Positions 1-55,254 of a DNA stretch of 55,254 nucleotides are shown piece after piece. The translations under genes were made by a program, and so were the position numbers. The stretch spans positions 1 through 55,254 of the forward strand of contig CAZXGU010000001.1 in the NCBI GenBank assembly GCA_964640375.1. Reading direction: 5' to 3'. The notes below the pieces were generated by a model. That model ran no database searches, was not told the DNA's origin, and saw only the letters and a program-made list of their open reading frames with translations. This DNA is from an uncultured Sangeribacter sp. Lineage in GTDB: Bacteria > Bacteroidota > Bacteroidia > Bacteroidales > Muribaculaceae. The stretch's first letter is position 1, and every line of letters starts with the position of its first letter.

Positions 1-52
1 AACCGTTGTACCCTTACGGGTACCCAGGGTTCGAATCCCTGTCTTTCCGCCA
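1..52 (+). tRNA. tRNA-Ser, 3' portion (5' end and anticodon lie outside the window)
   Basis: Long variable arm gtaccc-ttac-gggtac, T-arm caggg-TTCGAAT-ccctg, acceptor strand ending G-CCA at 49-52. A type II tRNA with discriminator G fits Ser. Confidence 0.85.
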
Positions 53-95
53 AATTTGCGCTAATTGTTTAATCCATAAACAATTAGCGCAAATT
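53..95 (+). terminator. Perfect 19-bp hairpin directly after the tRNA, probable terminator or processing signal
   Basis: aatttgcgctaattgttta (53-71) / atcca loop / taaacaattagcgcaaatt (77-95). No long U-tract follows. Confidence 0.55.
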
Positions 96-222
96 ATATA
101 GAAAATCATAGACAGTATATAGACACTGTTGTTTTTATCACCCCGCTACATCCTGAAAATCCCGATGAGATTTTAATTTTATTTCTGTTTATTTGTAATT
201 GATGATAATGGTTACAGGGAGT

Positions 223-675
223 TTATTCCCTTAACTTGGAATCGATGATTATCGTTACGGGTCCGTCGTTGGTTAAGGAAACTTGCATGTCGGCACCAAA
301 GACTCCTTGCTGAACTTTTTTACCCAATGTTTCTCCTAATTTTCGGCAATAGTCTTCATACAATGGAATGGCTAATTCATGCCCGGCAGCTCGAATATAA
401 CTTGGACGATTGCCTTTCCGAGTGGACGCGGTTAAGGTGAATTGACTTATTGCTAACACTTCTCCTCCTATCTGCTCGATAGATAGATTCATTACTCCTT
501 CGGAGTCATTGAAAATGCGCAACCCCGCCGTCTTGCGCACTAACCATTCCACATCTTCCTCACTATCCCCATTCTCAACTCCGACAAGTATCAGAAGGCC
601 TTTCCCTATTACCCCTTTAGTTTCTCCATCGACACTTACCTTAGCCTCTGAAACTCTTTGTATTACTATTCTCAT
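223..675 (-). CDS. dtd: D-aminoacyl-tRNA deacylase
   Basis: MRIVIQRV start, SQFTL motif, GNRPSY, and C-terminal NDGPVT (Gly-cisPro) motif. Confidence 0.97.
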   Translation of the reverse strand: MRIVIQRVSEAKVSVDGETKGVIGKGLLILVGVENGDSEEDVEWLVRKTAGLRIFNDSEGVMNLSIEQIGGEVLAISQFTLTASTRKGNRPSYIRAAGHELAIPLYEDYCRKLGETLGKKVQQGVFGADMQVSLTNDGPVTIIIDSKLRE

Positions 676-737
676 AAGAAACCCTAAATTATAGCAAAAC
701 CTATGACCACGTCTCCTTAAAATTAACGATACGGAGT

Positions 738-1145
738 CTAAAACGCAGCATTCGCATATTCATGAGCAAGGGAATGTATTCCTTCGAGGATTTTCTTCTC
801 CCTTGCAGGAGATGGCTTTTTAAATCCGTTAATATAATTCCGAAGCAATGTGGCATCAATATCTATCAATTTTGCGAACTCCGATATTTTAATCTCTTTA
901 TGTGTTAAAAAAAATCGTTGAAGAGGAGTCGGTTCTGCATCATCGTAGAAAAAACTTTCAAAACTAATATCTTCATCAATATTTCTCCAATGAAACCCAT
1001 CCACCCCAACAGTATAATCATTCCGTTGAAGAGCAGAAGCTTCATATAAACGTGGATACCATAACAAAGATTGAGACCACTCTTTACCTGTCTCATCAAT
1101 TCCAATAATATGCTTTTCAGTGAAATAAATTCTTTCTATCTTCAT
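738..1145 (-). CDS. DUF2442-family protein with C-terminal XRE-like HTH (putative antitoxin)
   Basis: L.WYPRL..AS...R...GFHW..IDEDISFE DUF2442 pattern; C-terminal ISEFAKLIDIDATLLRNYINGFKKPS helix-turn-helix. Confidence 0.8.
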   Translation of the reverse strand: MKIERIYFTEKHIIGIDETGKEWSQSLLWYPRLYEASALQRNDYTVGVDGFHWRNIDEDISFESFFYDDAEPTPLQRFFLTHKEIKISEFAKLIDIDATLLRNYINGFKKPSPAREKKILEGIHSLAHEYANAAF

Positions 1146-1147
1146 TT

Positions 1148-1393
1148 TCAGTCTATTTTCCCAAAGCGGTTAATCCATTCCTCAATAATTATCTCTATAT
1201 TCAATTCAGCAAATCGTCTTATTCTTTTTAAGTCATTTGCTTTAATATTATGAATCTCTCTTTGAATTAATTTTTTTTCAATAATATCAAATATCACATT
1301 TCCCCCATTTCCTTCTACATGAACATGTATTGGCTCATGCTCACGACTATAGAAGAAAAATATAAATCCTGCATATCTAAATAACTCCGGCAT
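1148..1393 (-). CDS. DUF4160-family protein (putative toxin of a DUF4160/DUF2442 pair)
   Basis: MPELFRYAGFIFFFYSREHEPIHVHV, 81 aa, 2 nt upstream of the DUF2442 gene. Confidence 0.85.
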   Translation of the reverse strand: MPELFRYAGFIFFFYSREHEPIHVHVEGNGGNVIFDIIEKKLIQREIHNIKANDLKRIRRFAELNIEIIIEEWINRFGKID

Positions 1394-1407
1394 AATTTAA
1401 TAGTTTA

Positions 1408-1451
1408 TGCAAATGTAGATAAAAATATCGATATTTTTATCTACATTTGCA
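1408..1451. promoter_or_regulatory. Perfect 44-bp palindrome carrying two divergent TAnnTTTG -7 elements
   Basis: tgcaaatgtagataaaaatatc|gatatttttatctacatttgca; TACATTTG at 1442-1449 (+) and 1410-1417 (-). Confidence 0.75.
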
Positions 1452-1474
1452 ATATAATTTCAAAATGATGTAAA

Positions 1475-1951
1475 ATGAAAAAAATCTTATATATTCTCTT
1501 GGCTGTAGGCTCTTTGGGAGTTTACAGTTGTGGAAGTGATTCTTCAAAATCTTCAGATAAGGATTCGGAAGAGAAAGTGGCAGATATTAATGTAAATGTT
1601 GAGGAGCAGCAAACAAAATTGGAGGAAGTGGAAATAGAAACTCCAAATGAAAAAGAAGTTATTGAAGAAGAAATTTCGGATTTCAATGAAACCTATGAGG
1701 ACGATTATTATTCAGATGAATATGAGGACTTAGATCTTGAAGAGGGCAAGAAGAAAGAGACTAATTGGCAAAAGACAAAGGGTGTATATAAGGCTGCTAA
1801 AAAGAAATTCAAGGATAAAAAGGATGAATGGAAAGAGGATCATGAGGAGGAAATCGAAAACGTAAAAGAGAAAACCAAGAATCTTAAAGAGAAAACTAAA
1901 GACAAAGTCGGCTCTTGGCTTGATAAAATGCGCGAGAAACTGGAAGATTGA
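1475..1951 (+). CDS. Hypothetical lipoprotein, acidic linker and Lys/Glu-rich helical C-terminus
   Basis: Signal peptide with lipobox VYSC; low-complexity charged sequence. Confidence 0.8.
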   Translation: MKKILYILLAVGSLGVYSCGSDSSKSSDKDSEEKVADINVNVEEQQTKLEEVEIETPNEKEVIEEEISDFNETYEDDYYSDEYEDLDLEEGKKKETNWQKTKGVYKAAKKKFKDKKDEWKEDHEEEIENVKEKTKNLKEKTKDKVGSWLDKMREKLED

Positions 1952-1954
1952 ACT

Positions 1955-2917
1955 TTACTTTAATCTTACCACCCGAAAACCGGGTGCGGAACGGTTGGAG
2001 GTGCGGAAATAATCGTGAAGGGGAGTGGTTTCAAAAACTACTTTCCCTTTTTTCATAGAGGCATGTATCATGTAGGGTTTTCCATCCACCATTCGAAGCA
2101 GTGCCACGTGGCTCGAATCAAGTCCTTCCACATTGCTCACAAAAGAAATCATGTCGCTCGTTTCCAATATTTCAGCTACTTCCGGATTCGCTGCATCATA
2201 ACGACTGATATAAGGAATCGTAATATCTCGCAAACTTTCTTCAGCCTTTTTGCAACCTCTAAAAACAGAATCAACTGATAAAGCAGGGTACAGGTCGCGA
2301 TGGGTTGTCATAAAATTCAAGGTTTTTCGGATTTTCTTATAATCCGGTATTGAAGTTGTTACATCTGTAAGATTGTCTCTCATAATATTATCGGAGATCC
2401 AGTCAGAGGTGTAATGAAGTCGCGAATCAAAATTTTGTTGCTGACCGTTTCGATATCTTAATTTTTCAAGGTTACGGGCATGATCACGCCATGATGTTGA
2501 ACCGGCTTCCGCTGTCTTTGCCAAAGCGAAACAGTTTTCAACAAAAGTGACGCAATCAAGTCCATCCACATTTATCACCAAACGCTCCTCATCGCCTTCC
2601 AAGGTCTGACCCACGTATGGCCGTCCCTCTAAATGCTTGGCAGCTTCAAGAATTATTTCGTTCAGAGGTTGATCCTTTAGTTTGGAAAGAGTGGTTAAAA
2701 TGTACTCGATTTCAGCCGTATCTTTTTCACAATGAAAGCGAAATTTTGAGATATCCTCCTCTTGTTTAGATTCGTGTGTTGAACTAATGGAGAATAGCAC
2801 AGTGGGTTGAGTGATATTGTCTGATTCTCCATTGGCTTTAAAGCAGAAGAATCCGAAAGTTGTTGCCAAAACGCAACCACATAAAAGGAAACATGTAAAA
2901 AATTTATTGAATCTCAT
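1955..2917 (-). CDS. DUF1460 / NlpC-P60-type N-acetylmuramoyl-L-alanine amidase-like protein
   Basis: G.PYV..TLE, LDCVTFVE (catalytic Cys), RLHYTSDW, SHVAL and IHAS motifs; N-terminal hydrophobic segment. Confidence 0.85.
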   Translation of the reverse strand: MRFNKFFTCFLLCGCVLATTFGFFCFKANGESDNITQPTVLFSISSTHESKQEEDISKFRFHCEKDTAEIEYILTTLSKLKDQPLNEIILEAAKHLEGRPYVGQTLEGDEERLVINVDGLDCVTFVENCFALAKTAEAGSTSWRDHARNLEKLRYRNGQQQNFDSRLHYTSDWISDNIMRDNLTDVTTSIPDYKKIRKTLNFMTTHRDLYPALSVDSVFRGCKKAEESLRDITIPYISRYDAANPEVAEILETSDMISFVSNVEGLDSSHVALLRMVDGKPYMIHASMKKGKVVFETTPLHDYFRTSNRSAPGFRVVRLK

Positions 2918-3114
2918 ACCTCACATTTCTGCAAAGGTAACTATAAAAAACATATTTCCAAAATGAACTCTATTGTCAGTTCCCTTGACTTTTACATTTC
3001 AAGGTGGGGAGGTATATTTAACTAAAAAGAAAAATATTAATAAAGATCTAAGAAAATAGCTTAAAATTCAACTATTATTTATATATTTGCAATCTAACAG
3101 CTCAATATTAAGCT

Positions 3115-3201
3115 ATGGATGAAAATATTTATATTTTATCTGATGCCGAAATACGTAGAAGGATAGGAAAGAAACTCTATGATAAACAATATCCATTCTG
3201 A
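3115..3201 (+). pseudogene. Probable truncated XRE/HipB-like regulator N-terminus (MDENIYILSDAEIRRRIGKKLYDKQYPF*)
   Basis: 28-aa ORF after a TATATTTG -7 box (3082-3089). It resembles the IY.LSD.EI...IG.KL N-terminus of Bacteroidales XRE proteins but stops before the HTH. Confidence 0.5.
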
Positions 3202-3311
3202 ACTAAAATTAAATTTATAAATTCTAACCTCCATGGGGAATGCTCTAAATAGACAAAATATTTTAGCTATTTTCCTATCGAATACAGAAAATTTCTTTAA
3301 CTTTGCATTAT

Positions 3312-3576
3312 CCAAGCGGAAGAGAAATGCCACAAGGATGAAAAGAGTCTTACTCTCTTTCTCAGCTATAACGAACCGCCAATTCAATCATCAATCTGAG
3401 AGAAGTGAGATTAGACGCTCATTTCTATTTATGTGTAAAAGCTGTAACCTCGGTATGGGGTGAAGTAACTATACACAATATAGAGGGCAGTTTATTCTTA
3501 CCGACAATCATTTAGGTTGAGGCCTTGGCGGGCCTGTTATAGCTATGATTAAGGTGGGATAAACGCCCCTCTTTTT
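3312..3576 (+). ncRNA. Putative structured ncRNA or leader (three hairpins, unknown family)
   Basis: TAACTTTG -7 box at 3298-3305; stems 3346-3365/3396-3412, 3432-3437/3472-3477 and 3482-3502/3553-3572, followed by a T-run. Confidence 0.5.
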
Positions 3577-3623
3577 ATAGTAAGTGATATATTAGGTTGT
3601 ATTAAGTATTGTCTTAGGAATAA

Positions 3624-4586
3624 ATGAAAAAGAGGTCTATCATAATTCTTTCGCTTTTATTTTCGCTGTCCCTCATTGCGTGCCATGATATTGCTGAGCC
3701 CCAAATAGGGGAGCAGGTGTATGTTCCGGTTAAGCCTGATTATAATAACCCTTTAATGTGGAATATAATTCTTAATGATTCCACAGGTGAAGGTGCCGAC
3801 GTGTTTTATATTCCCTCAACTTGGGAATATGACTGGACCACCACCGACGGTCGAATCTGTCATTATGCCGACCCTTCACGCGAAGATCATCGAGCGGACA
3901 TGGCAATAGAGATGACAGGCGTGGCCGACTATATGGCTGAAGGAAACCGTTTCTATTCCCCATACTATCGCCATATTACCCTCGATTCATGGGCAACCCT
4001 AAACGAGGATACAATCAATCGTCGTTACGGGGAAGTCAGCTTTGAAGATATTCGCAATTCTTTCAAATATTTTTTAGAAAATAAAAATAATGGTCGTCCT
4101 TTCTTTCTTGCCGGTTTCAGCCAAGGAGGAAAGTCAGTTGTCGAGCTCCTAAAAATAATGGATGAGGACACTCGGAAAAGAATGATCGCTGCATACGTGA
4201 TGGGATATAAGGTAACTCCCGAAGACATAGCCTCTTATCCATATATTACAGCAGCACAAGATTCAATCGACACAGGAGTGGTGATTTGTTATAATTCCGT
4301 ATCCGATGTTAAATATTTAAAACCGGTGGTCAGCGCTCCTAACGTAATGTGCATAAACCCAGTAAATTGGCTCACTGATTCCACCCCAGCCACCCTTAAC
4401 GATACAATCACTGTTACTCTTGACCCTCAGGCCAAAGTATTAGTAGTGGAGGGTTACGATGGCAGCTCTTTACCCAATATCCTCGACATTCTTAACACCG
4501 GCGATTACCATGGTGCTGAGCCATGGCTATACAGCGAATGTCTCCGTAAAAACTTCCGCCAGCGGAGAGAAAATTTCAATAAATGA
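3624..4586 (+). CDS. DUF3089-family alpha/beta-hydrolase lipoprotein
   Basis: Lipobox LIAC; ADVFYIPST, YSPYYR, GRPFFLAGFSQGG nucleophile elbow, C-terminal GDYH. Confidence 0.85.
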   Translation: MKKRSIIILSLLFSLSLIACHDIAEPQIGEQVYVPVKPDYNNPLMWNIILNDSTGEGADVFYIPSTWEYDWTTTDGRICHYADPSREDHRADMAIEMTGVADYMAEGNRFYSPYYRHITLDSWATLNEDTINRRYGEVSFEDIRNSFKYFLENKNNGRPFFLAGFSQGGKSVVELLKIMDEDTRKRMIAAYVMGYKVTPEDIASYPYITAAQDSIDTGVVICYNSVSDVKYLKPVVSAPNVMCINPVNWLTDSTPATLNDTITVTLDPQAKVLVVEGYDGSSLPNILDILNTGDYHGAEPWLYSECLRKNFRQRRENFNK

Positions 4587-4593
4587 AGATTGT

Positions 4594-6237
4594 TTATATA
4601 TTCATGTTTTTTCGATACTGAGCTGGCGTGATTCCGAACACTTTATTAAAGTGACTGTAATAAGTGGCGCGTCGCACATAGCCACATTCCACTGCTATTG
4701 CATCGATGGTCCAATCTGGATGTTCTTGAATAAGCTTCACGGAATATTCCACTCTAAGTTTATTGATATAGTCGTTGGGATTTAGGCCGGTGAATTTATC
4801 AATCAAAGCCACGATTCTGGCTCTTGATAATCCGCAAACCTCAGCAATGCTATCACGGTTGAAATTCTGATCCTTAAACAAATTGTCACTCATCAGAGTG
4901 TGTTGCATCTTTGTGAAAGTCTCAAAATCCTCTTCATTTCCCTCAGAGAAATCAAAATCCATTTTATTCAACTCTAAAAGTTGGTCCACTCTCTTGGCCG
5001 CAATCTTCTGCTGGCGAACACTCGAACGATAAGCCCGCCATAGAATAAGAAGAATTAATATCACCAAGATTCCAATGCCGATTGCAGAAATCATCCAGAT
5101 ATGTTTCTTTTGCAAAGACACTTTCATATTAAGCAGCTCCATTTCCTTCTCATTGAGAGAAAAGAGAGAAGCCATCTCTTGGGTGCGTAAATTATTCTCT
5201 CGTGCTGTCAAACTGTCTTTGATTAATGCAGCTCTTTGCGCCAGAGAATAAGCTTCCCGAAACCTTCCTAATCCTGCTAAGGCCTTAGAATCAGATTCTA
5301 ACAAACTACGGTAATCATCGTTTATTGTATCCCCCTTTGCAAGAATGGGATATAGTGGGGCAGTAAAATCCATTACAGTCTTCCAATTGGAGGAATCAAG
5401 AAGGTAATCCATGATATAAGCTCTACCAATGGGGCTCGATGCATAGTCTGTTGCCATAAATTTATTGTACGCATCTTTGGCTTCATCCCGTTTTCCGGCC
5501 CTTTCTGCGCAAGAAGCAATCCGAGCGTAGGCGTAGGCTCGCTGTTGATCTGTGAAACCTTCCGGCGCACCTCCTAATTTATCAATCCGTTCAATAATAT
5601 CGAGCCGTTTTCTACCTTCTTCCAATCCCTCGTTAAACTTTTCATCCGTATATAGTTCCACTATCTTTACCCCGTAGGCAGCCGATACATTAGCTAATGT
5701 GCGGACGTTTTTAGAATTTGAGCCCTCGGAGATGATTCTGTCCAAGTATTGATATCCTTGTTTGCGATCGCCCATGGCAAATGAAGTTTTACTCATGGTG
5801 GTGAGGATATTGAAAAGGGCAGCTTCATTATTCAATTTGCGAGCTATCTTCATCGCTTCAGTTGACGATGCTATGCTTCCTTGAAAGTTGCCATAATATG
5901 CCTGGGCTGTAGAAAGAAGTGTAAGAGCATTTAATCGCTCCTTATCATGGTGCGAGATAGAATCGTCTGAAAGAACTTCTCGAGCATATTTTTCTACAAG
6001 TGAAAACATCCTCTTCTCATTATATGCCAAACTCCGAAGCAAGGAAATTTTGTAGGAGGGAAGTGATGACTTTTTCTCACTTTCTATTTTATCGAGAATA
6101 AGCAACACGCTATCGGGAGATTCCACCAATAAATTACGAATTTCTTCTTCCGATGCTACCGATCTCCCGACACCTCTCATTCCTGGAATGTGCATGAACA
6201 GAATTATTATCAATATGAGCAGACGAGTTGTTTTCAT
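4594..6237 (-). CDS. Membrane-anchored TPR-sensor AraC-family transcriptional regulator
   Basis: Likely start MKTTRLL (6237) with signal/TM segment, TPR-like helices, second TM (WMISAIGIGILVILILLILW), AraC C-terminus (DYINKLRV...TIDAIAVECGY...FNKVFGITPAQYR). Confidence 0.9.
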   Translation of the reverse strand: MKTTRLLILIIILFMHIPGMRGVGRSVASEEEIRNLLVESPDSVLLILDKIESEKKSSLPSYKISLLRSLAYNEKRMFSLVEKYAREVLSDDSISHHDKERLNALTLLSTAQAYYGNFQGSIASSTEAMKIARKLNNEAALFNILTTMSKTSFAMGDRKQGYQYLDRIISEGSNSKNVRTLANVSAAYGVKIVELYTDEKFNEGLEEGRKRLDIIERIDKLGGAPEGFTDQQRAYAYARIASCAERAGKRDEAKDAYNKFMATDYASSPIGRAYIMDYLLDSSNWKTVMDFTAPLYPILAKGDTINDDYRSLLESDSKALAGLGRFREAYSLAQRAALIKDSLTARENNLRTQEMASLFSLNEKEMELLNMKVSLQKKHIWMISAIGIGILVILILLILWRAYRSSVRQQKIAAKRVDQLLELNKMDFDFSEGNEEDFETFTKMQHTLMSDNLFKDQNFNRDSIAEVCGLSRARIVALIDKFTGLNPNDYINKLRVEYSVKLIQEHPDWTIDAIAVECGYVRRATYYSHFNKVFGITPAQYRKNMNI

Positions 6238-6333
6238 GGCTGCAAAGTTATAAAAAATTACTTTATGAAAACTATTTGTGGGAAGGAAACTAAAATGAGA
6301 GTGAAAGGACATAAATTATTGATACTCACAGAA

Positions 6334-6454
6334 TAGACAAAAAGAGTACAAAAATGAGTACAAACTTTACAGGCATGTACTCATCAAAAAAGGGAAATAA
6401 GTACAAACATTAGGACTTTTAATTTGACTTATCATAAAGTGAAATATAACTTTG
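6334..6454 (+). promoter_or_regulatory. Promoter of the MACPF operon with upstream (A/G)AGTACAAA repeats, probable AraC sites
   Basis: TTTG (6423-6426)-N20-TAACTTTG (6447-6454); gagtacaaa at 6344 and 6356, aagtacaaa at 6399, inverted tgtactc at 6376. Confidence 0.7.
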
Positions 6455-6485
6455 CAAACCTAACAATTAATTAAAATAAAAATCT

Positions 6486-7058
6486 ATGGAAACTAACATT
6501 TCTAAATCTATGAGAAAACTTTTGCTTTTCTTCCTTTTGCTGATTCCGATGTTCGGTTTTACAGCTTGCGGCGATGATAATGACGAGCCTGACACTCCCC
6601 CGACGCAAAATCCCACTGTGGTGAAAGTTGCCACGGTGACTGCTCAGTACAAAATTCTTCTCGGTCAAGCATGGTTTGATTTCTTCGATATTGTAGTTAA
6701 CTACACCTCTGTGGGAGGAGATAAAAAGGTGGTTTTGACAGAAGATATGATGGAGAACTTCACGTTGCCCTATTCTGAATCGCCAAATACTTTTATATGC
6801 TCTATTGTGGCCAAACCAAAAAGCACTCATCCAGAGATTAAAGAGAATGGAAAATACAATTTATCCAACGATATAGAGGCCTCAGTTTTTGGGAAAGATG
6901 CTAACGGAACTGAAATAGATGGTTTCGGCTATATGGGTAGCAATTATTCCGTTTTCCCTGAAGCCTCTGCCAAAGAGTTAAAATCTAAAATGGAAAAAGA
7001 ACGCACTCTCCTTAACTTTTCATATACTTTAGAACCCTCCGACATCAGACAGCAGTAA
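6486..7058 (+). CDS. Hypothetical surface lipoprotein, first gene of the MACPF operon (start may be 6510)
   Basis: Lipobox FTAC followed by acidic GDDNDE export-type signal; beta-rich sequence. Confidence 0.8.
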   Translation: METNISKSMRKLLLFFLLLIPMFGFTACGDDNDEPDTPPTQNPTVVKVATVTAQYKILLGQAWFDFFDIVVNYTSVGGDKKVVLTEDMMENFTLPYSESPNTFICSIVAKPKSTHPEIKENGKYNLSNDIEASVFGKDANGTEIDGFGYMGSNYSVFPEASAKELKSKMEKERTLLNFSYTLEPSDIRQQ

Positions 7059-7064
7059 CAAAAA

Positions 7065-8345
7065 ATGAAGAACAAGATAATAATATTGAAGACGGGATTA
7101 TTCCTGTCTTCACTCTCGGTATTGCTTTCCGGATGCCAAGACAACATAAATTCTGAGGAGAGCTCATATAAAACTGTCTTGAATATAGATGCAGCAAGTG
7201 ATACCTACAATCTTAGCCATAATAATAAACAAGGAACTTGGGAACTAACCTCTTATCCTGAGTGGGCCACTCCTGTCGATAGTTGCGGAAATGTCCAAAC
7301 CGACCTGAAGATTTACTTTGAGAGCAACGGAAGAGGCGAGGATCGCTCCGGCGAGTTGGAAATAACCTATAACGATGGCTCAAAACAAAAAGTCCAGGTT
7401 AATCAGAGCCGTGCAAACGAAAGTTTTCATCTTGAAAGAGCCCAAGGTGTGGGGTGGGGAATGGATGTCGGCAGCTACATGGATAGTCGTGGTCTTACCG
7501 ATCAGATTTTCAATACTGAGAAAATACGTGCTTTCAATAAGAATGCTGTCACATATTCCGTGGGCAATAAGCTAAGTATCCTCTACTTTCAGGGAGAAAG
7601 CATTGACAAAGTGCAACAGTCGCTTACTGCTTCCCTAAATCTTAATGTGAAAATCAGTGCATTCGATGCCACTCTTAATGGAGCCTTCGACAAGACGTCA
7701 ATGAAAGATTCGCAACGTTATTTCTCTTGGATGCGAGGCACATTCCAGAAGAAGCAGGTTACGATGCACATTGATGTGACCGATGCTCAACGCAACAATC
7801 TTTTCACCCATGACTTTGCAATTATGCGTCAGCGCGTCATTGATTCTGAAGGGTCAGAGGAGGCGATTCGAGAGCTAATTGAAAGATATGGCACACATTA
7901 TATATGGAACGCCGGGTTGGGAGGATATATTGATTATTTCTATTCCTTTGTTCAAAGCATGGAGTCGGATAAAATGAATATTAAAGCCGCCTTGCAGTGC
8001 AGCTATGAGAAAAAATTCGGTCTAAAGGCCACTGTGGAATATAACACGGCATTTGAGGCTGCAAATTCGGAGAAAATAGAAAAATTCTTTGTGCGCGGAG
8101 GAGATGCAATGACCCTCACAAACTGTGTGGCCTCAGGAAATATCGGAGAACAGCCCGTGACTGCTTGGCAAACTAAACTTGAAAAGGATGATCAATTCGA
8201 ACTTATCACATTCAGTCTAAGAAGCATCTCATCCCTTTTCCCTAACGACGCACCAACAAGAATAGCAACAAAAATTGATGACTACATCTCCAGAGTGCTG
8301 TATTATAATAATCTACCGCTTACTCGATCGGAAAAGAAACGTTAA
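7065..8345 (+). CDS. BACON + MACPF (perforin-like) lipoprotein 1
   Basis: Lipobox LSGC; BACON-like W...PEW..N....RSGEL......V.Q; GVGWGMDV; MACPF signature YGTHYIWNAGLGG; VRGG. Ends right after the MACPF domain. Confidence 0.88.
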   Translation: MKNKIIILKTGLFLSSLSVLLSGCQDNINSEESSYKTVLNIDAASDTYNLSHNNKQGTWELTSYPEWATPVDSCGNVQTDLKIYFESNGRGEDRSGELEITYNDGSKQKVQVNQSRANESFHLERAQGVGWGMDVGSYMDSRGLTDQIFNTEKIRAFNKNAVTYSVGNKLSILYFQGESIDKVQQSLTASLNLNVKISAFDATLNGAFDKTSMKDSQRYFSWMRGTFQKKQVTMHIDVTDAQRNNLFTHDFAIMRQRVIDSEGSEEAIRELIERYGTHYIWNAGLGGYIDYFYSFVQSMESDKMNIKAALQCSYEKKFGLKATVEYNTAFEAANSEKIEKFFVRGGDAMTLTNCVASGNIGEQPVTAWQTKLEKDDQFELITFSLRSISSLFPNDAPTRIATKIDDYISRVLYYNNLPLTRSEKKR

Positions 8346-8356
8346 ACCTTTAAGAA

Positions 8357-10606
8357 ATGAAAATAAAACTAACCAATATATTAGCCATCATTTCCTTTAC
8401 CATGCTTGCCTTGGGCTGTAAGGATGATATAACTCCGTCGGGAGGGGAACAAGTGACAGATAAGTTGACCGAACAAATCGGTCATTTAGCTGCCTATCAT
8501 AATCTGAGTGTTCCTGGAAGCAAGGGATGGAAAATTGAAGAGACTCCTCTCTGGGCCACTCCTGTAAATAAAGAGGGAGCTGCCGGCTCTCAAATCCGAA
8601 TGTTGATTGAATCAAATATCAATGATTCCGACCGTGAAGGCTGTCTGAAAGTCAGATTAGCCGATAATTCTCTGATAGAATATAATCTTCATCAATACTC
8701 ACGCTTATCCGACGATAACAATGCCAGAGTTAATGAAGAGTATCTTGAGTTGACTCGGGGAGTGGGCTATGCAATTGATGTATTTGGACAAACCGAATTT
8801 GGCACGGAAAAATATGATATGAAATATGAGGTGGTTAATGTTGAGAAGCTTAACCATTACCTCGATTCCATAGGTGAGCCGGATGCCTTCATAGATGAAG
8901 ACCGTTATTATTCAGAATCCAATAGTTTTGTGGGTTCTTCAATTTCAGCGGTTGCTAATAAAATCTCAGTATCAGCTGGCATAGAGGGAGAAATAGGGGC
9001 ATTTAAGGGTTCGTTAAGTGGGTCGTTTGAAGACTCGAGCACAGTCAACGATACTACCGGTTATGCTCTTAAAGAGATAAAACATGTGGTTGGCTCGCGT
9101 TATCTAAGAGCCGGAGTCCTACGCGAGGCATTGGCCAACGGAGGAAAAGATATTTTTACTTCAGATTTCATTTCTAAAGTGGAAGCTATGGGCGACAATC
9201 CTCAGATTGAAGACCTCCGCAGTTTTGTAAATCTTTTCGGCACTCACATCATCGTTTACGGGGAAATAGGAGGTGCCATGCAGTTGGCACTCGAAATGCA
9301 CAGCACCCGGAAGATTTCGGAAAGAGACATTTCAGCAGCTCTTGAAATCACGGCTGGAAAGGCCGTTAGCGGTGGTGCAAATGTTGATATAAAAGATCAG
9401 ACACAGCATTTTGCAAGTTCTTCAAAAATCTCATTCTGTAGTTTTGGGGGCAACAACATAATTGACCCCATATACCCAGGCACCGATTTTAACACTGCCA
9501 TGCAGAATGTGATTACAGCCGAAAACCTTTCTCATTTTGTTGACGGACTCTCTACTAAAGAGAATGCCAAAGTGGTAGATGTTAAACTGATACCGCTCTC
9601 ATCGTTAATTGCCAATGAAAACACAGCCAAGCGGTTGCATGAATATATTGTTAATGACTATCAATTTGAGAAGACAGGAAATCATTCGTTGAAATATGCC
9701 GTGTCAGGCTTCTCAACTCAAGACAACTATTGTGGTTCGCTCTATCTTCCGGAGATTGATGTTAGAATGGAATATTATAGAGAGTCGGTGCCTGAAATTT
9801 CATCCGATAGCCGTTCCACTATTGTCTATTCAGGCACAGGTTATGGCATGAGTTATGATGTTGGCTTCTTCTTAGGTGACGGAAAGCATAAACCGGGAAA
9901 GCTTAGAAAGCAGAGGAATGGTTCCTTCAAGTATGAGCCTCTGGATATCAGTCTTAACCAGATATCAACGCTCTATGTGGATGCTTCCGGCGATTTAACC
10001 CTTGCTCCGTCGGGATATGCTTCAGATTATATTAATAAGAAGTTTGAAAGCCATCCCATGCCTCCTTCAACAGATATTTCCCCTGCACACACTTTAAAAG
10101 AGCTTAGTGAATTTTCTCCTGAGGGATATGATATAAGCGCTCGCACACTCGACCATAATAAATGGTCCTATTTCCCGGCTTTAATGAGGATAGTTGGCCG
10201 AACAGCCGATTATCAGTCAAACAAAGAGATAGTTGATTTTATTAAGACCGGCAAAGCGTGGATTAATATGGAGCTCGAGGGTTTTAGCTGGTTGCAGGGA
10301 GATCCTGAATTTACTGCATACTATTTCAATCGCAACAACTCTGAATGTGGAATCGGGTCTGCATCGATGCCACAGAATTGTGAGGAATTTATGGATAAAA
10401 ATATTATCTATAAGAATGGTAAACTTACCTTGAGATTTCTTATACCTGCCGGAGCCACTTCAATGGCAATGGAGATATTCCCTTATCTCAGTCAGCGTGG
10501 GTGGGGAGATAAGTTTGCAAAAGATAAGAATGGAAATGAAATATGGCCTTCGATGTATCTTACCTATGAAGATGGAGTCAAAGGCGTAACACCACGGTGG
10601 CGATGA
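8357..10606 (+). CDS. BACON + MACPF lipoprotein 2 with roughly 300-aa C-terminal extension
   Basis: Lipobox ALGC; BACON-like segment; GVGYAIDV; FGTHIIVYGEIGG; SFGG; long extra C-terminal region. Confidence 0.88.
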   Translation: MKIKLTNILAIISFTMLALGCKDDITPSGGEQVTDKLTEQIGHLAAYHNLSVPGSKGWKIEETPLWATPVNKEGAAGSQIRMLIESNINDSDREGCLKVRLADNSLIEYNLHQYSRLSDDNNARVNEEYLELTRGVGYAIDVFGQTEFGTEKYDMKYEVVNVEKLNHYLDSIGEPDAFIDEDRYYSESNSFVGSSISAVANKISVSAGIEGEIGAFKGSLSGSFEDSSTVNDTTGYALKEIKHVVGSRYLRAGVLREALANGGKDIFTSDFISKVEAMGDNPQIEDLRSFVNLFGTHIIVYGEIGGAMQLALEMHSTRKISERDISAALEITAGKAVSGGANVDIKDQTQHFASSSKISFCSFGGNNIIDPIYPGTDFNTAMQNVITAENLSHFVDGLSTKENAKVVDVKLIPLSSLIANENTAKRLHEYIVNDYQFEKTGNHSLKYAVSGFSTQDNYCGSLYLPEIDVRMEYYRESVPEISSDSRSTIVYSGTGYGMSYDVGFFLGDGKHKPGKLRKQRNGSFKYEPLDISLNQISTLYVDASGDLTLAPSGYASDYINKKFESHPMPPSTDISPAHTLKELSEFSPEGYDISARTLDHNKWSYFPALMRIVGRTADYQSNKEIVDFIKTGKAWINMELEGFSWLQGDPEFTAYYFNRNNSECGIGSASMPQNCEEFMDKNIIYKNGKLTLRFLIPAGATSMAMEIFPYLSQRGWGDKFAKDKNGNEIWPSMYLTYEDGVKGVTPRWR

Positions 10607-11892
10607 ATAAATATCTGTTTATAATTTTTTCACTACTTTCTATATTTATCTCGGCGTGTGAGAAAGAATCTCACACGCCGGGATTCTCAACTTCTCTTCC
10701 TTCTTATTTAGAGTTGGATGCCAGTTGTCAGGTTTTGGAGATACCCTTGGGAGGAATTGGGAATTGGAGGGCATCAACAGATTGCAAATGGCTCACCGGA
10801 ATAGACACCTTGGGCAAAGAAGGGGAGTCGTGTAGAATATACATCGAGCAAAATGATGGTCCCGCTCTTAGAAAAGGCAAAATGACAGTTTATCCCGAAA
10901 AAGGTGAAGCGGTTGACATATTTTTGGATCAACTCCCCATTGATAGCAATGGATGGGAAGATGTGGTCAAACTCCCGCATAATTTCGGAATAGGTTGGGG
11001 ATATGATGCCAAGACCGAGGTGGCGGATATTTCTGGAGTTAGAGGGCAGATATTTAATGCAGAGGAACTGAAGAAAGTATATAAAAATAATAAAGCATCA
11101 GTTGCCCTAAACAGCACCGGAGTTTCTCAGGAGCTTATCTATGATAATTCAGCAGAAGCAATCTCAAAGAAAATCAGCACAACAGTTTATGGTGAAATTG
11201 ATCTTAAAGCTGCCTCCGTTAAAATAGAAGGAGAGTATGCTCAGCAAATTTCGGAAAAAAAGAATCGCCTGTATGTATGGTATCGCGACTGGCGTCAAGT
11301 GAAAGTTTGCTACATCACCGTTGATATCCGTGATAAAAACAGAGCTCCTCAATGCTTCACCTCCCAATTCTCTAAATGTATTTCAGACGTAGCCAATGGC
11401 AAGATGACTCCGGCTGAATTTGTAAAAACGTATGGCACTCATTTAATCCAACGCTCTTTCTTGGGTGGAAAAATGGATTATTATTTCACAGTTAGCAACG
11501 ACATTAAGGAGAAGGTTGAGACCATCACTCTTACTGTATCGGTAAAATTTTTAGGGATTAAAAAGTCTTCCTCCAGTGTAAAGGAAAACACGTGGATTGA
11601 TATTAAGAAAGACTTTATAGGTAATTTCTATGTGAAAGGAGGAGGCGGTGTTGGTGCTGATGTTTCGGCCTTATTCGCTTTCTATTGCAATCGAGGAGAG
11701 GCGTTGCCAGAAATATACAGCGGAAAAATTGAGGAATGGCAGAAAGTCTTTTCTAATCCAAATTTAGTTAATCCGGAAGATCTCACGCTTGTTAACTTTT
11801 ATGTTCAACCTATATGGGATATAGTTAAGATGCAAGAATCAGAGGCGGCAGAAAAGATAGAGAAGTATATCAGAGAGGAATATTTGAGATGA
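10603..11892 (+). CDS. BACON + MACPF lipoprotein 3
   Basis: ATG 10603 overlaps the upstream stop (ATGA); lipobox ISAC; BACON-like; GIGWGYDA; YGTHLIQRSFLGG; VKGG. Ends after the MACPF domain. Confidence 0.88.
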   Translation: MNKYLFIIFSLLSIFISACEKESHTPGFSTSLPSYLELDASCQVLEIPLGGIGNWRASTDCKWLTGIDTLGKEGESCRIYIEQNDGPALRKGKMTVYPEKGEAVDIFLDQLPIDSNGWEDVVKLPHNFGIGWGYDAKTEVADISGVRGQIFNAEELKKVYKNNKASVALNSTGVSQELIYDNSAEAISKKISTTVYGEIDLKAASVKIEGEYAQQISEKKNRLYVWYRDWRQVKVCYITVDIRDKNRAPQCFTSQFSKCISDVANGKMTPAEFVKTYGTHLIQRSFLGGKMDYYFTVSNDIKEKVETITLTVSVKFLGIKKSSSSVKENTWIDIKKDFIGNFYVKGGGGVGADVSALFAFYCNRGEALPEIYSGKIEEWQKVFSNPNLVNPEDLTLVNFYVQPIWDIVKMQESEAAEKIEKYIREEYLR

Positions 11893-12905
11893 GTTTTTTT
11901 GTGCGAAAGATATTTAATCTAATCTTAATTTTTATCCTACTATTTACAGGCGGATGTTCTGATAATGACCCCGCGCAGTCAACAATTGCCACGAATAAAA
12001 AAGTTATTCTTGTCAGTCCTATTGGAGGATTTGGAGATGCCGGATATAATGACTTGATTATGCGAGGGGTTATGCAGGCTTACAAATCTGCTGGATTCCA
12101 ATTATCAATAATATATCCCTCCGAAGAGGAGGAGGTAAGGAGGTTGATAGAAGAATTTTGCGTTGTGGAAGTTGACTCTCCCCATCTCCTTTTCTTGGCC
12201 GACAGTAATTATAGCGTTTTTTTACCACGTCATTGTTCCTTGCCTGAAAATAAAAAAATACTTGTGTCGGATGTTTCAAGAGAAAATGTGCCGGAAGGAA
12301 TCACATCTTTCAGCATTAGCAGAGCCGGAGTGTATTACCTTGCGGGTCGAATGGCTTCTCCTCATTGTAGCGCAACTATCATAGCCGCTATGCCGGGCGA
12401 TCAACGTCTTGAAGAGGCTATTAGCTCTTTTCAGGAAGGATTCGGGAAGGAGGTGGAGGTGGTCTATTTAGACGAGGATGAGAAAGGGTATAACTCCCCC
12501 GAAAAAGCATATAAGAAGATGGGGGAAATTGATAATTCTTTCGTTATCCCTCTTGCAGGAGGGTCAAACAACGGCATTTATAAATACTCTCGTGAACAAG
12601 ATTTCTGGCTCTCCTTAGTCGCCGGTGCAGATATAGATTGCCAAAAACTGAGCCCAAGGGTACCGTTCTCAGTTGTGATTCATATTGACCGGATAGTAAA
12701 AGATCTGTTAATGGAATGGATAAGTAGCGGTTTTAGAGAGTCGCATTATACTTTTGGGCTGACCAATTCAGGAACGGAGATAATCATTAGTGATGTTTTT
12801 TCAACTTGGTCTAACATCTGGGAGGATTATTATCTTGAAAATGATTATTGGGAGGAAGCGAAATATAAGTATTTTGACGAAGCTATTAGAAAAGATTTAC
12901 TATGA
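11889..12905 (+). CDS. BMP-family (type I periplasmic-binding fold) lipoprotein
   Basis: Lipobox TGGC; GGFGDAGYNDLIMRG; YLAG; PLAGGSNNGI; GADID motifs typical of BMP/PnrA-like proteins; ATGA overlap. Confidence 0.8.
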   Translation: MSFFVRKIFNLILIFILLFTGGCSDNDPAQSTIATNKKVILVSPIGGFGDAGYNDLIMRGVMQAYKSAGFQLSIIYPSEEEEVRRLIEEFCVVEVDSPHLLFLADSNYSVFLPRHCSLPENKKILVSDVSRENVPEGITSFSISRAGVYYLAGRMASPHCSATIIAAMPGDQRLEEAISSFQEGFGKEVEVVYLDEDEKGYNSPEKAYKKMGEIDNSFVIPLAGGSNNGIYKYSREQDFWLSLVAGADIDCQKLSPRVPFSVVIHIDRIVKDLLMEWISSGFRESHYTFGLTNSGTEIIISDVFSTWSNIWEDYYLENDYWEEAKYKYFDEAIRKDLL

Positions 12906-15007
12906 AATTCAAATTTATACTTTTGATATCACTATCATTCCTGTTAATATGTTCCTGCACAGACACTATTCCGGAAGATAAAGGTTCGAATGGGAAAAGC
13001 GTTTGCCTGGCAGTTGTTCTTCCGGGAGGAGAAGAGAAATGGGGGGACGTAGTGAACTGGTGTGTATCAAATCTCCGAAATTCGGGAGATACAGAATTAA
13101 GATTTCCAAGGATTGAGATCGAATGGAAAGATGAAAATGACAGTGATTTAGATGATTATCTTTATTCAGTTTCCCGAAATAATGATATAGATGCCATTAT
13201 CGGGCCATTCTCATCCACAAATGCTCGAAAAGGAGCGGAAGAATGTCGGCGCAGTGGGAAACCGATTCTCCTTCCGATGGCTACATCAGTAGAAGTGCAG
13301 CGACTCTATGCCGGATATGATAATATATGGAATCTTGTTGAAAGCGACTTAACACAGTGTGAGCTATTAATGCTGCAAGCCCGTCTTTATGGGAAAAAAG
13401 AGGTTAGTCTTTTGTCGTGTGACACTGATTATGGGAAAAGTTTCAGCGATTGGTTTTATTATTTAGCTGCGGAGGCCGGAATGAAAGTAGGGGAGATGCT
13501 CACTTATTCTAATGAGGGTGAGCTTCGCAATGACATAGATAAACTAATTGAGGATAACGGGCACTATAACAATGCTCTCATTTTTGTTCCAGACTCTGAT
13601 TCGGATTGTCTTATATTCGCCGACGAATATGAAAATATTGTAAACAAGAATCCAAAAAAGGAATTTCCTCAAGTGTTATGCTCGGATAATATGTTCAACC
13701 CTTCTCTGGTAGAAAAGATGGGAATGAGAAGTTATGAAGGTCTTGCTCCTTCCTCTGTTCCCGAATCCGGGTTTAATGAGGCTTACTATTCTCGTTTTGG
13801 AAGGTACCCAGTGCCCGGGGAAGCCCATGTTTATGATGCCATTCTAATGACAGTATACGCTTTCTTTTATGCCGGTATTAATCAATCCTCACTTAGAGAT
13901 GCCTTACATTCCATAACTTCCGGTAATGAAAAATGGAATTTGAGTTGGCTCCCCGACGATATGACTCTTGCTTTGCGCGAAATTGCCAGAGGCAAAAGAT
14001 TAAATCTTGGAGGAGTGACAGGCGACTGGACTTTCGATAGAAACAATAAGACCAGTGTTTTAAACACCACCTACTGTCATTGGCTCTATTCAAAAGGGGA
14101 ATACAGTATATTAGAATACCTTTCTACTGATGGAGGAGTAAGAACTACCTCCCAAACACAGGTATGGGAAAGAAAAAATTCTGAATTGCAGGAATTAGAC
14201 ACCTCTTCTGTTGAGATTGATTACCCTGCAAAAGAAAATAATTGGGCTTTGGTTATTTCAACTTCTGACGACTGGGCGAATTATCGTCATCAGGCAGATG
14301 CTCTTTCAATTTATCAACTCCTGAAAAAGAGGGGTTTCGACGATGACCATATCCTTTATGTCAGTGAAGATAATATTGCGAATAATCCGGCAAATCTATA
14401 TCCGGGAACGGTGAAGGTGCGCCCCGATGGAGAAAATCTTTATTGGAATGTGAAAGTGGATTATCATTTGAGCCAACTAAAAGTTACCGATTTGGAGAGT
14501 TTGTTGACAGGAAAGAGAAGCATAGATTTTCCGGAAGTAATTGAAAGCGGAGAGAACGACAATATTTTTATCTATTGGTGTGGACATGGAATGAGCAATT
14601 CCTTAGCTTGGGGCGAGAAACTGATGAGCAGTCAATATTTGGCTTATCTTTTTCGAAAGATGAGCGAACAAAAACAGTTCAGAAAGATCTTCTTTGCATT
14701 AGACGCATGTTATAGTGGAACTATAGGTCGAGCATGCGAGGGGATACCAGAAATTTTGGTGATGACAGCTGCCAATCCTTTTGAACCATCCAAGGCTGAC
14801 ATGAAGGATCCTGAGATGGGAATTTGGCTCTCAAACGGATTCACTCGCGCTTTTGAGGAGACACTATCCGAAACTACTGATATTTCTATTCACGATCTTT
14901 ACCATATTCTGGCAAGACATACTGTTGGAAGCCATGTAATGCTCTATAATTATGTAAAATTCGGGAATATGTATGAAAATCGAATGAGTGAATTCTTTCC
15001 CGATTGA
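12902..15007 (+). CDS. Lipoprotein: type I (LIVBP-like) binding domain fused to a C13 (legumain/GPI8-like) peptidase
   Basis: Lipobox ICSC; AIIGPFSS, DYGKSF and YDA motifs; then NWALVISTS..WANYRHQAD, NIFIYWCGHG (His) and LDACYSG (Cys). Confidence 0.9.
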   Translation: MKFKFILLISLSFLLICSCTDTIPEDKGSNGKSVCLAVVLPGGEEKWGDVVNWCVSNLRNSGDTELRFPRIEIEWKDENDSDLDDYLYSVSRNNDIDAIIGPFSSTNARKGAEECRRSGKPILLPMATSVEVQRLYAGYDNIWNLVESDLTQCELLMLQARLYGKKEVSLLSCDTDYGKSFSDWFYYLAAEAGMKVGEMLTYSNEGELRNDIDKLIEDNGHYNNALIFVPDSDSDCLIFADEYENIVNKNPKKEFPQVLCSDNMFNPSLVEKMGMRSYEGLAPSSVPESGFNEAYYSRFGRYPVPGEAHVYDAILMTVYAFFYAGINQSSLRDALHSITSGNEKWNLSWLPDDMTLALREIARGKRLNLGGVTGDWTFDRNNKTSVLNTTYCHWLYSKGEYSILEYLSTDGGVRTTSQTQVWERKNSELQELDTSSVEIDYPAKENNWALVISTSDDWANYRHQADALSIYQLLKKRGFDDDHILYVSEDNIANNPANLYPGTVKVRPDGENLYWNVKVDYHLSQLKVTDLESLLTGKRSIDFPEVIESGENDNIFIYWCGHGMSNSLAWGEKLMSSQYLAYLFRKMSEQKQFRKIFFALDACYSGTIGRACEGIPEILVMTAANPFEPSKADMKDPEMGIWLSNGFTRAFEETLSETTDISIHDLYHILARHTVGSHVMLYNYVKFGNMYENRMSEFFPD

Positions 15008-15321
15008 TGTTAAAATAAGTTAAAATTCTTAACATGTTAATTAACTTTTCATTCTGCAATTTTAAATTCTTAATCGTGCTTTAGCTATTTTAAATGGGAG
15101 GTGCATTCAAAAGATATGGTTGGTATAAAATTTTTTTATTCTTTTCATCTTCTATATAGATTTGTAAATCAATGATATAAAAACGGCTTTGTGAATTAAT
15201 TGAAAAAAAGTTGAAAAAAAATTGACAAAACTCAGAACAATTTTTGAGTTTTTTGATTTTATATGTCAAACAGTGTTAAATTTTATTCCATAATTCTAAT
15301 TTTAATTAATTCTATCAAGCT

Positions 15322-18300
15322 ATGACTAGACACTTTAGTTGGATCGCGATCTCCTCAGTTATTTTGGGATCATCCATCTACTCCTTCTCAGAGAAGGTCA
15401 CACTCAACGAAGCTCAATCGTTAGCTACTGAGTTTGTAAAAGCAAAAACCGGCAATCAGAATGCCGAAGTTTCGCTCAAGCCTGTATTCACAGCCGGCAC
15501 AGAGTCTAACCCCCTCTATTACGTATTCAACTTAGCCAATAATTCTGGCTTTGTAATGGTATCAGGGGAGAACACGACATCACCCGTGCTTGGATATTCT
15601 TTCGAGGGTGCATATCCTGTGAAGAATATGCCCGACGGAATGAAATGGATGCTCTCAGGTATTGAGCGTGAAATCAAGAATGCGCCTTCAGTTTCAAGCA
15701 CAATGGCGGTAAGCGACCTTCGAAAGGTTGCTCGCAAGTCGGCCGAAAAGGCAGACAAAAAAGAGCTTAACACTCCGAGTTGGAGTCAGGAAGGTCCCTT
15801 CAATGCCATGATTCCTGGTCAGCCTCTTGTTGGTTGTGTCGGAACAGCTATGGCAACAATAATGAAATATTATAACTATCCGGCAGCCGGAACAGGCTCT
15901 TTCGACGGAGTTGATTTCGCAACATCCTACGACTGGGATAATATGCGTATGGACAACTACCGCTCGGGTTATAGCCAGACAGAGGCTGATGCCGTTGCTA
16001 CTCTAATGTATCATGCATCTAAGAGTATCGCCACTCAATACGCCATGTCAGGGTCGAGCGCTTACGAGGTTCGCGTGCCAGGCGCTCTTTCCACATATTT
16101 CGGATACGATCCCGGAGTTTCATATAAAAAACGTTCTGAAGTGGCTTCTCAGCAGGCATGGGATAAACTGGTAAAAGATGAAATCGACGCCGGTCGCCCC
16201 GTTCTCTACTGCGGACAAGATGTAACGGCAGGTCACGCATTCGTTTGTGACGGTTACGATGGAGAATTTCTTCATTTCAACTGGGGATGGGGTGGTTCAG
16301 CCAACGGTTACTTCCGCAGCACAGCTCTCAATCCTACAGTAAGCCGCCAGCACTTCTACAATAACCTGAACACTATTATTTATAATATCAAGCCTTCGAG
16401 CGGCACGATGACTGCTTGGTCGCCAATCCATATCACAGCCGATGGTAATCAGGTCGGTATGGGCGCCAACTTCACAAGTCTTGCATCAGGTGAAACTTTC
16501 TCAGTAAGAGTAGGAAACCTTAAGAACGTTACTCACGACGATTTTGCCGGTAAAATCGCTGTAGCTCTCTGCGATGCCAACGGTAGAATGAAAGCTCTGC
16601 TCAATTCGCCTTCAAATTTCACAATGCAGTCAATGGGTTATCTTTTCGACGGTTACATGACTTTCTCCAATTGCAAGCTTACTGCCGGAACTTCAGTTGC
16701 AGATTCCGACCGCGTAAGAATCGTGACTCAGGCGAATGGTCAGACAGAATGGCTCCCGGTTGCCGGTGAACTCCTCACAATCAACGAGCTAAATCCTTCC
16801 GGCAGCAGCGCGAAGATGTTTAACGTCAACTTCCCCTCGGGATTAGCAGGCGTAACAGTAGAAGGTTCAGCAAATGTAATTCCCGGTTGGGATTACACCT
16901 TCAAGGTTGTTCCAGGCAATCCAGTTGAAGATGTAGTGACTGTAAAAGCCAACGGCGTCACTCTCATAGCCTCCGGCAATAGCTACTCTATAAAGAACGT
17001 GCGCGAGGATCAGAACATCAGCATCCTTGTTCAAAAAGCAGCCGACGTAAAAGAGAAACGTTCAATCTGGGTAGGAACTCCCGGAACACTTTCCTCAATT
17101 ATACCGGAGTCGGAGACAGGAACTATTAAAGATCTCACTCTCTTCGGCACAATCGATGCTCGTGACTTCACATTCATGAGAAATTCAATGAATCTCACTC
17201 GTCTTGACATCTCAGGCGTAAACATCACAGCCAATGGTAACGATCAAGCAAATGCAATTCCCCGCGAGGCTTTCCGTGGAAAAGGAGCTTTGAAAGAGGT
17301 TGTGTTGCCCTCATCAGTGAATCGTCTTAACAACGGATGTTTCCGCCAGTGTGGAATCACTTCAATTTCTATCCCCGGAAATGTAAATAAATATGAATAT
17401 AACATCTTCGTTGGTTGCACCGCTCTACGTGACATCTATGTGGGTCGTACAAACGCTGAATTTATCAACTGGTGTGTGCTTTCAGGTGTTAAGACCGACC
17501 TTGTAACCCTCCATGTTCCCAATCAGGCGGCAGTAAACAATTACAGCAAGGCAGAAAACTGGAACACCATTTCCAATATCATCGTTGATTCTCCTGTGGC
17601 AAGCAACAACGTTCTCTTTGCGGTTCAGGAAAATAACGAAGTTAAATTTGAAACTGCTTCAGAGACAGGTTCTTTGCAGAAAGGTTCGGTTGTTTCATTC
17701 AAGGCTTCTCACATCGCCGACAACGACAACAAGATGGAGGTTTATGCCAACAACACTCGCCTTGTTCCCAATGCCGAAGGCCTCTACAATGTTACCCTCG
17801 CCAACAACACCATTATCCACTTCGAGCTAACTTCTCCCATGGCAGTTGATTCTCAGAAATCAACTTGGACTCTCACTGCTAAGAACGGTTCAATCGGTAT
17901 GTTCTCAGATGCTGTGAATGTGATTCCCCGACAAGAGTTCACAATCCGTCTTAACGCCCTCAACATACCCGCCGGTTACGATCAGGCATATTGGGGAGCC
18001 GCTCTCACAGACGCAGCTGGCAATATCAAGGAATTTATCTCTCCGGTGAATGTTTGGTCGGCAGGACCCGGCGATAGCCACAAGCTTAATGTGGTTTGCA
18101 AGGTGAACGATTCTAATGTTCGCGAAGGCAACCAGATTCGTATCGTTACCTCTTTCAATAAGAAAAACTGGAACGTTGTGAAGGGTGCTAATGCAGAGAT
18201 CGTAGATGCGCTTCCGGCTCTCAACAACATGACTCCGGTCTATAACATCAATGTTCCCTCGGTTGATAATGCCTCGGTTTCAGGTGTGACTTCAACAGCG

Positions 18301-21240
18301 GTTCGCGGTCGCGACCTCACCCTCAAGATTGTTCCCAACTCGGCAGCATATCGCGTGGATCTTGCAGTGAATGGAGTGACTGTTCTTCAGAACCAGCCCA
18401 CAGTAAACTATCCCTTCGTAGCAATGGAGGATATGAACTTCGATGTTAAGGTTTATGATCCTAAAGCAGAAGGCAGTGTAACCTTCAATGTTCAACCTGG
18501 AGAATTATACAAGGCCGTAACGGCAGAGTCTGTAGCAGCTCACGTAATTGTTACAGGGGAAGTTTATAGCCAGGATTTGTCGAATGCTTTCCGCCAGCCT
18601 TTTGCAGCTCGAACAATCAAGAAACTTGACCTTTCAGGAGTTAAGATTGTTGCAAATGTATTAACACCGACATTAGACACTGATAAGTATGCCGACTTTA
18701 TCCCCTCCAACCTCATTTATAATCCCAGTGCAACTTCTTCTGTAATGCCAATAGTAGAGGAGATAATTCTTCCCAACTCCGTTACAAGAATTGCAGATGG
18801 TGCTTTCCAGAATTGTGCAAACCTTAAGGAAATCACTCTTCCATTAAGTCTTGGCACTGATAAAGTTGAAGTTGGAAGATATGCATCAGGTTCCATTAAA
18901 TATGGTTATCCATTAGGAGCCCAGGTATTTAAAGGATGTTCCTCATTAACCACGATATATATCCCCGGAACTCCTTCCACAGTCGGTGGACGCCTTGTAG
19001 TCAGTCATTTCAATCCAGCAGCCTCTGCAAGTCCTGCCATCTACATGGATCCTGATTTATCTTCCTACGATCTTGGTTTTAGAAATCCAGAAACCAATAA
19101 GCCTGACGGTTCAAAAGTAACTGTAGTTGTTCCCCAGGAATATCTAACAGTATATCAGACTGCCTACGCTAACACTAATAATGGTAACCCTTGGAAAGCT
19201 CATGGCTACAACATCCTCTCCGAGAATCCAGTATATGGTGTAGAATTCGATCCTACACACGTAAAGGTTGCTGAAGGCACAGACGTTACAGCAATGGCTT
19301 CATTCCTCGGCGACAATGTTTCTCTCGAAACTATCTCCACTGAAGGAAAGCTGATGCTCACCAATCCCCAGGCAAACTGCAAGGTCTATGACAACGATGA
19401 AGAAATCCAGCTCGCAGCCGACGGTTCAATCCCCGTTATCTTCCACAACCCTGCGAAGAATGCTGCCAAGGCCGGTAACCATGAGATTAAGGTGGTTTAT
19501 ACCTACGATGTAAACTTCGCCTCCACTTCTCCTATCTTCAAAGTTTCTGCTGAAGAGATTCCAGGAGCAACATTCACCAGCAGTGACGACCATAATCATT
19601 CACTCAAAGGTGTGGCTGAAAACTCCGAAGTGAGATTCAAAGTGGAAATGGCCACTGAGCTTAGCGAAGGTCTTGAGGCACGCGTAATGTCGGGCAACGA
19701 AGAACTCGCAGCAGATGCCAACGGTTTCTACACCATCTCAATCGCGAATGCAAGCAAGAGCATCGACATCTTCGCAGTTCCCGGTGAAGGCGCAACTCTC
19801 AACTCCGATGATCTCGCTGCAATCAAGCCCGAAGAGGCTCAGGCCGTGACTTCAATCTCTCTCGACGGCGAAATGACCTCCGACGATCTCAGCAACGTTA
19901 AGGATTACTTCCCCAACCTTGAGTCGCTCGACCTTTCCACTCTCAAAGGTGATCTTCCTGAAGGTGCTTTCGCCGGAATGGAAAACCTCACCACAGTGGT
20001 TCTTCCTGAAGAAGTTTCAGAGGTTAGTGCAAATATGTTCAGCGGATGTGGCTCGCTCCAGAGCGTTGATATCCCTGCCACAGTAAGCTCAATCGGTGAA
20101 GGAGCATTCAAAGACTGCACATCGCTCGAAAAGATCACTCTTACAGGCGTATCATCAATTGGTGACGGAGCCTTCGAAGGATGCGATAACCTGACCACCA
20201 TCACTCTCCTGGCCTCCTCGGCAGATCCTAAGAGCGAAGCTCGCCGCAAGGTTCAGAGAAAAGCCGGTGCTCTCAGTTCAAAGGCATTCAACGGTGTGAA
20301 CCCCAACTGTATCATCGTTCTCGATCAGGGTGTTGAGATGCCCTCAGCAGCAGCCAACTATCTTCTCACTTCAACTGGAAATGTGACCGAAGTTGGTCTC
20401 GACGGAACAGAAACCACTCGCGAAGGTCGTGTTTACAGCGCAAGCAGCGACATCAACTTCATCCAAGGATATCCATTGGCAATTCCTCACTCCTTCACTC
20501 TCACCGACGGAGCAGTGGTATCTCTTGAAGCTGAAACCAACGATTGGACTGCAACTGTGGTGCCCTTCGATGTTGAAACTATCACCGATGCAGCGAACAA
20601 TGACATGGCAGTTACTCTCGCAGAAGATGGAGCAGAATATGCAGATGGAAATCTCATCTACACCCTTCCTGAAGGTGGCGAGTCTCTCCAGAGTGTAGAA
20701 ACGATGAAGGCTAATGTGCCCTACATCATCCGCACTGTAAACAATGGCAAGACTATCTTTGCAGCCTCCGATATCACAGTGCCCGCCACTCCTTCTGAGA
20801 TCCGCGTTGACGGTAAAGACTTCTCCCTCAATGCCACTCTCGCAGCTCGCACTCTCCCCGCAGAGGATACTTACCTTCTCGACCACTCAGCTTCAGCTTT
20901 CGTTCCTGCAGAGGCCGACGAGGATAGCGAAAATGTGGAAGTTGCTCCCTTTACAATCTATGCAACTTCACCAGCTAAGGTTAGCGAAATTATAACCAAT
21001 CTCCCTGGCACAACCTACATACCCACAGGTATCAACAACACTGAGATGGTTGTTTCAGAATTCAAAGTGGTGAAGGAAGGAAACGCATTGGTGGTTTATT
21101 CTCCTGAGAATCGCTCAGAGACTATCTTTAAAGCTGATGGCAGCGCAGTTCGCACAATCAACTTCAAAGCCGGACGCAACGTAGTGAATCTCCCCTCAGC
21201 AGGAATCTACATCATTGCTAACACTAAGGTGATTCTCTAA
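15322..21240 (+). CDS. C10 (streptopain/SpeB-like) cysteine protease with propeptide, three BspA-type LRR blocks and T9SS C-terminus
   Basis: Prodomain YYVFN..GFVMVSG..VLGYS; WSQEGPFN, GCVGTAMA (Cys), GHAFVCDGY (His), HFNWGWGG; LRR_5 repeats; terminal GIYIIANTKVIL. Confidence 0.92.
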   Translation: MTRHFSWIAISSVILGSSIYSFSEKVTLNEAQSLATEFVKAKTGNQNAEVSLKPVFTAGTESNPLYYVFNLANNSGFVMVSGENTTSPVLGYSFEGAYPVKNMPDGMKWMLSGIEREIKNAPSVSSTMAVSDLRKVARKSAEKADKKELNTPSWSQEGPFNAMIPGQPLVGCVGTAMATIMKYYNYPAAGTGSFDGVDFATSYDWDNMRMDNYRSGYSQTEADAVATLMYHASKSIATQYAMSGSSAYEVRVPGALSTYFGYDPGVSYKKRSEVASQQAWDKLVKDEIDAGRPVLYCGQDVTAGHAFVCDGYDGEFLHFNWGWGGSANGYFRSTALNPTVSRQHFYNNLNTIIYNIKPSSGTMTAWSPIHITADGNQVGMGANFTSLASGETFSVRVGNLKNVTHDDFAGKIAVALCDANGRMKALLNSPSNFTMQSMGYLFDGYMTFSNCKLTAGTSVADSDRVRIVTQANGQTEWLPVAGELLTINELNPSGSSAKMFNVNFPSGLAGVTVEGSANVIPGWDYTFKVVPGNPVEDVVTVKANGVTLIASGNSYSIKNVREDQNISILVQKAADVKEKRSIWVGTPGTLSSIIPESETGTIKDLTLFGTIDARDFTFMRNSMNLTRLDISGVNITANGNDQANAIPREAFRGKGALKEVVLPSSVNRLNNGCFRQCGITSISIPGNVNKYEYNIFVGCTALRDIYVGRTNAEFINWCVLSGVKTDLVTLHVPNQAAVNNYSKAENWNTISNIIVDSPVASNNVLFAVQENNEVKFETASETGSLQKGSVVSFKASHIADNDNKMEVYANNTRLVPNAEGLYNVTLANNTIIHFELTSPMAVDSQKSTWTLTAKNGSIGMFSDAVNVIPRQEFTIRLNALNIPAGYDQAYWGAALTDAAGNIKEFISPVNVWSAGPGDSHKLNVVCKVNDSNVREGNQIRIVTSFNKKNWNVVKGANAEIVDALPALNNMTPVYNINVPSVDNASVSGVTSTAVRGRDLTLKIVPNSAAYRVDLAVNGVTVLQNQPTVNYPFVAMEDMNFDVKVYDPKAEGSVTFNVQPGELYKAVTAESVAAHVIVTGEVYSQDLSNAFRQPFAARTIKKLDLSGVKIVANVLTPTLDTDKYADFIPSNLIYNPSATSSVMPIVEEIILPNSVTRIADGAFQNCANLKEITLPLSLGTDKVEVGRYASGSIKYGYPLGAQVFKGCSSLTTIYIPGTPSTVGGRLVVSHFNPAASASPAIYMDPDLSSYDLGFRNPETNKPDGSKVTVVVPQEYLTVYQTAYANTNNGNPWKAHGYNILSENPVYGVEFDPTHVKVAEGTDVTAMASFLGDNVSLETISTEGKLMLTNPQANCKVYDNDEEIQLAADGSIPVIFHNPAKNAAKAGNHEIKVVYTYDVNFASTSPIFKVSAEEIPGATFTSSDDHNHSLKGVAENSEVRFKVEMATELSEGLEARVMSGNEELAADANGFYTISIANASKSIDIFAVPGEGATLNSDDLAAIKPEEAQAVTSISLDGEMTSDDLSNVKDYFPNLESLDLSTLKGDLPEGAFAGMENLTTVVLPEEVSEVSANMFSGCGSLQSVDIPATVSSIGEGAFKDCTSLEKITLTGVSSIGDGAFEGCDNLTTITLLASSADPKSEARRKVQRKAGALSSKAFNGVNPNCIIVLDQGVEMPSAAANYLLTSTGNVTEVGLDGTETTREGRVYSASSDINFIQGYPLAIPHSFTLTDGAVVSLEAETNDWTATVVPFDVETITDAANNDMAVTLAEDGAEYADGNLIYTLPEGGESLQSVETMKANVPYIIRTVNNGKTIFAASDITVPATPSEIRVDGKDFSLNATLAARTLPAEDTYLLDHSASAFVPAEADEDSENVEVAPFTIYATSPAKVSEIITNLPGTTYIPTGINNTEMVVSEFKVVKEGNALVVYSPENRSETIFKADGSAVRTINFKAGRNVVNLPSAGIYIIANTKVIL

Positions 21241-21301
21241 TCGAGAAATTGAAATATGAAAATCGCGAAGCCTTGAAATAAGCAGCGCGAAAGCAATTAA
21301 A

Positions 21302-21335
21302 GAAGAGGAGATCGATAAAGTTCGGTCTCCTCTTC
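21302..21335. terminator. Hairpin between convergent genes, probable terminator
   Basis: gaagaggagatcga / tcggtctcctcttc stem. Confidence 0.7.
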
Positions 21336-21400
21336 CTCTCTAATGTAATGAAAAAAATTATGAATATGTCCTTTCTTCTCTGCAATAACAAAGGGTATGC

Positions 21401-22702
21401 CTACAAAATAACTTTCTTTGTTTTACCATTCATTTTCACGATGAAAACACCCGCAGAAGGATTCTTCACCTCGCGTCCGTTGAGATCGAAATAAACCGGG
21501 CAGCTATCTATCTCATCGGAGCTTTCCACTTTCTCTATTCCTGAGGGACGGTTAACGGTTGTGGTGTATTGGAGCAGATTCTTTTTATCCACAAAATATC
21601 GGATGCCAACGCTGTTCTCCGTGATATGATATCCCGGGCTTACTAAGGGAATGGAATTTCCGGTTGAAGGTTCAAAGAGAGTGATAAAAGAAATTCCATC
21701 TATTTTATCGACCGCTGTGAAATAATCAGGAGTGGAAGTCTCCTTTATCTCCACAACATCAGAAAGCGGTTGGATTAAAGCCTGGGAAGCGAGAGATTCC
21801 GGTTTATTAGTTTCACTTCCTGTGGCTATATAATTTTTAATATCGGCTGTTAATTCCTCCTTGCAATAGATCTCTTTCAGGGCTTTGTTGCGTAAAAGTT
21901 TGGATGAATCGCAAAAATCCATGAAGTTAGAGTTGAGGATGAATACACGTTCCAATGCCAAACCTGAAAAGACATCAGTGCCCATCTCGACTACGCTTTC
22001 TGGAATAACAATCTCCTTCAGGCCCGGTAAGAAAGCAAAAGCCATGTTGCCAATTGAAGTCAAGTCGGGGCCAAGGGTTATCTGAGTGAAGGGACCAGCG
22101 TTGCAAAATGCCACATTTCCTATCTGACGTAGTTTCTCACCTCCAGTGAACTCTGCAAGCTCGCTACATTCGTAAAAAGCTCCGGCATAGATATATTGGA
22201 TTTCCGGCATATTCACTTTCTTTATTCCCGAATAATCGAAAGCGTAATCAACAACAGTTTTACATTTCGGGAGATTGATTTCTGCAAGCGAACGGGTTTT
22301 GTAGAAAGCGTATGACCCTACAAGCTCCACGCTTCCCGGCTTTGCCTCTGTAAAGGTCTTAAGCTTGGTGCATCCTTGGAAAGAATAGCTTGGAATAGTG
22401 GTGATTGAGCCGTTGACAGTAACGGAAGTAAGGTCCGTGCAATCCTGAAAACCACGTTGCTTTATAGCCATGGGTTCGTAAACAGTTCCATCTACAGTGT
22501 AAGAGTCAGCAATGTTTAGAGCCCCGGTGGGTAAAGCATCTGGATTGGCATAGACTGTTACGAAAGCGTGGTTGTTAACCACAGCAAACACCTCTCCGAG
22601 CATATTGTCGGTAAGATTCACCACATCGCCGTTGGCAACCTGTGCTGTTGAGGGAAGTGCTGACAAAGCTGCAGCAACGAATAGCAGTAAGTTTTTCTTC
22701 AT
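21401..22702 (-). CDS. BspA-like LRR_5 surface protein, T9SS cargo
   Basis: Signal peptide MKKNLLLFVAAAL; I...AF..C..L..I.IP repeats; C-terminal YFDLNGREV...GVFIVK..KKVIL. Confidence 0.88.
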   Translation of the reverse strand: MKKNLLLFVAAALSALPSTAQVANGDVVNLTDNMLGEVFAVVNNHAFVTVYANPDALPTGALNIADSYTVDGTVYEPMAIKQRGFQDCTDLTSVTVNGSITTIPSYSFQGCTKLKTFTEAKPGSVELVGSYAFYKTRSLAEINLPKCKTVVDYAFDYSGIKKVNMPEIQYIYAGAFYECSELAEFTGGEKLRQIGNVAFCNAGPFTQITLGPDLTSIGNMAFAFLPGLKEIVIPESVVEMGTDVFSGLALERVFILNSNFMDFCDSSKLLRNKALKEIYCKEELTADIKNYIATGSETNKPESLASQALIQPLSDVVEIKETSTPDYFTAVDKIDGISFITLFEPSTGNSIPLVSPGYHITENSVGIRYFVDKKNLLQYTTTVNRPSGIEKVESSDEIDSCPVYFDLNGREVKNPSAGVFIVKMNGKTKKVIL

Positions 22703-22730
22703 AATCAATTAAGTTATATTATTTTCAATA

Positions 22731-24920
22731 TTATAGTTTAATTTTCAGAGTCTCGGAGTTATTACATGAATCCATATATTTAAGGATTACCACCCCTTCA
22801 GTTAAAGATGAAAGATCAACAGTAGCTCCTGTGCCACTCATCAGAACCCGTCCATCTGTGGAAAAAATTTGGTAATTTGCTAAGGCAGTAAAATAGATGT
22901 TGCGGCCCTCCATTCTTATCTTGGTTTCATGTTCAGTTAAACCAATACCAGTCTGTGTCCAATGATTCTCTGTATAATCAGTGAGGAAATAATTTCCATC
23001 CACCTGATAAGAGAGACGCACCTTTGTTATATTTCCTATGCCGACGGGGGAATCCATAACTCCATCCGCACCGGCATAAACAGTATAGTCTCCGTTAAAA
23101 ATTGCTTTAAAATCAGTAAGTTTCGGAAAACCCTCGATACCTTCTCCCGAACGCGGTGTCACCTTCACACGCATAGTGTTTTGGGAAGTTTTGGTGAAGG
23201 AGATATCGAACATTTCATATACATTATTCCCTTTTTCTGTAGCCAAAGAATAATTATGAGATGTGCCTCCAGGAATAAAATAAGTGGCATCGGGAACCAC
23301 ATAGCTAATGTAGTCAGGCCAGGAAGGGGAGGCCAAGATATATGCGTCGAGATAAATGAGCGGAGCCACAGTTGCTCCATTCCCGGCCGCAAACATATTT
23401 CCTATCGGGAGATTGTTATATAGGGTGGCATATCCATAGTTCTTTGTAGTGGTTGCATACACTTTAGGTGTGAAGTGTTGTTGTCCATTGAACGAAGAAT
23501 ACACGAATTGTGGACTGACCGTTGTGCTGCAAGTGGAAATATAAATTGTATCAATAACGCAGGAATAACCAAAGGCTGGTGGAGTGGGGCGGTCGGAAGT
23601 GTTATAATGCCAGAAGCCGGCATAATCTCCAAACTTCACTTTTTTAAGTTTCATGCAATTGGCCGCATAACCCGGACCGATGGCCAAATCGGCATCCACA
23701 TATTCCATAATCAGACGTGAAAAATCAATTTCAGTGAGATTTCTGCAATAGGCGAATAGGTATTCCCCGGCGAATTGATCTGTGATGACAGATTCTTCAA
23801 ACACCACTTTCTCCAACCCTGTATTATAGAATGAAGAATCTTCACTTAAAACCGTTTCCCCCCGGAAAGGGAAATTCTTTAGTTCACGGCAATTCTTAAA
23901 AGCAGATTCTCCAACCTTCACTATCGGGTTAGGCGATTCCACCGTAGTTAATTTGGGACAATTCTCTGCAAACCTGTCAGAGATCATTGGAAGACGGCTC
24001 TCAAATTTTATCTTTTCGATATCCTGACATTGTGCCACCATTCTTTTTCCATAGTTAACCACATTTGCAGGAAGAGTAAGCGAACGAATACCGGAGAGAG
24101 CAAAAGCATTATCACCGATTTTTTCCACAGATGAAGGAAGGGTGATATCTGTGAGTTTTGCTACATTGTAAAATGCGTAAGGGGAGATTTCAGTAACGCC
24201 GTCGGGAATACGAATATAATCGCTTGAGCTTTGGGGAGGCACGCCGACCACTCTCTTTTTATAAGTCAACATTCCATTTGTGAGCGAAAGATAATTATCT
24301 GAAGCGTTCAATAGCTGGAATTTACCGAGGTAATCCATTCTGTTGAATCCTCCATTATCAAAAACTTCGACATCTTTGCATAAAGCCACACTGCCGATAG
24401 TGGTATTGCCGGCAAAGGCATCTCTGCTTATATATTTACATTCTTCCGGCACTTGAAAGAGGCCAGTGATTGTGACATAGCTGGATGGAACATTAAGCAG
24501 AGTCTTTAGATTTTTAAGATAAAGAACTCCGTCGGAGGTTGCGGAAAGTATCGGCGAGCCATCTTCCACTTTAAAGAGTCTTAGTCGTGGACAATTATTA
24601 AAATTCTTCGTAGCATTGCTGACTGTATAGGTATCCTTGACCATTCCAAGCTGTAGATAGCCGGCCGGAATAGTTATCTCAGTCACTTCAGTTAGATTGT
24701 CGAGGGCATGTTCCTCAACTGCAGTGATAGTATAGGTCACCCCATCGGTATGGGTGAATGTTGTCGGAAGTTTAAGCTTTGTTGATGTTGGCTGACTTCC
24801 ACTCCATCCAATCAGACGGCATGTCTTTTTGGAGGTGTTGAATTTGTCGCATTTATATATCATGGCTGATGCGTTAAAAGCAAAAGCCGCGACTGCGACC
24901 AGTGATAAGACTTTCCTCAT
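22731..24920 (-). CDS. BspA-like LRR_5 surface protein, T9SS cargo
   Basis: Signal peptide; IPDGVTEISPYAF / LPSSVEKIGDNAF repeats; C-terminal IFSTDGRVL...LKIKL. Confidence 0.88.
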   Translation of the reverse strand: MRKVLSLVAVAAFAFNASAMIYKCDKFNTSKKTCRLIGWSGSQPTSTKLKLPTTFTHTDGVTYTITAVEEHALDNLTEVTEITIPAGYLQLGMVKDTYTVSNATKNFNNCPRLRLFKVEDGSPILSATSDGVLYLKNLKTLLNVPSSYVTITGLFQVPEECKYISRDAFAGNTTIGSVALCKDVEVFDNGGFNRMDYLGKFQLLNASDNYLSLTNGMLTYKKRVVGVPPQSSSDYIRIPDGVTEISPYAFYNVAKLTDITLPSSVEKIGDNAFALSGIRSLTLPANVVNYGKRMVAQCQDIEKIKFESRLPMISDRFAENCPKLTTVESPNPIVKVGESAFKNCRELKNFPFRGETVLSEDSSFYNTGLEKVVFEESVITDQFAGEYLFAYCRNLTEIDFSRLIMEYVDADLAIGPGYAANCMKLKKVKFGDYAGFWHYNTSDRPTPPAFGYSCVIDTIYISTCSTTVSPQFVYSSFNGQQHFTPKVYATTTKNYGYATLYNNLPIGNMFAAGNGATVAPLIYLDAYILASPSWPDYISYVVPDATYFIPGGTSHNYSLATEKGNNVYEMFDISFTKTSQNTMRVKVTPRSGEGIEGFPKLTDFKAIFNGDYTVYAGADGVMDSPVGIGNITKVRLSYQVDGNYFLTDYTENHWTQTGIGLTEHETKIRMEGRNIYFTALANYQIFSTDGRVLMSGTGATVDLSSLTEGVVILKYMDSCNNSETLKIKL

Positions 24921-24995
24921 GATGATATGGAAAATTATAGAAATAGAATTTATTTAGTAAGCGAATATAGTCTATGATGCAAAAAAACAACGATG

Positions 24996-25139
24996 CAAAG
25001 TTAGAGTAAAGAAACGGGATGCAAAAATTTGTTAGGTCGGTTATTGCCGCAATAGACTCTTAATAGCCCTAAATTCGTAGGGTTTAACGGTGAAAGTCTA
25101 TTTGAGTCTATTATAAATACGGTCTATTATAAGTCTATT
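24996..25139 (-). promoter_or_regulatory. Promoter of the LRR operon with AATAGAC/GTCTATT repeat array
   Basis: Minus-strand TAACTTTG (24996-25003) and TTTG (25022-25025); gtctatt at 25096, 25106, 25122 and 25133, with inverted aatagac at 25051. Confidence 0.65.
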
Positions 25140-25209
25140 TTCGTGTTTTCATCGGGGTTTACGGTTAATTCGTCTTGTAAATGAATAGGATTGTTTCTAA
25201 TTTTGAAAC

Positions 25210-26904
25210 ATGAAACAACAAAGTCAGCTACAACAATTATTCTTAACCGGGGTTCTATTCCTTACTTTAGGATTTGGGTGGATGTTGTTCGGATGTTCTC
25301 ATGAATCCGACAGTTTCCCCTTTAGATGGCGCAAAATAAATTCAAAGGCCGATACACTCACACAACATCTTGACCGGATGTTTTACACTCATGCGCCCCA
25401 AAATCAGATAAAGCTTAGGCTCGACTCATTAGAGGTGATAAATAAGAAAACCGGAGGCAATGAAGAATTGAGCAATAGAATTGATTTTTTTAAACTCCTT
25501 TTCCTATCTTCTACCGGAGAGGAGGAAAAGTTTGAGAAGGGAGTGGAGGATATGCTTGCAAAAGTTGATTCAGCTTCCAATCCTTACTTATATAACCGTC
25601 TTCTCAACATTGTGCCCGACTCCGAGAGAAGAGATGTTGACAAATACGAGAGAATAAATGGGCTGGTGGAATATTTCCGTGATAAAGGAGATCCGCTTCT
25701 CACTGCTTCTTGCCTTGTTGACTTAGGGAATCTTCTAAAAAATGTAAGGGATCCGGCGAGTGCCATTTCTGTTTATGAAGAGGCCGACTCCCTTTTTAGA
25801 GCCTACGGGATGGATAAGCTTGCTTCATTCAACCGCATGAATATTGCCACAGCCTCCATCATTCTCCGAGACACCGTCAAGGGAGTTGCAATTCTCGAAG
25901 AGATGCGTAAGGATCCGGTCATAATGGCCGATTCAGGGATGTATGCCGATGTGCTACATAATCTCTATATCGACGGACGAGTTCGGGATGCTCTTGACTC
26001 ATTATATTCTATAAAAGGGGAGAATAGCGAGTCGTTAATTGAAACCTTTATGTCGAATGCACTGCTCAACGATGGTGATGTAGCTGGAGCCGTGAAACAT
26101 GCCCAACTTGCCATTGATAAGGCATTGGAAGATGAAAGCGCCAACGATTATGCAGTGGCTTTGTATGCTCATGCAGATGCTGTCTCGGCTTCTGGCGATA
26201 CGGTGAAGGCTTACCGCTCGCTTATTGAAGCTGTCGAACTGACCGATGAGATCAGCAACGCCAATGAGCCGGAAGCTATAAAAGATGTGGAAACAGATAG
26301 GATTCTTTCAATGCGCAGATTGGAAGCTGAATTGGCCAAGAGCCGTTGGCAATTGAGATTGGTCTGCATCGGATTCGGATTCTTAATTGTCTTAACCCTT
26401 TCGGCATGGCTTATCAGAAAGAGAATTAAGAAGTTGCATCAGCGCAGCGAACAGATGAGCAAAGAAAAGGATAAGATTGCGAGAAAATTGGTAGCGACTC
26501 AGATAGCTATGGACGAAACCGACAGGGTTCTTGATTCCGTGGGAAAGGCGGTGGTGGATCTAAATGAAGGTAATGGCTCTTCCGATTGTTCGCGAGAGAT
26601 TGCTAATGCCATTCATACTCATAAGGTGAGAAGCACAGAGCGAGAAACATTCATAGACTCCTTCTCCAGTGTGAATCCGGACTTTGCCCGCAGATTGAAA
26701 GAGAAAAATTCTGCAATCACAGAACTTGATGTCAGGCTTGCGTCTTATATTGTCACGGGAATGGATAACAAGATGATAGCATCGACAATGCGTATTCGCC
26801 CAGAGTCGGTGAAACAAGCGCGATGGCGGCTACGTTCAAAACTCTCGTTGGCAAAGGGGGCTTCATTAGAGGAAGCTCTGAGAGAGCTTAATCAAAAGGA
26901 ATAG
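25210..26904 (+). CDS. Membrane TPR-sensor LuxR-type HTH regulator
   Basis: N-terminal TM/lipobox-like segment, TPR-like helices, TM, coiled coil, then ITELDVRLASYI..GMDNKMIASTMRIRPESVKQARWRLRSKL. Confidence 0.88.
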   Translation: MKQQSQLQQLFLTGVLFLTLGFGWMLFGCSHESDSFPFRWRKINSKADTLTQHLDRMFYTHAPQNQIKLRLDSLEVINKKTGGNEELSNRIDFFKLLFLSSTGEEEKFEKGVEDMLAKVDSASNPYLYNRLLNIVPDSERRDVDKYERINGLVEYFRDKGDPLLTASCLVDLGNLLKNVRDPASAISVYEEADSLFRAYGMDKLASFNRMNIATASIILRDTVKGVAILEEMRKDPVIMADSGMYADVLHNLYIDGRVRDALDSLYSIKGENSESLIETFMSNALLNDGDVAGAVKHAQLAIDKALEDESANDYAVALYAHADAVSASGDTVKAYRSLIEAVELTDEISNANEPEAIKDVETDRILSMRRLEAELAKSRWQLRLVCIGFGFLIVLTLSAWLIRKRIKKLHQRSEQMSKEKDKIARKLVATQIAMDETDRVLDSVGKAVVDLNEGNGSSDCSREIANAIHTHKVRSTERETFIDSFSSVNPDFARRLKEKNSAITELDVRLASYIVTGMDNKMIASTMRIRPESVKQARWRLRSKLSLAKGASLEEALRELNQKE

Positions 26905-26937
26905 TTTTCTAAAGTAAAATATTCTAAAGTAAAGAAG

Positions 26938-26971
26938 AAAGGGTGTCGCTATCAAGACGACACCCTTTTTT
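26938..26971. terminator. Bidirectional intrinsic terminator
   Basis: aaagggtgtcg / cgacacccttt stem with A-run and T-run between convergent genes. Confidence 0.85.
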
Positions 26972-26992
26972 CTGAGGTAACAATTTATTTGA

Positions 26993-29983
26993 TTAAAGAA
27001 TCACCTTCTTGCCTGCAACAATGTAGAGTCCCTTAGGAAGCTCGATGTTATTAACACCTTCTTTCACAGTCACATTGAGAGTCATTCCGTCAACGCGATT
27101 CACTGTTAAAGTGACATTTTCTTCAGAAACAATCTGTAATTTACCATTCACAGCTCCAACCTTAATACCGGAGTAGTTTATCTCCTTTACACCAGTAGTT
27201 AAAGTTTTGCCGGAATATCCTGTGGAGGTATAGATACCATTGGGTATAAATTCGAGGTCGCTTGTTTGTTGACTCCCGTTGTTGAAAATGATCATCATCT
27301 TAGGATTGGCATCCGTAACAGTGCAGCTGAATTTGTGATAGCCGGTAGTCTGATCCAATTCCATTTCCTGGCCTGGCCAGTTGCCCCCCGAATAGTTCTT
27401 GTTGTTGTTGGCATCCCAAACCCATGCTTTTACAGGATTCCAATTGGAAGAACTATTATCAAAATAAGCAGTATAGGTTGTGGGATCGGTCGGTTCAATA
27501 GGAGGAATAGGATCATCGGGAATTTCGCCTGCACCCTCGATAGTTTTTTGATAACCTGAGAATGTGTAGTAGCCTCCATTCTTCCATACAAGATCGGCAG
27601 TTTGAGAGCCACCGGAGCTGAATATTACGCCGGCTTTGTCGGAGATTTTACCGCTTCCTGTATAGGTCCACTTGTAAATGCCATTTCCAAGGTAGGTCAT
27701 TGCTGAGCCAGACCATGCTCCGGCATACTTGGTGTTACCTTCCCAAACATAAACGTTAACGCCTTTCCAACCGTTATCAGCTTCGAAAAAGACAGCCTGT
27801 TCGCCCTCATCCATTGCAGGAGCAATAGGTTCTTCCGGTTCTTCTACCAGGCCACCGCCGCCACCGTTGCCGTTGGGTTTCTCTGTCCAAGTTTCATCAG
27901 GCATCGTCTCATCGGGCCAAGTCTGCCAATTGCCGGCAACTGAAGTTGTGGTGTAGAGGTATTTCCCGTCTTCGCCAACCTTTCCAGGTGCTTTAGTCTT
28001 ATCAGTGTCGAGCACATAAACGCGGATGTTACCTTTACCCGAACATTTGGCTGTAAGTTTGCCATCGGTCACATTCTGAACGTCGCCTGTAACAGCGTCA
28101 ACGTAGCGACCATTAAGAACGCCTGTGAAAGTGGCATCTCCTGAAATGGTGACAAGAGCGTAGGAATCAACTTTATTGTCGGTGTAGCGGCGTTTGAAAG
28201 CCATCTTGCCTGAGCATCCCTCGTTGCTATACTGTCCTTTGCGCAATGCGGGAACAGCAGCACGAATCTTGTTCAAACGCTGGATATGGAGAGCCAAAGG
28301 ATAGGAAAGGGTAGACGCCATGTTGCCTGTTGCACCGTCATACTCAGCAAAATCCTTAACATTCACATCTCCCTCAATGTATCCTCCGAAATAAGCACGA
28401 CCAGTCTCCTTGAGAGCCAAGATTGCTCCCTTGTCGATATCCTTTCCTTTCTGGAACTCCACTTCCGATCCATAATATAGACAGGGGATTCCGCGGAATG
28501 TGAACATCAGAGAAAGATTTTCAGCCCATGTGGCTTGGTCTCCCTTGAAGCGATAATTGCTATCGGGAGCATAGTCGTGGGAATCAACATACACCACATT
28601 ATATGTCGCATCATTATATAGGTCGTCTTGCGTGCGCACTCCGTATGCCCCGGAAGCTGAATTAAAATTCCAGTGCATTGCAAAGTCGATCACATTCAGT
28701 CCTGAATGTTGTGAATGATCAGGTGAATGATATTCATTTCCGTTGAGCTTATGATTGTTGCTTTTCTTAAGGATAGAAGCAGCGTGTCCTTTGTCATCTA
28801 TGCCCGACTGGAGACATGATTCCCAGTTGACATGTCCGCTCACTGTTTCATAATCTTGCGAACCCTCTGTCTTTGAGGGAACAGCAACAACATTATCCCA
28901 TGAGGCGGGATCATAGTCCCACGGATAATTCTTGCTTTCTTTCCATGTATAATAGCAAGGAGAGCAGTTATAGTTGTCACCACGATAAATCACCTCCATG
29001 GAGCGGGCACAAACCTCTCCATACATGAAGAAGGGTGTGTTGCCACGCTTTTGAATTGCCTCTGGAGAATTTGCTGCCTCTATGAATTGGGGAATGAAGT
29101 TATTATTAAAGGCAAGACGGGGAATATGACCGGCTGTGTCGATACGGAATCCGTCGAGACCCATCTTAATGAATTTTGAGTAGCAATCCACAAGATGTTT
29201 CGACACTCCGGGATGTTCCGTGTTAAGGTCAACGCAGTCGCCGGCTATCTGTCCCCACCAGCGGGAGGGGTCATCCCAGTCGAACCATGCTTTATGATGA
29301 TAATAGTTGTGCGTATCTTTATTGGTGAAGTCGCTATTCTTCATCAAAGCCAAACGCGAACCGTATTGGTCGGCAGGCTGAAGCTGTAGATAATTGTCGG
29401 GCAGAACTCCGCCATCCTTGATGGTGAGAGGAATCATCGACTCATTGATATCGGCAAGGTTTTTAGTGTAGTCCTTCTTGAACATAGGAGCCAATGTGCT
29501 TTCTCCGAAATTGCCGGTGTGCTGAATCACTATGTCGAGGATAAGTTTCATTCCGCGCTTGTGAACTTCATCAATAAGTTTTTGGAAAGCTACATCAGCG
29601 TCGGCTGCCGTTGCCTCCTTATTCACATAACGGTGGTCAACCTTGGAGAAATCCATTGCATGATAGCCATGATAGTCAAGACCGGAAGCGTTTTCAACTA
29701 TAGGAGTGATCCAGACTGCAGTGAAACCAAGAGCTTTTATATAATCGAGTTTGTCGATAAGTCCTTGGAAGTCGCCACGCCATTCCGGGTCGTTGATATT
29801 ATTAACTCCATCCCAGCAATACACATTATTTGCCGGGTCGCCGTCATAGAAACGGGTGGTCATCGCGAAATAGATTGTTTCATCGCGGAAGTCTGTGCGG
29901 TCGCCTACAAAAGTGGCTGCAAGCGAGGCCATTGCTGAGGATGCAATGGTGGCTCCGCATAGCATTTGTCGTAAAAAATTCAT
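26993..29983 (-). CDS. GH13 alpha-amylase with two CBM26-like starch-binding modules and T9SS C-terminus
   Basis: DFRDETIYF..TTRFYDGD, YHGY, DGFRIDTAGH (nucleophile), GEV (acid/base), VDSHD; VYVW..Y.G.W.G..M..VIF repeats; GLYIVAGKKVIL. Confidence 0.92.
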   Translation of the reverse strand: MNFLRQMLCGATIASSAMASLAATFVGDRTDFRDETIYFAMTTRFYDGDPANNVYCWDGVNNINDPEWRGDFQGLIDKLDYIKALGFTAVWITPIVENASGLDYHGYHAMDFSKVDHRYVNKEATAADADVAFQKLIDEVHKRGMKLILDIVIQHTGNFGESTLAPMFKKDYTKNLADINESMIPLTIKDGGVLPDNYLQLQPADQYGSRLALMKNSDFTNKDTHNYYHHKAWFDWDDPSRWWGQIAGDCVDLNTEHPGVSKHLVDCYSKFIKMGLDGFRIDTAGHIPRLAFNNNFIPQFIEAANSPEAIQKRGNTPFFMYGEVCARSMEVIYRGDNYNCSPCYYTWKESKNYPWDYDPASWDNVVAVPSKTEGSQDYETVSGHVNWESCLQSGIDDKGHAASILKKSNNHKLNGNEYHSPDHSQHSGLNVIDFAMHWNFNSASGAYGVRTQDDLYNDATYNVVYVDSHDYAPDSNYRFKGDQATWAENLSLMFTFRGIPCLYYGSEVEFQKGKDIDKGAILALKETGRAYFGGYIEGDVNVKDFAEYDGATGNMASTLSYPLALHIQRLNKIRAAVPALRKGQYSNEGCSGKMAFKRRYTDNKVDSYALVTISGDATFTGVLNGRYVDAVTGDVQNVTDGKLTAKCSGKGNIRVYVLDTDKTKAPGKVGEDGKYLYTTTSVAGNWQTWPDETMPDETWTEKPNGNGGGGGLVEEPEEPIAPAMDEGEQAVFFEADNGWKGVNVYVWEGNTKYAGAWSGSAMTYLGNGIYKWTYTGSGKISDKAGVIFSSGGSQTADLVWKNGGYYTFSGYQKTIEGAGEIPDDPIPPIEPTDPTTYTAYFDNSSSNWNPVKAWVWDANNNKNYSGGNWPGQEMELDQTTGYHKFSCTVTDANPKMMIIFNNGSQQTSDLEFIPNGIYTSTGYSGKTLTTGVKEINYSGIKVGAVNGKLQIVSEENVTLTVNRVDGMTLNVTVKEGVNNIELPKGLYIVAGKKVIL

Positions 29984-30271
29984 GGTTGTTTAATTAAGTT
30001 AAGCATTTGTAAAATGGTGCCTAAAACAATTTTGAGAGGTTTTTAATTTTTCCCTCTATCGCTAAATTGATAGCAAAATTAGAAAAATCAGTTAATTTCG
30101 CAAAACCAATTGAATGAGAGATATACTAATCGAAAGTGTATAAAAATTACAAAAATATTGATTTTTAAATGGTTATCACACAATATGTTTGACAACAATA
30201 TTTTACAACATATTGCCAATCTAAACCATCAACAGAAAGGGCTTGCTTCTATTGCAGTTTTTTCTCCTATC

Positions 30272-31651
30272 TCATTGAAAAGACTCGGGCCAATTATTCC
30301 TTTTCAAAAGCCATTTCAGCCAGCCGGGTAGCCGGCTAAAGTTGTCAGAAACCATATTCGCAAGTTTTCCTACTCCTGCGTTATAACCTTTCTGATAACC
30401 CTCATCAATATGTTTATCTTTTAGTTTTCTCACATTACTCTCCGCGTTTTTTGCTCTTGAATATAGTGTTTCGGCATCCTCACGGAGTTTGTTAAGTGCG
30501 TACCTCTCATTTCTCAGGCGTTCATGCTCCAGAGCCCTGTTTTTCCTCATGCCAATAACATTGAGTCGGGTATGGGAGGAAAGATAAGTGATTCCGCATT
30601 TTTCACATCTTGTAAGTTTGTTGCTTCCGACCCATTCATTTTTAGAAACCTCATGACCACATGCAGGGCACTTTGCAATATGATAACCTAAGTTATCTAA
30701 ATCCACGTTGGCATTATCCTCAATCAAATCAAGGATAAAAGCGTCCATGCTGCTTAGGAAACGTTTTTCTTCTTTTGGTTTTTCCTCCTTCGGCTGATTT
30801 GGGTTTTCAACGTGCCACTCATAGACATGTCTGAAAGTTTGGAGAGCATTCACCTTTCCACCCTTTTTCATTTCCCCACATTTTTCGAGGCGCGCCGAGA
30901 CTTCACGCATTTTAGAAGCATTCTTGGTATATGCTTGTTGAAGGAGATTGATGAGGGCAAGAATTTTTCGCTGCTCCTCCGCCATCTCCTTCTCTTCCCT
31001 TATCATTATCTGACGGATAAATGTGGTTTTATCCTCAGTTTCATTCCAATGGTCGGTTGTTTCGCTCAAGAAAATGTCGTTTTCAATATCGCTTCGTTTG
31101 ATAAAGTTATAGTTCCGCCCCATTAGATTCATTATATGACATGCATGGAGATACATCGGGAACTCAAGATATCCCAATTTGAATTTTTGCCCTAAATAGC
31201 CCTCCTTTATGAGTTTTCCAAAACCTATGTAGATAGTGCATAGGTCGGTCATTATTTCGTTATGGATGGAATCGTCTTCCTTATCCAAACTGTGAATATA
31301 GACAACCCTATGACATATTTCATGGGCAAGAGTGGCACGTATAGCTAAAGGATCATTTATATATTTTTCAGATACCGTGATATGGATTTGGTTGGAGAAT
31401 TTTCGTGCATCAGAAATGTAACCTGCCATTGACTTATCTGTCTCCGCAAACCTGCAAACAGGAGTCACGTAGCCCAGGCCAGCAAACAGAAGCATTTTTC
31501 CTGCCTCCTTATTAAGAGATTCAGTAGTTACAGGTGCCTCAAAAGCATCCCCCTGATATAGGGAGTTATCTTTCTTTTGAATATTATTGTCGAGAGCACA
31601 TAGATATTTCAAAAGATTGCGGGGGGAAAGATAAATTTGTTTGGTGTCCAT
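30272..31651 (-). CDS. HExxH (ImmA/IrrE-like) metallopeptidase domain + coiled coil + Zn-ribbon protein (start 31651 or 31690)
   Basis: TLAHEICH followed by NEIMTDL..IYIGFG; CPACG...CEKCG; helical C-terminus; no signal peptide. Confidence 0.7.
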   Translation of the reverse strand: MDTKQIYLSPRNLLKYLCALDNNIQKKDNSLYQGDAFEAPVTTESLNKEAGKMLLFAGLGYVTPVCRFAETDKSMAGYISDARKFSNQIHITVSEKYINDPLAIRATLAHEICHRVVYIHSLDKEDDSIHNEIMTDLCTIYIGFGKLIKEGYLGQKFKLGYLEFPMYLHACHIMNLMGRNYNFIKRSDIENDIFLSETTDHWNETEDKTTFIRQIMIREEKEMAEEQRKILALINLLQQAYTKNASKMREVSARLEKCGEMKKGGKVNALQTFRHVYEWHVENPNQPKEEKPKEEKRFLSSMDAFILDLIEDNANVDLDNLGYHIAKCPACGHEVSKNEWVGSNKLTRCEKCGITYLSSHTRLNVIGMRKNRALEHERLRNERYALNKLREDAETLYSRAKNAESNVRKLKDKHIDEGYQKGYNAGVGKLANMVSDNFSRLPGWLKWLLKRNNWPESFQ

Positions 31652-31956
31652 ATCAAGAAAATATATAATAGTGAATTTAACAGATGGCATTTTAATTGAG
31701 TCATGGAATCGACTACATCGCCGTAAAGTTAACTAATTTAAAATATAAAAGCAAGTGTTTTGACATATTATTATCCTTATTTTTTAAAAGGGAGGATACC
31801 TTCATTAAAACAAGGAGAAATAAATATTATAGGAATATGTTTTATAACATATTGATGCGTATGAATTAATATGTAATAAATTAGTAAATTTGTGGCAAAT
31901 TTTTGTTTTTCATAGTCCGTTCCAAACGGATTTGGCTTATCTAAATTAATTACTTT

Positions 31957-34900
31957 ATGCAACTTTACAGTAAATGGATTGCGGGAGCGATTCTTGGTAG
32001 TTGTGCATTGATGCCGATGTCAGGCTTTGCCGCATCGAACTTCGAGGCCAACCGTACAGACTTCCGTGACGAAACGATCTATTTTGCGATCACCACTCGT
32101 TTTTATGATGGGGATCCAATGAATAATGTTCTATGCTGGGATGGTGTGGAACATCAGAAAGCAAACAATGACCCTGCTTGGCGTGGTGACTTCGCAGGTC
32201 TGATCCAGAAACTTGATTATATCAAGGCTCTTGGATTCACAGCCATCTGGATCACCCCGGTTGTGCAGAATGCATCCGGCTATGACTATCACGGCTATCA
32301 TGCAATGGACTTCTCAAAAGTGGATCTCCGATATGAGAGCCGCACGGAATGGGGATGTGCTGAAGATGTGAAGTTTGAAGATTTCATTAAGGCAGCCCAT
32401 GAGAAGGGTATAAAAGTTATTCTCGATATTGTTCTCCAACATACCGGAAACTTTGGAGAAAATAAATTTTGTAAGCTCTTTGAACGCGATCAGAATATTA
32501 AAAATCAGGCAGATATCGAGTCGTGTTTAATTCCAGATGAAGAAAAACTTGGCGGTCAGTCTTATTGGGATCTTCCTAATGAAGGAGATAGAACTCAATA
32601 TAAGGAGCGTTTCAAGTACATCAAGAACACCGATGGACAAAACCATGATGATAAGAACTATTGGCATCATGTCTCTACTTCATGGAACTGGGATCTCCCC
32701 AACCGTTGGTGGGGGCAGATTGCCGGTGACTGTGTCGATCTAAATACAGAGAATCCGGCAGTGGTGGATTATATTGCCGAATGCTATGAAAAGTTTATAG
32801 CAATGGGTGTGGATGGTTTCCGAATTGATACAACTGGTCATATCGCGCCACTTACCTTCAACTCTGCATTTATTCCAAGATTTACTCAATTTGCTGAGAC
32901 TGAGGAAGGTAAGAAGAATCGTTTAAATCATGGAAGCACTCCTTTCTATATGTTTGGAGAATGCTGTGCTCGTTACGGTTCCGTAATATATAGAGAACAG
33001 CATGTTCTCTCAAGTCATTACTATACTTGGAAATCAGATCCTGCGTTAGTCACTGAATGGAAAAGTTTTTCAGCAGATTGGTGGGCTAATCAGTTTGTAA
33101 AAGAGGGTGCAGAACCTCTTGGAAATATGTTGACATGTGAGAAAGATCCGGGAACGGTTCATAATTCTAAAAATGTCTTCATGCAGAATGGAGCATGGCA
33201 TGAACCTGATTATTCAGAGGCTTCAGGATTCAATGTGATCGACTTCCCGATGCACTATAATTTCAATTCAGCTGAACAAGCTGTGAACATTGCTAAGTCA
33301 GGTGACCATTTTTATAATGATGCATCTTGGAATGTTGTATATGTGGATTCGCATGACTATTGCCCTGGTCCGAATGATGGTGTTCGTTTCACTGGAGGAA
33401 CAGAGCAGTGGGCAGAGAACCTCTCTTTAATGTTCACCTTCCGTGGCATCCCATGTATCTATTATGGTTCAGAGGTTGAATTCCAGAAAGGAAAGACCAT
33501 AGATGAAGGCCCAGCTCTGGCATCTGTTAATTCTGGACGAGCTTATTATGGTGAATATCTGGAGGGAAATGTCAATGCTACTGATTTCGGTGTTTATACT
33601 GCTGATGGAAATGTTTCCAAAACTCTTGATGGAGACTTGGCTCACCATGTTCGCCGTCTCAACCAGATTCGTCAAGCTTGTCCCGCGCTCCGTAAAGGTC
33701 AGTACACTTGGGACGGATGTAGTGCAAACGGTGGTTGGGCTTTCAAGCGTGCCTATAAGGACTCTTATGCATTGGTAGCAATTAACGGTGGTGCTACATT
33801 TTCTAATGTGCCCGCGGGTACATATACAGACCTTGTAACAGGAAAAAAATACAATGGTGGTGGCACTATCACTGTATCTGCCCCCTCAAATAAAGGTCAG
33901 CTCCGTGTTTTAGTAAAGGATTGGACCGGTGAAAAGGTTGGAGATGATGGTAAATTTATGTATGACCAGTCGCCCAAGAGCCATGGTGGAAGTGTGACTT
34001 TCCCTCATAAGGGAACCACTCATTACTACACGAAGGAAGATGCTCCAGGCCCGTCGATTGCCACTGTTAGCTTCTCACCCGCAGGTGGTTCATTCAAGAC
34101 TGAAACACAGTCTGTAACTGTTACCCTTTCAGACGCATCTGTAAGCGGATGGTATCAGGTGGCTGGTCAGAGTCGTGTAAATCTCTCTCCCTCCAACCGC
34201 ACAAGCACTTTCACTATCGGTAACGGTATGAACTTTGGTGAAACCATTACTGTGAACTGGGGTGCAACTGATGCCGAGGGACAACAGAAAACCGGTAGCG
34301 TAACTTACAAGAAAGTTGATCCCAATGCGGTTATAACAGTTTACGTGAAGAGCCCCAACGGTAATGGTAATATCTACGCCTGGGATAATGGCACTCCGAA
34401 AAAAGAGCCATACGGAGCATGGCCCGGTGCGGCAATTTCATCCGGCGAAAGGGTGGTGGTTGGTGACGACACTTATTATGGCTTCATGATGACCGACTGT
34501 GAAACAGTGAATGTGATCTTTAATAATGGTGGCGCTCAGACTGGAAACATAGAAGGTATAACGGAGGATACATATTTTGATTATGATGGCGGCTCAACTG
34601 CTAATAAAATTGAAAATGTGAATCCGATTCCGCAGGCTTCTGTGATTTTCAATCCTAACGGAGGAAACTTCTCTGAGGATGTTATCACTGTAACTGCCAC
34701 TGCCAAGAACGCTACTTCTGCATGGTATAAGATTGGTAACGGTGCTCAGCAGAACTTCTCTAACACAGCCTCGTTCCAAATCGGTAGCGGCATGAGCGAT
34801 GGCGATTCAGTGACAGTAAGCTGGGGGGCTACTAACAATGAAGGCACAACACGCACAGGCAATGTTACGTTCACCAAGAAAATCAATGGTGGTGGTAACG

Positions 34901-35331
34901 ATGAGCCAGAAGGCAACTTGGTGATTTACTATGATAATTCCTTTACTAACTGGAATACCGTTAAGGTTCACTTCTGGGGTGGCTCTGAAGCAACACAATG
35001 GTCGGGTAATGAGATGACAAAACTTCCTTGCGGTCATTACTACTACTCTCTTCCCGAAGGAACAAACGGCCTTGTGTTCAACAATGGATCAGGTGACCAG
35101 ACTAATGATGTAACAACAGTGACTCATAAGGCTCTTTATAAAGGCACAGGAAACCGTAATTTTGAAACGGGAACTCATAGCTGCGCCCCCTCTGGAGTGG
35201 GTTATGTATTCTCAGATGAGGACGCTCCCGCTGAGCTTTACAATCTCCAGGGTGTACGTGTCACTAACCCGGGCCCCGGTATATACATCGCTGTCAAGGG
35301 TAAGAAATCTAAGAAAATAATCATTAGATAA
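31957..35331 (+). CDS. GH13 alpha-amylase with Ig-like and CBM26/CBM25-like modules and T9SS C-terminus
   Basis: Same motifs as the 996-aa paralog (DGFRIDTTGH, GECCAR, VDSHD); two FSPAGG/FNPNGG Ig-like repeats alternating with starch-binding modules; YNLQGVRV..GIYI..KKIIIR. Confidence 0.92.
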   Translation: MQLYSKWIAGAILGSCALMPMSGFAASNFEANRTDFRDETIYFAITTRFYDGDPMNNVLCWDGVEHQKANNDPAWRGDFAGLIQKLDYIKALGFTAIWITPVVQNASGYDYHGYHAMDFSKVDLRYESRTEWGCAEDVKFEDFIKAAHEKGIKVILDIVLQHTGNFGENKFCKLFERDQNIKNQADIESCLIPDEEKLGGQSYWDLPNEGDRTQYKERFKYIKNTDGQNHDDKNYWHHVSTSWNWDLPNRWWGQIAGDCVDLNTENPAVVDYIAECYEKFIAMGVDGFRIDTTGHIAPLTFNSAFIPRFTQFAETEEGKKNRLNHGSTPFYMFGECCARYGSVIYREQHVLSSHYYTWKSDPALVTEWKSFSADWWANQFVKEGAEPLGNMLTCEKDPGTVHNSKNVFMQNGAWHEPDYSEASGFNVIDFPMHYNFNSAEQAVNIAKSGDHFYNDASWNVVYVDSHDYCPGPNDGVRFTGGTEQWAENLSLMFTFRGIPCIYYGSEVEFQKGKTIDEGPALASVNSGRAYYGEYLEGNVNATDFGVYTADGNVSKTLDGDLAHHVRRLNQIRQACPALRKGQYTWDGCSANGGWAFKRAYKDSYALVAINGGATFSNVPAGTYTDLVTGKKYNGGGTITVSAPSNKGQLRVLVKDWTGEKVGDDGKFMYDQSPKSHGGSVTFPHKGTTHYYTKEDAPGPSIATVSFSPAGGSFKTETQSVTVTLSDASVSGWYQVAGQSRVNLSPSNRTSTFTIGNGMNFGETITVNWGATDAEGQQKTGSVTYKKVDPNAVITVYVKSPNGNGNIYAWDNGTPKKEPYGAWPGAAISSGERVVVGDDTYYGFMMTDCETVNVIFNNGGAQTGNIEGITEDTYFDYDGGSTANKIENVNPIPQASVIFNPNGGNFSEDVITVTATAKNATSAWYKIGNGAQQNFSNTASFQIGSGMSDGDSVTVSWGATNNEGTTRTGNVTFTKKINGGGNDEPEGNLVIYYDNSFTNWNTVKVHFWGGSEATQWSGNEMTKLPCGHYYYSLPEGTNGLVFNNGSGDQTNDVTTVTHKALYKGTGNRNFETGTHSCAPSGVGYVFSDEDAPAELYNLQGVRVTNPGPGIYIAVKGKKSKKIIIR

Positions 35332-35371
35332 CAATTCATATTAGATAGACAGTTAATAGTATGAGAAGAGG

Positions 35372-35406
35372 AGTGCGTCGGACTGGTTCCGGCGCACTTT
35401 TTTTTG
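35372..35406 (+). terminator. Intrinsic terminator
   Basis: agtgcgtcgga / tccggcgcact stem followed by a T-run. Confidence 0.85.
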
Positions 35407-35533
35407 TTGCAGCTGTCTTATTTAAAATGCACACATCGAATGAAAAAGTGTAAACTTTTATGTAGAAATAGGTTAAAAATATAAGCAAAAAGAAAGAATT
35501 AAGGATAAAAATATAAAATTGTGACAAATAGCT

Positions 35534-35563
35534 TTTGAATAATAGAAATAATTGTTAACTTTG
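35534..35563 (+). promoter_or_regulatory. leu operon promoter
   Basis: TTTG (35534-35537)-N18-TAACTTTG (35556-35563). Confidence 0.6.
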
Positions 35564-35703
35564 CGAACTCATTTCGGGTGATTATTCTTCATTCGAAATT
35601 ATATTTTTTTACTTTCCTTTCGGGGATTTCCAAAGGAAGGTGATAAATGTTGCTTACAGAAACTTTTTGATAACAGGTAAAAAGGTCAATAAAGGTAAAG
35701 CCC

Positions 35704-37200
35704 ATGAGTGATAGATTGTATATTTTCGACACCACGCTCCGTGATGGCGAGCAGGTGCCGGGCTGTCAGCTCAACACTGTTGAAAAAATCCAGGTTGCGC
35801 GGCAGTTGGAAGCATTAGGCGTAGATGTGATAGAGGCGGGATTCCCCGTTTCCAGTCCGGGTGATTTCAACTCGGTTATCGAAATTTCAAAGGCCGTGAC
35901 ATGGCCCACAATCTGTGCGCTTACACGCGCCGTCGAGAAAGATATTGAGGTTGCCGCCGAAGCTCTGAAATATGCCAAAAGAAAAAGAATCCACACCGGC
36001 ATAGGAACCTCCGACTCGCATATTAAATATAAATTCAATTCCAACCGCGAAGAGATTATCGAACGCGCTGTGGCTGCCGTGAAATATGCACGCAGATTTG
36101 TGGATGACGTTGAGTTTTACGCAGAGGATGCCGGTAGAACAGATAATGAATACCTTGCCCGTGTGGTCGAGGCTGTGATACGTGCCGGCGCTACTGTGGT
36201 TAATATCCCCGACACCACCGGTTATTGTCTCCCGTCGGAATATGGCGATAAAATCCGTTTCCTCATGGAGAATGTTAACGGAATTGAGAACGCCATCTTG
36301 TCCACTCACTGTCATAACGATCTCGGTATGGCGACGGCCAACACCATGGCCGGTGTCTTGAACGGTGCCCGTCAGGTGGAAGTGACCATAAACGGCATCG
36401 GCGAGCGTGCAGGAAACACTTCGCTTGAAGAAGTGGCCATGATTATTAAGTGTCACAAAGATATAGATATAGTTACCAATATCAACACTCAGAAGATATA
36501 TCCGGCCAGCCGAATGGTGTCTTCTCTGATGAATATGCCGGTACAGCCTAACAAGGCGATAGTGGGGCGTAATGCTTTTGCTCATTCTTCAGGTATTCAT
36601 CAAGACGGCGTTTTGAAGAATGTCCAGACCTATGAGATTATCGATCCTCACGATGTTGGAATCGACGACAATTCAATCGTGCTGACAGCCCGTAGCGGAC
36701 GAGCCGCCTTGAAGAGCCGATTGAATGCTCTTGGTGTGGAACTCACACAAGAGAAGCTCGACAAGATTTATCAAGACTTCCTTAAGCTTGCAGACAAGAA
36801 GAAAGATATCAATGACGACGACATCCTTCTTCTTGCCGGAGCAGACCGCACCAACAATCATCGCATTAAGTTGGAATATCTTCAAGTCTCAAGCGGTGTC
36901 GGCGTTCGTTCGGTTGCAAGTCTTGGCCTTAATATTGCCGGTGAAAGCTTTGAAGATTCGGCAAGCGGAAACGGTCCGGTGGATGCTGCCATCAAGGCAT
37001 TGAAGAAGATAATCAATCGCAAGATGACCTTGAAGGAATTCACCATCCAGGCAATCAACAAAGGAAGTGATGATGTTGGTAAGGTTCACATGCAGGTGGA
37101 ACACGACGGCCATGTATATTATGGTTTCGGAGCAAACACCGATATTGTGGCTGCATCCGTAGAGGCCTATATTGACTGCATCAATAAATTCAATTCATAG
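35704..37200 (+). CDS. leuA: 2-isopropylmalate synthase
   Basis: [38 protein letters not shown] regulatory domain. Confidence 0.97.
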
Positions 37201-37231
37201 AATATCCAAAAAAGTCATAGAATATCCAAAA
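37195..37231 (+). repeat. 17-bp direct repeat with 20-bp period at the leuA-leuC junction
   Basis: tcatagaatatccaaaa at 37195-37211 and 37215-37231. Confidence 0.85.
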
Positions 37232-37237
37232 GACAGC

Positions 37238-38629
37238 ATGAATACATTATTCGACAAGATATGGGATTCTCATGTGGTTCAGAATGTACCCGATGGTCCC
37301 ACACAGCTTTATATCGATCGCCTTTATTGTCACGAAGTTACCTCTCCACAGGCTTTTGAAGGATTACGCAGAAGGGGAATCAAATGCTTCCGTCCCGAAA
37401 AGATTTTCTGCATGCCTGATCATAACACTCCGACCCACGACCAGGATAAGCAAATAGAGGATGAGGTGAGCCGAACTCAGGTTGAAACCTTGGCTAAGAA
37501 TGCTGAGGAATTTGGTCTCGAGCATTTTGGGATGATGAACCCCAAAAACGGTATTATTCATGTGGTGGGTCCAGAGAGAGGTCTATCTCTTCCCGGCATG
37601 ACTATTGTTTGTGGCGATTCCCACACCTCGACTCATGGTGCAGTGGGAGCTGTGTCTTTCGGAATCGGCACATCTGAAGTGGAGATGGTTATGGCTTCTC
37701 AATGTATCCTTCAGCAGAAACCAAAGTCAATGCGTATAAACATTGAAGGGAAATTGAAAAAAGGGGTCACAGCAAAAGATATGGCTCTTTATCTGATGTC
37801 GAAACTCACAACATCAGGTGCAACCGGATATTTCGTTGAATACGCGGGAGAGGCAGTAAGAAATCTCTCGATGGAGGGTCGCCTCACATTGTGCAATCTT
37901 TCTATTGAAATGGGTGCCCGTGGAGGTTTTGTTGCTCCTGATGAAAAAACATTTGAATATCTTAAAGATCGCGAATATTCTCCCAAAGGGGAGGAATGGG
38001 ATAAGGCGGTGGAATATTGGAAAACGCTTAAGAGCGACGAGGATGCCGTTTTTGATAAAGAACTGACCTTCAATGCAGAAGATATAGAGCCGATGGTCAC
38101 CTACGGCACAAATCCCGGAATGGGAATGGGAATAACAGATTCCATTCCTCAGCTTGACACTATTCCGGAAGAAGGGCGTGAATCTTTCTTGAAGAGTCTC
38201 GACTATATGGGATTTGAACCAGGGCAGAAACTGCTCGACACTCCTGTTGATTATGTTTTCTTGGGGGCATGCACTAATGGTCGCATTGAGGATTTCTACG
38301 CATTCGCTTCTATAGTTAACGGGAGAAAAAAGCATCCTGATGTTACAGCGTGGCTTGTGCCCGGTTCATGGATGGTATATGAGCAGCTTAAACGCGACGG
38401 ACTCGATAAATTCTTTGAGAGAGCCGGCTTTGAGGTGCGTCAGCCCGGTTGCTCGGCTTGTCTGGCAATGAACGATGATAAGATACCGGCAGGCAAATTG
38501 GCCGTATCCACATCCAACCGAAACTTTGAAGGCCGTCAAGGTCCCGGAGCCCGGACCATTCTTGCAAGTCCACTGACAGCTGCCGCCGCTGCAGTGACAG
38601 GAAAAATAACCGACCCTCGAACTCTCTAA
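37238..38629 (+). CDS. leuC: 3-isopropylmalate dehydratase large subunit
   Basis: MNTLFDKIW start, [49 protein letters not shown]. Confidence 0.97.
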
Positions 38630-38657
38630 TTCTAAAACTCCACAAGAAGATTATTCT

Positions 38658-39248
38658 ATGAAACAGAAATTCGATATCATCAGAAGCAGATGTGTGCCTC
38701 TCCCTCTCGAAAACGTAGATACCGACCAAATTATACCTGCTCGCTTCCTCAAAGCCACAACACGCGAAGAGAGTTTCTTCGGTGAAAATCTTTTCCGTGA
38801 TTGGCGATATAATCCCGATGGAAGTCTGAATAAGGATTTTGTTCTTAACGACCCAACTTATTCGGGAGAAATACTTGTAGCAGGAAAGAATTTTGGAAGC
38901 GGTTCGAGTCGTGAACATGCTGCCTGGGCAATTGCAGGATATGGATTCCGCGTTGTTATCAGCAGTTTCTTTGCCGATATTCACAAAAATAACGAACTGA
39001 ATAATTTTGTGCTTCCGGTGGTGGTGAGTGAAGAGTTTCTTGCCGAATTATTCAAAAGCATAAAGGAAAATCCAGAAATGGAAGTGGAGGTTGACCTTCC
39101 TAACCAGAAAGTTACCAACACAGCCACAGGGCGCACCGAGAATTTTGAAATAAACGGATATAAGAAATACTGTTTGATGAATGCCCTCGACGACATTGAT
39201 TTCCTTCTTGAAAATAAAGAGAAGACTCAAGCGTTCGAGAATGCCTGA
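38658..39248 (+). CDS. leuD: 3-isopropylmalate dehydratase small subunit
   Basis: NVDTDQIIPARFL, NFGSGSSREHA. Confidence 0.97.
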   Translation: MKQKFDIIRSRCVPLPLENVDTDQIIPARFLKATTREESFFGENLFRDWRYNPDGSLNKDFVLNDPTYSGEILVAGKNFGSGSSREHAAWAIAGYGFRVVISSFFADIHKNNELNNFVLPVVVSEEFLAELFKSIKENPEMEVEVDLPNQKVTNTATGRTENFEINGYKKYCLMNALDDIDFLLENKEKTQAFENA

Positions 39249-39250
39249 AT

Positions 39251-40795
39251 ATGAGCTATTCGAGAGAAATTGAGATAATGGACACCACTCTGCGCGACGG
39301 AGAGCAAACAAGTGGTGTGAGCTTTGTGCCTCAGGAGAAACTGATGATTGCGCGAGCCTTGCTGCAGGATCTTAATGTTGATAGGATTGAGATTGCTTCA
39401 GCGCGTGTTTCTGAAGGAGAGAAAGATGCTGTGGGGCGTATTTGTCGATGGGCTTCAAAGGCTGGATATCTCGACAGAGTGGAGGTATTGGGATTTGTTG
39501 ACGACGGCGTCTCCCTTCGGTGGATTCAGGAATGTGGGGGCAGAATCATAAATTTGCTCTGCAAGGGGTCGAGAAATCATTGCGAGAACCAACTCAAAAA
39601 AACACCGGAGGAGCATTTTGAAGATATTCGTCGAAACATTTCAATGGCTCAGGGAATGGGTATTGATGTCAACGTATATCTTGAAGATTGGAGCAATGGA
39701 ATTAAAAATTCTCCCGATTATGTCTATTCCATGATCGAGGCCTTGAAGGATTGCGGAATAAGGAGATTCATGCTACCCGACACTCTTGGAATCCTTAATC
39801 CTCTCGAACTGTTGCTTTTTATTCGAAAGATGGTGAAGAGATATCCTGATCTTCATTTTGATTTCCATGCCCATAACGACTATGACTTGGCTATATCCAA
39901 CGTGCTCGCCGCTGTGTTGGGAGGCTGCCGCGGAATACACACTGCCGTGAATGGTCTGGGCGAGAGAGCAGGGAATGCACCGCTTGCGAGCGTGCAGGCC
40001 ATTCTTAAAGACCAGTTTAATGCCAAGACGGGAATTGTTGAGGAGAAACTGAATGATGTGAGTCGATTGGTGGAGAATTATTCAGGGATACCTATTCCGC
40101 CCAATCGTCCAATCACTGGAGAGAGTGTGTTCACTCAGGTTGCCGGTGTTCATGCCGACGGAGATAACAAGGCAAAGTTATATTATAATGATTTATTGCC
40201 CGAACGTTTCGGGAGGAAACGTGAATATGCACTCGGAAAGAACAGCGGAAAAGCCAACATCCTGCGGAATCTTGAGGAATTGGGACTCGAATTGTCATCT
40301 GAACAGACAAAGAGAGTGACGCAGAGGATTATAGAGCTTGGAGATAAGAAGGAGGTTGTCACTCAGGAAGATTTACCCTATATTGTGGCAGATGTCCTTA
40401 ATCATTCGGCAGGCGAAGAGAGCGTGACATTGGAGAGTTATATGGTGAGCACGGCCTACGGTCTTGAACCCCATGCTTCCATAAAATTAAAAATCAACGG
40501 TAAAATTTATGAGCAGAGCGCGTCGGGAAGCGGACAGTTTGACGCTATAATGCGCGCCGTTAAAAAAATTTATAGGGAGAAGCTTAATCGCCGGTTCCCT
40601 CATCTCTCCAATTATACAGTCTCCATTCCTCCTGGCGGCCGGACAGATGCGTTGGTGCAAACATGTATCACATGGCTTTGGGAGGAGAAAACCTATCGCA
40701 CTCGCGGTCTTGATGCAGATCAGACCGAAGCGGCAATTAAAGCCACTATCAAGATGCTCAACCTTATGGAAAATAATCTTAAGGAGAAAGCATGA
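39251..40795 (+). CDS. cimA: Citramalate synthase (LeuA/CimA family)
   Basis: [32 protein letters not shown]; second LeuA-family gene in the usual Bacteroidales leu operon position. Confidence 0.85.
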   Translation: MSYSREIEIMDTTLRDGEQTSGVSFVPQEKLMIARALLQDLNVDRIEIASARVSEGEKDAVGRICRWASKAGYLDRVEVLGFVDDGVSLRWIQECGGRIINLLCKGSRNHCENQLKKTPEEHFEDIRRNISMAQGMGIDVNVYLEDWSNGIKNSPDYVYSMIEALKDCGIRRFMLPDTLGILNPLELLLFIRKMVKRYPDLHFDFHAHNDYDLAISNVLAAVLGGCRGIHTAVNGLGERAGNAPLASVQAILKDQFNAKTGIVEEKLNDVSRLVENYSGIPIPPNRPITGESVFTQVAGVHADGDNKAKLYYNDLLPERFGRKREYALGKNSGKANILRNLEELGLELSSEQTKRVTQRIIELGDKKEVVTQEDLPYIVADVLNHSAGEESVTLESYMVSTAYGLEPHASIKLKINGKIYEQSASGSGQFDAIMRAVKKIYREKLNRRFPHLSNYTVSIPPGGRTDALVQTCITWLWEEKTYRTRGLDADQTEAAIKATIKMLNLMENNLKEKA

Positions 40796-40843
40796 TAGGG
40801 ATGGGATAATTTGGAAATCATCGAAATTATAAAGAATCATAAT

Positions 40844-41908
40844 ATGGATTTTAAGATTGCAGTATTACCGGGCGACGGTATCGGACCTGAAATTTCAGCT
40901 GTCGGTGTGGATGTAATGACCGCAGTTTGCGAAAAGTTCGGTCATAAGGTTAGTTACGAATATGCCATCTGCGGCGCAGATGCAATTGATAAAGTGGGAG
41001 ACCCTTTCCCTGAAAAAACTTACGAAATATGCCGTGATGCAGATGCCGTTCTTTTCTCTGCTGTGGGAGATCCGAAATTTGATAATGACCCGACAGCTAA
41101 GGTGCGTCCCGAACAGGGTCTGTTGGCTATGCGCAAAAAGCTTGGCCTTTTTGCAAACATTCGTCCCGTTGAAACTTTCAAATGTCTGATTCATAAGTCT
41201 CCCTTGAGAGCGGAACTTGTGGAAGGAGCAGATTTCATCTGTATTCGTGAGTTGACAGGAGGAATGTACTTTGGAGAGAAATATCAAGACGATGAGAAAG
41301 CCTACGACACAAACTACTATACACGTCCTGAAATTGAGCGTATTCTAAAGGTTGGTTTCGAGTATGCCATGAAGCGGCGCAAACACCTTACTGTTGTGGA
41401 TAAAGCCAATGTGCTTGCTTCAAGCCGTCTGTGGAGAAAAGTGGCTCAGGAGATGGAATCTTCCTACCCGGAGGTGAAAACCGACTACATGTATGTGGAT
41501 AATGCTGCAATGAGAATGATTCAAGAGCCAACATTCTTCGATGTGATGGTCACAGAAAACACTTTCGGTGACATTCTGACAGATGAGGGTTCGGTAATCA
41601 GTGGCTCCATGGGATTGCTGCCTTCAGCTTCTACAGGAGAGAGCACTCCGGTGTTTGAGCCAATACACGGGTCGTGGCCGCAAGCTAAAGGACTCAATAT
41701 TGCCAATCCATTAGCTCAGGTGCTTTCAGTGGCTATGCTTTTTGAATATTTCGACTTGAAGAAGGAAGGCGCCTTGATTCGTGAAGCCGTTAATGCTTCT
41801 CTTGATGCTAATGTTCGCACTCCTGAAATTCAGGTTGAGGGCGGAGAGAAATATGGCACAAAAGAGATTGGCGAATGGCTTGTGAATTATATCAAGAACA
41901 AGGCATAA
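40844..41908 (+). CDS. leuB: 3-isopropylmalate dehydrogenase
   Basis: [40 protein letters not shown]; likely start MDFKIAV. Confidence 0.97.
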
Positions 41909-41930
41909 AATAAGAAGGTACAGGAATAAT

Positions 41931-41975
41931 AAAAAATTAAGGGAAGTCCGATACAGTGACTTCCCTTAATTTTTT
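41931..41975. terminator. Bidirectional intrinsic terminator
   Basis: aaaaaattaagggaagtc / gacttcccttaatttttt perfect 18-bp inverted repeat. Confidence 0.9.
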
Positions 41976-42004
41976 ATAATATACTCGTTTGGAAATAATC
42001 CTGG

Positions 42005-43507
42005 TTATTCATCTTCCTCAATCTCTTCATCTTTCACTATATCGGATTTATGCGATTTCAGTCCATGTTTAAGCCAAGCTCCAGAGGCCAGACGCCAGAG
42101 GAAAATTGCGCCACGGAAAGACAATTCGATGCACATGGCCAACCATACACCATTCAACCCCATGGTTCCAGCCATTATAGCAGCCAAGGGAACACGCACA
42201 AGCCAGATGCTTGAGAAGTTCATAATGGCAGGCACCACTGTGTCGCCCACGCCGACCATGACGCCGTAGGCCACGATTGCAGCTGCAAACATCGGTTCGG
42301 CCCATGCTTCTATTCTTAGTGAAGAGGCACCCATATCCTGAATCTCCTTGATAGGGGAGAGGAGTGCCATTACATCAGGCGACCATATCCACAACGCAAC
42401 TCCCATTACGCCCATTACAATCATGCCCAATCCTACGGTTAACCAACCGAATTTCTTTGCAAGATCTTTTCTTCCGGCTCCATAACTTTGTCCGGTAAGA
42501 GTAGTTGCGGCATCTGCGATACCATACCCCGGCATATAGCATAACGCCTCTGCTGTGACAGCAAAGGAATTGGCTGCTATAGCAAACACGCCTAAGGGAG
42601 CCACAATTACGGTAATCATTATCTGAGCCCCGCAAATCACTGCATGTTCTAAAGTCATCGGGGCCGCAACCCTAAGGGCATTATGCAAGACACTTCCCGA
42701 AGGCAGCCATCTTTTAATCTCATGCGTTATCCCTTTTACCTGATTCTCTATCTTATTGGGGATTGTTCGGAATTTCCCTAAGAAAGCGATACTCTTTTCT
42801 CGGGTCGTTGCATACCATAATATAGAAGTCGCAGTCACAGTCTCAGCTGCGACTGTTCCTAAAGCCGCTCCTAAAACACCCAAACCTGCCCCCGGAAGGG
42901 TGAAATGCAAACCGAGTAGAGAGACGTCGTGGGTCGGAAAAATGAGAAAGAGGTTGAACACTACATCAAGGATGCACATCATCACATTCAAACCTCCAGC
43001 CACTACCATATTCCCCGCTGCTCGTAAAGCTCCGCTTCCTAAATAATTGAGCGTTAGAAGCGGCAACGCTCCTACAAAAACAGCAAAATAGAGAGAGGCA
43101 TCATGACAAACTGATTCCGAGCCTCCAAGCCAATGCGGAAGAGGGCTCGCGATTGCCAAGCCTATCAAACCGATGACCAATCCGAAAATAAATGAGCCGA
43201 GAATGCCCTGACGGAATATATCTTTTGCTGAATCATGGTCGGCTGCCCCGATGCGATGTGCAATCTGGACTGAAAAGCCGACAGTGGCCGCTGAGCACAC
43301 TCCCCAAAATAGCCATAGACTTGTTGAAACAAGTCCGACAGCCGCTGAAGGGTCCGCTCCCAATCTTCCGACCATTGCCGCATCGATATATTGCATCAGT
43401 ATGCTCGACAATTGGGCGATGATCGCAGGCCATGCCAGTTTTGCCGTCAGCCCGAGACGTTGACGGAAACTTAATGGCTTGCCTGAAGATATTAACTCTA
43501 TATTCAA
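42005..43507 (-). CDS. MATE-family efflux transporter
   Basis: LAWPAII, IDAAMVGRLG, about 12 TM segments, GVLGAALGT, GLNGVW. Confidence 0.92.
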   Translation of the reverse strand: MNIELISSGKPLSFRQRLGLTAKLAWPAIIAQLSSILMQYIDAAMVGRLGADPSAAVGLVSTSLWLFWGVCSAATVGFSVQIAHRIGAADHDSAKDIFRQGILGSFIFGLVIGLIGLAIASPLPHWLGGSESVCHDASLYFAVFVGALPLLTLNYLGSGALRAAGNMVVAGGLNVMMCILDVVFNLFLIFPTHDVSLLGLHFTLPGAGLGVLGAALGTVAAETVTATSILWYATTREKSIAFLGKFRTIPNKIENQVKGITHEIKRWLPSGSVLHNALRVAAPMTLEHAVICGAQIMITVIVAPLGVFAIAANSFAVTAEALCYMPGYGIADAATTLTGQSYGAGRKDLAKKFGWLTVGLGMIVMGVMGVALWIWSPDVMALLSPIKEIQDMGASSLRIEAWAEPMFAAAIVAYGVMVGVGDTVVPAIMNFSSIWLVRVPLAAIMAGTMGLNGVWLAMCIELSFRGAIFLWRLASGAWLKHGLKSHKSDIVKDEEIEEDE

Positions 43508-43514
43508 TCTATAA

Positions 43515-44687
43515 TTATTCTAAATTCTTTTTTAACCAACCGATTATCCGGTTTAGTCCCTCTTCAAGTCGAGCGTGAGAGGTGGCTATATTGATACGAA
43601 TAAATCCGTCGGCACCATACATTTCACTGCAATTCACCCATACTTTCGCCTCTTTCATCATCCGCTCCTCAATTGTCTTTGCCGGAATGCCTAAGGCCGA
43701 TACATCAACCCATGGAAGATATGTGGCTTCAAGCCGAGCCACCGGACATTGAGGAAGTTCGTTGGCAAATCGACTTTGAAGCATATCATAATTTGCCCAA
43801 AGATATTCACGAAGAGCGCATAGCCATTCATACCCTTCTTCCGAATAAGAGGCTTTCAGTGCAACCGGTCCGAAAGGATTCACGTCGCAAACTTCGTTGA
43901 TATTGACAGCCCGGTTAATTTTATCCTTTATTTCATCAGAGGGTGTAATGATATTTGCTATCTGCAATCCTGCAGTGTTAAAGGCTTTTGAGGGAGATAG
44001 GCAGATAATAGCGTTTCTATCCACTTTCCCGTAGGGGTAATAGTCGAGACCCGGTTTTGTTAGTTCGCAGTGGATTTCGTCGCTAACTACCGTGACATTG
44101 TTTCGCCGACAAATTTCCTCAACTTTCTCCAATTCATGGCGGCTCCATAGCCTTCCAGCCGGATTATGAGGATTACAAAGCAGCATCAAATGAACATCAT
44201 CGCGGGATGCCGCCCTCTCAAGTGCCTCGAAATCCATGAGATATGAGAAGGTTCCATCATTTGAATCCACTCTTTGAAGAGGCGCCTTCACTATCTTGCA
44301 TCCATTATTTCTGATGGAAGAGAAGAAACAGTTATAAACCGGTGTCTGCACAATAACGCCACTTCCTTCCGGTGCCAAGGCTTTGATGATAGCTGAAATA
44401 GCAGGAACCACTCCCGGCACTGCAATCACTGCATCGCGTTCAAAGAAATAATCATGGCGGGAGGCAAACCATTCAGTAAGGGCGTGGTAATAAGAATCAT
44501 CGAGGAGGGTATATCCAAATACACCATGCGCCACTCTCTTTTCAAGAGCTTGAATCACATTCGGTGCCGTTTTAAAATCCATATCCGCCACCCACAATGG
44601 GATTACTTCGGAATCCGGAGCCTCATCCCATTTCATACACCCCGTCCCTCTGCGGTTAGGAGTGATATCAAATAGATTCATATCCAT
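43515..44687 (-). CDS. MalY/PatB-family PLP enzyme (cystathionine beta-lyase-like)
   Basis: LWVADMDF, GVFGY, LCNPHNPAGR, SDEIH, SPSKAFN. Confidence 0.93.
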   Translation of the reverse strand: MDMNLFDITPNRRGTGCMKWDEAPDSEVIPLWVADMDFKTAPNVIQALEKRVAHGVFGYTLLDDSYYHALTEWFASRHDYFFERDAVIAVPGVVPAISAIIKALAPEGSGVIVQTPVYNCFFSSIRNNGCKIVKAPLQRVDSNDGTFSYLMDFEALERAASRDDVHLMLLCNPHNPAGRLWSRHELEKVEEICRRNNVTVVSDEIHCELTKPGLDYYPYGKVDRNAIICLSPSKAFNTAGLQIANIITPSDEIKDKINRAVNINEVCDVNPFGPVALKASYSEEGYEWLCALREYLWANYDMLQSRFANELPQCPVARLEATYLPWVDVSALGIPAKTIEERMMKEAKVWVNCSEMYGADGFIRINIATSHARLEEGLNRIIGWLKKNLE

Positions 44688-44697
44688 ATTTTTCCGT

Positions 44698-45540
44698 TTA
44701 TTTTACAATTATCTTGCAGTCGGCAGGCTGCTTCACATTCTCGTCCAAAATAATCTCTCCATATCCCTTTGGTTCAATCACTCCGGAAGTAGGATTCTTC
44801 ACAGATGTTATCGTCGAGTTGACATCGGCATGCAATGTGCTCTCCTCGAAAGCGAGGTCGCAATCTTCTGCCATGGTGCAATTCTCCATAATAAGATTGT
44901 CGCAATAGCAGAGAGGCTGGGTGCCTGAAATCTTGCAGTTGATGAGATGAAGATTCTTTGAATGCCAACCGAGATATTCTCCATTTATTTCAGAGTCGAT
45001 AACAGTCACATTTTCAGTATTCCAGAAAGCATCCTTAGAATTGATAGTGGCATTTCTGATCACAACATTTTTGCAATACTGGAAAGAGTAATTTCCATTC
45101 TGATGATAATCATCTATCTCTATATTCTCGCAGTGCATGAAGATATAATCCGCTTTCGCAACCTCCACTTTATGCAGAGAAATATTGCGGCAATGCCATA
45201 GCGTTTCCTCTGCATTGGGAAGCTTAACGGAATCAAGGATAATACCCGACATTTCCCGGAACATTTTTGGAGCCTCCACTAAAGTGTTTGTCATTTGAAG
45301 ATGATTTGAATACCATAAGGCAGCTCTTGCTCCTTCTGTAAAAAGTGAGTCTCTGATTATGAATCTATCCACATGCCAGAAAGGGTATTTCCCCTCAAAA
45401 CGGCAATCAATAGCTTCGATATCAGAACATTCCTTCAATGCTGATTCCCCGGCATGAATGGTAACGTTGACAAGTTTAAGATCGTGTGATGCAAATAGAG
45501 GGCGTTCCCCTCCAAATTCAGTGTTTTCAATGGTTTTCAT
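44698..45540 (-). CDS. DUF3737-family beta-helix protein
   Basis: GGERPLF, GESALKE, GKYPFWH, KDAFW, GEYLGW, GTQPLCY. Confidence 0.9.
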   Translation of the reverse strand: MKTIENTEFGGERPLFASHDLKLVNVTIHAGESALKECSDIEAIDCRFEGKYPFWHVDRFIIRDSLFTEGARAALWYSNHLQMTNTLVEAPKMFREMSGIILDSVKLPNAEETLWHCRNISLHKVEVAKADYIFMHCENIEIDDYHQNGNYSFQYCKNVVIRNATINSKDAFWNTENVTVIDSEINGEYLGWHSKNLHLINCKISGTQPLCYCDNLIMENCTMAEDCDLAFEESTLHADVNSTITSVKNPTSGVIEPKGYGEIILDENVKQPADCKIIVK

Positions 45541-45787
45541 ATATTTCTTTAAAATAATTCCTTAACAAATTTACAGAATTCTATTAATAGAAACAACTTC
45601 TATTGTTAATAACAATTGAAAATGGTTGAAACTTCTTGAAAAAAGATAAAAAAAGGTTTGAAAAGATTGGGTCTGTTCTTTGTATAGTGTAGGAATAGTA
45701 TTAATTTTGCAAGTCAAAACAAAAACAGGAGTTAAATGCCGAGAAAATAAGTTTTCAGGCATGTTTTCCGAATAATTCTATATTCAG

Positions 45788-47281
45788 ATGGTATTTTCTG
45801 ATCTATTTTTTATTTTTGTCTTTCTTCCGGCCTTTGTGGTGCTTTATCTGTTAGCTGCATGGATTGATAAGAAAGTGTTGTTTCGCGAGAAAGAGGGCAC
45901 GATATTATTTGATGAAGATCCGGAGAAAGCCGGCTTGCAACATCCCGGATTCCGGGCAAGGAATATTGCGCTTGTAATCTTTTCCCTGATTTTTTATTCA
46001 TGGGGGGAGCCGGTCTATATCTTTTTGATGATTGCCTGTGTGATCCTCAATTATTTTAGCGGATTGGCAATTGCGAGAGCTCGTAAGGCTTCAAAATTTT
46101 TTCTTATTTTAGGATTGATATTAAATATTGCTATCTTAGGCACATTTAAATATCTCGGTTTCTTCAATGACGCCTTGCAATCCATTGGCCTCAATCTCGG
46201 AGCTCCTAAATTGGCATTGCCTATTGGTATCAGTTTCTATATCTTCCAGTCGATTTCATATTTGGTGGATGTCTATCGAAAAGAATCTCCAGCCCAGAAG
46301 AACTTTTTCGATCTGTTGCTTTACATCTCCATGTTCCCTCAGTTGATAGCAGGCCCGATTGTGAGATATGGCACGGTGGCCCATGAGATTCATCATCGTC
46401 ACATTTCTGCAAATGATTTCATGGAAGGCTCCTATAGATTTTTCATAGGCTTGGGCAAGAAGGTGATATTAGCCAATATGCTATCAGAAATCGCAACCCA
46501 GTTCTTAGCCGACGGAGTTGAGAATCTCTCCATTTGGGGGGCTTGGATTGGGATGTTTGCTTTTGCGCTTCAAATATATTTCGATTTCTCCGGTTATTCC
46601 GACATGGCGATAGGTATGGGACGTGCAATGGGTTTCCATTTCAACGAGAACTTCAATCATCCATATTGCTGCGACTCTGTAACTGATTTCTGGCGCCGCT
46701 GGCATATCTCGTTAGGGTCTTTCTTTCGCGATTACACTTATATCCCAATGGGTGGGAATCGACGTCATCAGATGCTAAATCTGCTCACTGTGTGGTTCCT
46801 TACCGGTATGTGGCACGGTGCAAGCTGGAATTTCATTATTTGGGGTCTATATTTCGGCTTGATTTTGGTAATAGAGAAATATGCTATCTTTAAGGTGAGA
46901 CGGTGGATTCCCTCTTTCGTAATGCATATTTATGCGTTGACGATAGTGGTGATAGGTTGGGGCATATTTTATTTCGACAACTTCGACAATATGAAGTTAT
47001 GGTTCAGTTCAGCTTTCGGGCAGAAAGAACTTTCTTTCACAATTGTTGAAGAGACGGCGCTCACCGATAATTTCTGGTTATGGGTCGTTGCCTTGATATT
47101 CTGTATTCCTTTGCGAAGATGGATTGAGACCGGATTCAACAAGCTTTTGCCTAAGCATCCGGCTGGAGGAAATTATATAGACGCCACTCTAAAGGCATTT
47201 GCTTCGGTCATTATTTTAGTTTTATGTGTTGCTTTGCTTGTTGGGGCGACCAATAACGCCTTTATCTACACCCGTTTCTGA
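45788..47281 (+). CDS. MBOAT O-acyltransferase (AlgI/DltB-like)
   Basis: LPIGISFYIFQ, FPQLIAGPIVR, QIYFDFSGYSDMAIG, FWRRWHISL, GMWHGA, FIY.RF. Confidence 0.95.
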   Translation: MVFSDLFFIFVFLPAFVVLYLLAAWIDKKVLFREKEGTILFDEDPEKAGLQHPGFRARNIALVIFSLIFYSWGEPVYIFLMIACVILNYFSGLAIARARKASKFFLILGLILNIAILGTFKYLGFFNDALQSIGLNLGAPKLALPIGISFYIFQSISYLVDVYRKESPAQKNFFDLLLYISMFPQLIAGPIVRYGTVAHEIHHRHISANDFMEGSYRFFIGLGKKVILANMLSEIATQFLADGVENLSIWGAWIGMFAFALQIYFDFSGYSDMAIGMGRAMGFHFNENFNHPYCCDSVTDFWRRWHISLGSFFRDYTYIPMGGNRRHQMLNLLTVWFLTGMWHGASWNFIIWGLYFGLILVIEKYAIFKVRRWIPSFVMHIYALTIVVIGWGIFYFDNFDNMKLWFSSAFGQKELSFTIVEETALTDNFWLWVVALIFCIPLRRWIETGFNKLLPKHPAGGNYIDATLKAFASVIILVLCVALLVGATNNAFIYTRF

Positions 47282-47283
47282 TT

Positions 47284-48825
47284 ATGACACCTGCCAAATT
47301 ATATATATGGATTGTATCAATAGCTTTTGCGGCCTTGACAGCTGTGATGCTATTGATGCCACGCACGAAATATTCCGAGCTTGAGAAACGTGATCTTGCC
47401 GAGTTTCCCGAGTTCTCAACCGATAAACTTGCTGATGCAAGCTATGCAAAAGAGATTTCCGGCTGGTTTAGCGACACCGAACCTTTCAGAGATGAATTCA
47501 TGTCGGCAAGCATGAAGATTAAAGATCTTATCCGGTTCTCCTTTTCAGATGAGGAGGAAACAATCTCATTTCATAAAGGCGATGCAAAGCCTTCGCTCCC
47601 TGCTCCTCCCGACAATGCAACAGCAGCGGAATTGGAGGAATATGAGAATCATATCAATGCTGATGAAAACGCTAAGATTGGAGGTTCGGGTATTATCATC
47701 GTGGGTAGCGGCAAAAATGTCAGGGCGTTAAATGCTTTTGGAGGCTCGGCCTCGGGCGGTGTTGAATTTGCTAATGCAGTGAGTCAATACCAGAAGGAAC
47801 TCCCGGGCGTGAAGGTTTATGCTATGGTTATTCCTCTCTCGTCGGAATTTTACACCCCCGACAAAGCCAAAAGCGTGACTAAACCCCAACAGCCCTTTAT
47901 TAAGAATATCTATTCTCATTTGGCCAACGGAGCAAGGGGGGTGAATGCCTATAATGCTCTTGCCGATCATGTGGAGGAGGATATTTATCTGCGCACCGAC
48001 CATCATTGGGCTCCTTTAGGAGCTTATTATGCCGCAAAGGAATTTGCATCCACGGCTGGAGTGCCATTTAAACCTTTGTCCTCCTATACAAAGAATGTGA
48101 TTCATAATTTCGTCGGCTCGATGTATGGGTATTCTAATGATATTGCAGTCAAGAATGCTCCGGAAGACTTCGTCTATTACACTCCGAATGGAATAGATTA
48201 TTCCACAACTTATTGGATTTATGACGTCAACAAAGATTATAAGGTTACGCGTGAACGTGCTCCTATCGAGTCTTCTTATTTTGTGAAATTCCACGATGGT
48301 AGTGGCGCCGCATATTCCACCTTTATGGGGGGAGATCAAAAGTTGACACGAATTAAGACAGGAGCAAAGACAGGGCGTAAGCTTATTGTGATTAAAGACA
48401 GCTACGGCAATGCGCTGCCTGGATATCTCTTCTATTCGTTTGATGAGATTCATGTAATCGACTTCCGTTATTTCACTCGCAACATGAAGAAGTATGTTCG
48501 GGATAACGGCATCACCGACCTCGTTTTCTGTGTAAATGTGTTCAATGCGTATTCTTCAAGTGTGGCCAATAAAATCACAAATTTCTTGCGGCAGAACGAC
48601 GGAACAGTTGCTTCGCCCGACTCAGATAAAAAGCCGGCAGAAGTTAAGGGACCAAGTCAGGAACCACGTCGGGAAAACGCTCCGGTAAAAGAAGAGAACA
48701 AGACTCAACCGACTCCCGAAAAGAGATCTGAAACGCCGGCAACAGAGCCTAAATCAGATCTCTCGCCTTCCCAACCGGAAGTGCCTGCAAAGGAGCCTCC
48801 GGTCCAACCTGGTGAGAGCTTCTAA
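47284..48825 (+). CDS. DHHW-family (AlgJ/AlgX-like) O-acetyltransferase with Pro-rich tail
   Basis: N-terminal TM, SELEKRDLA, YLRTDHHW..LGAY, IKDSYGN. Confidence 0.88.
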   Translation: MTPAKLYIWIVSIAFAALTAVMLLMPRTKYSELEKRDLAEFPEFSTDKLADASYAKEISGWFSDTEPFRDEFMSASMKIKDLIRFSFSDEEETISFHKGDAKPSLPAPPDNATAAELEEYENHINADENAKIGGSGIIIVGSGKNVRALNAFGGSASGGVEFANAVSQYQKELPGVKVYAMVIPLSSEFYTPDKAKSVTKPQQPFIKNIYSHLANGARGVNAYNALADHVEEDIYLRTDHHWAPLGAYYAAKEFASTAGVPFKPLSSYTKNVIHNFVGSMYGYSNDIAVKNAPEDFVYYTPNGIDYSTTYWIYDVNKDYKVTRERAPIESSYFVKFHDGSGAAYSTFMGGDQKLTRIKTGAKTGRKLIVIKDSYGNALPGYLFYSFDEIHVIDFRYFTRNMKKYVRDNGITDLVFCVNVFNAYSSSVANKITNFLRQNDGTVASPDSDKKPAEVKGPSQEPRRENAPVKEENKTQPTPEKRSETPATEPKSDLSPSQPEVPAKEPPVQPGESF

Positions 48826-48833
48826 TTTCTTTG

Positions 48834-55254: not shown

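Follow-up and report, generated by a model that had tools for sequence, protein, structure and literature searches.

Three MACPF lipoproteins encoded with a flytrap-legumain fusion in an uncultured Sangeribacter: a candidate protease-released pore-forming system

Organisation of the gene cluster

The window, a stretch of 55,254 nt from the genome of an uncultured Sangeribacter sp. (contig CAZXGU010000001.1), contains a cluster of six co-oriented ORFs, here g1 to g6, each encoding a protein with a signal peptide that ends in Cys and is followed by acidic residues; the latter suggest that these lipoproteins may be located on the cell surface. The first genes are separated by gaps of 6 nt and 11 nt, and the others by three 4 nt ATGA overlaps; g4 is taken to start at an ATG, the ORF finder having begun it at the GTG at 10597. 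ORF coordinates, signal peptides and profile searches bear out the composition given by a sequence-only reading: six lipoprotein genes, among them three divergent BACON-MACPF proteins with a common signature, a BMP-type binding protein and a fusion of a binding domain to a C13 peptidase with intact His and Cys, and no ABC permease or ATPase.

4594..6312, - strand: divergent AraC-type regulator with TPR-like and membrane segments (Pfam HTH_18, 1.6e-14)
6250, - strand: TAnnTTTG match facing the regulator (pattern match only, without chance control)
6344, 6356, 6377 (inverted) and 6400: GAGTAC-type repeats (pattern match only, without chance control)
6447..6454, + strand: TAnnTTTG match (pattern match only, without chance control)
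6486..7058, + strand: g1, 190 aa lipoprotein from a family without a name; in the sequences examined, the family occurs at C13 loci only
7065..8345, + strand: g2, BACON-MACPF lipoprotein of 426 aa, with neither a C-terminal domain nor the conserved Asn linker (Pfam)
8357..10606, + strand: g3, BACON-MACPF lipoprotein of 749 aa with an extra C-terminal region (Pfam)
10603..11892, + strand: g4, BACON-MACPF lipoprotein of 429 aa without a C-terminal domain (Pfam)
11889..12905, + strand: g5, BMP/PnrA-like binding lipoprotein (family profile against structures)
12902..15007, + strand: g6, lipoprotein joining a Venus-flytrap domain (LIV-BP or class C GPCR-like) to a legumain catalytic domain; the C-terminal prodomain is missing

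The divergent AraC-type gene is a candidate regulator of the operon; at 24 of 89 loci, near-copies being counted, a gene of this type lies no more than 12 kb from the C13 gene. TAnnTTTG is the -7 promoter element of Bacteroidota. Scans for sigma-70 promoters (30 against 23.2 +/- 5.1) and terminators (9 against 7.2 +/- 2.8) gave numbers at chance level, and no RNA feature is listed for the window. On the other side the direct neighbour, also identified with Pfam, is a C10 protease gene at 15322, which was left out of the cluster because it lies 314 nt away and does not recur after the C13 gene at other MACPF loci. An ABC importer served by g5 was likewise rejected, since neither the ORF list nor Pfam revealed a permease or ATPase gene within the cluster.

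The matches of g1 in the Atlas were solely to unnamed Bacteroidota clusters (top 0.87). Seven of 19 distinct members of its family end in [WF]G[GDL]N and a short variable tail, which is absent from the copy in the window. A role as MACPF immunity protein is not favoured, because the family is also found at loci without MACPF genes and g1 itself has no match to BSAP-5i; no immunity gene was identified for the locus.

The MACPF proteins, the binding protein and the protease

Matches to MACPF (PF01823) exceed the Pfam cut-off in g2 (1.2e-10), g3 (5.6e-9) and g4 (1.1e-9), and the genome, 82.6% complete, has no others. All three carry the [YF]GTH-x7-GG signature, and the paralogues are 22-24% identical. 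BACON is above the Pfam cut-off in g2 only, those of g3 and g4 being recognised with a locus-derived profile; among orthologues, the Pfam match is above cut-off for g4 at locus L011 and below it for g3. In a tree the orthologues of each subunit form one clade, with support of 99-100, and the gene order of the trio is identical in four distinct loci. Both TMH regions looked for in these proteins are present, TMH1 and TMH2 measuring 39-40 aa in all three subunits. Beta-alternation stands out in TMH1 of g2 and of g3. That of TMH2 is weak across the g4 family (mean z 0.40), and neither g3 nor g4, taken singly, reaches significance for it.

7596..7715, + strand: TMH1 of g2, 40 aa (helical insertion in the model; alternation z 2.7)
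7953-8072, + strand: TMH2 of g2 (helical insertion in the model; alternation z 1.8)
8313..8330, + strand: C-terminal Thr-Arg motif of g2, T420-R421 (low-confidence tail of the model)
14585-14587, + strand: His562 of g6
14708-14710, + strand: Cys603 of g6

The AF2 model of g2 (pLDDT 87.5) has the canonical MACPF fold with a bent four-stranded sheet. It matched 8b6v, 2qp2, 6fbm and 3kk7 in Foldseek, the nearest solved structures being Mpf2Ba1, Plu-MACPF and GNIP1Aa, ahead of Bth-MACPF. The C-terminal Thr-Arg motif, found in 14/14 full-length homologues of g2 and in 7/8 g2-type proteins of a later-fetched set, may be where an Arg-specific C11 protease cuts; a Ser-Arg at 115-116 is not kept in the orthologues. 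The last ~200 aa of g3 diverge among orthologues, and no useful PDB match was found for its C-terminal region; by analogy with the large subunit of the CDC-like toxins (CDCLs), g3 may be the receptor-binding subunit or platform.

No Pfam match at the cut-off was obtained for g5; its family profile matches the BMP/PnrA structures 7x0r (8e-15) and 2fqw (3.5e-11), and the orthologue at locus L020 is above the Pfam Bmp cut-off. In g6, Pfam places ANF_receptor at 71-231 and Peptidase_C13 at 447-689 (1e-49), and the amino-acid-binding residues of the flytrap domain are kept. The C13 family profile matches legumain (1.5e-55), GPI8 (8e-53) and Asn ligases (4e-47), and the model of g6 superimposes on legumain with an rmsd of 1.9 A. 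The S1 pocket of legumain is formed by R44, H45, S216 and D231 (PMC4357240). Across 45 aligned relatives of g6, H562, C603, R462 and S630 are invariant and H463 is present in 44, so that three of the four pocket residues are retained; the equivalent of D231 is Asn in 38 and Asp in seven, therefore the specificity of g6 may differ from that of legumain. Hence g6 shares its fold, His-Cys dyad and most of the S1 pocket with the legumain-type asparaginyl endopeptidases and GPI8 (MEROPS C13), but differs from them in being a bacterial lipoprotein with an N-terminal flytrap domain, in lacking the prodomain, in a fourth pocket position that is mostly Asn in the family and in having a BMP partner. No protein fusing BMP to C13 was found among the longer proteins searched, which is weak evidence.

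Candidate Asn cleavage sites

The linkers that follow BACON in g3 and g4 contain conserved Asn residues:

8708..8725, + strand: g3 linker S118-D-D-N-N-A123, cut predicted from sequence after Asn121 or Asn122
10939..10953, + strand: g4 linker I113-D-S-N-G117, cut predicted from sequence after Asn116

Such sites were scored by a rule, set after the first test set had been seen, that demands an Asn not before Pro, within 15 aa of the end of BACON and with an acidic residue in the preceding three positions. In that first set it held for 35/43 MACPF linkers at C13 loci, against 8/55 and 6/47 control linkers, and for 6/6 non-MACPF BACON proteins at C13 loci. In later-fetched sets it held for 6/8 and for 21/30 single-BACON MACPFs, the controls being 1/16 for multi-BACON MACPFs and 30/127 and 158/1432 for other linkers; two false positives are Arg-type or g2-type subunits. 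A representative search returned mostly multi-BACON proteins and was used mainly as a control set. These too have an Asn near the linker position, as Asn-Pro in 12/16, the retention of which fits a structural role for the residue.

The site lies ~9-17 residues ahead of the first MACPF strand, and the Asn is kept while the length of the linker and the neighbouring residues vary; in g4-type linkers it is followed by Gly or Ser in 12/12 further homologues. Other proteins encoded at C13 loci also have Asn at the corresponding point: a second carrier family has a terminal Asn in 39/40 members, the g1 family constitutes a third with an Asn end in 7/19, and a ~750 aa non-MACPF payload family, for which there was no useful PDB match and the Atlas gave unnamed Bacteroidota clusters only, has a junction Asn in 5/5 aligned members. 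Most trios comprise two Asn-type subunits and one Arg-type with a Thr/Ser-Arg motif; at the position of the linker site, [TS]R is found in the odd subunit and in several MACPFs without C13. The C13-linked MACPFs all lie to the same side of a single branch (support 85), so the linker Asn may be a single inherited trait, and a 99% complete genome (G020) encodes a same-clade MACPF bearing the linker Asn, yet gave no C13 match. On the pattern of conservation, g6 probably cleaves g3 and g4 at the linker Asn.

This position is the one at which related toxins are activated. BSAP-1 requires a C11 protease of the target cell to cut it near the N-terminus, at R38; its C-terminal domain (CTD) binds the receptor, and BSAP-1 alone forms a 13-subunit pore (bioRxiv 10.64898/2026.08.05.742979, PMC12853789). 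CDCLs are cut by C11 proteases after TR62/TR70 (PMC11169675). The proposal that the C13 protease releases or activates the MACPF subunits thus gains a plausible site in g3 and g4, but does not extend to g2, which has the Thr-Arg motif and no Asn. A conserved N-terminal Arg site of BSAP type was not found in the cluster: g3 and g4 have Asn there, and the conserved Thr-Arg of g2 is C-terminal.

Distribution, related systems and possible function

MACPF and C13 genes were found together in several families; nevertheless the stable unit is the pair of BMP and C13 genes rather than the trio with its protease, the MACPF genes being payload that can be exchanged. A BMP partner is present for 66/69 distinct C13 fusions. 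MACPF genes lie near 26/69 (at least three genes in 17 cases, two in one case and a single gene in eight) and were not seen near 43/69, some of which are cut by contig ends; there, other tethered payloads are found, including a sulfatase, lipase-like proteins and short Cys-rich tails. The payload changes 12 times on the protease tree, at least nine. Counts of single proteins are lower bounds, as one search missed a further locus in G220 (L066). C13 proteases were absent from the vicinity of non-BACON MACPF loci in a family sample (0/12) and a Bacteroidaceae sample (0/9). The pair is probably a general release module of which the MACPF trio is one payload set.

No functional description of this combination was found in the literature searched, in agreement with the sequence-only reading, and the known systems each resemble it in part. 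BSAP-1 to BSAP-4 are also MACPF lipoproteins, with a cut just N-terminal of MACPF (predicted here) and a CTD as likely receptor binder; in contrast to the single protein and Arg cut of BSAP-1, the cluster has three paralogues, a BACON tether, a predicted Asn site and a co-encoded C13 protease. BSAPs kill related Bacteroidales and have next to them a replaced gene for their receptor, an outer-membrane protein or glycosyltransferase; the genes directly flanking the present cluster are those of the AraC-type protein and the C10 protease. The BSAPs, cited as single-protein toxins, do not provide a clean contrast, because BSAP-1, though single, is protease-activated and NCBIfam holds models for BSAP5a (NF053771), BSAP5b (NF053772) and BSAP-5i (NF053773). 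Judging from these names, no paper having been found, BSAP-5 appears to be a pore-forming toxin of Bacteroidales encoded by two genes, with MACPF in one subunit. Of the cluster proteins, g3 reaches 20.8 bits where the cut-off is 500 and neither g2 nor g4 gives a match; the BSAP-5-like loci fetched have a MACPF without BACON, a Ser-Arg site and no C13. Two- and three-component CDCLs likewise have adjacent lipoprotein genes, large and small subunits, and triplet members on separate branches, and are activated after Thr-Arg (PMC11169675), a motif that one subunit of the trio shares in Thr/Ser-Arg form. The resemblance in layout, known here from genes alone, does not extend to the fold: CDCLs belong to PF01289, for which the cluster proteins had no Pfam match at E 0.1, whereas the trio has the MACPF fold PF01823 and Asn sites in two of three subunits. 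Nor is a dedicated protease described for CDCLs, which have an immunity lipoprotein in B. fragilis (PMC11169675). The Bth-MACPF cluster BT_3433-BT_3442 has two MACPF lipoprotein paralogues in a putative lipoprotein operon, and the parts of that report consulted name neither BACON nor a C13 protease (PMC2954219). The fold is the same (PDB 3kk7; Foldseek 1.3e-12), and PF01650 had no match in the B. thetaiotaomicron control genome.

We propose that BACON would tether the three perforin-like lipoproteins to their lipid anchors, that g6 would cut g3 and g4 after the linker Asn, freeing them, and that the freed subunits, probably with g2, would assemble into a multi-subunit beta-barrel pore, most likely directed against competing bacteria. 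Taken as a whole this account stands at about even chances; for a hetero-oligomeric pore considered by itself the balance tips slightly in favour, as it does for a bacterial target. More tentatively, an Arg-specific C11 protease might act as a second key on the Thr-Arg subunit, and, with similar caution, ligands bound by the flytrap and BMP domains might control g6 in place of the missing prodomain. The broadest version, which we consider doubtful in its entirety, is that BMP and flytrap-legumain form a surface sheddase platform of Bacteroidales, ligand-gated and so far undescribed, cutting polymorphic payloads at Asn from at least three unrelated lipid-anchored carriers, here with a three-subunit MACPF pore under two keys: the sensor-controlled Asn protease of the producer for two subunits and the Arg-specific C11 protease for the third.

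The most serious competitor, although improbable, retains the Asn release and makes the MACPFs three separate homo-oligomeric BSAP-like toxins with different targets. The frequent payload swaps and the ability of BSAP-1 to form a pore alone are in keeping with this, as are the eight loci at which the same pair accompanies a single MACPF; the trio is therefore not obligatory in this clade. Yet g2 and g4 lack the domain with which BSAP-1 binds its receptor, trio order and orthology persist in four distinct loci, most trios pair two Asn-type subunits with one Arg-type, and loci with solely g2- or g4-type genes were seen only at contig ends. It is rather unlikely that the C13 protein is a transpeptidase, like GPI8 and the plant Asn ligases, or a maturase of a non-lytic structure, with the MACPFs serving the producer itself as a coat, an adhesin or a ring for uptake: the profile scores for those enzymes approach that for legumain, payloads elsewhere include enzymes and Cys-rich tails, g2 may remain tethered, and Xu et al. 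proposed non-lytic roles for Bth-MACPF (PMC2954219), but hairpin regions of matched length, beta-alternation in TMH1 and a predicted cut at the activation position of lytic toxins speak against this reading.

Less probable again is a structural linker Asn, in which case g5 and g6 would make up a peptidase that scavenges nutrients with the help of binding domains, and the MACPFs would be passengers in a variable lipoprotein cassette. Although the many C13 fusions without MACPF, the amino-acid-binding residues of the flytrap, the Asn-Pro of multi-BACON proteins and the protease-less MACPF of G020 suit such an arrangement, it sits poorly with three unrelated carrier folds ending in Asn at C13 loci, the constancy of that Asn among varying surroundings, the lack of an encoded transporter and the absence of the protease from both non-BACON samples. 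Release and assembly as proposed, with the membranes of eukaryotes in the gut (host cells, protists or fungi) as the target, is the least probable alternative; the proximity of Mpf2Ba1, Plu-MACPF and GNIP1Aa and the lack of an identified immunity gene point that way, but an identity of 17-18% to these structures says nothing on the target, and the MACPF and CDCL lipoproteins of Bacteroidota characterised in the literature consulted kill bacteria.

If g6 does release g3 and g4, the locus would differ from the Bacteroidales pore toxins known so far, which borrow a housekeeping Arg-specific C11 protease: its activator would be private, specific for Asn and equipped with ligand-binding domains of its own, which could let the producer choose the time of toxin release. 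It would also supply a bacterial legumain with a candidate substrate with residue-level sites, a comparable description of which was not found in the literature searched. The mechanism of BACON-bearing and CTD-less BSAPs is listed as unknown, as is the role of BACON (PMC12853789); the latter could be a cleavable tether, and partnership with a large subunit could be how MACPFs without a CTD find a target. Searching for the Asn junction may also bring to light further payloads that bacteria of the gut and rumen release.

Gene content of the window cluster and folds of its products

Inspection of open reading frames, gaps, overlaps and motifs bore out the sequence-only reading of 6486..15007 as six forward-strand lipoprotein genes (g1 to g6), including their spacing, lipoprotein signals and MACPF motifs. 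The three genes after the small lipoprotein g1, read as BACON-MACPF proteins, match MACPF in Pfam (g2, g3 and g4); BACON exceeds the Pfam cut-off in g2 only, and profiles built from related loci detect it in g3 and g4. A family profile from related loci likewise groups g5 with BMP/PnrA proteins, the type to which it had been assigned, and Pfam matches to C13 (legumain-type cysteine peptidases) and ANF_receptor agree with the description of g6 as a fusion of binding domain and peptidase. The GC content of the cluster is 41.0%, against 44.2% for the genome, which has no further MACPF match outside the cluster, one strong C13 match, and one C11 (Arg-specific protease) gene located elsewhere. No immunity gene was found for the cluster. 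By Pfam, 15322-21240 (+) of the window encodes a 1972-aa C10 (streptopain-like) protease with a Spi inhibitor domain and BspA-type LRRs, after which come two LRR proteins (21401-24920, -).

Structure modelling covers g2 alone among the three MACPF proteins. The AlphaFold2 model (89-row alignment, pLDDT 87.5) shows BACON, a core of four strands, and TMH1 and TMH2 as helices, and its structural matches were Mpf2Ba1, Plu-MACPF, GNIP1Aa and Bth-MACPF. The TMH regions expected of the proposed pore subunits are present, TMH1 and TMH2 each spanning 39-40 residues in g2, g3 and g4. Hydrophobic alternation relative to shuffles gave z of 2.7, 2.8 and 1.6 for TMH1 of g2, g3 and g4, and 1.8, 1.4 and 0.6 for TMH2, compared with -2.0 to 0.7 in control helices; across the g4 family TMH2 alternation is weak (mean z 0.40, 16 rows). 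The window paralogues share 22-24% identity and orthologues 32-43%, the g2, g3 and g4 positions each correspond to a separate clade in the tree, and all C13-linked MACPFs fall on one side of a single branch (support 85).

The g6 model consists of a Venus-flytrap domain, a low-confidence linker and a legumain catalytic domain, ending without a prodomain. Its N-terminal domain is similar to mGluR1 and to proteins that bind branched-chain amino acids (4gnr, 2.6e-11). Among 45 aligned relatives, S105 is kept in 42, T128 in 39, D149 in all, Y177 in 44 and D262 in 43, positions that presumably correspond to the amino-acid-binding residues of mGluR1. The model superposes on human legumain with an rmsd of 1.9 Å, and H562, C603, R462 and S630 are invariant in the same alignment, H463 being kept in 44/45; the catalytic pair (H562 and C603) is intact, as first read. 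The D231 equivalent is Asn in 38 relatives and Asp in seven, the legumain S1 pocket residues for comparison coming from PMC4357240.

Association of flytrap-C13 genes with MACPF and BMP genes

MACPF and C13 genes had been expected to co-occur elsewhere, and they adjoin one another in each of the three genome sets sampled. Among 401 genomes of the family, a g6 relative occurs in 27, MACPF in 24 and both in 13, adjoining in 11 of those 13; among 401 of the order, the figures are 6 and 20, with adjacency in three including the window; and among 169 around genome G816 they are 21, 14 and five, adjacent in all five, two being seed loci. Within the sampled family, one relative locus shares its layout with an uncultured Muribaculum record (L044 and L020), so this family is probably Muribaculaceae. 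Pooling the fetched loci gave 69 distinct flytrap-C13 proteins, a count that includes non-independent kin and some MACPF-less rows on short contigs. BMP lies within 1.5 kb of 66 of these, and MACPF near 26, as 17 sets of three or more, eight singles and one pair (locus L009, where one of the two MACPF genes had been split into two pieces in the reading). The layout of the window cluster is found again at L011, L012 and L019; a trio is not required, as loci with a single MACPF exist. Along the protease tree the payload label shifts 12 times, at least nine by well-supported branches.

Several loci depart from this arrangement. Genome G020 has a MACPF of the same clade without a C13 match. At L038 (G076:C11:68511-70577) the C13 fusion gene carries one in-frame stop, with no MACPF at the locus. 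The flytrap-C13 gene in L030:5864-12728 lacks BMP and directly follows conjugative-transposon tra-like genes, which suggests mobility. Rumen loci L001-L007 (e.g. L001:1888-8006) have flytrap-C13 without BMP beside a lipoprotein sulfatase, and also hold a carrier-type lipoprotein and a sulfatase-maturase-like gene, whilst L060-L063, L156 and L166 have lipase-like lipoproteins (PF03583 matches) downstream of the C13 gene.

Asparagine junctions in MACPF linkers and other carriers

MACPFs at C13 loci feature an Asn in the acidic linker past the last BACON Gln, around 9-17 residues ahead of the first MACPF strand. Under a rule set after inspecting the first test sequences (Asn not before Pro, an acidic residue among the preceding three, at most 15 aa past the BACON end), 35 of 43 such linkers conform, the misses being four g2-type, which lack the Asn, one Ser-Arg type and three with Asn but no nearby acid. 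So do 6/6 non-MACPF BACON proteins (one family) at C13 loci, compared with 8/55 terminal and 6/47 tandem control BACON linkers elsewhere, and 2/4 where the terminal linker belongs to a BACON-MACPF whose fetched stretch has no C13. Three newly fetched trios gave 6/8, and in later-fetched g4 homologues, read by eye, Asn is followed by Gly or Ser in 12/12. Later-fetched single-BACON MACPFs conform in 21/30 (misses: seven g2-type, one Ser-Arg type, one Asn without close acid), against 1/16 multi-BACON MACPFs and 30/127 and 158/1432 other linkers, these four sets being scored without gene context and including some rows similar to earlier ones. In multi-BACON MACPFs, Asn-Pro is retained at much the same position, and neither of two such genomes checked has a C13 match. 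Those at L083/L115 and L118, in protein rows P0040, P0061 and P0086, and in others have 5-16 repeats with Asn-Pro or Asp-Pro ahead of MACPF; they are possibly permanently tethered and stalk-mounted.

It might be objected that the MACPFs share this Asn as a single inherited trait. The best answer comes from the MACPF-less C13 loci, where other lipoproteins share the carrier-Asn-payload layout in separate folds: a carrier of about 110 aa, the g1 family and a family of about 750 aa. The first, without a family name, terminates in Asn in 39 of the 40 distinct copies, and none was found in genome G000 or the fetched C13-less loci, an absence biased by the choice of loci mostly for C13. In the g1 family, 7 of 19 members finish with [WF]G[GDL]N and a tail. 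The third, a lipoprotein family of about 730-790 aa, opens with an Ig-like region followed by an Asn junction, and lies upstream of BMP and C13 at the following loci:

L152:6153-8441 (-), payload family member
L154:1609-3810 (+), payload family member
L153, L155, L159 and L165, payload family members

Beyond the junction is a domain in which alternating strands surround a helical insert of hydrophobic character. For this family, Pfam, NCBIfam, PDB and Atlas gave no name; our guess is a candidate new payload, possibly membrane-active. Small carrier lipoproteins at L020/L044, L042, L050, L052, L057 and L167 end in Asn plus short variable tails, often Cys-rich, which are candidate released peptides.

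Arg-type subunits and known toxins

Most trios contain one subunit without the Asn that bears [TS]R instead, N-terminally in a type of about 650 aa and C-terminally in the g2 type. Fragipain of the target cleaves BSAP-1 at R38, a site whose change to Asn (R38N) abolishes killing (bioRxiv 10.64898/2026.08.05.742979), and C11 proteases cut CDCLs after TR62 and TR70 (PMC11169675). Multi-subunit protease-activated pore toxins are already known in Bacteroidota, so the window pore would be a variant of a known toxin type. In the literature listings searched, with most subscription papers outside their coverage, neither an operon joining MACPF and C13 genes nor a flytrap-legumain fusion is described, in line with the initial statement that no functional description of the combination was known. 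Likewise not found described were a putative dedicated Asn protease with ligand-binding domains, predicted mixed Asn/Arg sites and the apparent shared carrier-payload layout, which make the proposal testable at residue level. Members of the MACPF clade are perhaps listed in Table S4 of PMC12853789; further comparison sources were PMC2954219 (Bth-MACPF) and PMC13245386.

MACPF genes also occur in loci of other kinds. About seven MACPF-like genes lie within 25 kb at L116-L117 (G425:C4:689000-723000) in an 8-Mb genome, with neither BACON nor C13 near them. BSAP-5 is represented by NCBIfam family names only, the literature search giving no relevant paper. Pairs of BSAP5b-like and BSAP5a genes without C13 are found in the sampled bacterial family at L070:6162-10649, L076:8185-11207 and L077:6331-10854; at L070 and L077 a further lipoprotein follows the pair, and its LRR-type match is weak.

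What the first reader, a model, noticed from the sequence alone, without database searches (positions are those of the whole stretch)
11889..15007. Orphan solute-binding folds, one fused to a bacterial legumain-like peptidase
Seen: two type I binding-protein folds with no transporter partner in the window; one is fused N-terminally to the C13 domain. Known: bacterial C13 enzymes are poorly characterised, and the family includes both proteases and transamidases/ligases (GPI8, plant AEP ligases). Inference: a small-molecule-gated protease (amino acid- or nucleoside-like ligand), or a transpeptidase that re-anchors or ligates MACPF subunits.
Basis: partly seen in the sequence, partly recalled or inferred. 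Interest (0 to 1): 0.7.

Follow-up and report, generated by a model that had tools for sequence, protein, structure and literature searches.

The report
Sensor-linked legumain freeing gut-bacterial pore proteins
A gut bacterium carries a conserved, apparently unstudied gene pair, a small-molecule-binding protein predicted to dock on a sensor domain fused to an asparagine-type protease, and this protease likely cuts neighbouring membrane-anchored proteins, including three pore-forming ones, free of their anchors.

Summary
Observation confirmed. 11889-12905 encodes a PnrA/BMP-fold lipoprotein; 12902-15007 a lipoprotein fusing a LivJ/mGluR-type Venus flytrap (VFT) to an intact legumain (C13) domain lacking legumain's C-terminal prodomain. 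No cognate permease was found. The two genes are a near-obligate pair (56 of 59 loci; 26 of 30 held-out). Both clefts keep most ligand residues, and BMP is predicted to dock on the VFT (0.80 versus best control 0.00). Neighbours are variable lipoproteins, MACPF in 27 of 43 wide loci. Their spacer-payload linkers carry an Asn: acidic-Asn after BACON in 40 of 68 versus 0 of 86 control BACONs (4 of 6 held-out); an unrelated spacer family has Asn in 20 of 20 and 13 of 13. Best reading: a dedicated asparaginyl sheddase/activator, paralleling C11-protease activation of BSAP/CDCL toxins. Ligand gating is plausible but unshown; ligation is disfavoured (Asp147 is Gly in 62 of 62). No paper found. This scan noted the fusion, the BMP pairing and Asn-junction lipoproteins before on other DNA; the MACPF link, its controls and the complex model are added here.

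The parts
4594..6312 (-). Divergent membrane-spanning TPR + AraC-family regulator, candidate controller of the operon
   Evidence: Pfam HTH_18 E 1.6e-14, weak TPR; similar regulators flank several related loci
6447..6454 (+). TAnnTTTG match (Bacteroidetes-type -7 promoter element, consensus recalled) ahead of the operon
   Evidence: a match only, not tested against chance
6486..7058 (+). 190-aa lipoprotein of unknown family; no Asn junction seen; recurs in related loci
   Evidence: no Pfam hit; homologues
7065..8345 (+). BACON-MACPF lipoprotein M1 (426 aa); short linker without acidic-Asn; subtype ends in a conserved TR[SAV] motif near the C-terminus
   Evidence: Pfam MACPF + BACON
8357..10606 (+). 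BACON-MACPF lipoprotein M2 (749 aa) with long C-terminal region
   Evidence: Pfam MACPF; BACON by own profile
8708..8722 (+). M2 linker SDDNN: predicted cleavage site after Asn121 (or Asn122)
   Evidence: meets the strict motif rule; coordinates
10597..11892 (+). BACON-MACPF lipoprotein M3 (431 aa)
   Evidence: Pfam MACPF; BACON by own profile
10939..10953 (+). M3 linker IDSNG: weaker candidate cleavage site after Asn118
   Evidence: meets only the loose rule; coordinates
11889..12905 (+). BMP/PnrA-fold lipoprotein (Cys23), predicted co-receptor that docks on the VFT
   Evidence: adjacent to the fusion in 56 of 59 loci
12902..15007 (+). VFT-C13 fusion lipoprotein (Cys19, 701 aa)
12992..14161 (+). 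Venus flytrap domain (aa 31-420); S105, T128, D149, Y177, D262 form the amino-acid backbone-binding signature
14231..15004 (+). C13 catalytic domain (aa 444-701): His562 (14585-14587), Cys603 (14708-14710); S1 residues R462, H463, S630, N645; no C-terminal prodomain

Best explanation
The 701-aa lipoprotein is a legumain-type cysteine protease fused to a Venus flytrap domain, the BMP lipoprotein next to it is predicted to bind that flytrap domain, and the protease likely cuts co-encoded lipoproteins after a linker asparagine so that their payloads (here two of the three MACPF pore-forming domains) would be released from their membrane anchors. Shown: the folds, the intact His/Cys dyad and S1 pocket, the absence of legumain's own C-terminal inhibitory domain, the near-obligate gene pair, the conserved clefts, and the Asn junction in neighbours but not in control BACON proteins. 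Predicted: the BMP-VFT complex, with the VFT across the mouth of the BMP cleft. Inferred: surface location (acidic residues after the lipidated Cys), cleavage at the Asn, release or activation of MACPF as in C11-activated BSAP/CDCL toxins, and control of protease activity by a small molecule (amino-acid-like for the VFT, nucleoside-like for BMP); the last step is the weakest (about 0.4).
For: Catalytic H562 and C603 in 62 of 62, R462 62/62, H463 61/62, S630 62/62, position 645 N56/D6, matching legumain's Arg44/His45/Ser216/Asp231 pocket (alignment; PMC4357240 passages). Strict acidic-Asn rule met by 40 of 68 non-redundant BACONs in C13 loci, 0 of 86 control BACONs, shuffled tails mean 8.1, max 17 of 2000 shuffles; Asn lies 9 residues after the BACON end in 27 of 40 and is followed mostly by A/G/S; held-out 4 of 6. 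Unrelated spacer family F0: Asn in 20 of 20 and 13 of 13 new rows. BACON + acidic-Asn + short Cys-rich tails also occur next to the protease. MACPFs from genomes without the fusion lack the motif; two have TRA/TRS instead. Full BACON-MACPF matches below E 1e-40 in 13 of 401 family genomes, 11 of them among the 28 fusion carriers. Complex: ipSAE 0.80, best of 3 controls 0.00, runs share at least 93% of contacts, partner pLDDT at least 84; the mark was reached by 116 of 157 solved complexes and 2 of 215 mismatched pairs, counts holding only roughly as own alignments were used. Precedent: C11 proteases cut BSAP-1 at R38 (10.64898/2026.08.05.742979, passages) and CDCLs after TR/TK (PMC11169675, passages).
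Against: The motif rule was written after seeing the data; MACPF rows are related, so counts overstate independence; most control BACONs are not MACPF proteins, and only 3 BACON-MACPF controls from fusion-negative genomes were in hand (L204, L218, L219), of which L204 keeps a weaker DYNG. 28 of 68 BACONs in C13 loci fail the strict rule, including window M1 and M3. The genome co-occurrence tests are partly circular (profiles built from C13 loci). The F0 Asn could be a structural residue of that fold. Many loci have no BACON or F0 neighbour, so substrates there are unknown. The relative position of VFT and protease is not resolved (pTM 0.61). The window's BMP deviates at some conserved sites (D128 for E, I264 for K) and PnrA Asp27 has no counterpart.
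Confidence: 0.6

Rival explanations
1. The protease is a dedicated asparaginyl sheddase as above but is constitutive; the VFT and BMP are a scaffold, chaperone or substrate-docking unit rather than a small-molecule switch.
For: No sensor-active-site contact is modelled; the predicted BMP interface lies on the VFT only; the signature is incomplete in 7 of 61 VFTs; BMP is missing beside some intact fusions (3 of 59; 4 of 30).
Against: Cleft residues of both domains are far better conserved than a scaffold needs (S105 56/61, D149 61/61, Y177 60/61, D262 57/61; BMP Y53 46/46, D248 45/46); the enzyme lacks any other evident inhibitory domain.
Confidence: 0.2
2. The enzyme is a transpeptidase/ligase (GPI8- or butelase-like) that transfers the Asn-ended or Asn-released part to another protein or anchor.
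For: Structural match to PIG-K (Z 32.6) and OaAEP1 (Z 33.9) is about as good as to legumain (Z 35.1); GPI8 also has Gly before the catalytic His (recalled, not checked in a call); the same Asn junction would serve transpeptidation.
Against: Asp147 is Gly in 62 of 62 and D147S human legumain cannot ligate cystatin E (PMC8491156, passages); no acceptor, no GPI-transamidase partner genes and no C-terminal sorting tail were seen in the gene runs.
Confidence: 0.1
3. The pair is a nutritional or host-directed surface protease with a captured binding protein; the neighbouring lipoproteins share the locus by chance or co-regulation and their Asn motif is structural.
For: Cargo differs widely (lipases, sulfatase, phytase-like, LRR proteins); the fusion exists in other phyla; MACPF presence changes at least 5 times on a quick tree.
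Against: 0 of 86 control BACONs carry the motif; several unrelated neighbour families place an Asn at the same kind of domain boundary; no permease for uptake.
Confidence: 0.1

Closest known systems
Mammalian legumain / asparaginyl endopeptidase (MEROPS C13, clan CD; PDB 4aw9)
   Same: Fold (Z 35.1, rmsd 1.8), about 30% identity, His-Cys dyad, Asn42, Arg44, His45, Ser216 equivalents.
   Different: No activation peptide or LSAM domain; N-terminal lipid anchor and VFT instead; Asp147 is Gly, Glu190 is Tyr/Phe, Asp231 is mostly Asn, Tyr217 is mostly Lys; by inference suited to neutral pH and acidic P2-P3 residues.
GPI transamidase subunit GPI8/PIG-K and plant peptide asparaginyl ligases
   Same: Same family and fold (Z 32.6 and 33.9).
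   Different: No partner subunits or acceptor seen; lower sequence scores than legumain except yeast-type 9ub7; ligation untested.
C11 (fragipain/DpnB)-activated Bacteroidales pore-forming toxins: BSAP-1, CDCLs
   Same: Lipoprotein MACPF-superfamily proteins that need N-terminal cleavage by a surface clan CD protease; multi-component loci; 16% of BSAP representatives have a BACON domain (PMC12853789, passages).
   Different: Here the protease is C13, co-encoded in the same operon, predicted to cut after Asn rather than Arg/Lys, and carries sensor domains; toxicity, target and immunity are not shown.
PnrA/TmpC, BmpD (BMP family nucleoside-binding lipoproteins) and Med (2hqb)
   Same: Fold (Z 26.6, 26.4, 24.8), stacking aromatics and most polar cleft residues.
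   Different: No ABC permease; predicted partner is a protease's VFT. Med's role as a kinase co-receptor is recalled, not checked.
LivJ/LivK and class C GPCR Venus flytraps (mGluR1)
   Same: Fold (Z 32.5 to 3td9) and the S/T/D/Y/D amino-acid signature.
   Different: Fused to a protease, not to a receptor, and not serving a transporter; predicted to pair with a BMP-type protein.
MARTX cysteine protease domain (C80)
   Same: A clan CD protease switched on by a small molecule (InsP6) that releases effector domains (PMC4357240, passages): works like the proposed mechanism.
   Different: Different family, acts in cis in the host cytosol, no binding-protein domains.

Membership tests
Peptidase family C13 (legumain) | Pfam PF01650 above cut-off and legumain fold | tested here: met
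   169.9 bits vs cut-off 22.8; Z 35.1 to 4aw9
Peptidase family C13 (legumain) | His-Gly ... Ala-Cys catalytic dyad | tested here: met
   H562, C603 in 62 of 62; alignment
Peptidase family C13 (legumain) | S1 pocket Arg44/His45/Ser216/Asp231 | tested here: inconclusive
   three of four kept; Asp231 is Asn in 56 of 62 including this protein
Eukaryotic pro-legumain | C-terminal activation peptide and LSAM domain | tested here: not met
   protein ends with the catalytic domain at 701
Peptidase family C13 (legumain) | Cleavage after Asn/Asp | not testable with these tools
   inferred from pocket and neighbour motifs
Legumain-type ligase | Asp/succinimide-147 before the catalytic His | tested here: not met
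   Gly in 62 of 62; role from PMC8491156 passages
GPI8/PIG-K transamidase | Partner subunits and acceptor anchor | tested here: inconclusive
   none in co-directional gene runs; genome not searched for them
LivJ/mGluR-type amino-acid-binding VFT | Type I fold and backbone-binding S165/T188/D208/Y236/D318 signature | tested here: met
   Z 32.5; alignment to mGluR1 covers the first four, the fifth via LivK/LivJ; complete in 54 of 61; S165, T188, D208, D318 named in PMC5372683 passages, Y236 recalled
BMP/PnrA family | Fold and nucleoside-binding cleft | tested here: inconclusive
   fold met; F36, F186, N37, D108, D238 positions kept, D27 lost, K260 in 21 of 46; D27 and F186 from PMC7093131 passages, other numbers recalled
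ABC-transporter solute-binding protein | Cognate permease and ATPase genes | tested here: not met
   none in locus runs; PF02653 in 0 of 5 same-family carriers (own genome 82.6% complete)
BSAP antibacterial MACPF toxins | Lipoprotein with MACPF domain and signature | tested here: met
   Pfam MACPF above cut-off for all three; lipobox and [YF]GTH-x7-GG; M2 weak to BSAP5a_fam, far below cut-off
BSAP antibacterial MACPF toxins | Killing of related strains through a receptor-specific pore | not testable with these tools
   needs overlay and pore assays

The most novel reading that the evidence does not exclude
A two-input, small-molecule-gated surface sheddase: a BMP lipoprotein and an mGluR-like flytrap form a heterodimeric receptor that switches on a bacterial legumain when an amino acid and/or nucleoside is present, releasing a complement-like multi-component MACPF pore and other swappable payloads (Cys-rich peptides, enzymes) from Asn-ended lipoprotein tethers. 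This would be a metabolite-triggered secretion-by-cleavage system with no described counterpart.
Probability: 0.3. Interest if true: 0.88.

Novelty: new variant of a known kind. Interest (0 to 1): 0.72.

Why it matters
Bacterial C13 enzymes have had no assigned substrates that I could find in print. This locus family offers a protease, a predicted cleavage motif in two or more unrelated neighbour families, and a predicted receptor complex, all testable with a few purified proteins. It would add an Asn-specific, operon-encoded route to the known Arg-specific C11 route for maturing Bacteroidales pore-forming proteins, give the BACON domain of these MACPFs a role as a cleavable tether, and possibly show how gut bacteria tie release of antagonistic or host-facing proteins to metabolites. 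A prodomain-free legumain predicted to work at neutral pH with an acidic-Asn motif could also be a useful protein-engineering tool.

Tried and rejected
Transporter role: no permease nearby or PF02653 in 5 same-family carriers. Obligate MACPF link: rejected, MACPF is absent from 16 of 43 wide loci and present in only 4 of 32 held-out loci. Degenerate clefts: rejected. Direct VFT-active-site contact: not resolved by the single-chain model. Plasmid carriage: no match in the plasmid collection. Generic sigma-70 promoter and terminator scans were at chance level (30 vs 23.2 +/- 5.1; 9 vs 7.2 +/- 2.8). The 190-aa lipoprotein could not be assigned (no Pfam; the atlas gave no result). F0 and BACON-tail families have no Pfam hit. 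The primary legumain structure paper was not held; a review was used. GPI8's residue before the catalytic His could not be displayed. A covariation between residue 631/645 and motif type (K/N with acidic-Asn, F or W/D with GGN/GAN) was seen by eye but not tested. The careful tree did not finish; only the quick tree was read, with 17 narrow-flank loci left out. Supplements of the papers were not read; the BSAP tables of PMC12853789 may list MACPFs from such loci.
Full report
Observation. The window is from a Bacteroidales genome (G000, 82.6% complete; relatives are titled Bacteroidales). Six co-directional genes run from 6486 to 15007 with gaps of 6, 11, -10, -4 and -4 bases, opposite a TPR-AraC regulator: a 190-aa lipoprotein, three MACPF lipoproteins, a 338-aa lipoprotein and a 701-aa lipoprotein. 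All six have a lipobox Cys. The 701-aa protein has Pfam ANF_receptor and Peptidase_C13 matches; its model matches legumain at Z 35.1 over 444-701 and LivK at Z 32.5 over 33-418. The 338-aa protein has no Pfam hit but its profile and model match the BMP/PnrA family (7x0r E 4.7e-18; 2fqw Z 26.6). No PF02653 permease was found in G000 or in 4 of 4 same-family carriers, while 12 of 14 control genomes rang; one carrier of another family has it elsewhere.

Distribution. 289 full-length homologues among 7994 candidates scored. The fusion is patchy: 6 of 401 order genomes, 28 of 401 own-family genomes, 31 of 226 genomes of a second family; these are lower bounds, since one genome had a further copy that was not listed. 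Among the best 150 library hits to the C13 profile, 125 of 125 proteins of 630 aa or more also carry the VFT; names include Myxococcales, Deltaproteobacteria and Treponema. The operon is slightly AT-rich (GC 0.41 vs 0.44; GC3 0.37-0.44 vs median 0.47), weakly suggestive of transfer.

The core pair. Loci were reduced to 76 clusters at 90% identity, 75 loci. BMP lies within 1.5 kb in 56 of 59 loci with enough flank; MACPF lies within 9 kb in 27 of 43 wide loci. In 33 further loci fetched later (one lacked the C13 part at a contig end), BMP was present in 26 of 30 with enough flank and MACPF in 4 of 32. So BMP + fusion is the core and MACPF is one cargo; other neighbours are mostly lipoproteins of unknown families, plus lipases, a sulfatase and others. 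On a quick tree of 44 fusions (17 narrow-flank loci left out) MACPF presence needs 7 changes, 5 forced by well-supported branches. Lipobox Cys is kept in 46 of 46 BMPs and 65 of 67 fusions, with two or more acidic residues just after it in 39 and 55, as in the Bacteroidota surface-export signal (consensus recalled).

Protease. H562 and C603 are invariant in 62 rows; N460 59, R462 62, H463 61, S630 62. Against legumain: Asp231 is Asn in 56 and Asp in 6; Asp147 is Gly in 62; Glu190 is Tyr or Phe in 62; Tyr217 is Lys in 54. A review (PMC4357240, passages) names Arg44, His45, Ser216, Asp231 as the Asn/Asp pocket, with Asp231 protonated to accept Asp, and the C-terminal domain as the inhibitor; PMC8491156 (passages) shows Glu190 damps the catalytic Cys and that D147S cannot ligate cystatin E. 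I infer an Asn-preferring (perhaps Asx) hydrolase active near neutral pH, with K631 possibly favouring acidic P2/P3 residues. It has no C-terminal prodomain, so any control must come from elsewhere.

Sensors. VFT residues S105, T128, D149 and Y177 align with the mGluR1 stretch holding S165, T188, D208 and Y236 (S165, T188, D208, D318 are named in PMC5372683 passages, Y236 and the register are recalled); D262 aligns with the acidic residue of LivK/LivJ. All five are present in 54 of 61. In BMP, Y53 (46/46), N54 (36/46), E/D128 (45/46), aromatic 201 (45/46) and D248 (45/46) match PnrA F36, N37, D108, F186, D238; D27 is lost and K260 is kept in 21 of 46, Ile here (D27 and F186 from PMC7093131 passages, others recalled). 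Co-folding BMP (33-338) with the fusion (30-701) scored 0.80 against a best control of 0.00; runs agree in at least 93% of contacts, partner pLDDT at least 84; that mark was reached by 116 of 157 solved complexes and 2 of 215 mismatched pairs, roughly applicable here. It supports binding and does not show it. The interface uses the VFT (162-164, 287-298, 344-356, 395-424) and both BMP lobes at the cleft rim (46-82, 202-254), so it could report BMP closure, and it reaches the segment before the linker to the protease. BMP interface residues are somewhat more conserved than average (0.55 vs 0.49), VFT ones are not (0.46 vs 0.50). No contact with the active site was listed, and the single-chain model leaves the domain arrangement open (pTM 0.61).

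Candidate substrates. An earlier AI note on other DNA (e1-3159141) described Gly-Gly-Asn junctions in lipoproteins beside such a protease; I used it as a lead. In 76 MACPF lipoproteins from these loci the BACON-MACPF linker mostly holds acidic residues ending in Asn, across subtypes about 20% identical; some subtypes have SR/TR motifs or a short linker instead. With a BACON profile cut before the linker, a rule (Asn 4-14 residues after the BACON end, two or more D/E among the four before it; written after seeing the data) was met by 40 of 68 non-redundant BACONs in C13 loci and 0 of 86 controls from 67 other loci and the rest of G000; a loose rule gave 49 and 13; shuffled tails gave 8.1 +/- 2.5, maximum 17. 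The Asn is 9 residues from the BACON end in 27 of 40 and is followed by A, G or S in 28 of 40. In the later loci, 10 BACONs were found, 4 dropped as near-copies, and 4 of the remaining 6 met the rule; the other two have an Asn in the linker. Of 21 control loci with MACPF-type hits from fusion-negative genomes, none shows the motif before the MACPF start; two have TRA/TRS, and the orphan L204 has DYNG (read by eye). In the window M2 meets the strict rule (SDDNN, 8708-8722), M3 only the loose one (IDSNG, 10939-10953), M1 neither. A second, unrelated family (F0) has W-P-x-Asn at the end of its N-terminal domain in 20 of 20 rows (17 of 21 members of 290-440 aa plus 3 added) and 13 of 13 later rows (not de-duplicated against the first set); its spacer was found in 6 of 32 fusion-positive and 0 of 128 fusion-negative genomes, but all hits but one were profile members. 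BACON + acidic-Asn + short Cys-rich tails and a third spacer family with Asn + Cys-rich tails also flank the protease. Strong full BACON-MACPF matches occur in 13 of 401 family genomes, 11 of them fusion carriers, again partly circular.

Mechanism. Most likely the fusion is a surface asparaginyl sheddase for its own operon: lipoproteins are exported with a spacer, and the protease cuts at the Asn to free or activate the payload. This parallels C11 proteases, which cut BSAP-1 at R38 (10.64898/2026.08.05.742979, passages) and CDCLs after TR/TK (PMC11169675, passages); the TR/SR motifs in Asn-less subtypes suggest those members use the C11 route. The BMP-VFT unit likely regulates the cut in response to a metabolite, as InsP6 does for MARTX CPD (PMC4357240, passages), but this is inference. 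Rivals: constitutive sheddase with scaffold domains (0.2), transpeptidase (0.1), unrelated nutritional protease (0.1).

Known or new. Searches for MACPF + Bacteroidales + C13 (the 'C13' in the paper read was a symmetry label), bacterial legumain/peptidase C13 and asparaginyl endopeptidase with Bacteroidales or MACPF listed no paper on this system; the library lacks most subscription papers. PMC2954219 (passages) describes a B. thetaiotaomicron MACPF cluster without such a protease; PMC12853789 (passages) notes BACON-MACPF BSAPs with unknown BACON role. This scan's earlier notes already report the fusion, the BMP pairing and Asn-junction lipoproteins on other DNA; they are unchecked AI notes, not support. 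Verdict: a real, conserved, apparently undescribed variant of protease-matured Bacteroidales lipoprotein payload systems; interest 0.72.

Noticed in passing
window:15322-21240 (+): 1972-aa secreted protein with Spi inhibitor, peptidase C10 and BspA-type LRR domains directly downstream; C10 genes also lie near a few related loci (family F8), not conserved as part of the operon.
   Followed up: no
window:21401-24920 (-): Two further BspA-type LRR surface proteins.
   Followed up: no
window:26993-29983 (-) and 31957-35331 (+): Two alpha-amylases with CBM26 starch-binding modules.
   Followed up: no
window:8319-8330 (+): M1-subtype MACPFs end in a conserved V/L-T-R-S/A/V motif a few residues before the C-terminus, like C11/gingipain sites but at the C-terminal end.
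   Followed up: partly
L211:4633-7863: Four tandem BACON lipoproteins with a nearly identical acidic-Asn linker and different short CxxC...CxxC tails, next to a fusion gene interrupted by a stop codon.
   Followed up: partly
L159:5731-10077: Alternating array of two small lipoprotein families (F7, F2) upstream of BMP; F2 members have Asn followed by Cys-rich tails.
   Followed up: partly
L142, L166-L169: Lipase-like lipoproteins follow the fusion and have GGN/GAN motifs; the proteases there have Phe631 and Asp645 instead of Lys and Asn.
   Followed up: no
L204:8191-10647: Orphan BACON-MACPF in a 99% complete genome without a detected fusion; its linker motif is weakened to DYNG.
   Followed up: partly
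L206, L208, L209, L210: A separate ~700-aa lipoprotein family with an Ig-like domain and a distant MACPF match, single genes without protease or Asn motif.
   Followed up: no
window:51093-53633 (+): 846-aa protein with an immune inhibitor A (M6) peptidase domain.
   Followed up: no
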